Assembly (NCBI GenBank): GCA_049903315.1
Contig: JBNGBT010000004.1
Coordinates: 1 to 64,000 of the forward strand
Direction of reading: 5' to 3'
Source of the DNA: Candidatus Cloacimonadota bacterium
GTDB lineage: Bacteria; Cloacimonadota; Cloacimonadia; JGIOTU-2
Length of the DNA stretch: 64,000 nt
Shown here: positions 1 to 64,000 of the stretch, in pieces
Layout of the letters: the number at the start of each line of letters is the position of its first letter
Numbering within the stretch: the stretch's first letter is position 1
Position numbers and translations under genes: made by a program
Notes under the pieces: model-generated
What the model was told of the DNA's origin: nothing
The model's database searches: none
What the model saw: only the letters and a program-made list of their open reading frames with translations

Positions 1-240
1 TGACGAGTTAACACCAATGGAGAAATTAATAGCATATTTCTTCCCTAAAAGTGTAAACAACGCGTGAAAATCTTACACACAATTTATTCAATAAGGTAAG
101 GAAGATAGAATTATGTTTTGAATTACAATAGAATGATTATTTTCATAGAAACATATCAAATTAAATTTTCCTTTAGAATATTATCTTATTTCCAACATTT
201 GACACTAAATAATAAAAGTGTCTTTTGTTGGAGGCATGTA

Positions 241-1005
241 GTGAATCAGAAAAATAAAGAAATAGAACAAACTATAAGAAAAAGATTTAGTGACAGTGAC
301 TATATTTACCGAGAAGAGTTGTATAATTTTCTAAACAAAAAATTCTATACAAATTTAAAGAACACAACTTTTCGTTGGCGATTATACGAATTAACAAAAT
401 CAAATGTACTTACTCCTGTAAAAAGAAGGATTTATCAATTAAGTGCGGATAAAAAAATTTATAGACCAAACATTACGAGTCTTCAAAGAAAGATTAACAA
501 TTTAATAAAAAGAAATTATAATAAATTGAACTACTGCACCTGGAACTCTATATGGTTTAATGAATTCTCAAGACATCAAGCTGCTCAAAATATTGTGCTA
601 CTATAAGTTAAAAAAGAATTTGTAAGAAGTGTCTTTAATTTACTTATAGACAAATCTTTTCGAAATGTTTATCTGGAACCCAAAAAAGATATTGTTGAAA
701 CATATATTTCGGAGTATAATAATTCAATTGTGGTTAAATCACTGATCACTAAATCACCAATTATGGAAGAATCCGGGATAACGGTTCCTCAGATAGAGAA
801 AATGTTAGTAGATCTTTATTGTGATAAAAGGCTATTATTGCCTTATAAGGGTAAAGAGGAAAATATCATTTTTCGTAATGCATTTGATGAATACCAGATC
901 GATTTATCTAGGCTTATAAATTATAGTAAAAGAAGAAATAAGAACATTACAATAACTAATTATCTTGTTAATACTATCAATATTGAGAAGAGGTTACTCT
1001 TATGA
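241..1005 (+). pseudogene. DUF6577-like / AbiEi-type antitoxin interrupted by an in-frame TAA at 604-606
   Basis: ORFs 118..606 and 730..1005 share a frame, and the frame reads on past the stop (NIVLL*VKKEFVRSVF, likely GAA>TAA). N-terminal wHTH-like TFRWRLYEL and C-terminal EKMLVDLYCD. The stop overlaps the ATG of an AbiEii-like gene. Confidence 0.7.
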
Positions 1006-1375
1006 TTGAAAGAACTTCTTACAGTATAGAATGGATTGATAGTCTAAGGAAAAACAATTTAGGTATTGATCCCAATCTATGCGAAAAGATGATTAAAGCT
1101 TTGAGTTTGCTGGAGTTATTGGTCATTAATAAATTAGATTTGATATTTAAAGGTGGAACATCTTTTACTTTTGATTAATGATCCTGAGAGATTTTCCATT
1201 GATGTTGATATCATTACAGAAGAATCAAAAGAATCAGTTGAGGTAATCTTAAAGAAACTTGTGGATAATGGAAATTTTAAAAAGTTCCATGAAAAGCAAA
1301 GGAAAACAAAGGAATTCCCAAAGCTCATTATTATTTTTACTATGATTCAGTATTAAACGGTAAGGAATTCTATGT
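1002..1375 (+). pseudogene. AbiEii/AbiGii-family nucleotidyltransferase toxin, frameshifted and truncated
   Basis: ATG 1002 gives MIERTSYS...EKMIKALSLLE...IFKGGTS. A frameshift near 1163 leads to LLLINDPERFSIDVDII (FKGGT...RFSxDxD motif). A second frameshift near 1321 leads to AHYYFYYDS, after which similarity is lost. Confidence 0.8.
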
Positions 1376-1528
1376 GATCAGTTGGAATCCTTCAGAACTC
1401 ACCAATGGTATGTACTTCTATAGGATCAACATGGAAACAAAAATCCTGTTAGAAAAATTCGTCATTATTCATTGATCGATAGTATAATAAAAATAGTAGA
1501 ATTGGATGCGTGTTCAATAAAGAATGTG

Positions 1529-2701
1529 TTATAACTGATATCCATAGAGAGTGTTCTCTGAATCACAGTATTTTTTTGAGACCACGTAATATTCCGAGAT
1601 TCCCAGATCCTCTGCGAGTCTTGATAATTTCCTGTGATCACTTTCAGAAGGATGAATTTTGACTTCATACGCATTTTTCTGGTCAATGATAAAATCGATT
1701 TCAACACCGCTTTTTCGCTGATAATAATTCACTTTTCCTTGTGGCAGAAGAGATTGAAAAACGCCATTTTCAAATATATGTCCCATGTCCAGCTGTGAGA
1801 AGTGATGGAGCAGTCCAGTGTCGCAGACGTATATCTTGGGTGATTTTCTTATCTCAGTATCCCTTCCTTTGCTGAAAGGAGCTATACGGTGTATAAAGAA
1901 CGTATCACATAGAAACGACACATATTTATCAAGTATCTGGCGGGAAATGCCGAGTTCCTTGGACAATTTCTGATAATTGAGTCTGGATCCGGCGCGTTGC
2001 ATTAACAGGATGATCAATTCGCGTATCTTCTCATTTTTCCTGAAATCACCTAATTCAGTCACTTCTAGGTGATAATAAGAGGTAAAAATATCATTCAATG
2101 AACGTTCCTTTTCATCCTTTGTCTCTTTGAGAACAACCCCGGGAAATCCTCCGTATTCAAGATACTCGTTAAAATACGGTGAGATAGTATCATGGAGTGG
2201 TCGAGGAACCGTCTCACCTTTGGGAGGGATCTGGATATCTATCTGTTTAAATGTAAGGAACTCACAAAACGAGAGGGGATACAAATTAAAAATGTACTTT
2301 CTTCCGGCAAGCGTCTCGGTAAAATAGTTCTTTAGATAGAAACTAGCGGAGCCAGTAAGAAAGAACTTGGTCTTATAATGGTCAATAAAGTATTTTACCA
2401 CCGACGGCAGTTGTTTTACGAACTGTATCTCATCAATAAAAATGTACATTCGTTTTGAGAAATCCAACCCCAGTCCTGATAAAACAGATCGTATTTGATC
2501 GTAATTCGTTTCTTCAAAATACTTCCTGTTCAGGGGATTCTCCAGATCAATGAACAGTTTGTTCTCACTGTCGATCTGTTCGTATACGTAGGTAAGGACT
2601 GTAGTTTTTCCTGTTCTTCTCATCCCAGTTATGATGACCGCTTCAGGGTTATCATAATACCTGCTGATCAACTGAAAAATATCTCTTTGTTTAATTTTCA
2701 T
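1529..2701 (-). CDS. AAA_14 family ATP-binding protein with DUF4143 C-terminal domain
   Basis: Walker A GMRRTGKT, Walker B FIDEIQ, LTGSAS, GGFP, KIYVCDTGL, EIDFI motifs. Confidence 0.9.
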   Translation of the reverse strand: MKIKQRDIFQLISRYYDNPEAVIITGMRRTGKTTVLTYVYEQIDSENKLFIDLENPLNRKYFEETNYDQIRSVLSGLGLDFSKRMYIFIDEIQFVKQLPSVVKYFIDHYKTKFFLTGSASFYLKNYFTETLAGRKYIFNLYPLSFCEFLTFKQIDIQIPPKGETVPRPLHDTISPYFNEYLEYGGFPGVVLKETKDEKERSLNDIFTSYYHLEVTELGDFRKNEKIRELIILLMQRAGSRLNYQKLSKELGISRQILDKYVSFLCDTFFIHRIAPFSKGRDTEIRKSPKIYVCDTGLLHHFSQLDMGHIFENGVFQSLLPQGKVNYYQRKSGVEIDFIIDQKNAYEVKIHPSESDHRKLSRLAEDLGISEYYVVSKKYCDSENTLYGYQL

Positions 2702-2949
2702 GACGAGATCGTGATCGATTACTATTTTTTGTCAAGCATAACTTACAAATAGTACTACTTTTTCTTAACTATGGTTTACAAATAGTCTTTATTGGCATAT
2801 TAGATACAATATTTTTCATGAAATATATTAATACACAAACCCTTTTATCAAATTCTAAAAATCCTGAGGTAACCAGTAGTAATATGCATAAAAACCGGAC
2901 AAATTTAAAGTTAAAAAACAAATTTGTCCAATAGCGTGGAGTGTATCAA

Positions 2950-3588
2950 ATGTATATAAAACGAGATTCAGAAGCATTACTAAACAAGTTTTCCCGACAG
3001 TATCCTGTAATAACTATTACCGGTCCAAGACAATCCGGTAAAACAACATTGTGCAAACATACTTTTCCGGAAAAAAAATACGTCTCTCTTGAAGATCTTG
3101 ATATGAGAGAATTCGCAGAAAATGATCCGCGAGGATTCTTATCGAAGTATTCGGGTGGAGTTATTATCGATGAGGTTCAACGTGTTCCCCAACTCCTTTC
3201 ATATATTCAGGTAATAGTAGATACAAAGCAGCAGAAGGGCGAATTTATTCTTACAGGCAGCTCTCAATTTGAGCTTTCAAAGAAAATCACTCAATCACTA
3301 GCCGGCAGGACTGCATTATTAAAGCTTTTTCCCTTTTCTTATACTGAGATCTACGACAAGACAGAGAGAACAAGAGAGTGGATAAATCACGTTATATATA
3401 CTGCATTTTATCCTCGGATATTTAAGGATTCCTTAGATCCGACGGATTATTATTCCGCATATTCAGAAAGGTATATCGAACGTGATGTCAGGCAATTCAG
3501 TGAAATTCGGGATCTGAAAACCTTTGGGACTTTTCTGAAATTATGTGCCAGTCATCTATCATTATCGCGAGATCTAGATCCTTTGTAG
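2950..3588 (+). pseudogene. AAA_14 family ATPase, 3'-truncated (lacks DUF4143)
   Basis: GPRQSGKT, IIDEVQ, LTGSSQ, ERDVRQ. Family-like sequence ends at LKLCA (~3550), where it collides with a convergent truncated gene. Confidence 0.8.
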
Positions 3589-3766
3589 CCCTGAGAGCTA
3601 GATCAGTTCCAAAAACATACTTAATGAGAAGATCCCTGGCGATGGCCCCGATAACAATAAATTCAAAATCAAGTTTTCTAGAAACGTCAACGATCAAACT
3701 CAAAATGGGTTTCAAGTAATGATAGTCATTATCAGTTATTCTGAATTCTTCATTTAAATAATTCAT
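3549..3766 (-). pseudogene. AbiEii-like (COG4849-type) nucleotidyltransferase, N-terminal fragment only
   Basis: IGAIARDL...RATKDLDLAI NTase motif. Coupled to the upstream AbiEi-like gene. Ends after about 72 codons at the ~3550 junction. Confidence 0.75.
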
Positions 3767-4748
3767 GAGCTATCTCAATATTCCGATCGTTTCCGGAAAG
3801 CATCAGATCAGCATAGATCAATGATTCAGGAACAATATTATTCTTCTGTTCAGAATCTATATCTTTATTCCAAAATATATGAAGAAGCTCCAATGAACCT
3901 TTTTGATCCGGGATCAAATGTAATTTTTTTACAACCTGTATGGGATTTATTCTTGTATAGATGATCTGATCCTGACTTCTAATATTCTTATTCATAATTT
4001 CTGCAGCAATTTCTCCACCCCAATAGCATCCTTCGGTTAAGGTGACCTTTTTTGGCTGGTCAATAGTTCTGTACCTTGCCACAAAATATTTTGGTCGAAG
4101 TTTTCTTCCATAAGCCACACACCACTGATCCAGTAGTTGATTTTTGTTTCTGAGTATCCTCTTTTCCCTTAATGTATATACAAAATTATTCTCTTTTAAA
4201 TCTTTCAATATTTTCGAGATCGAACCAGATGATATTCCTACGATATCCGATAATACTTTGTAGCTATTTGAAACACTCTCTGGTTTGTTCAAAAGATGAA
4301 ACACAAGTTTTAGTCCCGACGGTTCAAATGCGGCACCAGTAATTTCAATTTTTTTAGCTTTAACCGGATACTTAAAATATAACATCAATGAATTCTGATG
4401 AATAAAAACATTTCCGGAAGTATTTATGAACGAAATGTCATTCTTCAAGAGATGTTCTTCGATCTTTGGTGTAATATATTCACCAGCGAATAAAATATGT
4501 TGTTCTTGTGATAAGCATGATTGATCTTTAATCAGTTGTATTCCACTGGAGCCCACCAACCGCTTTTTTATGATCACATTAAATAGATACTTTTTGTTTT
4601 GCTGGGTGATACTCACAATGAAACCATTCGAATGTGGACTATGAGTATACTCCTTTTCTTGAACGTGTAATGTGACGTGTAATCTTTCTAAATGAGTATT
4701 TATTTCTAATATCCTATTTTGAAGGAAATTACAGTTATTAGTGTTCAT
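3750..4748 (-). CDS. Type IV TA AbiEi-family antitoxin (COG4861/DUF2186-like)
   Basis: Central wHTH (SYKVLSDIVGISSGSISKILKDL), LLDQW..AY..KLRPK, WGGEIAA, LIYADL; GGAGG RBS. Confidence 0.8.
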   Translation of the reverse strand: MNTNNCNFLQNRILEINTHLERLHVTLHVQEKEYTHSPHSNGFIVSITQQNKKYLFNVIIKKRLVGSSGIQLIKDQSCLSQEQHILFAGEYITPKIEEHLLKNDISFINTSGNVFIHQNSLMLYFKYPVKAKKIEITGAAFEPSGLKLVFHLLNKPESVSNSYKVLSDIVGISSGSISKILKDLKENNFVYTLREKRILRNKNQLLDQWCVAYGRKLRPKYFVARYRTIDQPKKVTLTEGCYWGGEIAAEIMNKNIRSQDQIIYTRINPIQVVKKLHLIPDQKGSLELLHIFWNKDIDSEQKNNIVPESLIYADLMLSGNDRNIEIAHELFK

Positions 4749-4794
4749 TATTTACCTCCGTTCATTATAAATGAACATACCAAAATTAATGAAC
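4743..4794 (-). promoter_or_regulatory. Inverted GTTCATT/AATGAAC repeats at the AbiEi start (putative autoregulatory operator)
   Basis: Palindrome GTTCATT-ATA-AATGAAC at 4760-4776, nested within GTTCATTA (4743-4750) and TAATGAAC (4787-4794). Confidence 0.45.
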
Positions 4795-5368
4795 AAATTT
4801 CTCCTCATTATATTATGTGTCAATAAATTTGAGCTGCTTTCCATCAAATTATTCGAATATTCATTTTTATAGTACATAAGAATATACAACTGAATGAACC
4901 AAAATATCGCTTATGCATGAGTATTTCTCTTATACTACACATCTTGCAGATGACTTTTCTCATTCCACAATTCTTGCCTGAATGTGAAGTAATCATCAAG
5001 TTACAATCTTACAAACTATCCGAATCCCATTAGTTCAAACATCAATAACCTTGCTGCAGATGTTCTCATTTTTTCATTTTAGATTTATAGTAAACCACCA
5101 AAAGTAAATAAATACAAAAAGCTTCACTGTAAATGCTGATATTCTCGTAGCGAAAGCAATTATTAACAATGCACTCATCTTGTTGTTACTGCAAAACCAT
5201 TGACATTAGAACACTACCCTTACCTGAGTCGAATGATGATTGAAGAATGCTGATTTATGATTGTAGAACGACAACCGTATCGAAGAAAGATATCCGTTCA
5301 CAAGGCATGAGACTATATTACAAACTGGCAAACAGGTATATGAGATCGAGAGATCGCTATATTGTAAT

Positions 5369-5629
5369 TTATTTCTCGACTAATCGACCCTTTACATACT
5401 TATGAAGCACACTTGCAATTAATGTCTGATATGGTATCCCCTCTGCAAGAGATTTCGCTTTTAATTCATTCACGATCTTTTCGGATAGACGGATATTGAT
5501 CCGTTTATTCTTCAGAAATGTATTTCGTGCAGCTTCAGAAAGTTCTTTTTTCTTTACTGCTATGTTATGTACAGGAAGCCATTCACCTTTTTCAAAGGAA
5601 TCTAAAATTTCTTTTTCATATTTATCCAT
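5369..5629 (-). CDS. CopG/BrnA-like ribbon-helix-helix antitoxin
   Basis: KRINIRLS...GIPYQTLIASVLHKY signature; directly downstream of a BrnT-like toxin. Confidence 0.8.
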   Translation of the reverse strand: MDKYEKEILDSFEKGEWLPVHNIAVKKKELSEAARNTFLKNKRINIRLSEKIVNELKAKSLAEGIPYQTLIASVLHKYVKGRLVEK

Positions 5630-5639
5630 ATAAACCTTC

Positions 5640-5912
5640 TTACTTATCTAAATATTTTTTTGTTGCCTTTCGGCTGGGTATTATAGTTTTTAGAAATATT
5701 TCATCATCAGTTTCAACATAGGGAACCAAATATGCGTACTGATTACATTCAACGATCATGATCATCTGATTCGGATATTTCTCATCATTCGGATGTGTGA
5801 GAATATCTATAATTTGCCCATTTTCAATTTGAACCACAATTTCTTCGAATGAGATATTCCGTTCTTGCTTCAATTGCTCATTTTTTTCTTCATTCCACGT
5901 AAAATATTTCAT
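5640..5912 (-). CDS. BrnT-family toxin
   Basis: F.WNEEKNEQLK.ER.ISFEE, HPN..KYPNQ, FLKTIIPSRKATK motifs. Confidence 0.8.
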   Translation of the reverse strand: MKYFTWNEEKNEQLKQERNISFEEIVVQIENGQIIDILTHPNDEKYPNQMIMIVECNQYAYLVPYVETDDEIFLKTIIPSRKATKKYLDK

Positions 5913-6255
5913 AACAAAAAAATATATTCCGTGTGCCTTTTGTCAACCCTTTTCTATTATATGAATGTTGGATTTGTCCCACAACCTCGATAAAGGTTAC
6001 AAGATATCATGAAGGCATGGAAGTCTTTTCCTACCAGTTTATGCCATTCTTTTGCTCATTTGTATCGCATTCTGAGATTAAAATCTGCTCTTATGAGAGC
6101 ATTCTCGTGTTATTGTAACAAATCACTTGAAATTGTATGAATGCAAATCTTTTCTTCAATATCCCGTTGGGTTCTGGGACAACTCCATATAAAAGTATAT
6201 AAAGAATGAAAAAAGAATGCACAACTTAAATAATAGTAAACAGTTAACTAAAAAC

Positions 6256-6329
6256 AGCCAACTGAGATCAGGTAGTCGATTAAAGCAACAATTGCTTTTT
6301 CCATTAGTACACCTGATCTTAGGTTCGGC
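6256..6329 (+). mobile_element. attC-like recombination site upstream of hipBA
   Basis: AGCCAAC, 5-nt spacer, TCAGGT ... ACCTGA, 6-nt spacer, GTTCGGC. Internal AAAGCAA/TTGCTTT stem. The 5/6 spacing matches attC geometry. Confidence 0.6.
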
Positions 6330-6371
6330 ACACAGAGAGATAAGGAGTCAAATACGGCTTTGTGAGTCACT

Positions 6372-6490
6372 AATGTTCCCGTTCGGTAATATTTAAGCCA
6401 AAAGGCTCGTATTCGAGAAAATGTTCCCGCTCGGTAATATTTTCCTTGACAGACATTCCACGGTAATGGTATATTGCCGATCAGTAACAT
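6372..6490 (+). promoter_or_regulatory. hipBA promoter with three operator-like repeats
   Basis: AATGTTCCCG(T/C)TCGGTAATATTT at 6372-6394 and 6420-6442, and a degenerate inverted copy at 6471-6490. TTGACA (6446-6451), 18 nt, TGn-TATATT (6470-6475). Confidence 0.6.
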
Positions 6491-6728
6491 GAATTTTAAA
6501 AGTCCAAAGCAGCTTGGCGCTGCTATTCGCGCAAGGCGCAAACAGTTGAAGGTCACCCAGAAGGATCTTGCGATGACCTGTGGTACGGGTCTGCGCTTCG
6601 TTATTGATCTTGAGAAGGGCAAGCCGACCTGCCAGATCGGTAAAATCCTGCAGGTTCTCCAGGCCCTGGGACTCAAACTCCAGATCACTAGCCCTGGCGT
6701 TGTCACTGACCAAGACGAGAAGTCATGA
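6489..6728 (+). CDS. hipB: HipB-like XRE/HTH antitoxin (y4mF type)
   Basis: LGAAIRARRKQLKVTQKDLA..CGTGLRFVIDLEKGKPTCQ HTH; ATGA overlap with hipA. Confidence 0.9.
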   Translation: MNFKSPKQLGAAIRARRKQLKVTQKDLAMTCGTGLRFVIDLEKGKPTCQIGKILQVLQALGLKLQITSPGVVTDQDEKS

Positions 6729-7981
6729 ATAACTTGATCGTTTATCTCAACGCTGAGAGAGTCGGAAGCCTCCAACAAGACTATAGTGGCTTGCTGCAAT
6801 TCTCCTACGATCGGACATGGCTTGAAAAACCGAGTGCCATACCCCTCTCCCGTTCACTGCCTCTCCAAAGCCAGAGGTTCTCGGGGAAAAAGACTCGGCC
6901 CTTCTTTGCTGGCATACTACCTGAAGACGAACCACGAGAAAAGATAGCGGAGATTCTCGGGATCAGTGACACCAACGACTTCGCTATGCTAGAGAGAATA
7001 GGAGGCGAGTGCGCTGGCGCTGTCAGCCTGCTTCCTGAAGGTGTTGCTCCAACATGTCCGGAAAATACCCAGCATCGCGAACTGACCCAACCAGAGTTGC
7101 AACAGATTATTGCCGAGTTGCCCGGTCGTCCCTTGATGGTTGGTACGAATGGACTGCGACTCTCACTCGCCGGTGCGCAGGACAAATTGCCCGTTATCGT
7201 TCATAACAAGGGAATATGTCTCCCTGTTGGCAATACTCCTAGTACCCACATACTGAAACCAGAGCCAGATCGTTTTCCGGGACTGGCCGTCAACGAGATC
7301 TTCTGTATGACTCTAGCGCAGACAGTTGGTTTGAACGCGGCCAATACAGAATATCGTCCGATCGGAAGGAAATCGTGCATTTTAGTTCAAAGATATGATC
7401 GAGTAACTGATGAAAAAGGCCGTACGACCCGACTCCACCAGGAGGACTTCTGCCAGGCACTGGGATTTCCGCCGGAGCGAAAGTACCAGACAGAGGGAGG
7501 TCCGATGCTTAGCGACTGCATTTCGTTGCTTAAGGACTGGTCCACGACACCCGTGCTTGATGTTCCCAATTTCATCAACGGTCTGATCTTCAATGTGTTG
7601 ATCGGCAATGCCGACGCTCACGGCAAGAACTACTCGTTATTGTATTCTGGTGGCGAACGACGGCTATCTCCCTATTATGATCTTGTCTCCACTCTTGCGT
7701 GGCCTGATCTTTCTAAGAATCTCGCGATGAAGATTGGTGGCTGCGAATCAATCAACGCGTTCACGATTGGTGATTGGAAGAAGATGGCAAAGAAGAGTGG
7801 TCTTGGTTGGCCGATGATACGAGAACGAATGGAGGAAAACTGTCACAGCATTCTGAACGGGCTCGGTAAGGTCCAGGCACAGACCAGAGAGTACGGTGAA
7901 TCTATAGTCGCACTACTTCATGAAACCATAGGAGATCGAGTAGCCAGAATGCTTGAAGCGCTTTCCAAGCAAGATTACTAG
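6725..7981 (+). CDS. hipA: HipA-family Ser/Thr kinase toxin
   Basis: RLSLAGAQDK, THILKP, RLHQEDFCQALG, GNADAHGKNYS, LSPYYD motifs. Confidence 0.95.
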   Translation: MNNLIVYLNAERVGSLQQDYSGLLQFSYDRTWLEKPSAIPLSRSLPLQSQRFSGKKTRPFFAGILPEDEPREKIAEILGISDTNDFAMLERIGGECAGAVSLLPEGVAPTCPENTQHRELTQPELQQIIAELPGRPLMVGTNGLRLSLAGAQDKLPVIVHNKGICLPVGNTPSTHILKPEPDRFPGLAVNEIFCMTLAQTVGLNAANTEYRPIGRKSCILVQRYDRVTDEKGRTTRLHQEDFCQALGFPPERKYQTEGGPMLSDCISLLKDWSTTPVLDVPNFINGLIFNVLIGNADAHGKNYSLLYSGGERRLSPYYDLVSTLAWPDLSKNLAMKIGGCESINAFTIGDWKKMAKKSGLGWPMIRERMEENCHSILNGLGKVQAQTREYGESIVALLHETIGDRVARMLEALSKQDY

Positions 7982-8038
7982 CCGAACCAACGAATTCGGC
8001 CGACTCATTACACTCGCGGCTGATCCGCGACGTTATAC
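7981..8038 (+). mobile_element. attC site closing the hipBA gene cassette
   Basis: GCCGAAC-CAACG-AATTCGGC-CGAC...GCG-GCTGATC-CGCGAC-GTTATAC: 58 bp, 5/6-nt spacers, starting at the hipA stop. R'' GCCGAAC is the exact reverse complement of GTTCGGC at 6323-6329. Confidence 0.85.
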
Positions 8039-8455
8039 ACTAAATAAAACATGACTCAATACACTATAAAAATTTATGATCATAAACATTTGGGTATACC
8101 CAAAGAATAGTATTAATTTTAATGATTTCGGTTATTTTGTTGTTGAAAAAATACCTATGTTCATATCATCTTCAAGTTCAGTTCATAAAAATAACAAATT
8201 GACAATTATTGCTGCAATGTTGTTTTCAAAAAATACATTTTCCCGTTTCTTTTTTAGTCCGTTTGAGGTGGGATTCGGATATAATAGATGCAGTTCCTCC
8301 CAACTTAACTAATTTGCCTGGAACATTTACTGCTCAAGGGATCTTTGGTTAGTTTATTCATATCAATACAGAGGAAAACATGGTGTCAATCGTGTGGAGT
8401 GCGTGGGAAACTCCATGGATCGATCCTAAAGAAGATGAAACGTATTGTTTCCTGA

Positions 8456-10351
8456 CTAATCTATCTTTACGATCGTTCCGTTGATTTTATTTTCACCGAA
8501 CTGTAAAGAAAACAAGTATATTCCATTCGAGAGTTCAGTTCCGTGGTCATTCTTTCCATCCCAGAAAACGGATCGATCTCTCTGAACATATTCATTCTCC
8601 ATGAGAGTTCGCACCTTTTGCCCCCTTTGGTTATAAACTATGAGGGAGCATTTTGATTCATTTATCAGAGTAAAATGAATCGTTATTCCTTCTGAACATG
8701 GGATCGGATAGCTTGAGAGATGCTCAAGTGTGTGCATCTGATTATTGTGGATACCAACTCCCTGGTAGGTAAACTGAATGGTCACAATCACTGACTCACC
8801 CTCATCATACACTGCTTTGATTCCTGCAGTATATTGTTGTCCTGTGTTGAGATCTTCAAACTGAAAATACAAATCACCTGTTGACATTAGATAACTGTCA
8901 TCAAGATACACATCATAATGGAGAAGAGTGATTCCAGAGTAATCCGGTTCACTCCACGTGAAAAATCCAGTCATTGGATCTACCGAAAGCTCTGTGGGAG
9001 CAGGAAGATAGGGAGAAGGTGGGGGAGACTGAGGATTATCTATAAGGAAAGGATAGGTAACCTCCTGGATTATGGTCCAGATAGAATCATAATCCCAGTT
9101 CGTGTAAAAATTTTTATCGATCATCTGGTCTGTGGTTAAACCGATCCCACCTGCACTTGAAGACTGGGAAGATGTCTCAGTATTCCAGTACCCATACTGA
9201 ACGATACCTCTGTTATTATATCCTATCAGTCCACCCGTTGGAGGATTTCCCGACACATTTCCCACAGAATATGAATACTCAACTATTGCATCATCACCCT
9301 GTTCGCCGACCAGTCCACCGACACCCTTCTGATAAGCAACAGAGTTCGTTCCGTAGACAGTACCTGTTGCATACGAATTGGTGATCAGGTTGAGATTCTC
9401 ACCGGCAAGACCTCCGACACTTCCATCACCATCAACATCACCTGTGGCATAACAATACTGGATGACCGGATTATCCATTCCTGGTAAACCGCCGTTAGAA
9501 CCAACAAGTCCTCCAGTACAATTGGTCGTGCTTGTGACATTGCCGGTTGCAAAGGAATAACTGATGGTCCCATCGTAATTTCGTCCAACAAGACCTCCTG
9601 TATAAATATAACCACTCACATTTCCAGTTGCATGACAATGATAGATCGTGCTTTCGTTCCATCCGACAAGTCCGCCAAAACTGTTATTACCGTAACCGGT
9701 TACCTGGCATGTGGAAAAGCTATAACTTATACTTCCTGCGTAGTGGCGACCGACCAATCCACCTGCATTGTTTCCAGTAGTTGCAATGACAAAACCTGAA
9801 GTGGAGCAATTATCGATAGTACCTTCATTGCGCCCGGTCAAACCGCCGACCCTTGAATCAGCGGTTATGGTGCCCGATATAGTACTGTTGGAAATAGTCC
9901 CTTTCTGAAATCCAGCGAGACCTCCGACCATGCTGTAACCAGTAACATCAACTCCGGTGATTATGAGATTCGTGATATGTGCATCCGAATGAACGTAACC
10001 GAACAAGCCGATATACCAGTTATCAGGTCTGTTTATGAAGAGATTTTCAATTCTGTAGCTGTTGCCATCGAAATTTCCAGCAAACTGGTTGGATGCAGTG
10101 CCCATCGGTTCCCAGCCGGGATCGACATTATAGGGAGGAACATTAAGGTCAATATCATTGATAAGAATGAAGTGTTTGTCAATATGAGCCGTTCCGAGAT
10201 AATTTCTCACCTCATTCAGATGAGTGGGGGTTGCGATCTGCCATGGGTCAGAAGCTGATCCATCACCACCTGCAAAGGAATAGAGCTGCCAGCTCATTAG
10301 AAAAGATATTATAAGCAAAAGATACATTTTTTTATTCATTTCATTCTCCAT
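8456..10351 (-). CDS. Secreted GLUG-repeat protein with FN3-like and FlgD-Ig/T9SS-like C-terminal domain
   Basis: Signal peptide, FAGGDGSASDPWQI, many (V)GGLVG repeats, C-terminal YNQRGQKVRTL...WDGKNDHG..LSNGIYL. Confidence 0.85.
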   Translation of the reverse strand: MENEMNKKMYLLLIISFLMSWQLYSFAGGDGSASDPWQIATPTHLNEVRNYLGTAHIDKHFILINDIDLNVPPYNVDPGWEPMGTASNQFAGNFDGNSYRIENLFINRPDNWYIGLFGYVHSDAHITNLIITGVDVTGYSMVGGLAGFQKGTISNSTISGTITADSRVGGLTGRNEGTIDNCSTSGFVIATTGNNAGGLVGRHYAGSISYSFSTCQVTGYGNNSFGGLVGWNESTIYHCHATGNVSGYIYTGGLVGRNYDGTISYSFATGNVTSTTNCTGGLVGSNGGLPGMDNPVIQYCYATGDVDGDGSVGGLAGENLNLITNSYATGTVYGTNSVAYQKGVGGLVGEQGDDAIVEYSYSVGNVSGNPPTGGLIGYNNRGIVQYGYWNTETSSQSSSAGGIGLTTDQMIDKNFYTNWDYDSIWTIIQEVTYPFLIDNPQSPPPSPYLPAPTELSVDPMTGFFTWSEPDYSGITLLHYDVYLDDSYLMSTGDLYFQFEDLNTGQQYTAGIKAVYDEGESVIVTIQFTYQGVGIHNNQMHTLEHLSSYPIPCSEGITIHFTLINESKCSLIVYNQRGQKVRTLMENEYVQRDRSVFWDGKNDHGTELSNGIYLFSLQFGENKINGTIVKID

Positions 10352-10743
10352 ATTTCATGTTACTATTTTTCTGAATAGTTATGGGTAAAACGTCAAGTAT
10401 TGTGAGAAGTACTCATATGGAATTCATTGATGAGATCAGTTCAGCAAGCAGATCCATAGATTTACCTATGACAAAAGAAACTTACTACTCCGTTCTTCCT
10501 GCTCAAAAACAAACTTGTAATATTCGGACATACAGATCGAATTTCATAAGGTAACCTCTGTTAAGGTAATGACCGTTACCTTAGTAAATTTTATCAATAA
10601 AATCTCACTTGATAGTAAAAAATAATTTTCGGAATTTACCTCTTTAATTATCCACAGAATGCGATATTTGGGGTTATTATTCTTATAGCTCCTCTTATAT
10701 AGATCAAGTAACTTACTGCTAAGAGATAAAACTATTAAATAGT

Positions 10744-10769
10744 AAGGGCTGAATTTCTCCAGCCCTTTT
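10744..10769 (+). terminator. Intrinsic terminator-like hairpin
   Basis: AAGGGCTG-8 nt-CAGCCCTT followed by T residues. No intact upstream gene on this strand is evident. Confidence 0.45.
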
Positions 10770-11412
10770 CATTATTATTATGGATTGTTTATATATTTTT
10801 TTAATCGCTTCGATTGTATGTTTACTGTGGCAATATATAGTTAGTTTTTCTTCAAGCTCTTTTTCTGAGAACCGTCAATAAATTTATTGGAATCGAGTTC
10901 ACAAAGTTGAGATTAGGTTTACAAGTTCAGCTACAAATGCGAGTTAAATTTGAATCTAAAATGTGGAATAAATTATGAAATTTCCCAATTTTCGGGGGGG
11001 GGGGGTAAAATTTTTGTAAAACTTGACACCCATCCCACTAAAACATTTTCAAATCCCTAAAGTTATTTTTCATATGAATATTATTAATCTATAAAAATTA
11101 TATGGAGTTTATTATTAAATATATAGTAAATGTAGGAGATGAAAGGCAAGCAACAGCATCTCCCAAAATAAACACTATCAATAAGATAATCAAAATTCTT
11201 TATTCATTAAAAAAATCTGTACGAAAAAATTCAAGATTACAAATTTATAAAATTATATCATTCTTCTTTTATCAAGAAGATTTAGAGTATAATTTTTAGA
11301 TAGAAATATCCATAACTGCCCTGTATAAGGTCACTTACAGAAAGTTAAGAATGTAAGTGAGGGGCACGAAGTGCGGGGATGAAAGGAAAAAGGAGAAAAG
11401 GAAAAAGGGAGT

Positions 11413-11994
11413 ATGGAAAAGAAAAAGAATAAAATGTTATCATCCAACGAAATATCAATTCTCATTGACATCATCGATAGATTAAAGAATTTGAATATTG
11501 AATATATGCTGACGGGATCAGTGGCGATGAATTTCTATGCAGAACCACGTATGACCAGAGATTTTGATATTATTGTTGAAGTTGGAGCATTACAAAAAAA
11601 AGTATTTTTTGAAACATTCGAAGCGGACTATTACCTTACTGATATGGCTTTTGATGAAGCTATAAAGTATAATTCTATGTTCAATATTATTCATAGAGAC
11701 ACAGTTACAAAAGCTGATTTGATCATAAAAAAAAGAGATGAATATAGTATCCAAGTTTTTGAGAGAAAGCAAGTCAAAAAGATCAACGATTATAATATTA
11801 ATGTGATTTCAAAAGAAGATTTAATAGTATCAAAAATAAGATGGGCTAAGGATTCAAAGTCAGCTTTACAAAAAATGGATATCATTAATTTGCTTGAGAC
11901 GGGCTACGATAGAGGCTATGTCATAAATTGGCTGAATAAGGAAAGATTATTAGATTTTGCAAAGAAGTATATAGATGAACGATACTTCTCCTGA
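11413..11994 (+). CDS. Nucleotidyltransferase-fold protein (DUF6036-like)
   Basis: YMLTGSVA...EPRMTRDFDI NTase motif; ISKEDLIVSK. Confidence 0.8.
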   Translation: MEKKKNKMLSSNEISILIDIIDRLKNLNIEYMLTGSVAMNFYAEPRMTRDFDIIVEVGALQKKVFFETFEADYYLTDMAFDEAIKYNSMFNIIHRDTVTKADLIIKKRDEYSIQVFERKQVKKINDYNINVISKEDLIVSKIRWAKDSKSALQKMDIINLLETGYDRGYVINWLNKERLLDFAKKYIDERYFS

Positions 11995-12220
11995 AATGAA
12001 GAAATTCTATCGTGATCTCCTCATGCAGAAGACTGATGAAGAACGTTTTTTAATGGGAATGAGTATGTGCGATACAGCAAAGCGAATCGTTCTATGCTCT
12101 TTTCCAGATGGCATCTCGGATACTGAGAAACGGATCAGACTTCTCCATCGTTATTATTCTCATGATTTCTCAAAAGAGGAGCTGAAAAAGATCGAACAAT
12201 GGCTGATGAAAAAAGGTTGA
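11975..12220 (+). CDS. Small helical partner protein of the NTase (putative antitoxin)
   Basis: Overlaps the NTase 3' end; MNDTSPEM...LMQKTDEERFLMG is typical of small partners of such NTases. Confidence 0.65.
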   Translation: MNDTSPEMKKFYRDLLMQKTDEERFLMGMSMCDTAKRIVLCSFPDGISDTEKRIRLLHRYYSHDFSKEELKKIEQWLMKKG

Positions 12221-12251
12221 GGTCGAGGTTTAGGTTGAGGTTGAGGTTGAG
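12214..12251 (+). repeat. Six tandem AGGTTG-type hexamers (left arm)
   Basis: aggttg aggtcg aggttt aggttg aggttg aggttg; reverse complement of the array at 12665-12688. Confidence 0.9.
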
Positions 12252-12275
12252 AAGTCAAGTTCAGTCTAAAACGTA

Positions 12276-12643
12276 ATGATGTTGTACAAAAATTTTACAG
12301 ATATGCCCGTATGGCAAAAAGCAATGGATTTGTCGATTGCTGTTTTCAGCCTTTCGTCAACCTTACCTCGTTCTGAAGATTATGGTTTGACTTCCCAATT
12401 GAGAAGAGCAGCAAATCCGCCAGCTGGCGGACAAATCTTTCAGAAGGATTTGGTCGTAGCACAAAAAAAGATAAATGCAATTTTTATATAATTGCACGAG
12501 GTTCCGCATTTGAAGTCCAGAATCACCTATTATATGGAATGAAAGTAAAATATTTCACCTCAAAGGATGTTGATCAATTAATCAATGACTATAAAGATTT
12601 GATTTTTGACTTAAATAAACTTATGAAATCATTAAAGCACTAA
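12276..12643 (+). pseudogene. Four helix bundle protein (23S rRNA IVS / TIGR02436 family), frameshifted by a palindrome
   Basis: F..MPVWQKAMDL...LPRSEDYGLTSQLRRAAN, then after 12416-12431 another frame gives NLSEGFGR...FYIIARGSAFEVQNHL...SLKH* (TAA 12641-12643). Confidence 0.9.
12416..12431. repeat. Perfect 16-bp GC-rich palindrome TCCGCCAGCTGGCGGA
   Basis: Self-complementary; lies exactly at the frameshift of the four-helix-bundle gene. Confidence 0.9.
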
Positions 12644-12664
12644 AAAAATTAATATGAAGAATTT

Positions 12665-12688
12665 CAACCTCAACCTCAGCCTCAGCCT
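12665..12688 (+). repeat. Four tandem CA(A/G)CCT hexamers (right arm)
   Basis: caacct caacct cagcct cagcct; inverted relative to 12214-12251. Confidence 0.9.
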
Positions 12689-12700
12689 TAATTTAATTTT

Positions 12701-13042
12701 ATGAAAATTATCACTGAACCCACCTCCCTCACCGAGCTCTGGCTTACTCGCGAAGTCGGGTTCGAAGATATGATGAAAATGGTGATCGATGTCGAACAGG
12801 AAATAATTGGATCTGATGCCGAACTTCATGCAGACCTGGAAGCTCTTTTATTAGATAATGGCTCCAGGCAACAAGATATCTGGGGAATAAATATCTATCC
12901 CGATCAAAGTGATGAAGATTATATAGAATTTACGGCTCTCATAAATATCCGACCATCCCAGGCAAATCGAAGTATGGAAGTTGAAAACCCGGAGACTCGT
13001 ACAAAGATCCATGAAATCTGTGCAAGGTTATTAGTAAGATAA
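12701..13042 (+). CDS. DUF5674-family protein
   Basis: KMVIDVEQEI...ELHADLEALLL..GS.Q.DIWGINIYP...IEFTALINIRPSQ.NRS. Confidence 0.75.
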   Translation: MKIITEPTSLTELWLTREVGFEDMMKMVIDVEQEIIGSDAELHADLEALLLDNGSRQQDIWGINIYPDQSDEDYIEFTALINIRPSQANRSMEVENPETRTKIHEICARLLVR

Positions 13043-13104
13043 TGCTGCATACCAGTCTCACTTTAGATAAATGGAAATCGTTCAGTTTCGATAACACAAA
13101 ATGA
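13042..13104 (+). pseudogene. 20-codon stub homologous to the 5' end of the 13704..14033 gene
   Basis: MLHTSLTLDKWKSFSFD compared with MQHTHLTSEKWKSFSTD; coupled to the DUF5674 stop (TAATG). Confidence 0.8.
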
Positions 13105-13283
13105 AAAAAATATTCATAACTAAAGTTAAAGAACAAAAAATACAAGATTTAAAATCCAGACGTTCAAAGAGTCCGGAACAACGCTTGAGTGAAGTAGAAG
13201 ATCTTAGAATTCAGGCGGGTAAATTTTTATATGAATATCCAAAAAGATTTCGAAGAATTATTAGAATTACTCACCGAGCATAA
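13101..13283 (+). CDS. Small protein upstream of an NTase (putative antitoxin)
   Basis: DL...SKSPEQRL.EVEDLR...YPKRFRR pattern; overlaps the NTase start. Confidence 0.6.
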   Translation: MKKIFITKVKEQKIQDLKSRRSKSPEQRLSEVEDLRIQAGKFLYEYPKRFRRIIRITHRA

Positions 13284-13677
13284 GGTAAAATACCTGATCG
13301 TTGGAGGATATGCTGTTGCTTTCCATGGATATCCCAGGTTTACTAATGATATAGATATTTTTTATGAGATGAGTGAAGAAAATGTAAAAAAAATTACCGA
13401 ATGCCTAGTGAATTTCGGATTTTCTCACTCAGAAGTAAATGGGAAGCTATTTTTAGAAAAAGGGAATATCGTTGTTATTGGAGTTGAACCGTTGAGAGTG
13501 GATTTTATAAACGATATCGATGGAATTGAGTTTGCAGCTGCTTGGGAGAATAGGATCAAAGGTAAATATGGTTCTGTCGAAGTGAATTTTATTTCAAAAA
13601 CAGATCTAATTGAGAACAAATCAAAAACTCAAAGATCTGAAGATAAACTTGATGTTGAAAAACTTACAGAAATGTGA
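13231..13677 (+). CDS. Nucleotidyltransferase (DUF6036-like)
   Basis: KDFEELLELL..HKVKYLIVGGYAVAFHGYPRFTNDIDI; DLIENK...R.EDKLDVEKL. Confidence 0.85.
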   Translation: MNIQKDFEELLELLTEHKVKYLIVGGYAVAFHGYPRFTNDIDIFYEMSEENVKKITECLVNFGFSHSEVNGKLFLEKGNIVVIGVEPLRVDFINDIDGIEFAAAWENRIKGKYGSVEVNFISKTDLIENKSKTQRSEDKLDVEKLTEM

Positions 13678-13703
13678 CAGAAATATAAAGTTTCTAAAAG
13701 AAA

Positions 13704-14033
13704 ATGCAACATACTCATCTCACTTCAGAAAAATGGAAATCTTTCAGTACTGATAAACAAATTCTTATGATCGCTAATGAAATGAATCGCGCAAAGAATT
13801 GGATCGAGAAGAAGGATTTTGAGAAGGTTTCCTCATGCTACGAGCGTGCGTTAGAGCTTATTGACTTGACCGTTGAATGCTCAAAGAATACTAATTTTAC
13901 TAGAGAGTTACTCAGGTACAGGGAGCAACTTGCTTTGGCGTATATACAGAACGGACGTGTTTTTGATAATGCATTATATCGTTTGCTGTTAAATATGAAT
14001 GTTACCTCTTGTAATGTAATGAATACTCAATGA
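13704..14033 (+). CDS. Conserved hypothetical helical protein
   Basis: W..FS..KQILMIANEMNRA...YERALELIDLT...ELLRYRE; intact ORF. Confidence 0.7.
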   Translation: MQHTHLTSEKWKSFSTDKQILMIANEMNRAKNWIEKKDFEKVSSCYERALELIDLTVECSKNTNFTRELLRYREQLALAYIQNGRVFDNALYRLLLNMNVTSCNVMNTQ

Positions 14034-14051
14034 GTAAACACTGAATTTCTT

Positions 14052-14453
14052 ATGAACAAAGTTGAAATACAAAAGTCGATTCAGCACTTGCTTGAAAGAA
14101 AAAATGAGATAGTGTTCGCATATCTCTTTGGTTCTTTTGTTGAGGAAGGCACATATAATGATATTGACATAAGAATTTATATTGACCAAAAAAAATATCA
14201 AGAGACAGTTCTCTCAAAGATTGCATATGACATCCATTTAGCACTTGAAATTGAGAAAGAAATAAAAAAGTCTGTTGATGTAATAATTATGAACAACGCG
14301 CCGGATCAAATCATCTATAGTATTTCTGGAGGACTTTTGATCCTGAACCGACACGATGATATTCGCGTGGATTTCATTACTCAATCATGGGCAAGATATT
14401 TTGACTTTAAGTATCAGCGAGATATTTATTTACAGGATGTTTTAAGAAAATGA
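14052..14453 (+). CDS. Minimal nucleotidyltransferase (MntA-type antitoxin)
   Basis: FAYLFGSF....YNDIDI and VDVIIMNNAP; ATGA overlap with a HEPN gene. Confidence 0.85.
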   Translation: MNKVEIQKSIQHLLERKNEIVFAYLFGSFVEEGTYNDIDIRIYIDQKKYQETVLSKIAYDIHLALEIEKEIKKSVDVIIMNNAPDQIIYSISGGLLILNRHDDIRVDFITQSWARYFDFKYQRDIYLQDVLRK

Positions 14454-14835
14454 ATATAAAAAAGGATAGAATTATTACTATCATTGGCGAAGCTCAATAT
14501 GCATTGGGTCAACTCTGTAGATATAAGAATGAAGATTCCGATTTATTAGCAAAAGACCCTGAGAAAATCGGAAATATTAAATATCAACTAATTGTGCTTA
14601 TTGAAGCTTGTATTGACATGTGCACCCATATTGTTGCGAAATCATACAGCACTGCTCCTGAAAGTTATTCTCACTGTTTTCAGTTGTTGCAGGAAAACAA
14701 TCTTATCGAAAAACAACTAACAAACAAATTGTCGGAGATGGCAAAATTCAGAAATCTGTTGGTCATTTGTATTGGAAAGTTGATAATAAACGTGTAATCG
14801 AAATAGCTCAAAATGAACTTGGATCATTCAAGTAA
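14450..14835 (+). pseudogene. HEPN/DUF86 (HepT-type) RNase toxin, frameshifted within the RxxxxH motif
   Basis: IEACIDMCTH...MAKFRNLLV, then a 1-nt loss near 14763; the shifted frame reads HLYWKVDNKRVIEIAQNELGSFK*. Confidence 0.85.
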
Positions 14836-14939
14836 TTTATTTATTTGATAGGTCAGATGGTGATTGATTAATACATATTTATAAATTTTTGAAAGCAAAA
14901 ATTGGAAAAAATATAGAAGAAAAATGGGATGAAACAAAA

Positions 14940-16238
14940 ATGAAAAAAGTCTATGTTGCTTTAAGTGCTGACCTAATACATCCAGGACATTTAAATATAA
15001 TCAAAGAAGCCGTTAAATATGGAGAAGTTATTGTAGGTGTTTTAACAGATAGAGCAATAGCAAGCTATAAGCGTTTACCATTTATGAACTATGAACAAAG
15101 GAAAATGATTGTTGAAAACCTTAAAGGTGTAACAAAAGTAATTGCCCAGGATACTTTGGATTATGTTCCAAATTTAGAGAAAATTAAACCTGATTACGTT
15201 GTGCATGGAGATGATTGGAAAACTGGTATTCAGAGAGAAACAAGACAAAGGGTAATAGATACATTAAATAATTGGGGGGGAGAGCTTATAGAACCAACTT
15301 ATACCCCGGGAATATCTTCAACAAAATTAAATATCGGATTAAAAGAAATTGGAACAACACCAGGTATTCGTCAAAGAAGACTTAGAAGATTATTAGATGC
15401 AAAAGATATAGTACGGATAATGGAAGCACACAGTGGATTGACTAGTCTTATTGTTGAAAATGTTAATACAAACAGAGGCAATAAGAAAGTAGAATTTGAT
15501 GGGATGTGGTTAAGCAGCTTAACAGATTCTACTGCAAAAGGGAAACCTGATATTGGTGCTGTTGATCTAACATCTCGCATGAAAACTGTAAATGATATTT
15601 TAGAAGTAACTACTAAACCAATAATTTATGATGGAGATTCAGGGGGCTTAGCAGAACATTTTGTATTTATGGTTAAAACCTTGGAAAGAGAAGGCGTTTC
15701 TGCTGTTATCATCGAAGACAAAGTGGGGTTGAAAAAAAACTCATTATTTGGAACGGATGTAAAACAAACACAGGATACAATTGAGAATTTTTCAAGTAAA
15801 ATTATAGAAGGTAAAAAAGTTCAGGTAACAGATGATTTTATGATAATAGCCAGAATTGAGAGCTTAATACTTAAAACTGGAATGGAAGATGCTATTAAAA
15901 GAGCAAAAGCTTACATTAGGGCTGGGGCGGATGGGATAATGATTCATAGTAAAGAAAAAAGTCCAGATGAAATAATTGAATTCTGCAAAAGATTTGAGAA
16001 ACTAGAAAACAGAGTTCCATTAGTTGTTGTTCCATCAACTTACAACTCAATTACAGAAGATGAGCTTCAAAAATATGGAGTACGAATTGTGATTTATGCA
16101 AATCAGCTTTTAAGAAGTGCCTATCCTGCGATGTGGAAAACTGCAGAATCGATTCTTAAACATGGAAGAGCGCTTGAAAGTGAAGATGAATGCCTTTCAA
16201 TAAAAGAAATTTTAAACTTAATTCCTGGAGGAAAGTAA
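14940..16238 (+). CDS. pepM: Phosphoenolpyruvate mutase with an N-terminal cytidylyltransferase-like domain
   Basis: PepM motif [10 protein letters not shown] (EDKx5NS), [16 protein letters not shown]-terminal DLIHPGH and HGDDW (HIGH-type CT domain). Confidence 0.95.
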
Positions 16239-16240
16239 TT

Positions 16241-17329
16241 ATGAAATCTGATATATTTGTTCAAAAAATAATAAATTTAAATTTCTCACCTTTTATGGGC
16301 GTTCCATGTTCGGTTTTTAAGTCATTATTGAATTATATTTCTTCGGAACCTTCTTTAAAAAACTATATTTGCTCTTCAGAAGGTGAATCAATGGGACTGG
16401 CTGCTGGGTTTGCGTTATCTGGTAAAACTCCAGTCATTTATATGCAGAATGATGGTTACGGAAATGCAGTAAATCCTTTATCCTCATTGCAGTTGATGTA
16501 TAAACTTCCGGCATTAATACTAATTTCCTGGAGGGCAGAACCGGGAAGAATAGATGCCCCACAACATAAAATAATGGGTAAGACAATTACACAACTATTA
16601 GATGTTTTTTCCATCCCATATAAAATATTGTCAGATTCAAATTTAGTTGAATCACTTAAATATGCAGAAGAATATATCAGAACCGAATCACAACCTTTTG
16701 CTTTTATAATAAAAGGAGGATATTTTGATGAATTTTCAATTGTTAAAGAGAGCAAAGAACAATTAAAACCACGATCAGAATATTTCAGAGTTCTGTACAA
16801 AAGTATTAGGGAAACAGATATTCTTCTGGGAACCACAGGTTTCACAGGGCGTGAATTATATCAGACAATAGAGCACAAAGGAAAGTTTTATATGATGGGT
16901 TCGATGGGTTGCCTTCCTTCAATCGGATTGGGCATTGCCATAGAAAATCCCGAGAAAAGAGTATTTGTAATTGATGGTGATGGTGCTCTATTGATGAAGT
17001 TGGGAACTCTTTCAACAATTGGATATTACTCCCCTAATAATCTGACACACATTTGTTTTGATAATAAAGAATATGAATCTACTGGTGGACAGCCAACGAC
17101 TTCAAAAACAACAGATTTTTCGCAGATTGCTAAAAATTGTGGTTATGGTGAGGTTTATTCAATACGTAAGCCAGAGGAATTTAAAAATTTGCTATATGGT
17201 TTAGGTAAACACAAAGCACCTGTTTTTATTCACATAGAAATAAACTCTAAATCAATTCAGGGACTTTCTCGTCCGCAGGAATCTCCAGAAGAAATGAAAG
17301 ATAAATTTATTGAAGTTCTGAAAAAATGA
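16241..17329 (+). CDS. ppd: Phosphonopyruvate decarboxylase
   Basis: GVPCS, EGES.GLAAG, YMQNDG.GNAVNPL.SL, WR.EPG..DAPQH, TPP motif DGDGALLM, YESTGGQPT; follows pepM. Confidence 0.93.
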   Translation: MKSDIFVQKIINLNFSPFMGVPCSVFKSLLNYISSEPSLKNYICSSEGESMGLAAGFALSGKTPVIYMQNDGYGNAVNPLSSLQLMYKLPALILISWRAEPGRIDAPQHKIMGKTITQLLDVFSIPYKILSDSNLVESLKYAEEYIRTESQPFAFIIKGGYFDEFSIVKESKEQLKPRSEYFRVLYKSIRETDILLGTTGFTGRELYQTIEHKGKFYMMGSMGCLPSIGLGIAIENPEKRVFVIDGDGALLMKLGTLSTIGYYSPNNLTHICFDNKEYESTGGQPTTSKTTDFSQIAKNCGYGEVYSIRKPEEFKNLLYGLGKHKAPVFIHIEINSKSIQGLSRPQESPEEMKDKFIEVLKK

Positions 17330-18447
17330 AACAAATCGTTTATTATCAAACAGAGTGTCTAAATGACATAAAAAAAATCCTTAAAGATCAAAATGTTAAC
17401 AGTATTCTTTTGTTTTCCGATTCCCCTGCATTTACTTTAACTGGCGCTAAAGATTTTTTTTCTAAACTAGAATCAAATTATGTAATTCATAATGTGAATA
17501 ATTTTTCACCCAATCCCAAATTTAAAGAATTGAATAACATTCTTAATGAAATCCAAAAGATCGAGTTTGATATTATTATAGCTATTGGTGGGGGAAGTGT
17601 TATTGATATGGCAAAGCTTGTTAAAATATTCTCAGCACAGAATTTCACAGCAAACAAGTATTTTGAAGAACATTTGAAGTTTGTGGATTCAACCAAAAAG
17701 ATGATTGCAATTCCAACTACTTTTGGCACTGGAAGTGAAGCAACTCATTTTGCTGTATTATATAAAGAAAGGGTAAAACATTCGATTGCGGATGAGAAGA
17801 TTTTACCAGAGTATGTTATTCTTGATCCATTGTTAACTAAAAGCATTCCAGACTATGTAGCTGCTTGCTCTGCAATGGATGCCTTTTCGCAGGCGATTGA
17901 ATCTTTTTGGAGCGTTAATGCTACCGATGAGTCTCGCAAATATTCTTCAGAGGCGATCACTATACTAAAAAATTATATTGTTTCAGCTGTAAATGAAAAG
18001 GATATTGAAAGTAAGCAAAAAATTCAATATGCTGCTTATTTAGCAGGTAAAGCAATTAATATAAGCAAAACGACTGCTCCTCATGCTTTTTCATATACAC
18101 TTACGAGTCACTATAACATTCCACATGGTCAAGCTGTTGGGATTTTTTTACCGGTTATTCTTAAATTTAATTATGAGAATTCAGAAAATTCTCAAGGTAC
18201 CTGGAATTCTTTAAAAAATGAGTTATTAATAATATTGGAAGTAACTAATGTTGATAAAGCAGTAGAATTTATATATGAAATAATGTCATCAATAGGTTTG
18301 AAAACAAAAATTATTGATTTCGATTTACCGATTTCTGAAGTAAAAGAAAAATTAAAAAATGGAGTAAACACTTCACGTCTAACTAATAACCCTGTCTTAA
18401 TAAGTAATAAGGATATATTTAGTATTTTAGATAAAGCGTGTAATTAA
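17326..18447 (+). CDS. Phosphonoacetaldehyde reductase (Fe-dependent alcohol dehydrogenase)
   Basis: GGGSVIDMAK, IPTTFGTGSEATHFAV, DAFSQAIESFWS, AGKAINISKTTAPHA, RLTNNP; coupled to ppd. Confidence 0.88.
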   Translation: MKQIVYYQTECLNDIKKILKDQNVNSILLFSDSPAFTLTGAKDFFSKLESNYVIHNVNNFSPNPKFKELNNILNEIQKIEFDIIIAIGGGSVIDMAKLVKIFSAQNFTANKYFEEHLKFVDSTKKMIAIPTTFGTGSEATHFAVLYKERVKHSIADEKILPEYVILDPLLTKSIPDYVAACSAMDAFSQAIESFWSVNATDESRKYSSEAITILKNYIVSAVNEKDIESKQKIQYAAYLAGKAINISKTTAPHAFSYTLTSHYNIPHGQAVGIFLPVILKFNYENSENSQGTWNSLKNELLIILEVTNVDKAVEFIYEIMSSIGLKTKIIDFDLPISEVKEKLKNGVNTSRLTNNPVLISNKDIFSILDKACN

Positions 18448-18453
18448 AAAAAT

Positions 18454-19938
18454 ATGAAAAAATATTCATCGATATATTTGATTTTTATCTTTTGCATTTT
18501 GATTTTCTTGATTGTAATAGCTTGTTCTACTGGTCCACAAAGCGGATCTTTATCTGGTACCGTAAATCTCGAAGGCCATATCGACCACTTCGGAATAGTC
18601 ATCGGAATTTACGAACTCGAGGAACTCGATCCTGACATAATTGAAGCAAACCAGAAGTGGCCTCACATCGGAGTTATCATAAATCAGCATACAGAATTCG
18701 ACCACCGTTTTGGAACATTAGTTAAAACTGGTGAAACCGACGCGTCTGGTTACTTCGAAATTAGCGATATCGCAACAGGCTCCTACAATGTTGTCGCAAT
18801 AAAAGATGGATTTGGTTTCAGATATATCTACAATGTACAAATAAACAACGGAGATAATACTCTTCCTACAGCAAGAGCTACTCTCACTCTTTATTCAGAA
18901 ACTCTTGTAAATTCAGATATTTCCTCCCCTACCACTTGGCAAACTGATCATCATTACATTATCGAGCAAGATATTATTATTGATGATGAACTCACAATTG
19001 AACCGGGTGCAGTAATCCGGCTGAATGAAGGAAAAGAGATAACAAGTTATGGTTCACTCAATGCAGTCGGAGAATATGAAAACTTAATCTGGTTTACTAA
19101 GAATGATGGATTTTCTGAAAATCTTAGTACAACTGAACCTGATTCAAATTATATATGGGATAGAGTTACGCTTGAACCATACTCGCAAGCACAAGTCCAA
19201 TGGTGTAAATTCGATTGGGCGAATATTGCTTTATTGAACCAGGTGAATGGATTTGAAATTTCGGATTGTGTTTTCAGTGATAGCCAATGCGGGTTTAAAG
19301 CTGAGGATGTGGATTCGACTTTCGTTAAGAACTTAATTTGTAATAAAATTAGAAATTCTAGTGAGGGTGGTATATACTACCAAAACATAAATAGTGGAGC
19401 AATAGAAAGATCGATAGCATTAAAATCTGAAAATGCAATAAAAATTAAAGATGGATTTTGTGGTGAAGTGAAAAATAATCTTCTTTTGAAAAATAAATAC
19501 GGCATTTATTTATTATATTTTGGAGGAATGGTATATAACAATGAACTAACTGAAAATCAATCAGGAGCAGATATATTACTTGGAGGAAAACCAACACAAG
19601 ATCACTTAACAGCCACTATAAAGTATAATAATTTATGTTCTGAAACAGGGATATATATCCTGAGAGTCACAAGTCAATACAGTTTTTTTTCTGCTGATTT
19701 CATGATGAACAATTTTTTTAACACTAATTACTTTATCATATTGACTTCATTGATAAATGAATATCTTGTAGCTAACGGTTTTTTTGATTCGACACATAAT
19801 TATTTCCAGCAATGTATTTCAGAATTCGAGATAAAAGAAAAAATAATAGATAAAGATGAATATCCAAATTTAGCCAATGTCCTGATAACACCTTTCCAAG
19901 AAACTGAAATTATAGGTTCTGGCATTCAAAATAATTAG
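18454..19938 (+). CDS. Predicted lipoprotein with carboxypeptidase-regulatory-like and beta-helix domains
   Basis: Hydrophobic signal ending VIAC; GSLSGTVNLEG, TDASGYFEI, LTIEPGAVIRL; Asn-rich C-terminal half. Confidence 0.6.
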   Translation: MKKYSSIYLIFIFCILIFLIVIACSTGPQSGSLSGTVNLEGHIDHFGIVIGIYELEELDPDIIEANQKWPHIGVIINQHTEFDHRFGTLVKTGETDASGYFEISDIATGSYNVVAIKDGFGFRYIYNVQINNGDNTLPTARATLTLYSETLVNSDISSPTTWQTDHHYIIEQDIIIDDELTIEPGAVIRLNEGKEITSYGSLNAVGEYENLIWFTKNDGFSENLSTTEPDSNYIWDRVTLEPYSQAQVQWCKFDWANIALLNQVNGFEISDCVFSDSQCGFKAEDVDSTFVKNLICNKIRNSSEGGIYYQNINSGAIERSIALKSENAIKIKDGFCGEVKNNLLLKNKYGIYLLYFGGMVYNNELTENQSGADILLGGKPTQDHLTATIKYNNLCSETGIYILRVTSQYSFFSADFMMNNFFNTNYFIILTSLINEYLVANGFFDSTHNYFQQCISEFEIKEKIIDKDEYPNLANVLITPFQETEIIGSGIQNN

Positions 19939-19956
19939 TAAAATAGTTAGTATTTT

Positions 19957-21285
19957 ATGATTAATATAATAATATCACTAATATCAGTATTTCTTGTGCT
20001 CATTTTATCATTACATAAAAAATCATTATACATAAATTCCACTTTTTTTTTTATTTTCCTCGTTTATGTTTTAGGGACAAGAGGATTTGATTACTACCCT
20101 ATCGCTTTACCGGGATTATTGCCACCTTTTTCAATATTATTATGCTATGTTTTGATAATCCGATTATTAATTAGTAATAATAGTATAAAGGCAATAAAAT
20201 TTAAAGAAATTCCAATTAAAAATTTACTGATTATATTTATATTTATTTTTTTTTTAGCATCTGTGCGAGGATTAGTAGATAGTTATAGACCAGATTTGGT
20301 TCTTAAGAATTTTCTAATATTTGCTCCAACAGGACTTATTTATTTTATAATACTGTCCTTTGGTAATTATGAAGTAGTTGTTAGAAAATACATTAACACA
20401 ATAATACTATCTTTAGTAATTATTTCAATTGTGTATTTTGCACTATATTCTGGATTGGTAATCAAAGGTGGTAGGGAACTTCAAAATCAACGGATAGTAT
20501 GGGGAGGTGTAGGTGGCTGGATAATCCAAATTATGATGATTATATTTTTCTCATATAAATATAAAAAATTGCGATCAACTAAATCACTTTATATTTTGTT
20601 ATTTATATTTGGATTGATAGTAATAATTGTAAGTCAAACCAGAACACTTATGTATACATTTTTTTTAACTTTTGTTTTTGTTGTTATTCGTAGGGGATTA
20701 CTCAATTTTACGAAAAATCTAATAACGATTTTAATTATACTCGTAGTCTTATCGATAGTGTATTTACAATTTTTTGGTCAATCGGATACAATCAGGGCAT
20801 CAATACAGAGAGTCCAAAAATCTGATGATGTATTATTTGAAGACCTTGATCAAGTTTCTACTTCACAATATTATAACGCCCCCCATAAATTGAAACCATT
20901 ACTTTATTCTTTTAGTCAAACTAAGTCTATCACAGATTTCCTGTTTGGTCATGGATTTGGTTTTACATCCTATTTAGGACGTGTACATTACCATAGTGGA
21001 CTTGGTTGGGTATATGGGAGCATGGGAATAATCGGTATTATAATTATTGTATTGATTTTTTTTAGAACTATAAAAGTTTATAGTAGTTACATTACATTTC
21101 CTAAATATAATTTAAATTCAATCTTGATTGAAATAATATTAGCAAAATTTATCGTACTTGCTATTATGAGTCCAATTGTCGGAGCTTTAATTCAGAGTTT
21201 CTCTTTGTATGGGAATGCTTTGGGATTATCTATTCTTGAAGTATGCAGAAGAAATTTAGTAAGAGAACAACTTGTCAATAAATAA
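19957..21285 (+). CDS. Wzy / O-antigen ligase-family membrane protein
   Basis: Many hydrophobic segments, SQTRT, large loop with FGHGFG...HYHSG; lies in a locus with wzx. Confidence 0.7.
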   Translation: MINIIISLISVFLVLILSLHKKSLYINSTFFFIFLVYVLGTRGFDYYPIALPGLLPPFSILLCYVLIIRLLISNNSIKAIKFKEIPIKNLLIIFIFIFFLASVRGLVDSYRPDLVLKNFLIFAPTGLIYFIILSFGNYEVVVRKYINTIILSLVIISIVYFALYSGLVIKGGRELQNQRIVWGGVGGWIIQIMMIIFFSYKYKKLRSTKSLYILLFIFGLIVIIVSQTRTLMYTFFLTFVFVVIRRGLLNFTKNLITILIILVVLSIVYLQFFGQSDTIRASIQRVQKSDDVLFEDLDQVSTSQYYNAPHKLKPLLYSFSQTKSITDFLFGHGFGFTSYLGRVHYHSGLGWVYGSMGIIGIIIIVLIFFRTIKVYSSYITFPKYNLNSILIEIILAKFIVLAIMSPIVGALIQSFSLYGNALGLSILEVCRRNLVREQLVNK

Positions 21286-21298
21286 AAAGTGAGTATAT

Positions 21299-22369
21299 AT
21301 GAATAAAAAAATTTTGATCACAGGAGCTGCAGGTTTTATTGGAAGTAATTTTGTATTTAAACTCTTGAACGAAACAGATAATTTAATTATCATTTACGAT
21401 ATATTAACTTATGCTGGAGATATAACCAAGTTTGAGAAAGTGCGAGATAACATAAATTATAACTTCATAAAAGGAGATATATGCGATAGAAGGAAAGTTG
21501 GGAAAGTAATAAATAATATCCAACCTGATGCAATAGTAAATTTTGCTGCAGAAACTCACGTAGACCGTTCAATAAAAGGTCCATCTAGTTTTATTCAAAC
21601 CAATATACTGGGCACTTCAATATTATTGGAAGAAGCTATAAAATATTATTATAAACTTAGTCAATCACAAAAATCTAACTTTAAATTTTTACATGTTTCA
21701 ACTGACGAAGTTTATGGCGAACTTGGTAAGACAGGGCTATTTACTGAAGAAACACCTTATAATCCTAGCTCTCCATATTCTGCATCAAAAGCTTCTTCTG
21801 ACCATCTAGTAAAAGCGTGGTATAGAACTTTTGGATTGCCTGTAGTTATTACGAATTGTTCAAATAATTATGGACCTTATCAATTCCCTGAGAAATTAAT
21901 ACCTTTAATGATAATTAATGCTATTTCCAATAAACCACTTCCAATTTATGGAAAAGGGGAAAATGTACGGGATTGGCTATATGTAGAAGACCACTGCGAA
22001 GCAATTAATACAGTTTTAGAGAAAGGAAAAATTGGAGAAACATACAATATTGGTGGTACCTGCGAAAAAACAAATCTTGAAATAGTAGAAATTATCTGTG
22101 ACTTGCTAGATGAGATTCAACCAAATCCTAATAAGAATTCTTACAGAGAACAGATTACTTTTGTAGAAGATAGGCCTGGACATGATTTTCGCTATGCAAT
22201 GGATATAACAAAAATAAATAAAGATCTTGGGTGGAAGCCAAAAGAATCTTTCCAATCTGGTATTAGAAAAACAATTGAATGGTATTTGGAGAATCAAAGC
22301 TGGGTAGAAAAAATTGTGTCGGGTGAATACCAAAATTGGATTTCAAAAAATTATGGAGAAAGAAAATGA
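21299..22369 (+). CDS. rfbB: dTDP-glucose 4,6-dehydratase
   Basis: [59 protein letters not shown]. Confidence 0.97.
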
Positions 22370-23244
22370 AGGGTATAATACTTGCTGGAGGTGCTGGAAC
22401 GCGCCTTCATCCTCTTACAATAACGATTTCAAAACAATTACTACCAGTGTATGATAAACCAATGATATATTATCCAATATCTATTTTGATGCTTGCTGGC
22501 ATTCGTGAAATATTGATAATTTCTACTCAAAAGGATTTACCAAATTTTAAAAAATTGCTTGGATGCGGCAAACAATTGGGGCTTAGTTTCGAATATGCGG
22601 AACAACTTGAACCTAAAGGACTTGCAGAAGCTTTTATAATTGGAAAGGATTTTATCGGAGATGAGAATGTATGCCTAATACTTGGGGATAATATATTCTA
22701 TGGACAGGGAATAAAAGAAAAGGTACAAAATGCAGCCCGACTCAATGAAGGTGGAGTAATTTTTGCTTATTATGTCCATGATCCTGAACGGTATGGAGTT
22801 GCTGAATTTGATAGAGATTTTAATGTGATTTCTCTGGAGGAAAAACCCCAAAATCCAAAATCCAATTACGCCGTAACTGGACTTTATTTTTACGATAATG
22901 ACGTAATTAATATTGCAACTAAAATTAAACCTTCTGATAGAGGTGAGTTGGAAATAACAGACGTGAACAAAGAATATTTGATACGAAAAAAACTTAAGCT
23001 GGAAATATTAGGGCGTGGTTATGCCTGGCTTGACACAGGCACCCATGAGTCTCTTTTGGATGCTTCCAATTATATTGAGGTAGTCGAAAAAAGACAGGGA
23101 CTTAAAATTGCATGCTTGGAAGAAATTGCTTACAGAATGAAATTCATTGGAAAAGATAAACTGATTGAAGCTGGAAAAAAATATAATAAGAACCAATATG
23201 GTAAGTACTTATTAGAAATAGCTAAAAGGACAAAACTTGGCTAG
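22366..23244 (+). CDS. rfbA: Glucose-1-phosphate thymidylyltransferase
   Basis: [44 protein letters not shown]. Confidence 0.97.
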
Positions 23245-24709
23245 ATCGCTTAGAGAAAAGGCTATATCCGGAATATCTTGGAGCTTTATTAATAGTGTTG
23301 TTGTATATGGTATCCAATTTGTTGTTGGAATAATTTTAGCCCGAATATTATTGCCTAAAGAATTTGGACTTATAGGCATGATTATGATCTTCATTGCAAT
23401 CTCTCGATCATTTGTTGATAGCGGCTTTACCCAAGCAATCATTAGAAAAAATGATGCTAAACAAGTTGATTATTGCACAATATTTTATTTTAATGTCGTT
23501 GTTAGTCTCATATTTTATTCTATACTTTTTTGTTTATCCATAAGTATTAGTAGATTTTTTAATGAACCTAAATTAGTGCCAATATTAAAATATCTTGGCT
23601 TAATTTTGATTTTTGATTCTCTGGCAATCATCCAACGTGCCCGATTGACAAAAAAAATTAATTTCAAACTACAGACAAAAGTGTCCGTAATATCATCTAT
23701 AAGTTCTGGGATTATTGGGATTGTCATGGCCTATAATGGCTTTGGTGTTTGGAGTTTAGTTATTAAAATGCTTACACGTCATGCAATCGCTACAACACTT
23801 TTATGGATATGGAATAGATGGAAACCAACATTAGAATTTAGCATAAAATCGTTTAAAGAAATGTTCTCATTTGGTTCAAAATTACTTCTCAGTGGTTTAA
23901 TTAACACAACTTATAGAAATATTTATAAATTAATCATAGGTAAATTTTTCTCAGCGGCAGATTTAGGATTCTATTCTAGAGCTGAACAATTTAGAAATCT
24001 ACCATCCCAAAATTTAACAACTGTCATTCAACAGGTCTCATATCCGGTATTATCATCCATTCAAAATGATATACCTAAACTAAAGGATGCATATAGACGG
24101 TTAATAAAAAGCACTATGTTTATAACTTTCACTTTAATGCTAGTCCTAGCTGCTATATCTAGACCATTAGTTCTTACATTGATTGGAGAAAAGTGGTTGC
24201 CGTCTGTTATCTATCTGCAGTTACTTTGTATTGCGGGAATGTTATATCCGCTACATGCTATAAATCTTAACATGCTAAAAGTGCAAGGTAGATCTGATTT
24301 GTTTCTTAAATTGGAAATAATAAAAAAAATATTAGCAATACCAGCTATAGTTATAGGAATTTATCTGGGTATTATAGCTATGATTATCGCAATGACACTG
24401 AATTCTTTTGTGGCGTATTTTATAAATTCATATTACTCAGGCAAAAATATAGGATATTCCAGTTTTGACCAAATTAAAGATATATTACCATCATTTATAT
24501 TTGCTCTTTTCATAGGTGGTATATTATTTATTTCAGGCCATTATCTGCAAGCATCAAATATAAGTATACTATTGATACAAATTACTATTGCCTCTCTTTT
24601 ATTTATTGGAGGGAGTGAATTGCTTAATTTTAAGGATTACTTGTATTTGAAAAAAATCGTAATTGATAAATTCTCGACGAAACTAAATAGAAAGAAACAA
24701 GACAAATAA
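23237..24709 (+). CDS. wzx: Wzx (WzxC-like) polysaccharide flippase
   Basis: [41 protein letters not shown]; polytopic membrane protein. Confidence 0.92.
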
Positions 24710-26145
24710 TGCGGAAAATAAATCACGAAGATGTTCGTCTTTTATTTCTACGAAGTTCCTGTACTTCAGAAGGAATATTTTTTAATTGTGATACTGTCAT
24801 TGATTGGTTAAAAGAGCAAAATAAAAAAATATATGTGAGTATTAATAAGGTATCCTTTAAACTTCTAAAAAATTGGAAAGTGTCAAATTCAAGTATTCGG
24901 CACGAAAGCGGAAAGTTTTTTTCAGTACAAGGCGTTAGGGTAAAAACAGATTTTAATCATATAGAAACATGGGATCAACCAATTATATTTCAGCCGGAGG
25001 TAGGTTATCTTGGCATAATAACAAAAGAATTTAAAGGTGTACTGTATTTTCTTTTGCAAGCCAAAATAGAACCAGGCAATGTAAATTATGTGCAGCTTTC
25101 ACCAACTTTACAAGCAACAAGAAGTAATTATTCTCGAGTTCACAAAGGAAAAAAACCACAATATCTGGAATACTTTCAAAATGCAAAACCTCATCAGGTT
25201 CTTCTTGATCAGCTACAGTCTGAACAAGGCTCCAGGTTTTTTAGAAAGCGCAATAGAAACATCATAATAAAAATTAATGATGAATTACCTATTTTGGACA
25301 ATTTTGTTTGGTTAACTCTTGGTCAAATAAAGAATCTTATACGGAAAGAAAATTTGATTAACATGGATACTCGCTCAGTGCTTGCAGGAATTCCATTTGG
25401 TAATTTTGAGCCTGATGTAATGAATTTTTTAAGCTTCTGCAATTTATCTTATAAACACAAAAATAATATAATTCAAAAAGCATTTTTGGAATCTGCTTTG
25501 ATAAAACATGACAGCGTACACACTATCCAAAATATTGTTAGCTTTATCACACATTTAAAAAGTGTTTATAACTTAGAAGTTCGGAAGATACCACTGAACA
25601 AAATGAGAAAATGGATATTTGGCAAGAATGAAATCCATCATGAAGATGATAATAGCTTCAAGGTTAATGCGGTGAATGTTGAGATCGGGAACCGAGAAGT
25701 AGTTGAATGGAATCAACCCATGATAGAACCCCAAGCTCAGGAACTATCAGCTTTTGTTTGCAAAAATATTAATGGATTGTTACACTTAGCGGTCCAGGCA
25801 AAAATGGAATGTGGTAATTTGGACTTTATTGAATTCGCTCCTACTGTTCAATGTATAATGAACAATTGTCATTTAATTGAAGCCGATTCTATACCTTTTT
25901 TAAATTACGTATTAAATGCAAAACCTGAGCAAGTTTTCTATGATGTTATACAATCGGAAGAGGGTGGACGTTTCTTCAGGGAACAGAACAGAAATATGAT
26001 CGTGATTGCTGGTGATGATTTTCCTGTTGAATTACCAGAAAAGTATATCTGGATGACGTTGAATCAATTAATATTTTTTTTAAAATTCAACAACTACGTA
26101 AATATACAAGCCCGTAGTATAATTTCAGCAATAAATTTTGTATGA
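24709..26145 (+). CDS. NDP-hexose 2,3-dehydratase (EvaA/OleV family)
   Basis: Two repeated domains: HESGKFFSV.G, WDQPII.QPEVG.LG, QAKIEPGN, QLSPTLQATRSNY, QSEQGSRF..KRNRN, NMDTRSVL; second copy QSEEGGRF, NIQARS. Confidence 0.92.
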   Translation: MRKINHEDVRLLFLRSSCTSEGIFFNCDTVIDWLKEQNKKIYVSINKVSFKLLKNWKVSNSSIRHESGKFFSVQGVRVKTDFNHIETWDQPIIFQPEVGYLGIITKEFKGVLYFLLQAKIEPGNVNYVQLSPTLQATRSNYSRVHKGKKPQYLEYFQNAKPHQVLLDQLQSEQGSRFFRKRNRNIIIKINDELPILDNFVWLTLGQIKNLIRKENLINMDTRSVLAGIPFGNFEPDVMNFLSFCNLSYKHKNNIIQKAFLESALIKHDSVHTIQNIVSFITHLKSVYNLEVRKIPLNKMRKWIFGKNEIHHEDDNSFKVNAVNVEIGNREVVEWNQPMIEPQAQELSAFVCKNINGLLHLAVQAKMECGNLDFIEFAPTVQCIMNNCHLIEADSIPFLNYVLNAKPEQVFYDVIQSEEGGRFFREQNRNMIVIAGDDFPVELPEKYIWMTLNQLIFFLKFNNYVNIQARSIISAINFV

Positions 26146-26152
26146 AATAGTT

Positions 26153-27118
26153 ATGGAAAAAATAAATTTCGGTGTAATAGGTTGTGGGTATATTTCTAAA
26201 AAATCTGTTATTCCAGCAATAAACGACGGTCTATATTCCAGCTTGATAGCAGTTTGTGATATCGATGTGGAAAGAATGAAGATTGTTTCCCAAAAATACC
26301 ATACAGATAACGAAGAGGATTATAGTAGATTGTTAAATAGAAAAGATATTGATGCTGTGTATATTGCGACACCAATAGGGAAACATACAGAAATATGTAT
26401 TGAAGCTGCTCAAAAAGGTAAACACATTCTTTGCGAGAAATCATTAACCTCAAGTTTGGATGAAACAGAAAAAGTAATTGAAGCATGCGAAGACAATCAT
26501 GTTGCATTACTTGAAGGATTTATGTACCAATATCACACGCAACATGCGATAGTGAGAGATTTAATTCGAGATGATAGGATTGGACAACCAGTACATTTCC
26601 ATGCAAGATTTGGTTTCCCCCCATTGGACAGAAAAAATTTCAGATATAGTAAGGAATTGGGTGGAGGTTCACTTTTAGATGCAGGTGCTTACACCATACA
26701 TGCAGCGAGGAATATCTTTAATAAAGAACCCATAAAAGTTAATGCAGTACTTCACAATGAGGGTAGAGAAATAGATGTTTATGGGAGTGCATTGTTGGAT
26801 TTTGGAAAAGAAACAGCAAGTCTTGTCTTTGGCTTTAATAATTTTTATCAGAATACTTATTCGGTTTGGGGTACTAGAGGATTAATTACCTTAAAAAGAG
26901 CATTTTCTATACCTTCTGATTTGAAACCTACATTGATTCTTGAACAACAAGATAATTATAAAGAAATTGTATTACCTGAATGTAATCATTTTGATAAAGA
27001 AATTGAAATTTTCTGCAAAAATATATCAAATGAAAATTTGATTCAAAAATGGAGAATTGACATTTTGAATCAATCTAAAGTAATAAGCTTGATAAGGAGA
27101 GGATCTGAAAGTAATTAA
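26153..27118 (+). CDS. Gfo/Idh/MocA oxidoreductase, probable NDP-hexose 3-ketoreductase (OleW-like)
   Basis: HILCEKSL, EGFMYQYHTQH, FGFPP, RYSKELGGGSLLDAGAY; follows the 2,3-dehydratase. Confidence 0.8.
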   Translation: MEKINFGVIGCGYISKKSVIPAINDGLYSSLIAVCDIDVERMKIVSQKYHTDNEEDYSRLLNRKDIDAVYIATPIGKHTEICIEAAQKGKHILCEKSLTSSLDETEKVIEACEDNHVALLEGFMYQYHTQHAIVRDLIRDDRIGQPVHFHARFGFPPLDRKNFRYSKELGGGSLLDAGAYTIHAARNIFNKEPIKVNAVLHNEGREIDVYGSALLDFGKETASLVFGFNNFYQNTYSVWGTRGLITLKRAFSIPSDLKPTLILEQQDNYKEIVLPECNHFDKEIEIFCKNISNENLIQKWRIDILNQSKVISLIRRGSESN

Positions 27119-28196
27119 ACCAATTTTTGTAACTAAACCTTCACTTGCTCCCCTAGAAGAATATACAGAATTTCTTAAAGGTGTATGGAAACGTGGCATT
27201 TTAACACATAATGGACCACTGGTTCAACAACTGGAAAAAGAGCTATGCATAAAATTAAATATTCGCAATTTCTTGGCTGTAACTAATGGTACTATTGCTT
27301 TACAAATGGCTATTAAGGCACTCGATTTGAAGGGTGAAATAATAACTACACCTTTTACGTGGATTGCAACTGTTAGCGCTATTAAATGGGAGAGTTGTAA
27401 ACCTGTGTTTTGTGATATTGATCCTGATACTCTTAATATAAATCCCGAAGGAATAGAACCATTAATAACAGAAGATACTGTTGCAATTATGCCTGTTCAC
27501 GTTTTTGGAAATCCATGTGATGTTATTGAGATTGAGAAAATTGCGGAAAAGTATAATCTGAAAATTATTTATGATGCTGCTCATGCAGCTGGTTCAACAT
27601 TAGATGGGAAGAGTCTTTTAGAATATGGTGATATAAGTGCAACCAGCCTTCACGCTACAAAACTATTCAATACAGCAGAAGGAGGAGGATGTGTTACGAC
27701 CGATTCCGAATTGTTTAAAAAATTAAAGAGAATACGGTTCTTTGGGCACAATAATGTTAAGGATATTATAGAAGATGGATTTAATGGTAAGATGACAGAG
27801 GTTCATGCTGCTTTAGGTTTAGCAAATTTGAAGTATTATAATGAGATATTAACCGATAGAAGAAATAAATATTTTTATTATAAAGATAGACTTTCCAAGA
27901 TTGAAGGCTTAAAATTCCAAGAACTTGCATTTGGAGAAAGTAATTTTTCTTATTTCCCTGTGATATTTCCTTCAGAGGAAATTACTTTAGAAGTTGTTAA
28001 ACGATTGAGTAAAGAAAATATATATCCAAGGAGATATTTCTATCCTTCTATAAATACATATACTAAAATTATACACTATCAAGAATGTCCAATTTCTGAA
28101 GATATCTCAAAGAGAATATTATGCCTTCCATTATATTGGGAATTGGATTTTGGATATATCAAATTTATAATCGATAATATTAAAAAGAGTTTTTAA
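27105..28196 (+). CDS. DegT/DnrJ aminotransferase, VioA-like sugar 4-aminotransferase; non-ATG start
   Basis: Frame is open from 27096: KPIFVTKPSLAPLEEY...LTHNGPLVQQLE...NGTIAL, YDAAHA, SLHATKLFNTAEGG, NGKMTE. No in-frame ATG/GTG/TTG before 27273; CTG at 27105 follows AGGAG. Confidence 0.85.
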   Translation: MKVIKPIFVTKPSLAPLEEYTEFLKGVWKRGILTHNGPLVQQLEKELCIKLNIRNFLAVTNGTIALQMAIKALDLKGEIITTPFTWIATVSAIKWESCKPVFCDIDPDTLNINPEGIEPLITEDTVAIMPVHVFGNPCDVIEIEKIAEKYNLKIIYDAAHAAGSTLDGKSLLEYGDISATSLHATKLFNTAEGGGCVTTDSELFKKLKRIRFFGHNNVKDIIEDGFNGKMTEVHAALGLANLKYYNEILTDRRNKYFYYKDRLSKIEGLKFQELAFGESNFSYFPVIFPSEEITLEVVKRLSKENIYPRRYFYPSINTYTKIIHYQECPISEDISKRILCLPLYWELDFGYIKFIIDNIKKSF

Positions 28197-29533
28197 TGAA
28201 AACGGATTGGACAAAATATAGTTGGAAAAAGTATACTGTGAAGCAACAGCCTGAATGGAAAGATAAAGATTTATATAAAAATATAATTTCTCAATTAGAA
28301 AAATTACCATCATTAGTATTTTCGGGAGAAACAAGAAATCTAAAAACCGAGTTAAAGGATGTTCATAAAGGAACTAAATTCATTTTACAAGCTGGCAATT
28401 GTGCAGAATTATTTTCTGACTGTCATGGTCCATCAATACATAATTTTTTGAGAATAATGTTACAAATGTCAATGGTCATAGAATATTGTTCGCAGAAAAA
28501 TGTAATCCAGATTGGACGAATTGCCGGTCAATATGCTAAGCCTCGATCTTCAAATTATGAAATTATCGAAGGGAAGCAATTACCAAGTTATCGAGGAGAT
28601 ATTGTAAATGAATCTGAACCAATAGAAGAAGCTAGAAAACCTAATCCCCAGAATCTTTTAGAAGCGTATTTTAGATCCGCAGCAACATTAAATTTAATAA
28701 GAGCATTTATTCAAGGAGGTTATGCAGAAATTAACAACTTGTATGATTGGAAACAGCACTTTTATTCAGATGAAATTGCTCAAACATCTATTTACAAAGG
28801 AATGGAAGACAAAATAAACAAGTCTTTAAGACAAAAGAATAACAAAAAATCTATTTACAATAACAATCGTTTTTATACATCTCATGAATGCTTACTTCTC
28901 AACTATGAAGAAGCGTTTACTCGAATAGATACCACTTATGGTGGATATTATGATACAAGTGCTCATTTTTTGTGGATTGGAGATAGAACCAGAAATATAG
29001 ATGGAGCTCATATTGAGTTTGTAAGAGGAATTGGAAATCCAATTGGATTAAAAATTGGTCCAAATCATAATGTTGATGAAATAATTAAAATTGTTAAAAG
29101 ATTAAATCCAAGTAATAGTGCTGCTAAAATTGCACTAATTATTAGAATGGGCGCGAATAACATTATAGATAATTTAAAACCTTTAATTAAAATAATAAAA
29201 AACGAAAAGTTAAATGTTATTTGGATGAGTGATCCTATGCATGGAAACACTTTCAAACATAAAAACTTCAAAGTACGTAATTTTAAAGATATAGTTAAAG
29301 AGCTGACCCTATTCTTTAATTTGTGCAAAGAGTTTAATATTATTCCTGGTGGTGTTCATTTAGAAATAACTTCTGAAAAGGTGACTGAATGTATTGGTGG
29401 TATAGATGGTTTAGATTTTTCTCATCTTAATATAAATTATGAAACTAAAGTAGATCCACGTTTGAATGCTGCACAAGCCCTAGAATTAGCTTTTATTATC
29501 GGAAACCTTTTAACCAAATTTAAGGAGCAATAA
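28196..29533 (+). CDS. Class II DAHP synthase
   Basis: QAGNCAE, GRIAGQYAKPRS, SYRGDIVN, FYTSHE, LWIGDRTR, NPIGLKIGP, DPMHGNT, GGVHLE, DPRLN. Confidence 0.95.
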   Translation: MKTDWTKYSWKKYTVKQQPEWKDKDLYKNIISQLEKLPSLVFSGETRNLKTELKDVHKGTKFILQAGNCAELFSDCHGPSIHNFLRIMLQMSMVIEYCSQKNVIQIGRIAGQYAKPRSSNYEIIEGKQLPSYRGDIVNESEPIEEARKPNPQNLLEAYFRSAATLNLIRAFIQGGYAEINNLYDWKQHFYSDEIAQTSIYKGMEDKINKSLRQKNNKKSIYNNNRFYTSHECLLLNYEEAFTRIDTTYGGYYDTSAHFLWIGDRTRNIDGAHIEFVRGIGNPIGLKIGPNHNVDEIIKIVKRLNPSNSAAKIALIIRMGANNIIDNLKPLIKIIKNEKLNVIWMSDPMHGNTFKHKNFKVRNFKDIVKELTLFFNLCKEFNIIPGGVHLEITSEKVTECIGGIDGLDFSHLNINYETKVDPRLNAAQALELAFIIGNLLTKFKEQ

Positions 29534-30660
29534 TGGATAAAATAAAAGTTGGATTTATTGGTGGGGGAGTAAATTCAGCCGTTGGGTCAGCACATTATAC
29601 TGCAATAAATATTGATAATAATTTCGAACTTATTACCGGTTTTTTTAGTAGAAATCAAACAACGAACTCAGAAACAGCTAAAAAATTTAAAATCAATAAT
29701 AATAAATTATATTTCTCAATTGATGAATTGATATTGAAAGAAAAAAATAATCTTGATGCGATTATAATTTTGACTCCAACAAACCAACATTCAGGTCAAG
29801 TGATACAGTGTCTTCAAAATAGAATACCAGTTATATGTGAAAAAGCATTAGCTGTTTCAAGCAAAGAAATACAAGAAATACAAGAAGTAATGAATAAAAA
29901 TAACGGATTTTTATCTGTCATTTATAATTATTTAGGATATCCGATTATTAGAGAATTGAAATCAATGATCAAAAATGGAGATCTTGGAGAAATGATACAT
30001 ATTCAAGTTGAGATGCCTCAGGAAAGTTTTATAAAGAACGATAAATTTCAAAAACCAATTATTCCACAGAAGTGGAGAATGGAAGATAAATCGGTTTCTA
30101 CTATTTCTTTAGATTTAGGAGTTCACTTGCATATGCTTAATAAATATTTAATTGAAAAAACTCCTTTAAAGGTCATAGCAAATAGCGAATCAATTGGAAA
30201 TTTTAATTCTATTGTAGATAATGTTAATTGCCTAATTCTATATAATGATAATATTTTATGTAATATGTGGTTTAGTAAGATTGCTTCTGGAAGTAGAAAT
30301 GGCATGAGAATAAGGGTATTTGGGAGTAAAGGCTCAGCTGAATGGATACAGGAAAATCCTGAAATTCTTTATAGAGCTGATACACAAGGAAAAAGATGGA
30401 TAGTAGATAGATCTCATCCTGATGTTATAATTTGTAATCAAAAAAAATATAAACGATTTAATGCAGGCCATCCAATCGGTTTTATTGAAGCATTTGCTAA
30501 TTATTACAATGACGTAGCTGAAGCTTTGATTAACTATAAGAAAACAGGGAATTATGAATCAACTGAAGTTTTTGGAATTAATGAATCTGCTGAAGGAATA
30601 AGATTATTTGAAGCTGTTGATAAGTCCAGTAGAGAAAAGCGATGGATTGATATAAATTAG
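29533..30660 (+). CDS. Gfo/Idh/MocA family oxidoreductase
   Basis: GFIGGG..SAVG..H, VICEKAL, YNY.GYP, DLGVH, GHP.GFIEAFANYY. Confidence 0.88.
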   Translation: MDKIKVGFIGGGVNSAVGSAHYTAINIDNNFELITGFFSRNQTTNSETAKKFKINNNKLYFSIDELILKEKNNLDAIIILTPTNQHSGQVIQCLQNRIPVICEKALAVSSKEIQEIQEVMNKNNGFLSVIYNYLGYPIIRELKSMIKNGDLGEMIHIQVEMPQESFIKNDKFQKPIIPQKWRMEDKSVSTISLDLGVHLHMLNKYLIEKTPLKVIANSESIGNFNSIVDNVNCLILYNDNILCNMWFSKIASGSRNGMRIRVFGSKGSAEWIQENPEILYRADTQGKRWIVDRSHPDVIICNQKKYKRFNAGHPIGFIEAFANYYNDVAEALINYKKTGNYESTEVFGINESAEGIRLFEAVDKSSREKRWIDIN

Positions 30661-30669
30661 GATAATAAA

Positions 30670-31818
30670 GTGAAAAATATACTTTTATTAGATACAAGCT
30701 TTTCAGCAAAAACAATCTATGATTATTTAGAAAAATCTGGTAATGTTTATGTGATGGGAAATAGACCAGATGATTTCCTGGCAAAGATTTCTCCAAACTA
30801 TATAAACCAAAATTACGCTGATATTGAGTCTGTTCTTAAAGTATTAGATAATTTTAAAATTAATTTTTTGGTTCCTGGGGGAAATGATTTTTCTTATAAG
30901 ATTTGTTCAAAAATTAATAGTATAATCCCCTTTTATAATACTGATTCAGAAGAAGTAAATGAAATAATCAATAATAAAGAAAAATTCAGAAAGTTCTCTA
31001 TCAATAATAATCTTAATGTTCCAAAACTGGTAGATGAAGATAATATTGCTAATCATTTACCGGTAATTATAAAATCGGTTGATGCTTATAGTGGGCATGG
31101 GATGACAATAATTGACAACGAGAATATCGATTTATTACAAGAAAGTATAGAAAATGCAAAATCATTTTCAAAAAGCGGAAATTATATTATAGAAGAATTT
31201 GTTGAAGGCCAATTATATAGTCATTCAGCTTTTATTTCAAATGGTAAAATTATTGAAGATTTTATTGTAAAAGAATACTGTAGTACTAACCAATATGTAG
31301 TTGATATCAGCTATGTTGATGATGATTTTACTTCTCAGATGAGAGAAGAAATCAGAAAAGATATTACAACAATTGCTAAAGAGTTAACATTACATGATGG
31401 ATTAATTCATACTCAATTTATAGCAAATGGTGATAATTTTTGGATAATTGAAATTACACGACGCTGTCCTGGAGATTTATATAGTCAACTCATAGAATTT
31501 AGTACAGGATTTCCTTACGCCGAATATTATACCAAACCGTTTCTAAATGTCAAAAACGAAATATTTACTCAGCCCAAAGAGATTAATCATATATTGAGGC
31601 ATACAATATCCTCAAAGGAAGAAAATGTTTTCCATTATTTCGAATTGAATCAACCTTTAATAATTCGAAAATTATTACCTATGGTTCTACCAGGAGATAT
31701 TGTTAAAGAAAGCCCTTTTGGAAGAATTGGATTGTTATTTGTGAAATTTGAAAACAAAAGTGATTTATTGAAATCGATTCCAAAGTTTACATCAAAACAG
31801 ATCTATTCTGTGAATTAA
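30670..31818 (+). CDS. ATP-grasp ligase
   Basis: LVPGGND, NNKEKFRKF, PVIIK.VDAYSGHG, IEEFVEG, HTQFI, IEITRRCPGDLY. Confidence 0.85.
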   Translation: MKNILLLDTSFSAKTIYDYLEKSGNVYVMGNRPDDFLAKISPNYINQNYADIESVLKVLDNFKINFLVPGGNDFSYKICSKINSIIPFYNTDSEEVNEIINNKEKFRKFSINNNLNVPKLVDEDNIANHLPVIIKSVDAYSGHGMTIIDNENIDLLQESIENAKSFSKSGNYIIEEFVEGQLYSHSAFISNGKIIEDFIVKEYCSTNQYVVDISYVDDDFTSQMREEIRKDITTIAKELTLHDGLIHTQFIANGDNFWIIEITRRCPGDLYSQLIEFSTGFPYAEYYTKPFLNVKNEIFTQPKEINHILRHTISSKEENVFHYFELNQPLIIRKLLPMVLPGDIVKESPFGRIGLLFVKFENKSDLLKSIPKFTSKQIYSVN

Positions 31819-31824
31819 ATTTTT

Positions 31825-32880
31825 ATGATAATCTTTAATGATAAACGGGATGCATATTTTAAACTAAAACAATATCTTAACGAAAGTAAGTTCAGTAAAG
31901 TATTTATTCTTTGTGATAATAATACAAAAGAAAATTGCTTACCTTTGTTCATTGTTAAGATAGGTAAATCAGGATTAAAACAGAGTATTATTGAGATAAA
32001 AAATGGCGAAAAAAATAAAAATCTCAAAACTTGTGAACTTATTTGGACTAACCTATTAGAGCAAAATTGCGACAGACACTCGTTAATGATAAATCTTGGA
32101 GGAGGGGTAATAACTGATATAGGTGGGTTTGCTGCTTCTACTTTTAAAAGAGGAATTAAGTATATTAATATTCCTACTACATTATTAGCTATGGCTGATG
32201 CAAGTTCGGGCGGTAAAACGGGGATAGATTATCTTGGATATAAGAACATGATTGGCGTCTTTTCACAACCACAGTTTACTATAATTGATACAGATTATTT
32301 GAAAACACTTGAAGAAATTCATTTAAAAAGTGGTTTTGCTGAAATGTTGAAACATGGATTAATTAGAAATGTCAAACATTGGAATGAACTTATTAGTGCA
32401 GGTTATAAGAATATGACTTATAAATTGATAAAAGATTCAGTTAATATAAAATCCGAAATTGTTGAAAGTGATCCTTTCGAATCGGGACAAAGAAAATTAT
32501 TAAATTTTGGACATACTGTAGGTCATGCTATTGAGTCATTATCCCTTAAAAATGACGATAATCATTTGACTCATGGTGAAGCAGTCGCTATTGGAATGAT
32601 TGTAGAAAGTTACATTTCATATTCATTAGGTATGATTGATGAAGAAGCATTACAGCAAATATCTAAAAATATTTTTAAATGTTACTCCTTATATGAAATT
32701 CCGAAATATGGACTTGAAGAAATTCTCGAATATTTGAAAAATGATAAAAAAAGCATAAAAGATACATATCTTTTTGTTTTACTTAAAAATATCGGCGAAG
32801 CTGTTTACAATAACAGAGTTGAAGAAGAAATAATAATTAAGGCTTTGGGTTATTACTCTACTACTAAAAAATATGTATAA
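31825..32880 (+). CDS. aroB: 3-dehydroquinate synthase
   Basis: GGGVITDIGGFAA, PTTLLAMADASSGGKTG, KNMIG, LLNFGHTVGHAIE, HGEAVAIGM, DKK. Confidence 0.93.
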   Translation: MIIFNDKRDAYFKLKQYLNESKFSKVFILCDNNTKENCLPLFIVKIGKSGLKQSIIEIKNGEKNKNLKTCELIWTNLLEQNCDRHSLMINLGGGVITDIGGFAASTFKRGIKYINIPTTLLAMADASSGGKTGIDYLGYKNMIGVFSQPQFTIIDTDYLKTLEEIHLKSGFAEMLKHGLIRNVKHWNELISAGYKNMTYKLIKDSVNIKSEIVESDPFESGQRKLLNFGHTVGHAIESLSLKNDDNHLTHGEAVAIGMIVESYISYSLGMIDEEALQQISKNIFKCYSLYEIPKYGLEEILEYLKNDKKSIKDTYLFVLLKNIGEAVYNNRVEEEIIIKALGYYSTTKKYV

Positions 32881-34066
32881 TAATATAACTTTAGTAAATG
32901 CACATTGGAACAACCGCGGAGATGAGGCCGCTCATTTAGCATTCATTGAGAAATTACAGCAAATATTTCCTGAAAGTAAAATCACAATCCTTATAAAGGA
33001 TGGAAAATCTGTTGAACAATTTCCTGAATTAAGAAATGTTACTTCTTATGCAGCCAAGTTCAAAGTAAAAATCTGGGAAATCTGGGTTTCTGTCTTAACA
33101 AGAGGTTTTTTTACTTTTAATAAAGAGTTAAAAAAAACTGTTCTGGCTCTTAAGAATTCTGATCTTATTATTTACCCTCCGGGTGGTTCGGTTATTAATG
33201 ATAGATTCTTCTGGTGGAAACAAATGGAATATCTCACACCATTTTTATGTGCTAAAATTTATAAAATACCCATGTTCGTTGCGGCACCGTCGATTGGACC
33301 TTTCCCTAAAAAAAATACTATTAGAAAATGGCTTTTAAAAACTCCCAAAGTAATATGCGTTAGAGAAGATATATCTCGAAAATATTTAGCAGATATTGGG
33401 ATAAAAGATAATGTCTATGTAGCCATGGACTTAGCTTTTTTAAATACCATCGATGAAAAAATGAATGAGGAAAAATTACAAAAACATTCAGAACTTAATA
33501 ATTTTTTAATTACTAATAAAAAAGTTGTGGGAATAACAATATCAGATTTTACTTGGCATGTAAAATATGGAAAAGATGAAAAATTAATGCAAAGAATTGA
33601 GGAATCTTTTCATCAAGTTATTGAAAATTTGGAGAAGAAAGGTTATTCCATACTATTTATTCCACAATTGTTTGGTAATCAAAACGATACTGAATATTTA
33701 TCTCGATTCAAGACCCAAAATTCATTTTTCATAGATGAGAATTATAATACATTCTTTCAACAATACATTATTTCGAAATTATATGCTGTGATCGGTTTAA
33801 GATATCATTCAAATATCTTTGCTGCTAAGATGGGAACGCCTTTTGTCTCTGTAGTTTATGAAGAAAAAATGGAAGGTTTCCTGAAATTGGCTGAACTTAC
33901 TGAATACTCATTACCACTATCTGAAATATCTGCATCAAAGATATTAGAGAAGTTCTTATTGCTTGAGATTAATTATCAGCAGATTAAATTACACCTCAAG
34001 GTAAAAAATAAAAATTGGAAGAAAATAGCTGCAAAAACAATTGAGTTATTCAGGAAATATAAATAA
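32873..34066 (+). CDS. Polysaccharide pyruvyl transferase family protein (WcaK-like)
   Basis: NRGDEA, PGGS, SIGPF, VREDIS, GLRYHSNIFA, YEEK. Confidence 0.88.
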   Translation: MYNNITLVNAHWNNRGDEAAHLAFIEKLQQIFPESKITILIKDGKSVEQFPELRNVTSYAAKFKVKIWEIWVSVLTRGFFTFNKELKKTVLALKNSDLIIYPPGGSVINDRFFWWKQMEYLTPFLCAKIYKIPMFVAAPSIGPFPKKNTIRKWLLKTPKVICVREDISRKYLADIGIKDNVYVAMDLAFLNTIDEKMNEEKLQKHSELNNFLITNKKVVGITISDFTWHVKYGKDEKLMQRIEESFHQVIENLEKKGYSILFIPQLFGNQNDTEYLSRFKTQNSFFIDENYNTFFQQYIISKLYAVIGLRYHSNIFAAKMGTPFVSVVYEEKMEGFLKLAELTEYSLPLSEISASKILEKFLLLEINYQQIKLHLKVKNKNWKKIAAKTIELFRKYK

Positions 34067-35208
34067 TGGCAAAAGGTAAAGTTAATATATTAGATGAAAG
34101 TGCTTTAAGGGATTGTACAGGATGTGGCGGATGTAGTTTAATATGTCCATCCAATGCGATCAACATGAACTTTGATATATATGGTTTTTTCCGTCCATCT
34201 ATTGAGATGGATCTCTGTACTATGTGTGGTGCATGTACCGAAGTCTGTTATAAGTTTAATGAGTTTGATAACATTAATCCTTATAAAAATTCTGAAGTTA
34301 TCGCAGTAACAAATAATTATATTGATGATATGAATTTAGTAACGACAGCAGGTATCGCTACCAGATTGGCTGAATATTTTTATGAAAAAGATTATAATAT
34401 ATGTGGTGTAAAGTATGATTATAATAGTGATACTACAAAACATGATGTAGCAAATTCTTTGGATGATATTTTAGAATATAGAGGTTCGAAGTATATACCA
34501 AGTAATACCAAAATAGCGTTTGAAAAAATCCTGAAAGAAAACAAAAAATCTATTGTTTTTGGTTTACCCTGTCAAATATTTGGACTAAGAAAAGTTATAG
34601 AAAAAAAGAAAATAGCTGATAATTTTATTTTAATAGACTTTTTCTGTGCAGGCATACTTTCTAAGAAATTATGGGATAAATACTTAGATTATTTAAGAAG
34701 AAAATTTTCTATTTCAAAAATAAAACAAATCAATTTTAAAGATAAAACAGAAGGTTGGAGAAAATCATCTTTATATGTAATTGATGAATCTGGAAATAAT
34801 TATAAGCAAAATAGATTTAATGATATTTTTTACGCATTTTTATTGAGAAGAGTACCATATCAAGAAGCATGTTATGATAGTTGTGCATTTCGAAGACATG
34901 TTGTTTCTTCAGATATTCGGCTTGGTGATTTTTGGGGACCTAAATATAAAGCTTGGGATGATGGAGTAGAACTTATGACACTTATGAATGATAAAGGTAG
35001 ATATGCATGGAATGAAATAAAAGATTATTTTTCTTATCAAATATGTAAAGAAAAAGACCTATATGAATCGCAAGATTCAGGAGCTATGAATATGCATGTT
35101 AAAAAACCAAAAAATTATAAACAAGTAATAACTGCTTTATCTTCAAAACAAAATATTGAAGAGATTTTCAGAGATTTGCAAATTGCAAAAATACCTATTA
35201 GTAATTAA
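34066..35208 (+). CDS. Fe-S protein with F420-reducing hydrogenase beta (FrhB/FdhB)-like domain
   Basis: CTGCGGCSLICP and CTMCGACTEVC 4Fe-4S motifs, RGSKY, GLPCQI.GL, DIRLGDFWG. Confidence 0.85.
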   Translation: MAKGKVNILDESALRDCTGCGGCSLICPSNAINMNFDIYGFFRPSIEMDLCTMCGACTEVCYKFNEFDNINPYKNSEVIAVTNNYIDDMNLVTTAGIATRLAEYFYEKDYNICGVKYDYNSDTTKHDVANSLDDILEYRGSKYIPSNTKIAFEKILKENKKSIVFGLPCQIFGLRKVIEKKKIADNFILIDFFCAGILSKKLWDKYLDYLRRKFSISKIKQINFKDKTEGWRKSSLYVIDESGNNYKQNRFNDIFYAFLLRRVPYQEACYDSCAFRRHVVSSDIRLGDFWGPKYKAWDDGVELMTLMNDKGRYAWNEIKDYFSYQICKEKDLYESQDSGAMNMHVKKPKNYKQVITALSSKQNIEEIFRDLQIAKIPISN

Positions 35209-35354
35209 TTTAATCAGATGGGTTGAATACTAAGAAAATTTAAAAATTGTTAATGATAAAAGAAGAACTTATGGGTATAGATTAATTCGAAAAACGTAAA
35301 ATAATATTATTTTTGTTAGTTCAGTATTCTGTTCCAAATAAATTAAGGATTTTA

Positions 35355-36476
35355 ATGGAATATAAAACAAGTATTAACTCAATTCTCGAAAAAGCTATGA
35401 GTATTAACTCAATTCTTGAAAAAGCAAAAGAGTATCATAAATATAATTGGTTGGAAGAAGCAGAAAAATACTATAGAGCTATATTAGTTAAGATACCTGA
35501 TCATCCAGAGGCAAATCACAATTTGGGTGATATAGCAATGAGAGTAAACAAACCGGAAGTAGCATTAATTTTTTTTGAAAAAGCTTTAAGAATAAAACCA
35601 GAATGCAAACAGTTTCAAAATTCTTTAGAAAATGTTAAGGAGATGTTAAAATCAAGTTCAATTATTACTCAAAATATAGAGCATTCTGATATCTTTGAAT
35701 TAATGGGAAGTGATTTTATTTTTGAAAGAAAAATAAAATCACTTGAAAATAAGTTGTTCTTACTCAACGAAAAAATAAATAATATACATGAAGCATTGAT
35801 CTCACTAGATGTATTTGAGATGAAAAATATTGATGATGTATCTTCTAGAATGTTACCTATTGAAACTATTAACAAAAACTCAATGAAAACATTAATTGCA
35901 TTTGGGGGTATGGCTTCAGGATTGTCAATGCCGCCGAAAGAATTTTTTAAAAGTTTTATTCATAAAAATATAAATATAATCTTTGTAAAAGATTTTAAGC
36001 AATGTTGGTATCAAAAAGGTTTATTAGGTAAGACTAGTGATATTGAGAGTTCAATTGAGTATCTAAAAAATATTATCCCTAAAACTACTGAAAAACTAGT
36101 AACACTTGGTGCATCAGCTGGAGGGTATGCAGCAATAAGATTTGGTATAGCATTAAATGCTGATCGCATAATAGCATTTTCTCCACAAACATTAATTGAT
36201 GAAGAAACTGCAAGGGTGTTTTCTAAAAGTTGCTTAAGGAATATGATATTTGATAATATTGATTTAGATTTAAAAAAAATACTTGATAAGTATAATCCAG
36301 AAGTTAAAGTAGAAGTTTATTATGCAGTATATAATAATAGAGATAAGACAAATGTAAACAACATAAAAGATTATGTAAAAGAGTTTTCATATGAAACGGA
36401 TACACATTTATTAGCATCATATTTGAAAGAAAAAGGGTTGCTTAAAAAAATTGTAGATTCTATTTGTGAGAATTAA
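35355..36476 (+). CDS. TPR domain plus alpha/beta-hydrolase-like protein
   Basis: TPR (AEKYYRAIL..IPDHPEANHNLG); C-terminal GASAGGYAA nucleophile elbow and AFSPQT. Confidence 0.65.
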   Translation: MEYKTSINSILEKAMSINSILEKAKEYHKYNWLEEAEKYYRAILVKIPDHPEANHNLGDIAMRVNKPEVALIFFEKALRIKPECKQFQNSLENVKEMLKSSSIITQNIEHSDIFELMGSDFIFERKIKSLENKLFLLNEKINNIHEALISLDVFEMKNIDDVSSRMLPIETINKNSMKTLIAFGGMASGLSMPPKEFFKSFIHKNINIIFVKDFKQCWYQKGLLGKTSDIESSIEYLKNIIPKTTEKLVTLGASAGGYAAIRFGIALNADRIIAFSPQTLIDEETARVFSKSCLRNMIFDNIDLDLKKILDKYNPEVKVEVYYAVYNNRDKTNVNNIKDYVKEFSYETDTHLLASYLKEKGLLKKIVDSICEN

Positions 36477-36539
36477 AGACACAGAATTAAAAAATAGAAG
36501 GACTAAAGAAATCACATATAATTAATAAAAAGAAAATAA

Positions 36540-37379
36540 ATGCAATACATACGTTTAAATAATAATTTGGAAATGCCAATCATAGGAATCGGAACTTTTC
36601 CTCTTAAAGGTGTATCTTTAATAAAAACTGTATTGAATGCTTATAATTGTGGCTATATGAGTTTTGATACAAGTGCTGCCTACTTTAATGAAGAATGCTT
36701 AGGTGTTGCAATGAAACGTATTATTTCTTATGGTGGATCCTTGCCATTCATTACAACAAAGCTAAGTAATACGAGTCAAAGAGAAAACAATGTTAGAGAA
36801 GGTTTCTTTCATAGTTTGAAGAAATTAGGATTAAAAAAAATAGATTTATATTTAATGCATTGGCCTTATCCTGAAAAGTATTTAGAATCCTGGAAACAGA
36901 TGGAAGCCTTATATAGGGAAGGTTTAGTCGGCGCAATTGGAGTGTGTAATTTTCATCAGCATCATTTAGAACAGTTATTAGAAGTAGCAGAAATTGTCCC
37001 AGCAGTTAATCAAATAGAATTACATCCCCTTTTGTCTCAGAAACCGTTAAGAAATTATTGTAAAGATAAACGAATACATGTACAAGCATACTCTCCTCTT
37101 GCTAGAATGGATCCAAAGCTTGTTAAACATCCGGTGTTAATTGAATTATCAAAGAAATATAAAAAAACTGTCCCCCAAGTAATATTGAGATGGAATATTC
37201 AAGAAGGAATTATGGTAATACCAAAATCGGGCAATAAGAATAGAATAGAAGAAAATATTGAAATTTTTGATTTTGAATTAACAAAAAATGAGATGTTAGA
37301 AATAGATAATATTAATGAAGATTATAGAGTAAGATTCAATCCCGATACAGTAGACTATGTTAATATATTGAAAGCCTAG
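36540..37379 (+). CDS. Aldo/keto reductase
   Basis: FDTSAAYFNE, DLYLMHWP, AIGVCNF, VNQIELHP, QAYSPL, VIPKS. Confidence 0.92.
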   Translation: MQYIRLNNNLEMPIIGIGTFPLKGVSLIKTVLNAYNCGYMSFDTSAAYFNEECLGVAMKRIISYGGSLPFITTKLSNTSQRENNVREGFFHSLKKLGLKKIDLYLMHWPYPEKYLESWKQMEALYREGLVGAIGVCNFHQHHLEQLLEVAEIVPAVNQIELHPLLSQKPLRNYCKDKRIHVQAYSPLARMDPKLVKHPVLIELSKKYKKTVPQVILRWNIQEGIMVIPKSGNKNRIEENIEIFDFELTKNEMLEIDNINEDYRVRFNPDTVDYVNILKA

Positions 37380-37449
37380 TTATCAATTATAAATAATAAA
37401 TGTTAGTGTATTATTTTGACAATAATATTGAGGTGTAGCGTGATATTTA

Positions 37450-37620
37450 GAATGTTTATCTTCCCTTTATAAAGAAGATTTTGATGAGAACCTGACAAAA
37501 TTAGCAATTTAAGAATCTGATAGACCTATTTTATTTGAAGTATTTACTGAGAAAGATAAAGATGCATTAATTTTAATGGATTTTTATGATGAATGTAGAA
37601 AAGCTCTTAAACTACAATAA
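37450..37620 (+). pseudogene. C-terminal remnant of a MenD-like TPP enzyme
   Basis: ECLSSLYKEDFDENLTKLAI*ESDRPILFEVFTEKDKDA...* resembles the C-terminus of MenD-like proteins from polysaccharide loci (recognised by eye). Confidence 0.5.
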
Positions 37621-37667
37621 AATAGGAAATTATATAAATAATTCGAATAATTAAGAAATAACCTTAT

Positions 37668-38714
37668 ATGGAAAAGCTTAGAACCGAAGCAGAAATAATA
37701 AAGAACTGGCAGGGAGATATTACAAAACCCCTGGTAAGTATCGGTTGTATTACATACAACCATGAGAAATATATTCGAGATGCTTTAGAAGGTTTTTTAA
37801 TACAAAAAACTGATTTTCCATTTCAAATATGCATCCTTGATGACGCTTCAACTGATGATAATGTTAAAATAATACAGGAATATGCTGAAAAATATCCAAG
37901 GATATTTAAATGTTTTTTTTTGAAAGAAAATACCTGGGGTAAACCTTATCGCATAGAAAGAGCAAAACCGTATTTAGATGCTCGTGATCAAGCAAAATAT
38001 ATTGCTTATTGTGAAGGAGATGATTATTGGATTGATCCATTAAAATTACAGAAACAGATTGATTATCTAGAAGAAAATCCGACGTATGGATTAGTACATA
38101 CAGATGTGAATATAAAATATGAAAAAAACAACAAAATAATTAGTAATTATAACAAAGAAACAAATATAAAACTTTTAGGAAACAATGCATTTGAGGAAAT
38201 TCTTTCCTTTGAATATCCCATACAAACTTGCACTACCTGTCTTCGTACTGAATTGATTCAAAGATATCACTATTCTGATAAAAAAAGATCACAATTTCAA
38301 GTGGGAGATACTCCAATTTGGATGGATTTAGCAATGCATTCAAACGTTAGATACATTGATGAATCAATGGCAGTTCGCAGGATAATAGAAGAATCAGCGA
38401 GCCAAACCAAAAATATAACTAAGAAAATAAATTTCATTAAATCTGTTTTTTCTGCAAGAATGCATTATATTGATAAATATGATTGTTCAACACAATTAAA
38501 AAAAATAGTTCAAATAAAGTATAATAAGAAAATGTTAAAATACGGCTATCATTATACTGATAAGGCAGTTTCTAATAATGCTTATAAAGAACTTAAAGAC
38601 TTAGGGTATATTTTTACATTTGATGACTACATGTTTTTAATTGGTTCAAAAAACCACATATTAAAACTTTTCGTAAAAATTTATTTTAAAATTAATAAGA
38701 TATTAAAGAAATGA
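37668..38714 (+). CDS. Glycosyltransferase family 2
   Basis: VSIGCITYNHEKYIRDALEGFL, DDASTD, CEGDDYWIDPLKLQKQ. Confidence 0.93.
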   Translation: MEKLRTEAEIIKNWQGDITKPLVSIGCITYNHEKYIRDALEGFLIQKTDFPFQICILDDASTDDNVKIIQEYAEKYPRIFKCFFLKENTWGKPYRIERAKPYLDARDQAKYIAYCEGDDYWIDPLKLQKQIDYLEENPTYGLVHTDVNIKYEKNNKIISNYNKETNIKLLGNNAFEEILSFEYPIQTCTTCLRTELIQRYHYSDKKRSQFQVGDTPIWMDLAMHSNVRYIDESMAVRRIIEESASQTKNITKKINFIKSVFSARMHYIDKYDCSTQLKKIVQIKYNKKMLKYGYHYTDKAVSNNAYKELKDLGYIFTFDDYMFLIGSKNHILKLFVKIYFKINKILKK

Positions 38715-39754
38715 GAAACCGTATTTTTGATAAATTTGCAGAAAACCTATTGATAAATAACACAACTATTGGGATTCATGAAATACTAGAAAAAAATTAT
38801 TATTATTTGGAATCATTACTTACAAAAGATGGTGCCTTAATCGATAGATATGCAAGATCAGCGCTTGATTTTCAGTATCACATTCCCTGGTTTGTCCTAA
38901 GTTCTTCCATGTTGTATAAAATTGAAAACAAAAAGGTTTATATTAAGAATATAGAAAAAACTTTTACTCATCTTAATAAGATTGGTTTCAATGTAAATAA
39001 AAGATCTAATTCTTTTATTAGTATACCCTTATCACTTAGTTTAATTTTTTTAAATGAATCATCAATAACAGACCCATTATCAAAATATATCACAAATATT
39101 GATCATTATCCTGAATATGATTCAAATCAAAATGCAAATAATTTTTTTTGTTTAAAAATGTTAGCATTGTTACTGAAAAAAGAAATTTTACATATTAATC
39201 TTAAACAAGAAGATTTGGCATTTATTGATAAGATTATAAATATAAAAATTCCTACTTGGCAATCTGCCGATGGATTTTTCTATGATTCACCATACACAAT
39301 AAGAAAGAGAATCGGCACCCCCCATCTAACATATCATGCCACAATGTGGATGACTTTAATTTTTTCTGCTCTGTTGTTAGATGACAAGAAACTGATAGAA
39401 AGAAGTCGTTTAGCATTTAAAGCATTGGAATCTGTTACAGGTCCTAATGGTGAAATCTCTTATGGTAGAAGCAATAATGCAAGTTTTGGTTATTCAAGTG
39501 CCATTTTAGCTTGTACACTACATTCAATTATAGAACCCAAGGATAAAGCAAAATTGTTAAAATATAGAAATAAATTATTGAAGAGTTTACTAGATAATAG
39601 AGCAGATGATGGGCATTTTTACATTGTTCCCAATCCCTATGAGAAAAAACGTTGTGGATTTGATCATTATATGTTTGTTACGGTTTACGGAAGCTGGACG
39701 CTTGGATTATTATTATTATCTCATCTATTAATACCATTTGAAGAAAATGACTAA
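38711..39754 (+). CDS. Hypothetical protein, probable alpha/alpha-toroid fold
   Basis: Intact coupled ORF; WQSADGFFYD, HLTYHA, YGRS, DGHF motifs. Confidence 0.55.
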   Translation: MRNRIFDKFAENLLINNTTIGIHEILEKNYYYLESLLTKDGALIDRYARSALDFQYHIPWFVLSSSMLYKIENKKVYIKNIEKTFTHLNKIGFNVNKRSNSFISIPLSLSLIFLNESSITDPLSKYITNIDHYPEYDSNQNANNFFCLKMLALLLKKEILHINLKQEDLAFIDKIINIKIPTWQSADGFFYDSPYTIRKRIGTPHLTYHATMWMTLIFSALLLDDKKLIERSRLAFKALESVTGPNGEISYGRSNNASFGYSSAILACTLHSIIEPKDKAKLLKYRNKLLKSLLDNRADDGHFYIVPNPYEKKRCGFDHYMFVTVYGSWTLGLLLLSHLLIPFEEND

Positions 39755-40661
39755 AAAACCAAGAATATTTATAGGTAAAGATTCAGGATTTGTTTCCTTC
39801 AAATCACAAAAATTATCATTAGCATTTAATTTGTATGGGCATCAGGATCTGGAAAATGATGTGGTCGATCCGAGACTAATAGGAGGTGTACCATTTTGGA
39901 TGTGCTTCGGAGATAGAAGTATTATACCGGCTCCTCCTTATTTTCATGGATACAGTGTCAGCGGTCCTTCCAAAATCCCATTTGGAGTAAGAATCGGAAA
40001 AGTTGTTGATACATTTATTAAATGGGGAAAAAATAAATTACATTCAAGTGGTTTTCTATCTTATCTAATAAAAGGTAACAATGAATATATTTTTCAAGGT
40101 TTCGAAGAGTATGAAGTAGATGAAAAAGGAGATATTTTATCAATTAATGGTTCTGGATATTTATGGAATCAAAAAAATGGATTGATGCAAATAATTATCA
40201 ATTCATTTTCAGCTATAATTCCCAAAATCAAACATAAGAAGAATTACAGTTTGATTAATAAAAGTGATTTAAGAATAACTAAAAAAATCGAAGTTACAAA
40301 TGAATTGTTATATATAGAAGATGATTATAGCCAAAACGACTTGAAAAATTATCATGTAATTCCATTTACATTCAGAAGTTTTTCAAATGTTGAATTGAAA
40401 TATATGAATCATTATGTCATTTTTGAGAGTCTTGATAAGCGATTTTCAGTCGCTGTGTCTTTAATTGAAAATGAAAAAGTACATCTGAAAGAAAAATTAT
40501 ATTCAAGTACTGGAGAAGTAATTCTTTGGGAGTTCATAAATTATGATGCAAGTGAAAAATCAAACATTCTCAAAAGAATTATAATACCATTCGATAAATC
40601 TATGGATTTAGTTGTTTTGGATAAACTTATGAACAAAATATTGATCAACAAAATAAAATGA
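39747..40661 (+). CDS. Hypothetical protein (beta-rich)
   Basis: Intact ORF overlapping both neighbours; N-terminal KDSGFV resembles the start of heparinase II/III C-terminal domains. Confidence 0.5.
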   Translation: MTKKPRIFIGKDSGFVSFKSQKLSLAFNLYGHQDLENDVVDPRLIGGVPFWMCFGDRSIIPAPPYFHGYSVSGPSKIPFGVRIGKVVDTFIKWGKNKLHSSGFLSYLIKGNNEYIFQGFEEYEVDEKGDILSINGSGYLWNQKNGLMQIIINSFSAIIPKIKHKKNYSLINKSDLRITKKIEVTNELLYIEDDYSQNDLKNYHVIPFTFRSFSNVELKYMNHYVIFESLDKRFSVAVSLIENEKVHLKEKLYSSTGEVILWEFINYDASEKSNILKRIIIPFDKSMDLVVLDKLMNKILINKIK

Positions 40662-41533
40662 TAAGAATAGTAAAACTTGTAATTAAAAAGATAAAAAATC
40701 TGTTTAATAATAAATATAGAAAAGGATTTGATAGAAGGCTTAGAATTGCTCCCCATGGCTGTGATCTTAATGAGAATTTGTTAGTATTTAGATATTTATG
40801 TCACCAACTTGACAAAACAATAAAAAATCCATTTGATAAAAACAATATACGGGGTTTAAGAAAATATAATAAAGCTAAAATGATTTTAATATATTTACAA
40901 ACTTCAGAATGGAAAACTTCCTCTGATGTTATTTGGGGTAGTGAAATTCTAAATAAATATGAACTTTGGAAAGAAAATAAATATATTTACGATTTAAAAA
41001 AACATAATCCCAGAAAAAAAATATCAAAGGATCTTAAAGAAATAGTATACAATAGAAGAAGTGTTAGGTTCTGGAAAAAAACATCAATTTCGATAGAAAT
41101 ATTGGAAAAAATTATTGAAATGGGTATTATGGCTCCATCTTCCTGTAATAGGCAACCTTGGAAATTTGTTATCGTTGAGAATACACAAAACATGGAAACA
41201 TTGAACGGTACAAACAATAAATCACTTATTGAAAAAGCTCCATATATTATTTATATTTCAATTGATAGAAGAATGCATCCAGAGATCTTTGCTCCTGCAA
41301 TCGATGCTGGTTTAGTAACTCAGAATATTTTGTTAGCTATTGAATATTATGGGTATAAGGGGTGTCCCGTTTATCAATGTGAGAGTATTAATCAAAAGCG
41401 AAAACAGAAAAGCCTTAATTTATCTAAGCATGATTATATTTATGTCGCGATTCCTTTGGGGCTTGCCCTCGAGGTTCCTGAAATTCCAGTTAGAGTATTA
41501 GTTAACAGTATTTTACAATTTATTAAAACATAA
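40658..41533 (+). CDS. Nitroreductase-family protein
   Basis: RRSVRFW, APSSCNRQPW, IDAGLVTQNILLA. Confidence 0.85.
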   Translation: MIRIVKLVIKKIKNLFNNKYRKGFDRRLRIAPHGCDLNENLLVFRYLCHQLDKTIKNPFDKNNIRGLRKYNKAKMILIYLQTSEWKTSSDVIWGSEILNKYELWKENKYIYDLKKHNPRKKISKDLKEIVYNRRSVRFWKKTSISIEILEKIIEMGIMAPSSCNRQPWKFVIVENTQNMETLNGTNNKSLIEKAPYIIYISIDRRMHPEIFAPAIDAGLVTQNILLAIEYYGYKGCPVYQCESINQKRKQKSLNLSKHDYIYVAIPLGLALEVPEIPVRVLVNSILQFIKT

Positions 41534-41544
41534 AGGTTTTTCTT

Positions 41545-42810
41545 TTGAAGAAACTTAGGATCTTACATTGTGCTAGAGAGGGTTTCCCTATAGTATCAGG
41601 AAATACTGTAAGAGTTAGAAATATTTCAAAAGCACAGACAAAAAATAATGATGTTATAGTTGCTGTAGGGGATTATAAAAGGAATAATAAACAAGTTACA
41701 AGAGGTTATTGTTATAGAGTTGACAATGTAGATTACTATGTTTGTAACAAAAAATATCTCAACGATGTCGGTTTTAATAAGAAGTTTTTTTCATTCCCCC
41801 GTAGTTGGTTTAATATTTTACAATATAAGAATTTTATTACAGAATTAGCAATAAAACATGAAGTGGATATTATTCATGGTCATTCTTCATATTCAAATGC
41901 TCTACCAGCTTTATTATCGGCTAAGAAGTTAGGCATCCCATTCATTTATGATATGAATGGAATTACTGAATTATCCAGACTTGCTAATGGTGTTTTCAGT
42001 GAGAAAAGCATCAAATATAAATGGCTCTCCTTCTGGGAGCAGTTTGTCATAAAAAAAGCAGATGGAATTAGCTGTATAAACAAAGGTGTAGTAGATTATA
42101 TTATTAACAAAAAGTTGAAATCGAAAACTAAAATGATTGTCATTAATAATGGCGTTGATACCGATTTTTTTTTCCATAAAATTGTTAATACCTCTTGTTT
42201 GAAGATAGGTAATTTATTGGATAATGTTTTCAAAATTGGAATGGTATCACCAAGATACCATGAGGGGATTTATTTTCTATTAAATTCAATCGCTGAATAT
42301 TTTGAAAATTTCCCCGAAGATAGACTTATCATATTTGGAAATGGAAAGGACATGAATGAAGATTCTAAAGTGATTAATATTATAAAAAAAAATAAATTTA
42401 AAAATAACATATATTTAACTGGTCGAATTCCTTTTGATAAAATAAATGAGTATTACAATATTCCCGATCTGTTCATTATACCAAGAATTAAAACTAAAGA
42501 AAACAACATGGTAAGTCCATTAAAGACACTTGAACTAATGGCAGTTGGTAAACCTTTGTTAATAAGTGATGTCTTAGGATTAACAAATCAAATAGAAAAT
42601 AATTCAACTGGCATAGTATTTAGGGCAGAAGACAGAAATGATTTCATAAAGAAATTGTTATATTGCAGGAATAATTATAATAATTTACTGGAGATGGGAT
42701 TAAGAGCACGTAATTATGTAAGTAGCTATTACTCATGGGATTCAGTTGTTAATAATTATTTTATTTTATATAAAGACTTAATAAAAAATACATTTCATAG
42801 AGAATCGTGA
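41545..42810 (+). CDS. Glycosyltransferase family 4
   Basis: IIHGHS, INNGVD, PLKTLELMAVGKP, SDV.GL. Confidence 0.9.
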   Translation: MKKLRILHCAREGFPIVSGNTVRVRNISKAQTKNNDVIVAVGDYKRNNKQVTRGYCYRVDNVDYYVCNKKYLNDVGFNKKFFSFPRSWFNILQYKNFITELAIKHEVDIIHGHSSYSNALPALLSAKKLGIPFIYDMNGITELSRLANGVFSEKSIKYKWLSFWEQFVIKKADGISCINKGVVDYIINKKLKSKTKMIVINNGVDTDFFFHKIVNTSCLKIGNLLDNVFKIGMVSPRYHEGIYFLLNSIAEYFENFPEDRLIIFGNGKDMNEDSKVINIIKKNKFKNNIYLTGRIPFDKINEYYNIPDLFIIPRIKTKENNMVSPLKTLELMAVGKPLLISDVLGLTNQIENNSTGIVFRAEDRNDFIKKLLYCRNNYNNLLEMGLRARNYVSSYYSWDSVVNNYFILYKDLIKNTFHRES

Positions 42811-43976
42811 ACAATAGGAAAAAAATCGCTTGGATCGTTCCCAAAACCTTCCAAATTACGGAAAGTCGTGTTTACAAAGAAGCTAGTTCCCTTACAAAAG
42901 CTGGTTATGAAGTTAAAATATTCTCAATGCTGCAAATCGAAGGTCTGAAGAAGAAAGAATTGGTAAATAAAATAGAAATTGAAAGAATCGATTTTCCATT
43001 TCTAAAGATGTTTGGCTTTCCCTTAAAAAAAGGAAAATTATTATTACCTATCTTTACTATAAGGGTTCTAAAAAAATTAAAAAAATTCAAACCTGATGTT
43101 ATCTATTGTATGAATTTGCTTTCTGTACATATAGGAGTAATTGGAAAAAAATGGTTTAGATCGAAATGTATATACGACTCTCATGATTTATATGTTGATC
43201 AGAGCGAAAGATTTAATTCTCATTTTATTATAAGAAAATGTACGATGTTATATGAAAAATTTTTATCAAGAAATGTGGACCATGTAATACAAACTACTGA
43301 AGGACGATGCAATCAATTTAAGTCTTATTATGGAATAAACGCCGTAAAAATTATGAATAAACCTCTTGTCTCTTCAACAAATTTAAAACTACCACAATCT
43401 ATTATAAGATTTCAGAACTATAATTCAAAAATAATTGGATATGTAGGTTCCATCCATAAACATAGAGGATTAGAACAAATGGTCCAAGCAATATCAGATC
43501 TTGAAGGTGTACAGATAGTGTTATTGGGGTATGCAAGGAGTAAATGGGCAAAGGACTTTTTAGAAAAATACAAACATCAAGTTATCGTAATTCCTCCTGT
43601 TTCACCAGAGCAAATTACAGCTTCAATAAAAATATTCACTATTGGATTTTCTTTGATTCAAAATTCAGGACTAAGTTATTATTACTCTTGCCCAACAAAG
43701 GTTTTTGAATTAATTGTAGCTGGGATTCCTCAAATTACAAGTAATTTTCCTGAGATGAAGAATCTAATATTGAATAATTCAGTAGGGCCTGTAGGACGAG
43801 TCGTTAATCCTGATAACATTAATGAGATCAGAGAAGCGGTGACTGGATTATTAAATAATAAAGAAGAATATCTCAAATATAAAAAAAATTGCCAAGAATT
43901 AAGTAAGAATTGTGAATGGTTTACAGAAGAAAAAAAAATTATTAAACTAGTAAATTCTTTTTGGATGGATAAATGA
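42807..43976 (+). CDS. Glycosyltransferase family 4
   Basis: RVYKEA.SL, YDSHD, YVGSI...RGLE, PTKVFE..VAGIP.ITSNFPE. Confidence 0.9.
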   Translation: MNNRKKIAWIVPKTFQITESRVYKEASSLTKAGYEVKIFSMLQIEGLKKKELVNKIEIERIDFPFLKMFGFPLKKGKLLLPIFTIRVLKKLKKFKPDVIYCMNLLSVHIGVIGKKWFRSKCIYDSHDLYVDQSERFNSHFIIRKCTMLYEKFLSRNVDHVIQTTEGRCNQFKSYYGINAVKIMNKPLVSSTNLKLPQSIIRFQNYNSKIIGYVGSIHKHRGLEQMVQAISDLEGVQIVLLGYARSKWAKDFLEKYKHQVIVIPPVSPEQITASIKIFTIGFSLIQNSGLSYYYSCPTKVFELIVAGIPQITSNFPEMKNLILNNSVGPVGRVVNPDNINEIREAVTGLLNNKEEYLKYKKNCQELSKNCEWFTEEKKIIKLVNSFWMDK

Positions 43977-44590
43977 AGATAGTCATTATTGATTATGGAA
44001 TGGGTAATAATAAATCAATACAGAATCAACTAAATAGGATTGGTGTTAATTCAATAATTTCAAACAAATCATCAGATCTAAAAGATGCTGATAAGCTTAT
44101 ATTACCTGGTGTAGGTCATTTTGATAATGGGATAGATCACCTGAATAAACATCATTTGATAGAGACTCTTAATAAAAGAGTGTTAATAGATAATATACCA
44201 ATCTTAGGAATTTGCCTCGGAATGCAACTTTTTGCTAAAGATAGTGAAGAAGGAATGTCTAAAGGATTAGGTTGGATTGATGCCCATGTTGTGCGATTCA
44301 GTAATTCGAAGTTAGAGAAACAATTTCGAATCCCTCATATAGGTTGGAATAATCTAAATATTCAAAGGCAAAGTAACCTTCTGGAAGGTATAGACGAACA
44401 ATCATTTTTTTATTTTGTACATTCTTATTATTTGTATAGTCATGATTCAAAAATAATTCTTGCAACAACTGAGTATTCCGAAAAATTTACATCAGTTGTA
44501 CAAAAAAAGAATATTTTTGGAACTCAATTCCATCCAGAAAAGAGTCATGATGCTGGAATCAGAATATTGAAAAATTTCTGTAGGATATAG
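43973..44590 (+). CDS. HisH-like glutamine amidotransferase subunit (WbuY-type)
   Basis: DYGMGN, LPGVG, GICLGMQ, PHIGWN, YFVHSY, QFHPEKS. Confidence 0.9.
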   Translation: MKIVIIDYGMGNNKSIQNQLNRIGVNSIISNKSSDLKDADKLILPGVGHFDNGIDHLNKHHLIETLNKRVLIDNIPILGICLGMQLFAKDSEEGMSKGLGWIDAHVVRFSNSKLEKQFRIPHIGWNNLNIQRQSNLLEGIDEQSFFYFVHSYYLYSHDSKIILATTEYSEKFTSVVQKKNIFGTQFHPEKSHDAGIRILKNFCRI

Positions 44591-44592
44591 AT

Positions 44593-45351
44593 ATGTTTAG
44601 ATATAGGGTAATACCCTGTTTATTGTTAAGTAATAATGGACTGGTAAAAACGGTGAAGTTTAAATCTCCTAGGTACATTGGAGATACAATAAATGCTGTT
44701 CGAATTTTTAATGAAAGCTTTGCTGATGAACTGATACTCTTGGATATTACTGCTACAAAGGAAAAAAGAATTCCACCTCTTAATCTAATATCTGAATTAT
44801 CAGATGAATGTTTTATGCCTTTTGGAGTAGGGGGTGGTATAAGAAAACTCGATGATGTAAAAAAAATCATTCAGTCTGGTGCAGAAAAGATAATTGTAAA
44901 TAGCTATGCAACGGAAAATCCAAAATTTGTTTATGATGCTGCTAAATGTGTAGGAAGTCAAAGTATAGTTGTTTCTCTAGACGTAAAGAAAACTATTTGG
45001 GGTAAATATAAAGTTTTCCGAGATTCGGGAAAAACTAATACAGGTCTAGATCCGAAGAATTTTGCATTAACAATGCAAAATAATGGAGCTGGAGAGATAT
45101 TCCTTAATTCAATTGATCGAGATGGCACATTTTTAGGATATGATACTGAATTAATCGAGATAGTTTCTGAAGCTTTAACAATACCTGTAATAGCTTGTGG
45201 AGGAGCAAGAAATATAAGTGATTTTAAATCAGCTATTGAATGTGGTGCTTCAGGAGTTAGTGCAGGTAGTCTTTTTGTTTATCAAGGTAAGCACAATGCC
45301 GTTATGATTAATTATCCCAACAGAAACCAATTAAAAGAGTTATTTTTTTAG
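44593..45351 (+). CDS. HisF-like cyclase subunit (WbuZ/HisF2-type)
   Basis: RVIPCLLL...LVKT.KF, DECFMP..VGGG, SIDRDGT, AGSLFVY.G...AV.INYP (glycan-associated subtype). Confidence 0.9.
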   Translation: MFRYRVIPCLLLSNNGLVKTVKFKSPRYIGDTINAVRIFNESFADELILLDITATKEKRIPPLNLISELSDECFMPFGVGGGIRKLDDVKKIIQSGAEKIIVNSYATENPKFVYDAAKCVGSQSIVVSLDVKKTIWGKYKVFRDSGKTNTGLDPKNFALTMQNNGAGEIFLNSIDRDGTFLGYDTELIEIVSEALTIPVIACGGARNISDFKSAIECGASGVSAGSLFVYQGKHNAVMINYPNRNQLKELFF

Positions 45352-45362
45352 AGGAGATTACT

Positions 45363-46481
45363 GTGAAAGAAAAGTTAGTGATTTGTAATAGATGTATATT
45401 GGATTCAATGATTCCTAATATTGCTTTTAATGAAAAAGGTATATGTAACTACTGTAGTTTATTAGATAAGTTAGCAAAAAAGTATGATTTAAATCAAACG
45501 AACAAAAAAAAAATAGATGAAAAAATATCAAGAATCAAGAAAGATGGCAAAAATAAAAAATATGATTGTATTATCGGTGTTAGCGGTGGTGCTGATAGCA
45601 CCTATGTGTTGTATCTAGCTAAAAAACTTGGTCTAAGACCTTTGGCCGTCCATTGTGATAATGGATGGAATTCAGAGCTAGCTGTAGATAATATCAAAAA
45701 TATGTTAAATATTTTGGAAATAGATTTGTATACGTATGTAATTAATTGGGAAGAATTTAAAGAATTACAAAAAGCTTACTTAAGAGCTTCAGTTCCAGAC
45801 GTTGAATCCTTAACTGATAATGCTAATACTCGAGTGTTATATTATTCTGCACTAAAGTTTGGTGTAAAACATATAATTAAGGGCAACAATTTTAGAACTG
45901 AGGGAATAATTCCACGTGGATGGACATATTACGACGGTAAGTATTTTAACAATATTATAAAACAATTTTCAGATATTAATATTAAAACCTATCCAAAGAT
46001 GACTTTATTCCATCATATTTATTTCAAAAAAATCAGAAAAATAGAAATTTTTAAAATTCTAAATTATGTCCCTTATGAGAAAAAGGAAATTATTAAACTG
46101 TTAGCAAATAAGCTCAATTGGAGAAATTACGTTGGTAAACATTATGAATCAATTTTTACAAGATTTTTTCAATCCTATTACCTTCCTCGAAAATTTAACA
46201 TTGACAAAAGAAAAATTCACCTTTCTGCATTAATTTGTTCTGGTCAAATGTCTAGATCGGAAGCTTTAAATGAAATTTCAAAAGACCCCTATCCTAAAGA
46301 TTTGATAGAGAAGGATATTATTTATATCCGTAAGAAACTAGGTTTCACTAAGGATGAGTTTAATAAAATTTTGAATGCTCCTCCCAAGTCATTCTTAGAT
46401 TACAAGAATCAATATCAACTAATTAATTTTATAAAAAAAATCAGAAAAAAGTTTAATTCAAATACTTTAACTAGGCCCTAA
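45363..46481 (+). CDS. N-acetyl sugar amidotransferase (WbuX/WbpG-like)
   Basis: CNRC...CNYC, PP-loop GVSGGADS, DNGWNSELA, KHYES.FTRF, DKRK.HLS. Confidence 0.9.
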   Translation: MKEKLVICNRCILDSMIPNIAFNEKGICNYCSLLDKLAKKYDLNQTNKKKIDEKISRIKKDGKNKKYDCIIGVSGGADSTYVLYLAKKLGLRPLAVHCDNGWNSELAVDNIKNMLNILEIDLYTYVINWEEFKELQKAYLRASVPDVESLTDNANTRVLYYSALKFGVKHIIKGNNFRTEGIIPRGWTYYDGKYFNNIIKQFSDINIKTYPKMTLFHHIYFKKIRKIEIFKILNYVPYEKKEIIKLLANKLNWRNYVGKHYESIFTRFFQSYYLPRKFNIDKRKIHLSALICSGQMSRSEALNEISKDPYPKDLIEKDIIYIRKKLGFTKDEFNKILNAPPKSFLDYKNQYQLINFIKKIRKKFNSNTLTRP

Positions 46482-46804
46482 CAATCTATATATTTCATGT
46501 TTTTATGAATCTAATTTGTACTATAGATAAACATCTAAAAATTTGGATGATTTCAATCGAATAATAGGTATAGGATTATCTCTGATTTTAACAAAGAATT
46601 CACTTATTCATGGCCATTTCATTGGTGGAGATTTAAGATTATCTCTAATTTAAAAGATTTAGAAAATATAGTTGAGAAACTAGATTTATTATTTGTAAGT
46701 ATAAAGAATAAATCTATAATATGGGAATAAAGTGATATTAAACATTGATACGAATCACAAATCAAAATCTATAAGATATTGTATTAAAATATAGTGGAGA
46801 AAAT

Positions 46805-48928
46805 ATGTTACAACTAACACAGAATCTTAAAAATGGTGAGATGAAGGTACTAGAAGTTCCTTTCCCAAGTTTATCAGACAATCAAATATTAGTAAGAAAT
46901 CATTACTCGGTGATTAGTGCTGGTACAGAAGGTAGATCAGTTCGTGATGCAAGAGCCAATTATGTAAATAAGGCCAAATCAAGACCGAACGAAGTTAAAC
47001 AAGTCCTAAACACAGTTAAAACTCAGGGAGTTATTGGAACTTATAAAATAGTAATGGATAAGTTGAATTCATTATCTTATCTTGGTTATTGTTGTGCTGG
47101 CGAAGTAATAGAAGTTGGCAAAAACATTACTAAGTTTCAAGTTGGTGATATAGTTGCTTGTGGAGGACAAGGAGCTGTACATGCAGAAGTTGTAAGTGTA
47201 TTGGAAAATCTTTGTGTTAAAATTCCTGAAAATATTGATTTACGCTATGCATCTTTTGCTACAATTGCATCTATAGCAATTCAAGGTATTAGGCAAGCAG
47301 ACAATAGATTCGGTGAAAGTTGTTTGATAATTGGTTTAGGATTGCTAGGTCAATTTACAATTCAAATTCTTAACGCAGCAGGGATTAAAACAATAGGTGT
47401 AGATATAGATAAAGAAAAGGTTGAATTAGCTAAAAATAATGGTTGTAATTTAGCATTACACAGAGAAGAATCAGGATTAGTTGAGCAAATAATGGATTTC
47501 TCAGACGGTAATGGTGTAGATTCTGTGATTATTACAGCGGCTACAAAATCAAATGATCCTGTTAATTTGGCAGGAGAAGTCTCTAGAATGAAAGCTAAAA
47601 TTATTAGTGTTGGAAGGATATCAACTGATTTCAATCGAGATCCATATTATAACAAAGAACTAGAATTGTTAATGTCTTGTTCATATGGTCCAGGTAGATA
47701 TGATGTCTCATACGAAGAAAAATGTGTTGATTATCCAATTGGGTATGTTAGATGGACAGAAAATAGAAACATGCAAGCTTATATTGATTTATTAGAAAAG
47801 AAGAAAATTAATATCGAACCATTAATTACTCACACTTTCGATTTTTCTGATGCAAAAAAAGGTTACGATCTTATAATAAATAATACTGAACCTTTTCTTG
47901 GTATATTATTGAAATATAATGTTTCAATAAAAACTAATAAAAATTATGAAAATCCAAATATAAAGCATGAGAAAGAGAATCTGAAGGTTGGATTTATCGG
48001 GGCAGGTTCTTTTGCAAGAAGCTTTTTATTACCGAACTTTCCGAAGGAAGTTGATCTTGTCTCTGTAACAACATCTTCAGGGCAGAATGCTCGACATGTG
48101 GCGGATAAATTTAATTTTAGAAATGCTGTAGGAGATTCGCAACAAATAATTAAAGATCAAACCGTTAATACTGTTTTTATAGCAACTCGACATAATACTC
48201 ATGCAAACTTCGTATTGGAAGCTTTAAGAGCAGGAAAGAATGTCTTTGTGGAAAAACCACTTTGTATGCATCCAGAAGAATTAGAAAAAATAAAAGACGA
48301 ATACAATAAACATAACAAATTATTAATGGTAGGTTTTAATAGAAGGTTCTCACCGTTAATCCAAAAAACGATAGAGATTTTAGGTGAGAGCACAAAAAAA
48401 ACAATTAACTACAGGATTAATCTAGGTTATATTGACCCAAAACATTGGACACAGGATAAAAGTATTGGCGGTGGAAGAATTATTGGAGAAGTTTGTCATT
48501 TTATAGATTTATGTATGTATCTTGTTGGATCTAAACCTATTAAAATTTCATCCTTTGCAATGGATGATCCAAACAATTTAGATGATACAGTTATTATAAA
48601 CCTGAAATTCAAGAATGGATCAATTGCAACAATTTCATATTTTACAAATGGAAGTAAGTTGTTAGATAAGGAATATTTAGAAATTTACTCTAATGGGACA
48701 ACGACCGTAATTGAGGACTATAAAAAGTTAACCATATATAGTAAAAAGAAAAAAACAATAAAAATTAAACAAAATAAAGGGCACAGAAAGGAACTATTTA
48801 AATTTTTTGACTCGATAAAAAATGGAAAAGAGTGTCCAATTTCTTTTGACGACATATATTGGTCTTCAAAAATGACATTTGATGTTCTGGAATCAATAAA
48901 AGAGAGTAAAACTATTTCATATGATTAG
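46805..48928 (+). CDS. Bi-domain oxidoreductase (MDR alcohol dehydrogenase plus Gfo/Idh/MocA)
   Basis: SVISAGTE, GLGLLGQ, SYGPGRYD, YVRWTENRN; second domain GAGSFA, VEKPL, GFNRRFSP, GGGRIIGEVCHF. Confidence 0.92.
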   Translation: MLQLTQNLKNGEMKVLEVPFPSLSDNQILVRNHYSVISAGTEGRSVRDARANYVNKAKSRPNEVKQVLNTVKTQGVIGTYKIVMDKLNSLSYLGYCCAGEVIEVGKNITKFQVGDIVACGGQGAVHAEVVSVLENLCVKIPENIDLRYASFATIASIAIQGIRQADNRFGESCLIIGLGLLGQFTIQILNAAGIKTIGVDIDKEKVELAKNNGCNLALHREESGLVEQIMDFSDGNGVDSVIITAATKSNDPVNLAGEVSRMKAKIISVGRISTDFNRDPYYNKELELLMSCSYGPGRYDVSYEEKCVDYPIGYVRWTENRNMQAYIDLLEKKKINIEPLITHTFDFSDAKKGYDLIINNTEPFLGILLKYNVSIKTNKNYENPNIKHEKENLKVGFIGAGSFARSFLLPNFPKEVDLVSVTTSSGQNARHVADKFNFRNAVGDSQQIIKDQTVNTVFIATRHNTHANFVLEALRAGKNVFVEKPLCMHPEELEKIKDEYNKHNKLLMVGFNRRFSPLIQKTIEILGESTKKTINYRINLGYIDPKHWTQDKSIGGGRIIGEVCHFIDLCMYLVGSKPIKISSFAMDDPNNLDDTVIINLKFKNGSIATISYFTNGSKLLDKEYLEIYSNGTTTVIEDYKKLTIYSKKKKTIKIKQNKGHRKELFKFFDSIKNGKECPISFDDIYWSSKMTFDVLESIKESKTISYD

Positions 48929-48947
48929 ATTTTTTATGAGGTAAGAT

Positions 48948-50063
48948 GTGAAGAAAATTCTTTTAATCTCTACTTTTTTTCAAGATAAAACGCAATATAT
49001 TCAGATTCAAATAGCTGATACACTTTTCGAATTAGGTTATGAAGTTACTGTAATAGCTTCTAATAAAAGTCTTATTGAAGATAAAATTGTAAATGATAAA
49101 AAGCCATACGAAATCCATAGGATAGACAAGTATATTAGAATTACTGATACATTTTACCCAATTGAAAAGAAAAGGATAGAAATTCATAAATTTGATCCAG
49201 ATATAGCAATTCTAATATATCCTGGATTTGGTTTACCATTTTTTTTATTAAAATATATTCCCCCAAGAACCAAGATTATCTCAATATTTGGAGATATACA
49301 TCAGCATGCTCAATTAAAATTAGGGAATAAATTAATTAAGCAATTTATTAAGTATTCTTGGTATAAAACCATTATTAAGCGTTCTGTAATTGTTGGTGGT
49401 GTTACTGATCAAACTATAAATATTCTGCGGAATGTACCTAAATTGAAAAAAGTTTTGGATTCAAAACTTAAGAGAATTGAATTAGGTTTTAATTCGAAAA
49501 ACTATTTTCTATGCTCTGAAGTGAGAGAAAAAATTAGAAGTAAACTTGGTTATACAAATAATACGATTGTGTTAATTACCATAACAAGAATTGTTCAACA
49601 TAAACCAGTCGATAAATGGCTTGTTCCAATATTCAATGCTCTAGAAAAGAACAATAGGTTAAAGTATATTCTTGCAGGTTTTAATGAATCAGAGTTTTCA
49701 AGTCAGATAAAAAAGGCTATTCGAGAATCTAAATATTCACAAAGAATAAAGTTATATGATTATGTTGAAACACAATTTATGAATACATTATTTAACTGTG
49801 CAGATTATGGGGTTTGGTTTTCATCTGCTTCTATTGCAATTCAACAAGCCATGGGAACCGGCTTACCAGTTTTTCTAATGTGTCAGGAGACCTTAGGACA
49901 TTTATTAGATGAAGGTTGTAATGGAGTTTACTATAAAGATTACAATGATTTAACATTGAAATTAATTGCACTTAAACAAAAATTAAATAGAAGTAATATA
50001 GCACAAATGAATCATAAGTTTTCTTATCATAAAATTCTAGAAGAAATACTAAAATCAGTTTAA
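48948..50063 (+). CDS. Glycosyltransferase (GT4-like)
   Basis: GT-B pattern: ITRI..HK, ADYGVW, QQAMGTGLPV, NGVYY. Confidence 0.75.
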   Translation: MKKILLISTFFQDKTQYIQIQIADTLFELGYEVTVIASNKSLIEDKIVNDKKPYEIHRIDKYIRITDTFYPIEKKRIEIHKFDPDIAILIYPGFGLPFFLLKYIPPRTKIISIFGDIHQHAQLKLGNKLIKQFIKYSWYKTIIKRSVIVGGVTDQTINILRNVPKLKKVLDSKLKRIELGFNSKNYFLCSEVREKIRSKLGYTNNTIVLITITRIVQHKPVDKWLVPIFNALEKNNRLKYILAGFNESEFSSQIKKAIRESKYSQRIKLYDYVETQFMNTLFNCADYGVWFSSASIAIQQAMGTGLPVFLMCQETLGHLLDEGCNGVYYKDYNDLTLKLIALKQKLNRSNIAQMNHKFSYHKILEEILKSV

Positions 50064-50068
50064 ATTAT

Positions 50069-50808
50069 GGTTCATGACAACTTAACTTGACTTTAAGGAG
50101 CCGTAAGTTGTTGTTATGAAGATGATTAATAGGTATGCATACCGTTCAAGAATTTCTGAAGCAAAATTCAGAGAAATTATTAAGTTATTTAGTGCTGATT
50201 TGACGAGTAGTCAAATAGCACAATTAAGTGGAATAAGTAGAAACACTATAAACAAAATTCTTAAAGCAGTAAGGTTCAGAATTGCAGAACATTGTGAACA
50301 GGAAAGTCCTTTTGATAAAGGCGAGATTGAACTCGATGAGAGTTATTTCGGAGCTCGAAGAGTACGAGGTAAGAGAGGGCGCGGAGCTCGTGGTAAAACA
50401 ATCGTATTTTGAATGATCAAAAGACATGAAAAAGTGTTTACACAAATCGTGAAAAGCTGCACAGCTAAAGAACTTCTTTCGATAGTGAAAGAAAAGGTTC
50501 CTAGAGAATCTTCTATCTATACTGACACGTTTAGAAGCTATGATGGATTGGTCAATATGGGTTATAAAAAGCATTATCGAATAGCACATGGTAAGAATGA
50601 ATTCGCTAAAGAACGTAATCACATAAATGGTATAGAAAACTTCTTGGGACTTGCAAAAGTATGCCTAGTTAAGTTCAGAGGAATGCATAAATCTACCTTT
50701 AATTTGCATCTTAAAGAATGTGAATTTAGATATAATTATAGACACCAAAATCTCTATGATCTTTTATTGGAAATGTTAAGAAAAAAACCCCTTAAGTTGT
50801 CATGAACC
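50069..50808 (+). mobile_element. IS1595-family insertion sequence (740 bp)
   Basis: Perfect 17-bp terminal inverted repeats GGTTCATGACAACTTAA (50069-50085) and TTAAGTTGTCATGAACC (50792-50808). Flanks differ, so no target-site duplication. Confidence 0.92.
50116..50805 (+). pseudogene. IS1595 (ISXO2-like) DDE transposase with an in-frame TGA at 50410-50412
   Basis: ELDESYFG..RVRGKRGRGA.GKTIVF*MIKR (GGA>TGA), IYTD.FRSYD, HINGIENF, HLKECEFRYN. Confidence 0.92.
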
Positions 50809-51024
50809 TTTTTTAATGTTAATAGTGTTGATTCAGCAATAAAAAAAAATTATTATATTTCAAAAGAAATTGGAATGAATTTAAAATTAGATAAATCAAA
50901 ATTCTATGTTAAACAAGTTGAAAATATTGTATTAAATGGGATTAATCACGAAAGATTAAGAAATAATCCCAGATTGATTTCTTATTTAGAATCTAAAAAA
51001 ATTATCAGAGAATTATTTGTATGA
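50809..51024 (+). pseudogene. 3' remnant of a second phosphonoacetaldehyde reductase (Fe-ADH)
   Basis: FNVNSVDSAIK...IGMNLKL...NGINHERLRNNPRLIS aligns with LEVTNVDKAVE...IGLKTKI...NGVNTSRLTNNPVLIS of 17326..18447. Starts at the IS end; ATGA-coupled to the next gene. Confidence 0.75.
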
Positions 51025-52040
51025 ATAATGAAATAAATAGTAAAGAAATTATTTTCGTAGCTGGGTTAGGATATACAGGTTCAAGTGCATTAATTGATTT
51101 AATAAAAGAAGTTGACTCGTATTTTGTTTTTGAAAATGAATTCAGATTACTAGTTGATCCTAAAGGTATTGTAAATTTACGGGATGCCTTAACAAGAAAT
51201 TGGAGTATTTTCCAAACAGATATGGCTTTAAGGGAATACGTTTTGTTTGTTAAGAACATAAGTTCAAGATTTAGAAGTCCCTATGCTTCTTTAGATCATT
51301 CAAGATATTTTGATTCTTTTCTAATAGAAGAGACAATAAAATTTATTGAAGAGCTTACTGAAATATCTTTTCGAGGATTTTGGTATGGGATTGACAATAT
51401 TATTATCCGAAAGTTAAAGAAATTTAATTTTTTCCATAAAAAAAAAATTACAACAAAATTAATGCGTGTAGGGAAAATTTTTTCAGAATCAGATTTCGAT
51501 AAAATTGCAGGAAAATATTTGAATCATTTATTTAATTTTTTATTAAATAAATATGAAAAAAAGTCAATATGTATTAACGAGAATTTTAGTTGTATGTTTC
51601 CTAAACGAATATTTAAAATAGTTAATAATTCTAAAATAATTTTAGTAGTTAGAGATCCAAGAGATGTTTATTCTTCTGGATTAAAGTCAAATGCAGTATT
51701 TGCTCCTAAAAATCCAGAAGATTTTATAAGATGGGAATTTTCTATCTACTCACGATGGCTAAAGATATTCAAACTACTTAAAGAAAATTCTACTTTTTCT
51801 CATCGGATAAAAGTTATTAAATTTGAGGATTTAATACTTAATTATAATGACACAATCAAACATATTTTTAATTTTTGTAATATACGCCAATCAGAACATA
51901 AGCAAAAGAATAAGTATTTAAAAATAACTGAATCTTCAAAAAATGTAGGACTTTGGAAACAGACATTATCAGCACAAGTTGCATGTAATATTGAGAAAAA
52001 ATTCGCGGAGTTTTATTCTTGTTTCCATTACAAAATCTAA
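51021..52040 (+). CDS. Sulfotransferase-like P-loop protein
   Basis: GLGYTGSSALIDL, VVRDPRDVY, IKFEDLI, NVGLWK. Confidence 0.75.
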   Translation: MNNEINSKEIIFVAGLGYTGSSALIDLIKEVDSYFVFENEFRLLVDPKGIVNLRDALTRNWSIFQTDMALREYVLFVKNISSRFRSPYASLDHSRYFDSFLIEETIKFIEELTEISFRGFWYGIDNIIIRKLKKFNFFHKKKITTKLMRVGKIFSESDFDKIAGKYLNHLFNFLLNKYEKKSICINENFSCMFPKRIFKIVNNSKIILVVRDPRDVYSSGLKSNAVFAPKNPEDFIRWEFSIYSRWLKIFKLLKENSTFSHRIKVIKFEDLILNYNDTIKHIFNFCNIRQSEHKQKNKYLKITESSKNVGLWKQTLSAQVACNIEKKFAEFYSCFHYKI

Positions 52041-52152
52041 CTCTAAACATTTATGATCATAAAATTTATTGGACTTCACTTCATCTTCAGTACAAATCTA
52101 ATAAATAGAGACTGAATTATAAATTGATTATTTGTAAGTAATTGGAGAATAA

Positions 52153-53331
52153 ATGAACAGAAAGCAAATTCTTAAATCGTTTAAAATATTATATGAATAT
52201 TGTGCTGTTCATAGATTTATTGGATATAGCTTATTTGATTCACACACCTCTAAAATACCTTTTACCAAACTTCCTCATAAATTATCATTTATAATTAATC
52301 AAATAGTAAAAAGATCACCAATAAATATTAGACCTGTGCTTGGAATTAGGAAGAATTTCAACCCTAAGGGAATGGGTTTGTTTCTTTATGCTTTTTCCAA
52401 AATCAAAGCAGATGATATAGTCACACTAGATAATTTAGAAGATATAATGCGTTTTTTCTTCGAATGGTTACGTGAAAATTATAGCAAGAAATATATTGGT
52501 AAAGGTTGGGGATATCATTATGACTGGCCGAAAAGTGATGGCGCATTTGTTCCTAGGAATACCCCTAACACTGTAGTAACTGCATTTAATACTAGAGCAA
52601 TTTTTGAATATTTTCAATTAACTAAAGATCCTGAAGCTTTCAATTTAATACTAGGAGCTAAAGATTTTATACTTAATAATACTTTTAAATTTTCAACATC
52701 AGATGGTATATGCTTTTCTTATACTCCTATAAAAAATGATATTACTATTAATGCCAATTTATTAGCTGCAGAGGTGTTAGCATATAGTGATTACATTCTT
52801 AAAGAAAAAAAATTCCAGGAAACAATATTAAGTGTTCTAAATTTTACGATGAATCGTCAAAATGATGATGGGTCTTGGTATTATAGTTTCAACGTGAAAA
52901 CAAATGAACCCAAAAAACAAATTGATTTTCATCAAGGCTATGTTTTGGATTCAATATATCTTTTATGTAAATATTCTACAATAGATATGGATATTTATAA
53001 AAAGAATGTTATTCGGGGTTTAGAATTTTATTTTTCAAAACAATTTGATCCATCAGGTTTTGCTTATTGGCGATATCCCCAAAAATGGCCTATTGATATA
53101 CATAATCAAAGTCAGGGTATTATTACTTTTAGTAGATTCTCAGATTTTGATAAAAAGTATCTTTCTTTTGCAAAAAAAATTGCTCATTGGACAATTAATA
53201 ATATGCAAAGTAAAAACGGTGGATTTTACTACCAAAAATGGTCATTTGTAACTAATAAAGTTTCTTACATGCGATGGAATAACGCTTGGATGCTAGTAGC
53301 ACTATCATATTTGCTGGAGAAATTAAAGTAA
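52153..53331 (+). CDS. Six-hairpin (alpha/alpha) fold protein of glycan loci
   Basis: KRSPINIRP.LG, WGYHYDW, PN.VVT, CFSYTP, QNDDGSW.Y, IDFHQGY, DIHNQSQG, YMRW. Confidence 0.65.
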   Translation: MNRKQILKSFKILYEYCAVHRFIGYSLFDSHTSKIPFTKLPHKLSFIINQIVKRSPINIRPVLGIRKNFNPKGMGLFLYAFSKIKADDIVTLDNLEDIMRFFFEWLRENYSKKYIGKGWGYHYDWPKSDGAFVPRNTPNTVVTAFNTRAIFEYFQLTKDPEAFNLILGAKDFILNNTFKFSTSDGICFSYTPIKNDITINANLLAAEVLAYSDYILKEKKFQETILSVLNFTMNRQNDDGSWYYSFNVKTNEPKKQIDFHQGYVLDSIYLLCKYSTIDMDIYKKNVIRGLEFYFSKQFDPSGFAYWRYPQKWPIDIHNQSQGIITFSRFSDFDKKYLSFAKKIAHWTINNMQSKNGGFYYQKWSFVTNKVSYMRWNNAWMLVALSYLLEKLK

Positions 53332-53336
53332 AAATT

Positions 53337-54419
53337 ATGAGAATATTGATAGATATTGGTCATCCTGCACACGTCCACTATTTCAAGAATTTTATTAAAA
53401 TAATGGAACAAAAAGGTAATAAATTCTTGATAACTGCTCGTGATAAAGAAATGACTCATTACCTATTGCAAACATATAAAATCGATTATTTTAATAGAGG
53501 AAAAGGTAGCAATTCCATATTTGGAAAGTTAAAATATTTACCAAAAGGTGTTTTAGCCATACTCAAATACTCAAGGAAATTTAAACCAGACATATTTTTA
53601 AGTTTTAGTTCTCCGTATGCTGCACAAGCCTCTCTTATTATGAACAAACCACATATTGCTTTTGATGATACCGAGCACGCTAAATTTAGCAGATTATTGT
53701 ATCGACCCTTTACAAATATTATTCTTTCACCTTCTTGTTTTAAAACTAATCTGGGAAAGAAACAAGTTAGATTTAATAGTTATATGGAATTGTGCTATTT
53801 ACATAAAAACTATTATCGAGCTAATTTTCAAATAAAAAAAATACTTGGATTGAAAGATGATGAGAAGTATGTAGTTTTAAGATTCGTTGCCTGGCAGGGT
53901 AATCATGATATTGGACATAAAGGAATAAGTGATAATTTCAAAGTTAAAATAGTTGAAGAATTTTCTAGGTATGCGAAAGTCTTTATTACATCTGAATCTA
54001 AGTTGCCGGAGAAAATCAAGAAATATGAACTTAATTTACCCTTTGAAAAAATCCATGATGTACTTGCGTCTGCCAACTTATTTTTTGGAGAGAGTGCTAC
54101 AATGGCATCCGAATCAGCAGTATTAGGAATCCCTGCAATATATATAGATGATGTTGGAAGAGGGTATACCGATGAGCAAGAATTAAAATATGGATTAGTA
54201 TTCAATTTCAGTGAATCATATGAAGACCAAAAAAAAGCCTTATCAAAAGGAATAGATATATTACGCAATTATGATTCATCTAACTGGAAGGGGTTAGGGC
54301 AGAAGTTGATTCGGGAGAAAATTGATATTACAGCTTTATTAGTTTGGCTAATAAAGGAATATCCAGAAAGTTATTATCAATTAAAAAATAATACGGAATT
54401 ACATTATAATTTCTACTAA
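53337..54419 (+). CDS. DUF354 family GT-B fold protein
   Basis: MRILIDIGHPAHVHYFK, ITARDKE, FDDTEHA, ELCYLH, GESATMASE.AVLG.PAI. Confidence 0.85.
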   Translation: MRILIDIGHPAHVHYFKNFIKIMEQKGNKFLITARDKEMTHYLLQTYKIDYFNRGKGSNSIFGKLKYLPKGVLAILKYSRKFKPDIFLSFSSPYAAQASLIMNKPHIAFDDTEHAKFSRLLYRPFTNIILSPSCFKTNLGKKQVRFNSYMELCYLHKNYYRANFQIKKILGLKDDEKYVVLRFVAWQGNHDIGHKGISDNFKVKIVEEFSRYAKVFITSESKLPEKIKKYELNLPFEKIHDVLASANLFFGESATMASESAVLGIPAIYIDDVGRGYTDEQELKYGLVFNFSESYEDQKKALSKGIDILRNYDSSNWKGLGQKLIREKIDITALLVWLIKEYPESYYQLKNNTELHYNFY

Positions 54420-54420
54420 A

Positions 54421-55980
54421 ATGCGTAAAGAAAAAAAATCACGTTACATTTTTATTGACTTAGTAATAATTTCGTTCTCATTTTTCTTTATTATTTGGTT
54501 AAAACCTGCTACAAAAAGGATATACTTCCCGCAGTATTTTCTTCCCTTTATTTTCTTCGTGTTTTTGTGGATTATATTATCTTTCCTTTTTGATAAATTT
54601 AATTTCAAGAATAAATTAACGATAAAGCATTATATTTCACCCATATTTAAAACTTCTCTTACATCATTAGCAATAATATTATCGATAATTTTTCTATTTG
54701 ATCTATTACACTACTCTAGATTAATAGTTCTTGGCACAATAATATTATGTACCGCTTTAGAGTTATTTTTTCTGTTTATTTTATTTTTACATAGGAAAAT
54801 TAAAGGTGATATTGATTTTTCTGATAGATTTACAAAACGTATTTCTTTATTAGATGATCAAGATATCGATCAAGAAATTACCAGCGAATATTCCTTTCCT
54901 GATTTAAAAAATATAGATGATTCAATATCCAGGACTCTTGTGAATAAGTATCTGATTCGCTATAAAGAATTATATAAGTTTATATTAGCTAATATAAATT
55001 TAAATGGAATCATTAAGACAAAATCATCAGTAGTAAAAACGCACACACTCTATAATATTGAACACTATGATCTAGAGTCTCAACAATTATTTATTAATCT
55101 ACATAAGATAAATGATATAAGAAGAATAAACCGTTTTTTTATTCAGGTTAATAAAAATTTACAATTTGGCGGTTACTTTGTTGGGTCTGCTGAAACAATA
55201 AAAGAAAGATATCAAAGGTACAAGAAGAAGTATCCAATAATAGTATTTCATATAATGTATGGATTAAGTTTTCTTTTTACTCGAGTTTTCCCGAAAATTC
55301 CAATTTTAAAAGAAATATATTTTGTAATTACTAAAGGTAATAATCGACAAATATCAAAAGCTGAAATTCTTGGCCGATTATCGTATTGTGGTTTCAGCAT
55401 TATTTCTGAAATCGAAGTTGAAAATTTATTTTATTTTATTGCTCAAAAGGTTCGAAAATATGAGGAGAATGAAGTACCAACATACGGACCATTGATTAAA
55501 TTAAGAAGAGTAGGAAGAGAAGGTAAATCCATTTACATTTATAAACTAAGATCTATGCATCCATATTCAGAATATTTACAGAAATATATTTGTGATATAG
55601 GAGGTGGAACAATAGATGGAGATGGTTTTAAGAAAGATTTTAGAATAACAAGCTGGGGAAGGATATTAAGAAAATTCTGGATTGACGAATTGCCAATGTT
55701 TGTGAATTTTTTTAGATCAGATTTGAAATTAGTAGGAATAAGACCTTTAAGTTATCACAAATACTGTCTTTATTCAGATAAAATGAAAAAATTAAGAGTT
55801 CAGTTCAAGCCTGGAATAATTCCTCCATTTTATGCAGACTTACCAAAAAATTTAGCAGAATTAGAGAAATCTGAATATAATTACTTGATCAAATATCAGC
55901 AAAGACCTCTTCGAACTGATTTTGAATACTTCTTTAAAGTTTGGTTTAATATTTTATTTAAAGGAGTGAGAAGCAAGTAA
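54421..55980 (+). CDS. Sugar transferase (Bac_transf; initiating phosphoglycosyl transferase)
   Basis: N-terminal TM helices; RVGREGK...YKLRSM, DFRITSWGRILRKFWIDELP, LVGIRP, KPG. Confidence 0.85.
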   Translation: MRKEKKSRYIFIDLVIISFSFFFIIWLKPATKRIYFPQYFLPFIFFVFLWIILSFLFDKFNFKNKLTIKHYISPIFKTSLTSLAIILSIIFLFDLLHYSRLIVLGTIILCTALELFFLFILFLHRKIKGDIDFSDRFTKRISLLDDQDIDQEITSEYSFPDLKNIDDSISRTLVNKYLIRYKELYKFILANINLNGIIKTKSSVVKTHTLYNIEHYDLESQQLFINLHKINDIRRINRFFIQVNKNLQFGGYFVGSAETIKERYQRYKKKYPIIVFHIMYGLSFLFTRVFPKIPILKEIYFVITKGNNRQISKAEILGRLSYCGFSIISEIEVENLFYFIAQKVRKYEENEVPTYGPLIKLRRVGREGKSIYIYKLRSMHPYSEYLQKYICDIGGGTIDGDGFKKDFRITSWGRILRKFWIDELPMFVNFFRSDLKLVGIRPLSYHKYCLYSDKMKKLRVQFKPGIIPPFYADLPKNLAELEKSEYNYLIKYQQRPLRTDFEYFFKVWFNILFKGVRSK

Positions 55981-55998
55981 GTTTGGAGTTAATATATA

Positions 55999-57078
55999 AT
56001 GAGTAAGATAAAATTTGCACTTGTAGGCTGTGGACGTATTTCAAAGAAACATATCGATGTTTTGCAAAATCACATTCAGAATAAAGCTGAATTAGTTGCA
56101 GTATGTGATCATAATAAATCACGGGCAAAAGAAGTTGGAAAGCGAACTGGTGTCCCGTATTATAATTCGTATGATGAGATGTTGACTAAACATCCTGAAA
56201 TCGATGTTGTAACCATCCTCACCGAAAGTGGAAATCATGCAAAAAATACTATTGACATTGTATCAAAATATAAAAAACATGTTGTCGTAGAAAAACCTAT
56301 GGCTCTTGATTTAGACGATGCTGACGAAATGATACGAATATGCGACGAGAATGGCGTGAAATTATTTGTGGTTAAGCAGAATAGATATAATCTTCCCGTT
56401 ATTAAGCTGCGAGAAGCACTTGAGTCTGGAAGGTTTGGTAAGATCGTTATGGGAACTGTCCGTGTAAGATGGTCAAGAGGACAATCATATTACGATCAGG
56501 ATAACTGGCGCGGAACCTGGGCTATGGATGGTGGTGTTTTTACCAATCAAGCTTCTCATCACGTTGATCTTCTCGAGTGGATGCTTGGAGAACCAGTTTC
56601 TGTATTTGCGAAATCAAGAACTGCATTAGTTGACATTGAAGTTGAAGATACTGGTGTGGCGATAATACAGTTTATGAGTGGAGCCATTGGCGTGATAGAA
56701 GCGACAACAGCCACAAGACCCGATGATTTGGAGGGCTCATTGTCGGTTCTTGGTGAAAAGGGGACAGTTGAGATAGCTGGTTTTGCAGTAAATGAAATGA
56801 AGATATGGAATTTTCAGGATAAAATTCCCGAAGATGATCAAGTTTTAACTAAATACAGGGAGAATCCACCTAATATATATGGCTTTGGGCATATCCGCTA
56901 CTTGGATAGTGTATGTGACTCTTTAATCAATAATAAAAGAGCGTTGGTTGACGGACTTGAGGGTAGGAAAAGTCTGAAACTGATATGTGCAATTTATGAA
57001 TCAATTGAAACGGGCGAAGAAGTATTTCTAAAATACAAACCGCGAAGATGCAAGCTTGGAAATCACAATGGAAAGTAA
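55999..57078 (+). CDS. UDP-GlcNAcA 3-dehydrogenase (WbpB/WlbA-like)
   Basis: GCGRIS, VEKPMAL, VVKQNRYN, WRGTWAMDGGVFTNQASH. Confidence 0.88.
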   Translation: MSKIKFALVGCGRISKKHIDVLQNHIQNKAELVAVCDHNKSRAKEVGKRTGVPYYNSYDEMLTKHPEIDVVTILTESGNHAKNTIDIVSKYKKHVVVEKPMALDLDDADEMIRICDENGVKLFVVKQNRYNLPVIKLREALESGRFGKIVMGTVRVRWSRGQSYYDQDNWRGTWAMDGGVFTNQASHHVDLLEWMLGEPVSVFAKSRTALVDIEVEDTGVAIIQFMSGAIGVIEATTATRPDDLEGSLSVLGEKGTVEIAGFAVNEMKIWNFQDKIPEDDQVLTKYRENPPNIYGFGHIRYLDSVCDSLINNKRALVDGLEGRKSLKLICAIYESIETGEEVFLKYKPRRCKLGNHNGK

Positions 57079-57544
57079 TGATCCAAAAACAGTAAATGCT
57101 TCAATTCGAGAAGTACAATTTGGGACGAATGTAACAATAATCAAACCTGTTAATTTATATGAATGCTCAATAGGTGATAATTGCTTCATCGGTCCCTTTG
57201 TGGAAATACAAAAAGGAGTAGAGGTAGGTAAAAATACAAAAATTCAGTCTCATTCATTTATTTGTGAATTAGTTGTCATAGGTGAAGGATGTTTTATTTC
57301 CCATGGGGTTAAATTTGTAAATGATCTTTTCCAATCTGGTCATCCAGCCGGTGGAGATACGAGCAAATGGAAAAAAACTGTTGTTGGCAATAATGTTTCA
57401 ATTGGAACTAATACTACCGTTCTTCCAGTAAAAATTTGTGACAATGTTGTAATTGGAGCTGGAGCAGTAGTAACAAAGAACATAACTCAATCGGGTGTTT
57501 ATGCTGGTAATCCAGCTAGACTAATCAGAGTCTTGAAAGGATGA
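57068..57544 (+). CDS. Hexapeptide-repeat N-acetyltransferase (WbpD/WlbB-like)
   Basis: IGPFVEIQK, KIQSHSFICE, GAGAVVTK, GNPAR. Confidence 0.88.
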   Translation: MESNDPKTVNASIREVQFGTNVTIIKPVNLYECSIGDNCFIGPFVEIQKGVEVGKNTKIQSHSFICELVVIGEGCFISHGVKFVNDLFQSGHPAGGDTSKWKKTVVGNNVSIGTNTTVLPVKICDNVVIGAGAVVTKNITQSGVYAGNPARLIRVLKG

Positions 57545-57545
57545 A

Positions 57546-58649
57546 ATGAGAATTCCATTTGTAGATCTTCAAATTCAATATCAATCAATAAAAGATGAAA
57601 TTGATCAATCGATTAAAGAGGTTATAGACAATACAGCTTTTATTGGAGGAAAGAAAGTAGAAGAATTTTGTGATAATTTCTCACAATATATCGAGACAAA
57701 ATATTCTATTCCAGTCGGCAACGGTACTGATGCCCTTTTTATTGCGTTAAAAGCACTCGGTATTGGACAAGGAGATGAGGTTGTCACAGTTGCGAATACT
57801 TTCATAGCAACTTCAGAAGCTGTTACTGCAACCGGAGCAAACGTTGTATTTGTAGATTGTCATCCTGATTATTTTACGATGAATTCTGCTTTAATAGAGG
57901 AAAAGATATCTGAAAGAACAAAAGCAATAATTCCTGTACATCTTTATGGACAACCAACAACGATTGAAGATATTTGTAATATTGCTCAAAAACATGACCT
58001 GTATGTTATTGAAGACAGCGCACAGGCTCATGGTGCTAAATATAATGGTAAGAAGGTGGGGACTTTTGGTGACCTTGCAACCTTTAGTTTCTACCCGGGA
58101 AAAAATCTAGGTGCTTATGGTGATGCCGGAGCTATCTTAACTGATAATCAAGATCTAGCTGATCTATGTAAAAAATTAGCCAATCATGGTAGAATTGATA
58201 AATATGATCATGAGATTGAGGGCTTTAATTCTCGTATGGATGGGATTCAAGCTGCTGTTCTGAACGTAAAGTTGAAATATATAGAAAAGTGGAATGCGCA
58301 TAGAAGGCGGGCTGCTCAAATATATGATACACTTCTCGAAAATGTAGCGGAAATTATTACACCGAAAATCTGTGATAAAACTTTGCCCGTTTATCACTTA
58401 TATGTAATTCGAGCAAAAAAAAGAAACGATTTACGACTATTTCTGAAGGAAAAAGGCATCTCTACAGGCATTCATTATCCTATTGGATTACCGTTCCTAA
58501 AAGCATATGAATATTTAGGTCATCGCCCTCAGGATTTTCCTGTAACATATAAATATCAATCAGAAATTTTAAGCTTACCAATTTATCCTGAAATTACAAA
58601 TGAAATGATCAACTATGTAGTGGATAAGATAAAGAGCTTTTATGCATAG
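57546..58649 (+). CDS. DegT-family aminotransferase (WbpE/WlbC-like)
   Basis: IPFVDL, NGTDAL, EDSAQAHGA, SFYPGKNLGAYGDAG, NSRMDGIQAA. Confidence 0.9.
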   Translation: MRIPFVDLQIQYQSIKDEIDQSIKEVIDNTAFIGGKKVEEFCDNFSQYIETKYSIPVGNGTDALFIALKALGIGQGDEVVTVANTFIATSEAVTATGANVVFVDCHPDYFTMNSALIEEKISERTKAIIPVHLYGQPTTIEDICNIAQKHDLYVIEDSAQAHGAKYNGKKVGTFGDLATFSFYPGKNLGAYGDAGAILTDNQDLADLCKKLANHGRIDKYDHEIEGFNSRMDGIQAAVLNVKLKYIEKWNAHRRRAAQIYDTLLENVAEIITPKICDKTLPVYHLYVIRAKKRNDLRLFLKEKGISTGIHYPIGLPFLKAYEYLGHRPQDFPVTYKYQSEILSLPIYPEITNEMINYVVDKIKSFYA

Positions 58650-59742
58650 CAATAGAGTTCCAGTTAAGAAAATTTATTCTTTGATCAACACCGTATTTCT
58701 AAAATTAGGTGTTCCTATAGATGATGCACATATTTGCACTGAAGTCCTAATTGCATCAGATCTTAGCGGTATTGAGTCTCATGGTATCGGTCGCCTCAAA
58801 ATGTATTATGATCGTATCATAGCAGGTATTCAAAATCCAATAACCAAAATTGATGTAATAAAGGACAGGGCTGCAATTGCTGTATGGGATGGCAATCATG
58901 GTATGGGACAAGTGATCAGTCATCAGGCAATGCTAGCTGCCATTGATAAAGCTAAAGAATATGGCGTTGGTATCATAACCGTGAGGAATTCTACACATTA
59001 TGGCATAGCTGGGTATTATGCAAAATTAGCATCAGATAATGACATGATTGGCATTACAATGACGAATGCGCGCCCATCAGTTGCACCATTATTTGGAGTG
59101 TCACCAATACTGGGAACAAATCCGATTGCTTTTTCTACACCAACTAATATGGACTATCCTTTTCTTTATGATGCGGCAACTTCAATAAGTCAGAGGGGAA
59201 AGATTGAGGTGCTTAATCGTGAAGGCAAATCAACACCTGATATTTGGGCTATTGATAATTCAGGTAATCCTTGTGATGATACCGAGGAACTATTGATTGA
59301 ACTGTTACAAAAGAAAGCTTCTCTTGTAGCTTTAGGAGGAAGGGAAGAAATTACCGGTGGTCATAAAGGATATGGATTAGGTGTTATTGTTGAAATTTTA
59401 AGCAGTGCTCTGCAGAACGGCGCATACTTATATCAACTTTCGGGGTTAGAAAAAGATAAACAAGTTCCATATAAATTAGGACATTTCTTCATGGCTATAG
59501 ATATTGATTCCTTTACTGATATAGGATCATTCAAAAAAATAACAAGTGATATTATAAAACAAATTAAAAATTCAAAACGAGAACCCGAAAAGGATAATAT
59601 ATTTATTGCTGGCGAGAAAGAATATTTAAAAGAAAAAGAAGTAAGAAAAATAGGTATACTAATTAATAATGAACTACGAAAGAATCTTGAAGTAATGATT
59701 TATGAATTAGATATTAATTTTACATTTGATGACTATAACTAA
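58642..59742 (+). CDS. Ldh_2 family (malate/L-lactate/sulfolactate dehydrogenase-like) oxidoreductase
   Basis: DL.GIESHG..RL..Y, DG..GMGQ, RNSTHYG.AGYY, GTNPIA, DAATS, GHKGYGL. Confidence 0.9.
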   Translation: MHSNRVPVKKIYSLINTVFLKLGVPIDDAHICTEVLIASDLSGIESHGIGRLKMYYDRIIAGIQNPITKIDVIKDRAAIAVWDGNHGMGQVISHQAMLAAIDKAKEYGVGIITVRNSTHYGIAGYYAKLASDNDMIGITMTNARPSVAPLFGVSPILGTNPIAFSTPTNMDYPFLYDAATSISQRGKIEVLNREGKSTPDIWAIDNSGNPCDDTEELLIELLQKKASLVALGGREEITGGHKGYGLGVIVEILSSALQNGAYLYQLSGLEKDKQVPYKLGHFFMAIDIDSFTDIGSFKKITSDIIKQIKNSKREPEKDNIFIAGEKEYLKEKEVRKIGILINNELRKNLEVMIYELDINFTFDDYN

Positions 59743-59785
59743 TCAAGGAATAAGAATCATTATTACTAAATATATAGGCAGAGCG

Positions 59786-61330
59786 ATGAGAAAAAAATTA
59801 GCAATTTTCCTTCTTCTCTTTCTTTTAAGTACTAATTCGATTTATGCAGATTTCACCGTCCCTCTGGATGATGAGGTTTACGATTATCTGCAATCTATGG
59901 AAATCTTGGATAAAATACCATCAAATGCTGTTTATCCGAAATATTATGATCGTATCGAAAATTACCTTTACGATATCGCTGATGAAGATATTCCAAGAAG
60001 CTATAAAGAGCTGAATAGAAAATATTTATCATTCATGAAAATCGATGATGAAGATGGGTTTCATTCAGAAATAATTCCTCTAAAAGAACTTCCTTGGAAA
60101 ATATTAAAGCCAAATAGTATTGATGAATCAAGATCATCATTTTTATCATATAAGAAAGATGATCTCAATCTATTTTCATCATTTATACTTGGCATTGACT
60201 ATGACATAAAAAACGATGACGATCAGCAGCATAGAACTTATCAATATTATGGTCTGGAATTTGGTGGTAACTTTCAAAAAAATCTAGGACTATATACTCG
60301 TTATAGAAAAGGCAATTATACTGGTGATTACGACTTCATTCATGAAGATCCTTATATTCATCATAGCGGAGGAATGGATCGTAAAGTGTCTGTTTATTCC
60401 GAATTTGATTTCAAGAATCCTGTTCTGGATCTTTCTATTGGTTATAGTAACTTCAAAATTGGGAAAAATATTACTTCATCCGTAATTCTAAACGGAATGA
60501 CTAATCCATTTGGGTATTTTAAATATTATAAAAAAATTGGTAAGTTTAATTTTATGGCATTTAATTCACAACTTACTGCAGATAGTGTGACCATCTCATC
60601 AGAATTTCCGGTTAAATCATTTTCTCTGCAAACTCTCTATTATCAAACTGAAAGATTGCAGGTTGGTGTTGGACAGTCAGTTATATATGGTAACAAAACT
60701 ATAGATATTGCCTACTGGACTCCCTTGATGGTATTCAAGCTTATTGATTTTAAAAATCACAATAGAGATAATGAATTTGTATTTGCTTATTCAACATGGA
60801 TTCCTTTTAATGGTATATTGCATTATTTCAATTTATTTATGGATGATTTAAAAAAGAGTCAATTATTTACTAAAGATTGGCTTACAAATTTTGCTTTACA
60901 GACAGGATTCATGTATCAGTCTTCATCATTTCCGTTGAGATTGTCAGCTGAATGCACTGCAGTCGGACCAACTACATATGCTCATCGTGATTATGAACTG
61001 ATTTATTCACAGGATAATATGCTCTTAGGATATTTATATGGATCAAACCTATTCAACCTTTCATTCCAGATAAACTATATGAATCCATATTTCATTGCTG
61101 AGATCCAATACGAGAATATGCAGCAAGGAAGCAATGGAAGCGACCCTTTTAGTTGTGATACTGATCCAGCTGAGTTCCTTTCCGGTGAATTCACTCGTAC
61201 GCAAAGATTAACTGGAAAAATATCTTTTTATTTAAATCAACATCTCAAAGCAAAGGTACAATATTCGATTATTGATAAAGTTAATAAAACCATCAATTAT
61301 CTTTATTCTGGATTGGAGTTTCAATTTTGA
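59786..61330 (+). CDS. Wzi-like capsule-assembly outer-membrane protein
   Basis: Signal peptide, beta-strand pattern, DNEF, MDDL, TY.H, LGY..GSN, terminal Phe. Confidence 0.6.
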   Translation: MRKKLAIFLLLFLLSTNSIYADFTVPLDDEVYDYLQSMEILDKIPSNAVYPKYYDRIENYLYDIADEDIPRSYKELNRKYLSFMKIDDEDGFHSEIIPLKELPWKILKPNSIDESRSSFLSYKKDDLNLFSSFILGIDYDIKNDDDQQHRTYQYYGLEFGGNFQKNLGLYTRYRKGNYTGDYDFIHEDPYIHHSGGMDRKVSVYSEFDFKNPVLDLSIGYSNFKIGKNITSSVILNGMTNPFGYFKYYKKIGKFNFMAFNSQLTADSVTISSEFPVKSFSLQTLYYQTERLQVGVGQSVIYGNKTIDIAYWTPLMVFKLIDFKNHNRDNEFVFAYSTWIPFNGILHYFNLFMDDLKKSQLFTKDWLTNFALQTGFMYQSSSFPLRLSAECTAVGPTTYAHRDYELIYSQDNMLLGYLYGSNLFNLSFQINYMNPYFIAEIQYENMQQGSNGSDPFSCDTDPAEFLSGEFTRTQRLTGKISFYLNQHLKAKVQYSIIDKVNKTINYLYSGLEFQF

Positions 61331-61393
61331 GTTTGAGGATTCATATATAGAGTAGAGATTCAGAATGTCCATAACCAACATTCCCCATCCTAA

Positions 61394-61783
61394 ATGACCA
61401 TCAACAATAATGTTTTCCGGATTCTCTTCTGGCTTTCCCTCGCGATTATCACAATTGCATCGATTATTCCTCAATTTTTCCCGCAGCGTGTTAAAATTTC
61501 TCATGATTTTTCGTTTCGGTTAGATTACGTACTTCATTTTCTCAGTTATTTTTTCTTAGCTTCTTTTCTCACATTCTGGAAATTTTCAAAGAATAAAAAG
61601 TATAAGCTTATTTTATTTATCGTAATTTTTGGGATTATCGTAAGTTCAATTTTTGAAACCATCCAATATTTTCTTCCATCCAGAACATTCAATCCTTATG
61701 ACATGCTTTGCAATTTTTCTGGATTCATTATTGGGCTCGTTTCTTCGCTGATTTATCTAAGAATAAATATTCGATCGAAATAA
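61394..61783 (+). CDS. VanZ-family membrane protein
   Basis: DYVLHF.SY, ETIQYFLPSRTF...DMLCN..G. Confidence 0.85.
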   Translation: MTINNNVFRILFWLSLAIITIASIIPQFFPQRVKISHDFSFRLDYVLHFLSYFFLASFLTFWKFSKNKKYKLILFIVIFGIIVSSIFETIQYFLPSRTFNPYDMLCNFSGFIIGLVSSLIYLRINIRSK

Positions 61784-61915
61784 ATTAGAAGAAATAATCA
61801 ACGATCTGTACGAACAAGCATAACTATAGAAATAAGAAATGAAATTTTGTAATATTCAGTTCAGTATAGTTAGTGTTCTTTGTTAATAAGCATTATAATT
61901 TAAAAACATTTAAAT

Positions 61916-62299
61916 ATGGATTTGATCTACAAAGAAGAATTTTACAAAATTAAAAAAGCTTGTATAATAGTTCGGAGAAAGCTAGGCAATGGATTTTTGG
62001 AGAAAGTTTATGAAAATGCCCTATCCATTGAATTGAAGAAATTAGGATTTATTATTGAATTACAGAAGGAATTGTTAGTTTACTATGACGATAAAATCAT
62101 TGGGAAATATTATGCAGATATTGTTGTTGATAATAAAATCATTATTGAGCTGAAAACTGTTTCGAGGATCTTACCAATACATAAATCTCAACTTCTTAAC
62201 TATCTTGTTGCAACTGGTTTTGAGTTGGGTGTTTTAATAAATTTTCCAAACGATAGTAATGGTTTTGAAATTGAAAGAATACCAAATTTCAGAAAATAA
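61916..62299 (+). CDS. GxxExxY protein
   Basis: LGNGFLEKVYENAL, YADIVV, IIELK, QLLNYL, GVLINF. Confidence 0.92.
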   Translation: MDLIYKEEFYKIKKACIIVRRKLGNGFLEKVYENALSIELKKLGFIIELQKELLVYYDDKIIGKYYADIVVDNKIIIELKTVSRILPIHKSQLLNYLVATGFELGVLINFPNDSNGFEIERIPNFRK

Positions 62300-62306
62300 T
62301 AAGATA

Positions 62307-62550
62307 GCAACGAACGCTAACGAACAGAGACGAACAAGATTAATTAAAATACTTAAATACATCATTTCCGAATTTATTATTAAAGTATCTTTTGTTAGGT
62401 GTTGTTAGTGTTTGTTAGTTGCAAAATAAGATAGCAACGAACGATAACGAATGGGAACGAACAAACATAAATGTATGTGCTAACAATTAAACAGTGTCAA
62501 AGCCGTTTTCTTAATATTTTTGTTCGTTTTTGTTAGCGTTTGTTAGTTGC
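62307..62550. repeat. Two tandem ~117-bp hairpin units with 10-nt periodic arms
   Basis: Units 62307-62422 and 62434-62550. Each begins GCAACGAACG.TAACGAA....ACGAACAA and ends TTGTT.G.T.TTGTTAG.GTTTGTTAGTTGC, with different AT-rich loops. A degenerate copy lies at ~61799-61884. Confidence 0.85.
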
Positions 62551-62570
62551 TAATTATATAAAGGAGACTC

Positions 62571-64000
62571 ATGAAAAATATGTCGATTTCCCCCAATGGA
62601 ACTGAATACCAGCTTCCAACTGAAGAGCAATCAGCTAAGGAGTTAGACGTACTAAAAAAAATCACTGAAGAACAAAGGAAACTCGGACGTAAAATTGTGG
62701 CAGTCCAGGGCATGGGTTTTGTCGGATGTGTCATGGCAGCAGTTGTAGCAGATGCAGTTGACGAGGATGGGAATCCCCTATACTTCGTTCACGGTCAGCA
62801 AAGAGCGTCTGCGCGTTCCTTCTGGAAAGTACCAGTCATCAACACCGGAGTTCCACCGGTAAGTTCATCAGACGCTGAAGTTCCTGAAATTTTCCACAGG
62901 ACTGTTGTTGAAAAGAAAACACTTCGAGCAACTTGGCTGAATTATGCCTATGAAATAGCTGATGTTGTGGTGGTAGATATTCAGCTGGATGCCACCAAAC
63001 CTGCCTTTGGAGATGCATCTCAGGGATATTGCGATATGTCTGCATTCAGGGATGGTATGAAAACACTTGGCAAGTATATTTCACGTGAGTGTCTTATTCT
63101 CGTAGAAACAACTGTACCTCCTGGTACTTGTCAAAATGTGGTGAAACCAGTTATTGAGGAGGAATTCACAAAACGCGGGATTGATATTAAAAAAAGTCCC
63201 CCATTGATCGCACACTCTTATGAACGAGTTATGCCCGGCGCAAAATATGTCAGTTCCATTCGTGATTTCTGGCGTGTGTTTTCCGGAGTGAATGAAAAAA
63301 GTAAAGAGATCGCTCGTGAGTTCTTAAATAATATTCTCGATACCGAGAAATATCCTCTAACAGAATTGGATAATACAAATGCATCAGAACTCTCCAAAGT
63401 TATGGAGAATTCCTATCGCGCAACCAATATTGCACTCACTCTTGAGTGGGCAAAATGTGCAGAAAAGATCGGCGTGGATCTTCATAAAGTACGTGTTGCG
63501 ATTCGTAAACGTAAAGGAACACATGATAATCTGTTGCGACCAAGTCTTGGTGTTGGTGGATATTGTCTCACCAAAGATCCGGTTCTGGCAAACTGGGCAA
63601 TGGACGCGATCTTCCATATTGACGAGAAATTGAAGATAGCCATCAATTCTGTTGACGTGAATGACAAAATGCCGCTCCATACGATCGATCTAATCCAAGA
63701 GGAGTATCCAGAGCTAAAAGATATAAAGATTGTTGTTCTAGGGGTCTCATATCTCGAAGATCTTGGTGATACACGACATTCACCCTCCGAAACCTTGATA
63801 AAATTCTTGAATGAGTATTGGGCAGTTGTCAAAACGCATGATCCTTATGTGGAATATTGGGCAGAAATGGAGAATGTTCCGATAGAAAAATCTCTGGAAG
63901 AAGCATTAAAAGGAATTGATGTCATCATATTTGCAGTTGGGCATACAGAATACCTTGAGCTCATTCCGGATGATGTTGTGAAGATGTCAGAAGGCAAACC
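62571..64000 (+). CDS. UDP-glucose/GDP-mannose dehydrogenase-family nucleotide-sugar dehydrogenase (runs off the window; absent from the ORF track)
   Basis: AAGGAG RBS, ATG 62571. My translation gives VQGMGFVG, VETTVPPGT, HSYERVMPG, SKVMENSYRATNIA, GVGGYCLTKDP. Confidence 0.9.
   Translation, partial: MKNMSISPNGTEYQLPTEEQSAKELDVLKKITEEQRKLGRKIVAVQGMGFVGCVMAAVVADAVDEDGNPLYFVHGQQRASARSFWKVPVINTGVPPVSSSDAEVPEIFHRTVVEKKTLRATWLNYAYEIADVVVVDIQLDATKPAFGDASQGYCDMSAFRDGMKTLGKYISRECLILVETTVPPGTCQNVVKPVIEEEFTKRGIDIKKSPPLIAHSYERVMPGAKYVSSIRDFWRVFSGVNEKSKEIAREFLNNILDTEKYPLTELDNTNASELSKVMENSYRATNIALTLEWAKCAEKIGVDLHKVRVAIRKRKGTHDNLLRPSLGVGGYCLTKDPVLANWAMDAIFHIDEKLKIAINSVDVNDKMPLHTIDLIQEEYPELKDIKIVVLGVSYLEDLGDTRHSPSETLIKFLNEYWAVVKTHDPYVEYWAEMENVPIEKSLEEALKGIDVIIFAVGHTEYLELIPDDVVKMSEGK

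Follow-up and report, generated by a model that had tools for sequence, protein, structure and literature searches.

Gene content of the locus and its host

The window analysed here, a stretch of 64,000 nucleotides from a Candidatus Cloacimonadota bacterium, contains a surface-glycan locus in which four intact genes on the forward strand (28196..32880) lie between a set of amino-sugar genes and a pyruvyltransferase-family gene. The features on which the argument draws are listed below.

21299..22369, + strand: RmlB-type dTDP-glucose 4,6-dehydratase (Pfam GDP_Man_Dehyd/Epimerase; named from sequence and from its position beside rmlA)
22336..23244, + strand: RmlA-type glucose-1-phosphate thymidylyltransferase (PF00483)
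23237..24709, + strand: Wzx flippase (PF13440)
24709..26145, + strand: NDP-hexose 2,3-dehydratase (PF03559, 494 bits)
26138..27118, + strand: dTDP-sugar 3-ketoreductase, Gfo1 (top solved relative 3RBV, 185 bits)
27105..28196, + strand: VioA/DesI-type dTDP-4-keto-6-deoxysugar 4-aminotransferase (probable CTG start; PDB and NCBIfam matches)
28196..29533, + strand: class II DAHP synthase (PF01474, 574 bits)
29533..30660, + strand: Gfo/Idh/MocA oxidoreductase, Gfo2, proposed 3-dehydroquinate (DHQ) 3-ketoreductase (orthologue counts, nearest PDB entries)
30670..31818, + strand: ATP-grasp ligase with GTG start, proposed N-acylating enzyme (PF13535)
31825..32880, + strand: 3-dehydroquinate synthase AroB (TIGR01357, 331 bits; cut-off 305)
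32873..34066, + strand: polysaccharide pyruvyltransferase-family protein (PF04230)
37668..38714, + strand: GT2 glycosyltransferase (PF00535)
55999-58649: WlbABC-like trio (Pfam; name inferred)

The tight packing and TAATG coupling described in the sequence-only reading are borne out by the coordinates of the four frames, with TAATG overlaps joining the aminotransferase to the DAHP synthase and the latter to the oxidoreductase, gaps of 9 nt between the oxidoreductase and ATP-grasp genes and 6 nt between ATP-grasp and aroB, and an 8-nt overlap of aroB with the pyruvyltransferase-family gene. Because the gene order from the 2,3-dehydratase to an FrhB-like gene is identical in a second locus (L023) and the core recurs in 160 loci, the block is not a product of chance. 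Orthologues of the pyruvyltransferase-family protein (58-68% identity) are found in six of these 160 loci and relatives of the GT2 glycosyltransferase in 27-31, the latter being a candidate transferase for the N-acylated sugar.

The aminotransferase (about 363 residues) apparently starts at a non-standard CTG near 27105, behind AGGAG, and not at the TTG at 27273, since its N terminus then matches those of its homologues. Its best PDB match is 2PO3, which we take to be DesI (183 bits, as compared with 118 for NtdA and 81 for AHBA synthase), and its best NCBIfam match is the DesI equivalog TIGR04427, at a score under the cut-off. Of 13 cassette aminotransferases scanned, 11 are of DesI type, also scoring below that cut-off, a DegT aminotransferase is present in 84 of the 86 loci having 4 kb flanks, and in five loci (L016, L074, L081, L108 and L115) the gene directly follows rmlB-rmlA. 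The best solved relative of Gfo1 is a 'Sugar 3-ketoreductase' (3RBV), the next different protein scoring 122 bits, and reduction of the sugar at C3 would already be covered in the window by this enzyme; the sugar made is probably a 4-amino-2,4,6-trideoxyhexose. Pfam searches of the window revealed no acyl-CoA- or folate-dependent N-acyltransferase adjoining the aminotransferase, and across the cassette loci acetyltransferase-like (hexapeptide) proteins form one small neighbour cluster only and are absent from the 50 singleton neighbours scanned; this near-absence makes the ATP-grasp protein the likely N-acylating enzyme. Its structural model (pLDDT 93) has the three-domain ATP-grasp fold with the ATP-binding lysines and metal ligands present, superposes on 4DIM and the L-amino acid ligase 3VOT with TM scores of 0.78-0.81, and carries the invariant residues K103, K135, E175, Q249, E261 and R265. 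No curated family reaches its cut-off on this protein, for which we propose a role as N-acylating amide ligase.

The PF01474 match of the DAHP synthase spans positions 1-437, and its TIGR01358 score (522 bits) lies below the 615 cut-off. The protein aligns full-length to 5UXM and 2B7O (2YPO) and keeps, relative to both, the Cys, His, Glu and Asp ligands and the KPRS, RMG and DPMHGN motifs, presumably the metal and substrate contacts; the catalytic motifs are also kept across 27 cassette sequences. AroB is nearer to DHQ synthases (201 bits against 3CLH) than to other sugar-phosphate cyclases, scoring 112 against the cyclase 4P53, 110 against 2-deoxy-scyllo-inosose synthase (2D2X) and 66 against 5TPR, and it lies apart from the clade that AroB-like proteins of other sugar clusters form.

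DHQ is a precursor of the aromatic amino acids. The lack of aroD, aroQ, aroE, aroK, aroA and aroC, first remarked for the window, extends to the whole host genome (96.4% complete), in which no type II DHQ synthase was found either; the host matches to the EPSP, DAHP-I and kinase families are MurA, KdsA and a topology-modulation-like protein. Separate housekeeping aro genes, which the sequence-only reading had left as a possibility, are likewise missing, and the DAHP synthase and AroB of the window are the only copies in the genome. None of eight genomes of the same family has aroC. With the later shikimate genes absent, the host synthases stop at DHQ and the host appears unable to make chorismate; the genome being 96.4% complete, a later-pathway gene could be missed. 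A genome that encodes a DAHP synthase and AroB does not necessarily make aromatic amino acids.

The cassette in other genomes

A genome search with an ATP-grasp alignment as query recovered the cassette in 160 loci from many bacterial phyla, in O-antigen, capsule, flagellin and pilin glycan settings. The conserved unit consists of aminotransferase, ATP-grasp protein and oxidoreductase, often with an FkbM methyltransferase, with the DAHP synthase and AroB as optional additions for supply, the former missing from 131 loci and an embedded AroB from 154, many of the contigs being short. Co-localisation of the shikimate genes, the ATP-grasp gene and a 2,3-dehydratase near glycan export genes was a check suggested in the sequence-only reading: linkage to glycan loci is conserved in the 160 loci, and a 2,3-dehydratase lies near only two. 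It had been seen as telling against a dedicated role if the synthases were the genome's only ones and had no conserved link to glycan loci; they are the only ones, but the link does exist. Relatives of aroQ, aroE, QuiC1, aroA, aroC and AroD-I occur in none of the 160 loci, a desaturase-family protein occurs in 19, and radical SAM enzymes in some; the family scan of neighbours took in 106 of the 194 shared clusters and 50 of the 65 singletons nearby. Non-pathogenic carriers in culture include Arhodomonas aquaeolei DSM 8974, Luteimonas vadosa JCM 18392, Haloferula rosea KCTC 22201, and Limnobacter and Sphingomonas strains. An Enterobacter cassette gene had no blastn match in E. coli genomes, so that the glycan structures known for E. 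coli serotypes offered no help. A Brachyspira plasmid ATP-grasp protein (25% identity), whose gene is next to neither an oxidoreductase nor an aro gene, was set aside as another family, and a shikimate-kinase-family match in L101 reads as what we take to be a gluconate kinase.

A class II DAHP synthase is present in 28 of the 160 loci and any DAHP synthase in 29, the one class I case being the Vibrio locus L074, where an ordinary AroF/G/H-type enzyme (TIGR00034) sits between vioA and the oxidoreductase gene as the fourth copy in a genome that holds three others and a KdsA-sized match. In a quick tree, the cassette class II enzymes, from six phyla, form two cassette-only clades, the window's enzyme lying in one of them, apart from nine housekeeping rows, too few to tell one from two origins. 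The idea that a DAHP synthase is carried only where the host is without one was rejected, housekeeping copies being present in many cassette hosts; Smithella-type hosts (G065, G066 and G068) have their own class I DAHP synthase outside the cassette, along with aroB and aroC. AroB is embedded in six loci, a single clade of cassette AroBs is rejected (p-AU 0.003), and there were at least two separate entries of AroB into the cassette. A DHQ synthase family match is present in 49 of 50 genomes that bear the cassette, so AroB need not travel with it; two genomes (G080 and G073) already own a housekeeping AroB beside the cassette one, which argues that the cassette genes are not simply gap-filling. 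AroB-like genes in L008 and L096-L098, belonging to a neighbouring sugar cluster, and in L045, which looks housekeeping, were left out of the count.

A Gfo2 orthologue is found in 106 of the 160 loci and a Gfo protein related to those of quinate clusters stands in its place in 34, with exactly one of the two in every one of the 86 loci with full 4 kb flanks. This alternative oxidoreductase shares 40-50% identity with Gfo proteins from bacterial quinate-catabolism clusters, and its non-cassette relatives adjoin aroQ, shikimate dehydrogenase or QuiC1 in eight of nine inspected cases. The aroQ-linked Gfo proteins score 369-483 bits on the profile of the alternative oxidoreductase and about 40 on that of Gfo2; the window's Gfo2 is outside this subfamily and is linked to it by mutual replacement only. 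The PDB entries nearest to Gfo2 are 3V5N, 3DTY and 7D5M. Its non-cassette relatives (29-30% identity) belong to sugar-catabolic clusters in three of three inspected cases, two with GMC oxidoreductases, which makes a sugar a possible substrate of Gfo2. None of the 34 loci with the quinate-related enzyme has a class II DAHP synthase, the one direct link of this enzyme to a DAHP synthase being that of L074. The literature searched gave no known reaction for the quinate-cluster Gfo proteins and the protein atlas generic Gfo names only; according to PMC12610400, quinate induces the Aspergillus niger orthologue of fungal QutH, a Gfo-family protein with no assigned function.

Proposed pathway and alternative readings

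We consider it fairly probable that the locus makes an N-quinoyl or epi-quinoyl amino sugar for a surface glycan from diverted DHQ. RmlA, RmlB, the 2,3-dehydratase, the 3-ketoreductase and the VioA-type aminotransferase would supply a dTDP-4-amino-deoxysugar, the DAHP synthase and AroB would supply DHQ, and the Gfo oxidoreductase would reduce the ring ketone of DHQ to give quinate or its C3 epimer; the ATP-grasp enzyme would activate the carboxylate and join it by an amide to the sugar 4-amino group, a step that may precede or follow the reduction, and a glycosyltransferase would add the N-quinoyl-type sugar to the glycan that Wzx exports. The sequences themselves show the genes with their intact motifs and conserved linkage and the dead end at DHQ; family knowledge supplies the sugar steps and the making of DHQ, and what we infer is the substrate of the oxidoreductase, the amide link, the stereochemistry and the polymer that results. 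This route, already put forward in the sequence-only reading, is favoured by the comparative evidence. DHQ as substrate is suggested by the recruitment of only the first two shikimate steps (class II enzymes in 28 loci, class I in Vibrio, AroB at least twice), by the one of two mutually exclusive oxidoreductases in all 86 full-flank loci, and by the relatives of the second oxidoreductase beside quinate-catabolism genes (8 of 9).

The roles could also be reversed, with the aminotransferase acting on DHQ or on a ketone that the oxidoreductase has formed and the ATP-grasp enzyme coupling the aminocyclitol to a uronic acid, or with the oxidoreductase acting on a sugar. Campylobacter capsule amidoligases couple serinol phosphate to a uronic acid carboxylate, Gfo and DegT pairs are established to aminate sugars and cyclitols, the WlbABC-like trio could supply a uronate, and the structures nearest to Gfo2 group with a scyllo-inositol dehydrogenase (PMC5969746). 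However, this is unlikely, given aminotransferases of DesI/VioA type that directly follow rmlB-rmlA in five loci, the scarcity of acetyltransferase-like neighbours, which leaves N-acylation to the ATP-grasp enzyme, and an obligatory oxidoreductase that would have no job if DHQ were the amino acceptor. We find it quite unlikely that the acyl group is open-chain, either 3-deoxy-heptonate from dephosphorylated DAHP reduced at C2 or the ulosonate itself, with AroB as a passenger: recruitment of DAHP synthase in 29 loci against AroB in six fits such a product, but AroB, which need not travel in view of its near-universal presence in the host genomes, entered at least twice and would here drain DAHP to a dead end, no phosphatase or CMP-transferase recurs among the neighbours, and a ring is suggested by the origin of the second oxidoreductase among quinate-cluster proteins. 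Host enzymes might instead provide a later or unreduced acyl group, i.e. dehydroquinoyl, dehydroshikimoyl, shikimoyl or an aromatic acid (computed residue masses 317.11, 301.12 or 285.12). Chorismate synthase is present in 12 of 15 cassette genomes checked, and the desaturase-family or radical SAM enzymes could alter the ring; yet the present host is without either DHQ dehydratase type or shikimate dehydrogenase and none of the 160 loci recruits one, and we regard these products as decidedly unlikely.

One could also see the DAHP synthase and AroB as housekeeping strays that travel with the glycan island and have no relation to the ligase, which would agree with their being the genome's only copies and with their absence from most cassette loci. 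This is nonetheless very improbable, as two steps alone are of no use to the host, the DAHP synthases of the cassette group into clades of their own that span six phyla, the Smithella-type hosts keep the pathway genes elsewhere, and the corresponding position in L074 is taken by a DAHP synthase that is not homologous. RifL, RifK, RifH and RifG are of oxidoreductase, aminotransferase, DAHP synthase and DHQ synthase types, respectively, and the four families here match them at fold level, as an aminoshikimate route would have it, in which the first two would yield kanosamine and the last two aminoDAHP and aminoDHQ. Nevertheless, the aminotransferase scores lowest against AHBA synthase, most loci depend on synthases encoded elsewhere in the host, and the L074 enzyme is of ordinary AroF/G/H type. 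Equivalents of RifJ, RifM and RifN, reported as not visible in the window, remain so more widely, with no such dehydratase, phosphatase or kinase family among the scanned neighbours and no aroQ relative in the 160 loci, and the aminoshikimate route is highly improbable.

Returning to the N-quinoyl proposal, we lean narrowly towards the view that, in at least nine bacterial phyla, surface glycans, flagellins and pilins carry as a cap a carbocycle of quinic-acid type that is derived from DHQ and joined through an amide. If true, this would constitute a new exit from the shikimate pathway and would involve a new ATP-grasp activity (a cyclitol acid:nucleotide amino sugar ligase, whose capacity to amidate quinate would make it a useful biocatalyst), and a Gfo-family DHQ reductase whose product is perhaps quinate epimerised at C3. 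The carbocyclic cap would then occur in methylated, desaturated and aminated forms, and the orphan Gfo proteins encoded with quinate catabolism would gain a candidate reaction. The predicted carbocyclic, shikimate-derived substituent corresponds to computed residue masses of 319.13, 333.14 or 303.13. Neither the cassette nor this decoration is described in the literature searched, subscription journals with many glycan structures being mostly outside it.

Comparison with known systems

The cassette ATP-grasp enzyme shares its whole-chain fold with L-amino acid ligases (3VOT, BacD 3VMM, RizA 4WD3), PurT and 4DIM (TM 0.72-0.81), and also the carbamoyl-phosphate-synthetase-like Gln/Glu metal ligands followed by Arg, but its identity to these is only 15-17% and it has Thr for the usual Asn, as in 4DIM; activation of a tertiary alpha-hydroxy acid is not known from any characterised ATP-grasp ligase. 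PhzC (6BMC) and RifH are likewise extra DAHP synthases in specialised clusters, with housekeeping copies in many hosts, whereas the cassette enzyme (445 aa), which is nearer to full-length 5UXM (409 bits) than to PhzC (233 bits), would feed a glycan locus in which no step beyond AroB is recruited. The Gfo proteins of quinate catabolism belong to catabolic clusters, in contrast to the biosynthetic setting of the cassette.

Natural-product pathways of 2,6-dideoxy and 4-amino-2,4,6-trideoxy sugars use a 2,3-dehydratase and a KijD10-type 3-ketoreductase, and share with the window PF03559, a 3RBV-like reductase and a C4 aminotransferase; here, on the other hand, these genes lie in a Wzx-dependent surface-glycan locus and are followed by an acylation cassette. 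In the N-acyl-viosamine pathways (VioA with VioB-type acyltransferases), the acyl group normally comes from CoA, ACP or folate donors. VioA/VioB N-acyl-viosamine (Qui4N), anthrose and the viosamine of Pseudomonas syringae flagellin have in common with the cassette an RmlA/RmlB/VioA-type amino sugar and an N-acyl group, together with a frequent methyltransferase and use in O-antigens and flagellin glycans. The acyl groups listed for viosamine in the available portion of PMC3210612 are of formyl, acetyl, N-acetylglycyl, hydroxybutyryl and alanyl types, and the terms quinic, shikim and cyclohex do not occur in that portion. In the cassette, by contrast, an ATP-grasp ligase takes the slot of the acyltransferase, and the acyl precursor apparently comes from the shikimate pathway.

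Gene content of the window block

The sequence-only reading had placed a shikimate-pathway block inside a surface-glycan operon, and this was borne out: the four ORFs lie within an unbroken + strand run of glycan genes, Pfam and NCBIfam matches agree with the family names given to them, and both TAATG overlaps, from aminotransferase to DAHP synthase to oxidoreductase, were confirmed. Of the remaining junctions, two are gaps of 9 and 6 nt and the third is an 8-nt overlap. The block is preceded on its 5' side by rmlB, rmlA, wzx, a 2,3-dehydratase, a sugar 3-ketoreductase, and a DesI/VioA-type aminotransferase, and its GC content is 28-30%, versus 37-40% in the host's ten largest contigs.

14889-18447: PEP mutase fused to a cytidylyltransferase-like domain, TPP decarboxylase, and Fe-alcohol dehydrogenase, at the head of the glycan locus
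24709-28196: surface-glycan genes with 2,3-dehydratase and 3-ketoreductase of natural-product type (likewise in compared surface-glycan loci L023, 3785-7262, and L071, 491-3862)
28196-32880, + strand: the block, comprising class II DAHP synthase, Gfo/Idh/MocA oxidoreductase (Gfo2), ATP-grasp protein, and AroB
32873-37379 and 40658-41533: pyruvyltransferase-family gene, FrhB-like Fe-S protein, aldo-keto reductase, and nitroreductase
43973-46481: HisH/HisF/WbuX amidotransferase trio
50116-50805: two ORFs of transposase-like sequence within the glycan locus, probably IS1595-like
55999-58649: trio that we name WlbABC-like by inference

The natural-product-type 2,3-dehydratase and 3-ketoreductase in a glycan locus imply a 4-amino-2,4,6-trideoxy sugar. 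The aminotransferase lacks an ATG, GTG, or TTG start both in the window (27105) and in L023 (near 6180); in the window it probably starts at a CTG near 27105, behind AGGAG. The genes at 14889-18447 are probably a phosphonate set, with 2-hydroxyethylphosphonate as the predicted product, and the two trios are predicted to supply more unusual sugars. Comparable pyruvyltransferase/FrhB-like partners recur in L004, L023, L084, L089, L090, and L104.

The block enzymes appear well preserved. The DAHP synthase can be aligned over its whole length with class II enzymes of solved structure, and its catalytic motifs are retained. AroB exceeds the AroB cut-off and is nearer to DHQ (3-dehydroquinate) synthases than to other cyclases. 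The predicted structure of the ATP-grasp protein (pLDDT 93) has a TM of about 0.8 to L-amino acid ligases, PurT, and 4DIM. Among 70 aligned homologues, of 120 listed, the ATP-binding lysines, Q249, E261, and R265 are invariant, and these positions match the motifs that hold the metal ligands in carbamoyl phosphate synthetase.

The cassette and its aro genes across genomes

The ATP-grasp protein has 1268 relatives at E <= 0.001. The comparison covered 160 loci (the top 80 out of 98 from genomes and the top 80 out of 244 from metagenomes), a set skewed to close relatives and including near-copies, with 126 groups at 90% identity and 77 at 70%. In the 86 loci having 4 kb on both sides, a conserved cassette combines the ATP-grasp gene with an oxidoreductase (86/86), a DegT aminotransferase (84/86), and often an FkbM-type methyltransferase (56/86). 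The last is absent from the window's cassette and was seen in none of the three 2,3-dehydratase loci (the window, L023, and the truncated L071), a pattern consistent with FkbM acting in 2-O-methylation in other loci. Among its settings are wzx, ABC exporters, rmlAB, flagellin genes accompanied by TPR/GT41 transferases, and pilin. Some cassettes carry additions. In L003, L088, L123, L126, and L140, a class III aminotransferase accompanies a divergent FkbM protein and could aminate the ring ketone to give an amino-quinoyl variant. A desaturase-family protein, mostly with a Methyltransf_24 protein, occurs in L011, L033, L036, L040, L043, and 14 more, and also in L194, these forms being from Caulobacter, Sphingomonas, and Rhizobium plasmids. 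GT2-radical SAM fusions (8 loci) and B12 radical SAM proteins (6 loci) were also observed.

A class II DAHP synthase is present in 28 of the 160 loci (15/77 groups) and an embedded AroB in six (L014, L023, L089, L105, L114, and L121); five more AroB-like matches were excluded as belonging to another sugar cluster or to housekeeping. None of the 160 loci contains aroQ, aroE, QuiC1, aroA, aroC, or AroD-I relatives. A quick tree places the DAHP synthases of the cassettes in two clades of their own (SH-aLRT 100 and 99), separate from 9 housekeeping rows; three rows initially labelled "other" proved to be cassette continuations on other contigs. A single clade of six full-length cassette AroBs was rejected (p-AU 0.003). 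Checked roughly in the other direction, the 46 closest DAHP homologues on contigs of at least 4 kb include 22 whose contig has the same length as that of an ATP-grasp match. A Vibrio locus (L074) has the order rmlB, rmlA, vioA, class I DAHP synthase, oxidoreductase, ATP-grasp, and two GT2 genes, in a genome with four further matches to the same DAHP synthase family. Because many hosts have the cassette aro genes in addition to other copies, and genomes G080 and G073 possess a housekeeping AroB besides the cassette one, the general rule is dedicated supply rather than gap filling. A separate AroB-like clade, partnered by SDR proteins and in some cases also by TPP enzymes, lies in sugar clusters (L008, L096-L098, L188, L189, and L191) and includes two genomes of the host's family.

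The sequence-only reading had asked whether the host carries separate housekeeping aro genes. In searches whose positive controls were detected, the 96.4%-complete genome gave no match to chorismate synthase, either DHQ dehydratase, shikimate dehydrogenase, or a type II DHQ synthase, and the block encodes its sole class II DAHP synthase and sole AroB; the three aro-family matches that arose were MurA, KdsA, and a topology-modulation-like kinase. Since the later shikimate steps are missing from the host, carbon entering the cassette halts at DHQ. Among sampled kin, a class II DAHP synthase occurs in 0/60, aroC in 0/8 same-family genomes, an AroB-like gene in 2/20 (both within other sugar clusters), and the cassette ATP-grasp in 1/150, a same-class Candidatus Cloacimonadota genome that is the source of L023, a rarity that points to patchy acquisition.

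The oxidoreductase slot

Two oxidoreductase subfamilies share one slot, Gfo2 (29533-30660 in the window; 106 loci) and a second type (34 loci), never together, and on the ATP-grasp tree the two are intermixed. Outside the cassette, the closest plasmid-encoded relatives of the second type comprise 172 records at 37-51% identity. Of nine hand-picked records from different genera or species, eight adjoin aroQ, shikimate dehydrogenase, or QuiC1-type genes, the ninth having only a weakly related TIM-barrel gene. Fungal QutH, too, is described as a protein of the Gfo family that is induced by quinate and has no assigned function (PMC12610400). A conserved orphan Gfo gene adjoining aroQ was observed in quinate-catabolism clusters (L196, L197, L199, and L203-L207) of Burkholderiales, Rhizobiales, Rhodobacterales, and Vibrionales; the literature searched gave no reaction for these proteins. 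Gfo2's own non-cassette relatives lie in sugar-catabolic clusters in 3/3 cases, which counts against a quinate link, although its nearest structures fall in one clade with a scyllo-inositol dehydrogenase (PMC5969746).

A proposed route and its relation to known systems

PEP and erythrose 4-phosphate are converted to DAHP and then to DHQ by enzymes of these families, and the proposed route would begin in this way. The oxidoreductase would yield quinate or its epimer by reducing the C3 ketone, and the ligase, by way of an acyl phosphate, would link the acid as an amide to a dTDP-4-amino-2,4,6-trideoxyhexose in the window, or to dTDP-viosamine in other loci; a GT2, perhaps that at 37668-38714, would transfer the acylated unit. 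On the amine side, 11 of the 13 aminotransferases scanned are DesI-type (the other two matched no family at threshold), and in several loci the gene follows rmlB-rmlA. The usual acyltransferases are nearly absent among the neighbours scanned (106/194 shared clusters and 50/65 nearby singletons), making the ATP-grasp ligase the natural candidate for N-acylation. Taken together, these findings narrow the intermediate to DHQ, and we consider the route as a whole probable. The residue should have a mass of 319.13, or of 333.14 if methylated and 303.13 if 2-deoxy.

The same genes could be read otherwise. A reversal of the amine and acid roles is unlikely, if the foremost of the rivals. An open-chain, DAHP-derived acyl group, for which AroB would be dispensable, comes next with a low probability, followed by an unreduced or later intermediate, which we rate as a slim prospect. 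That the aro genes are passengers seems very unlikely, and an aminoshikimate route is the least credible of all.

The literature searched contains no description of the cassette, coverage of carbohydrate journals being limited so that a published structure could be missed, and no group of this kind appears among those given in a marine glycan review (PMC3210612). The cassette differs from both the housekeeping shikimate pathway and the AHBA pathway and is neither; it works like the N-acyl-viosamine pathway, without that pathway's usual acyltransferase.
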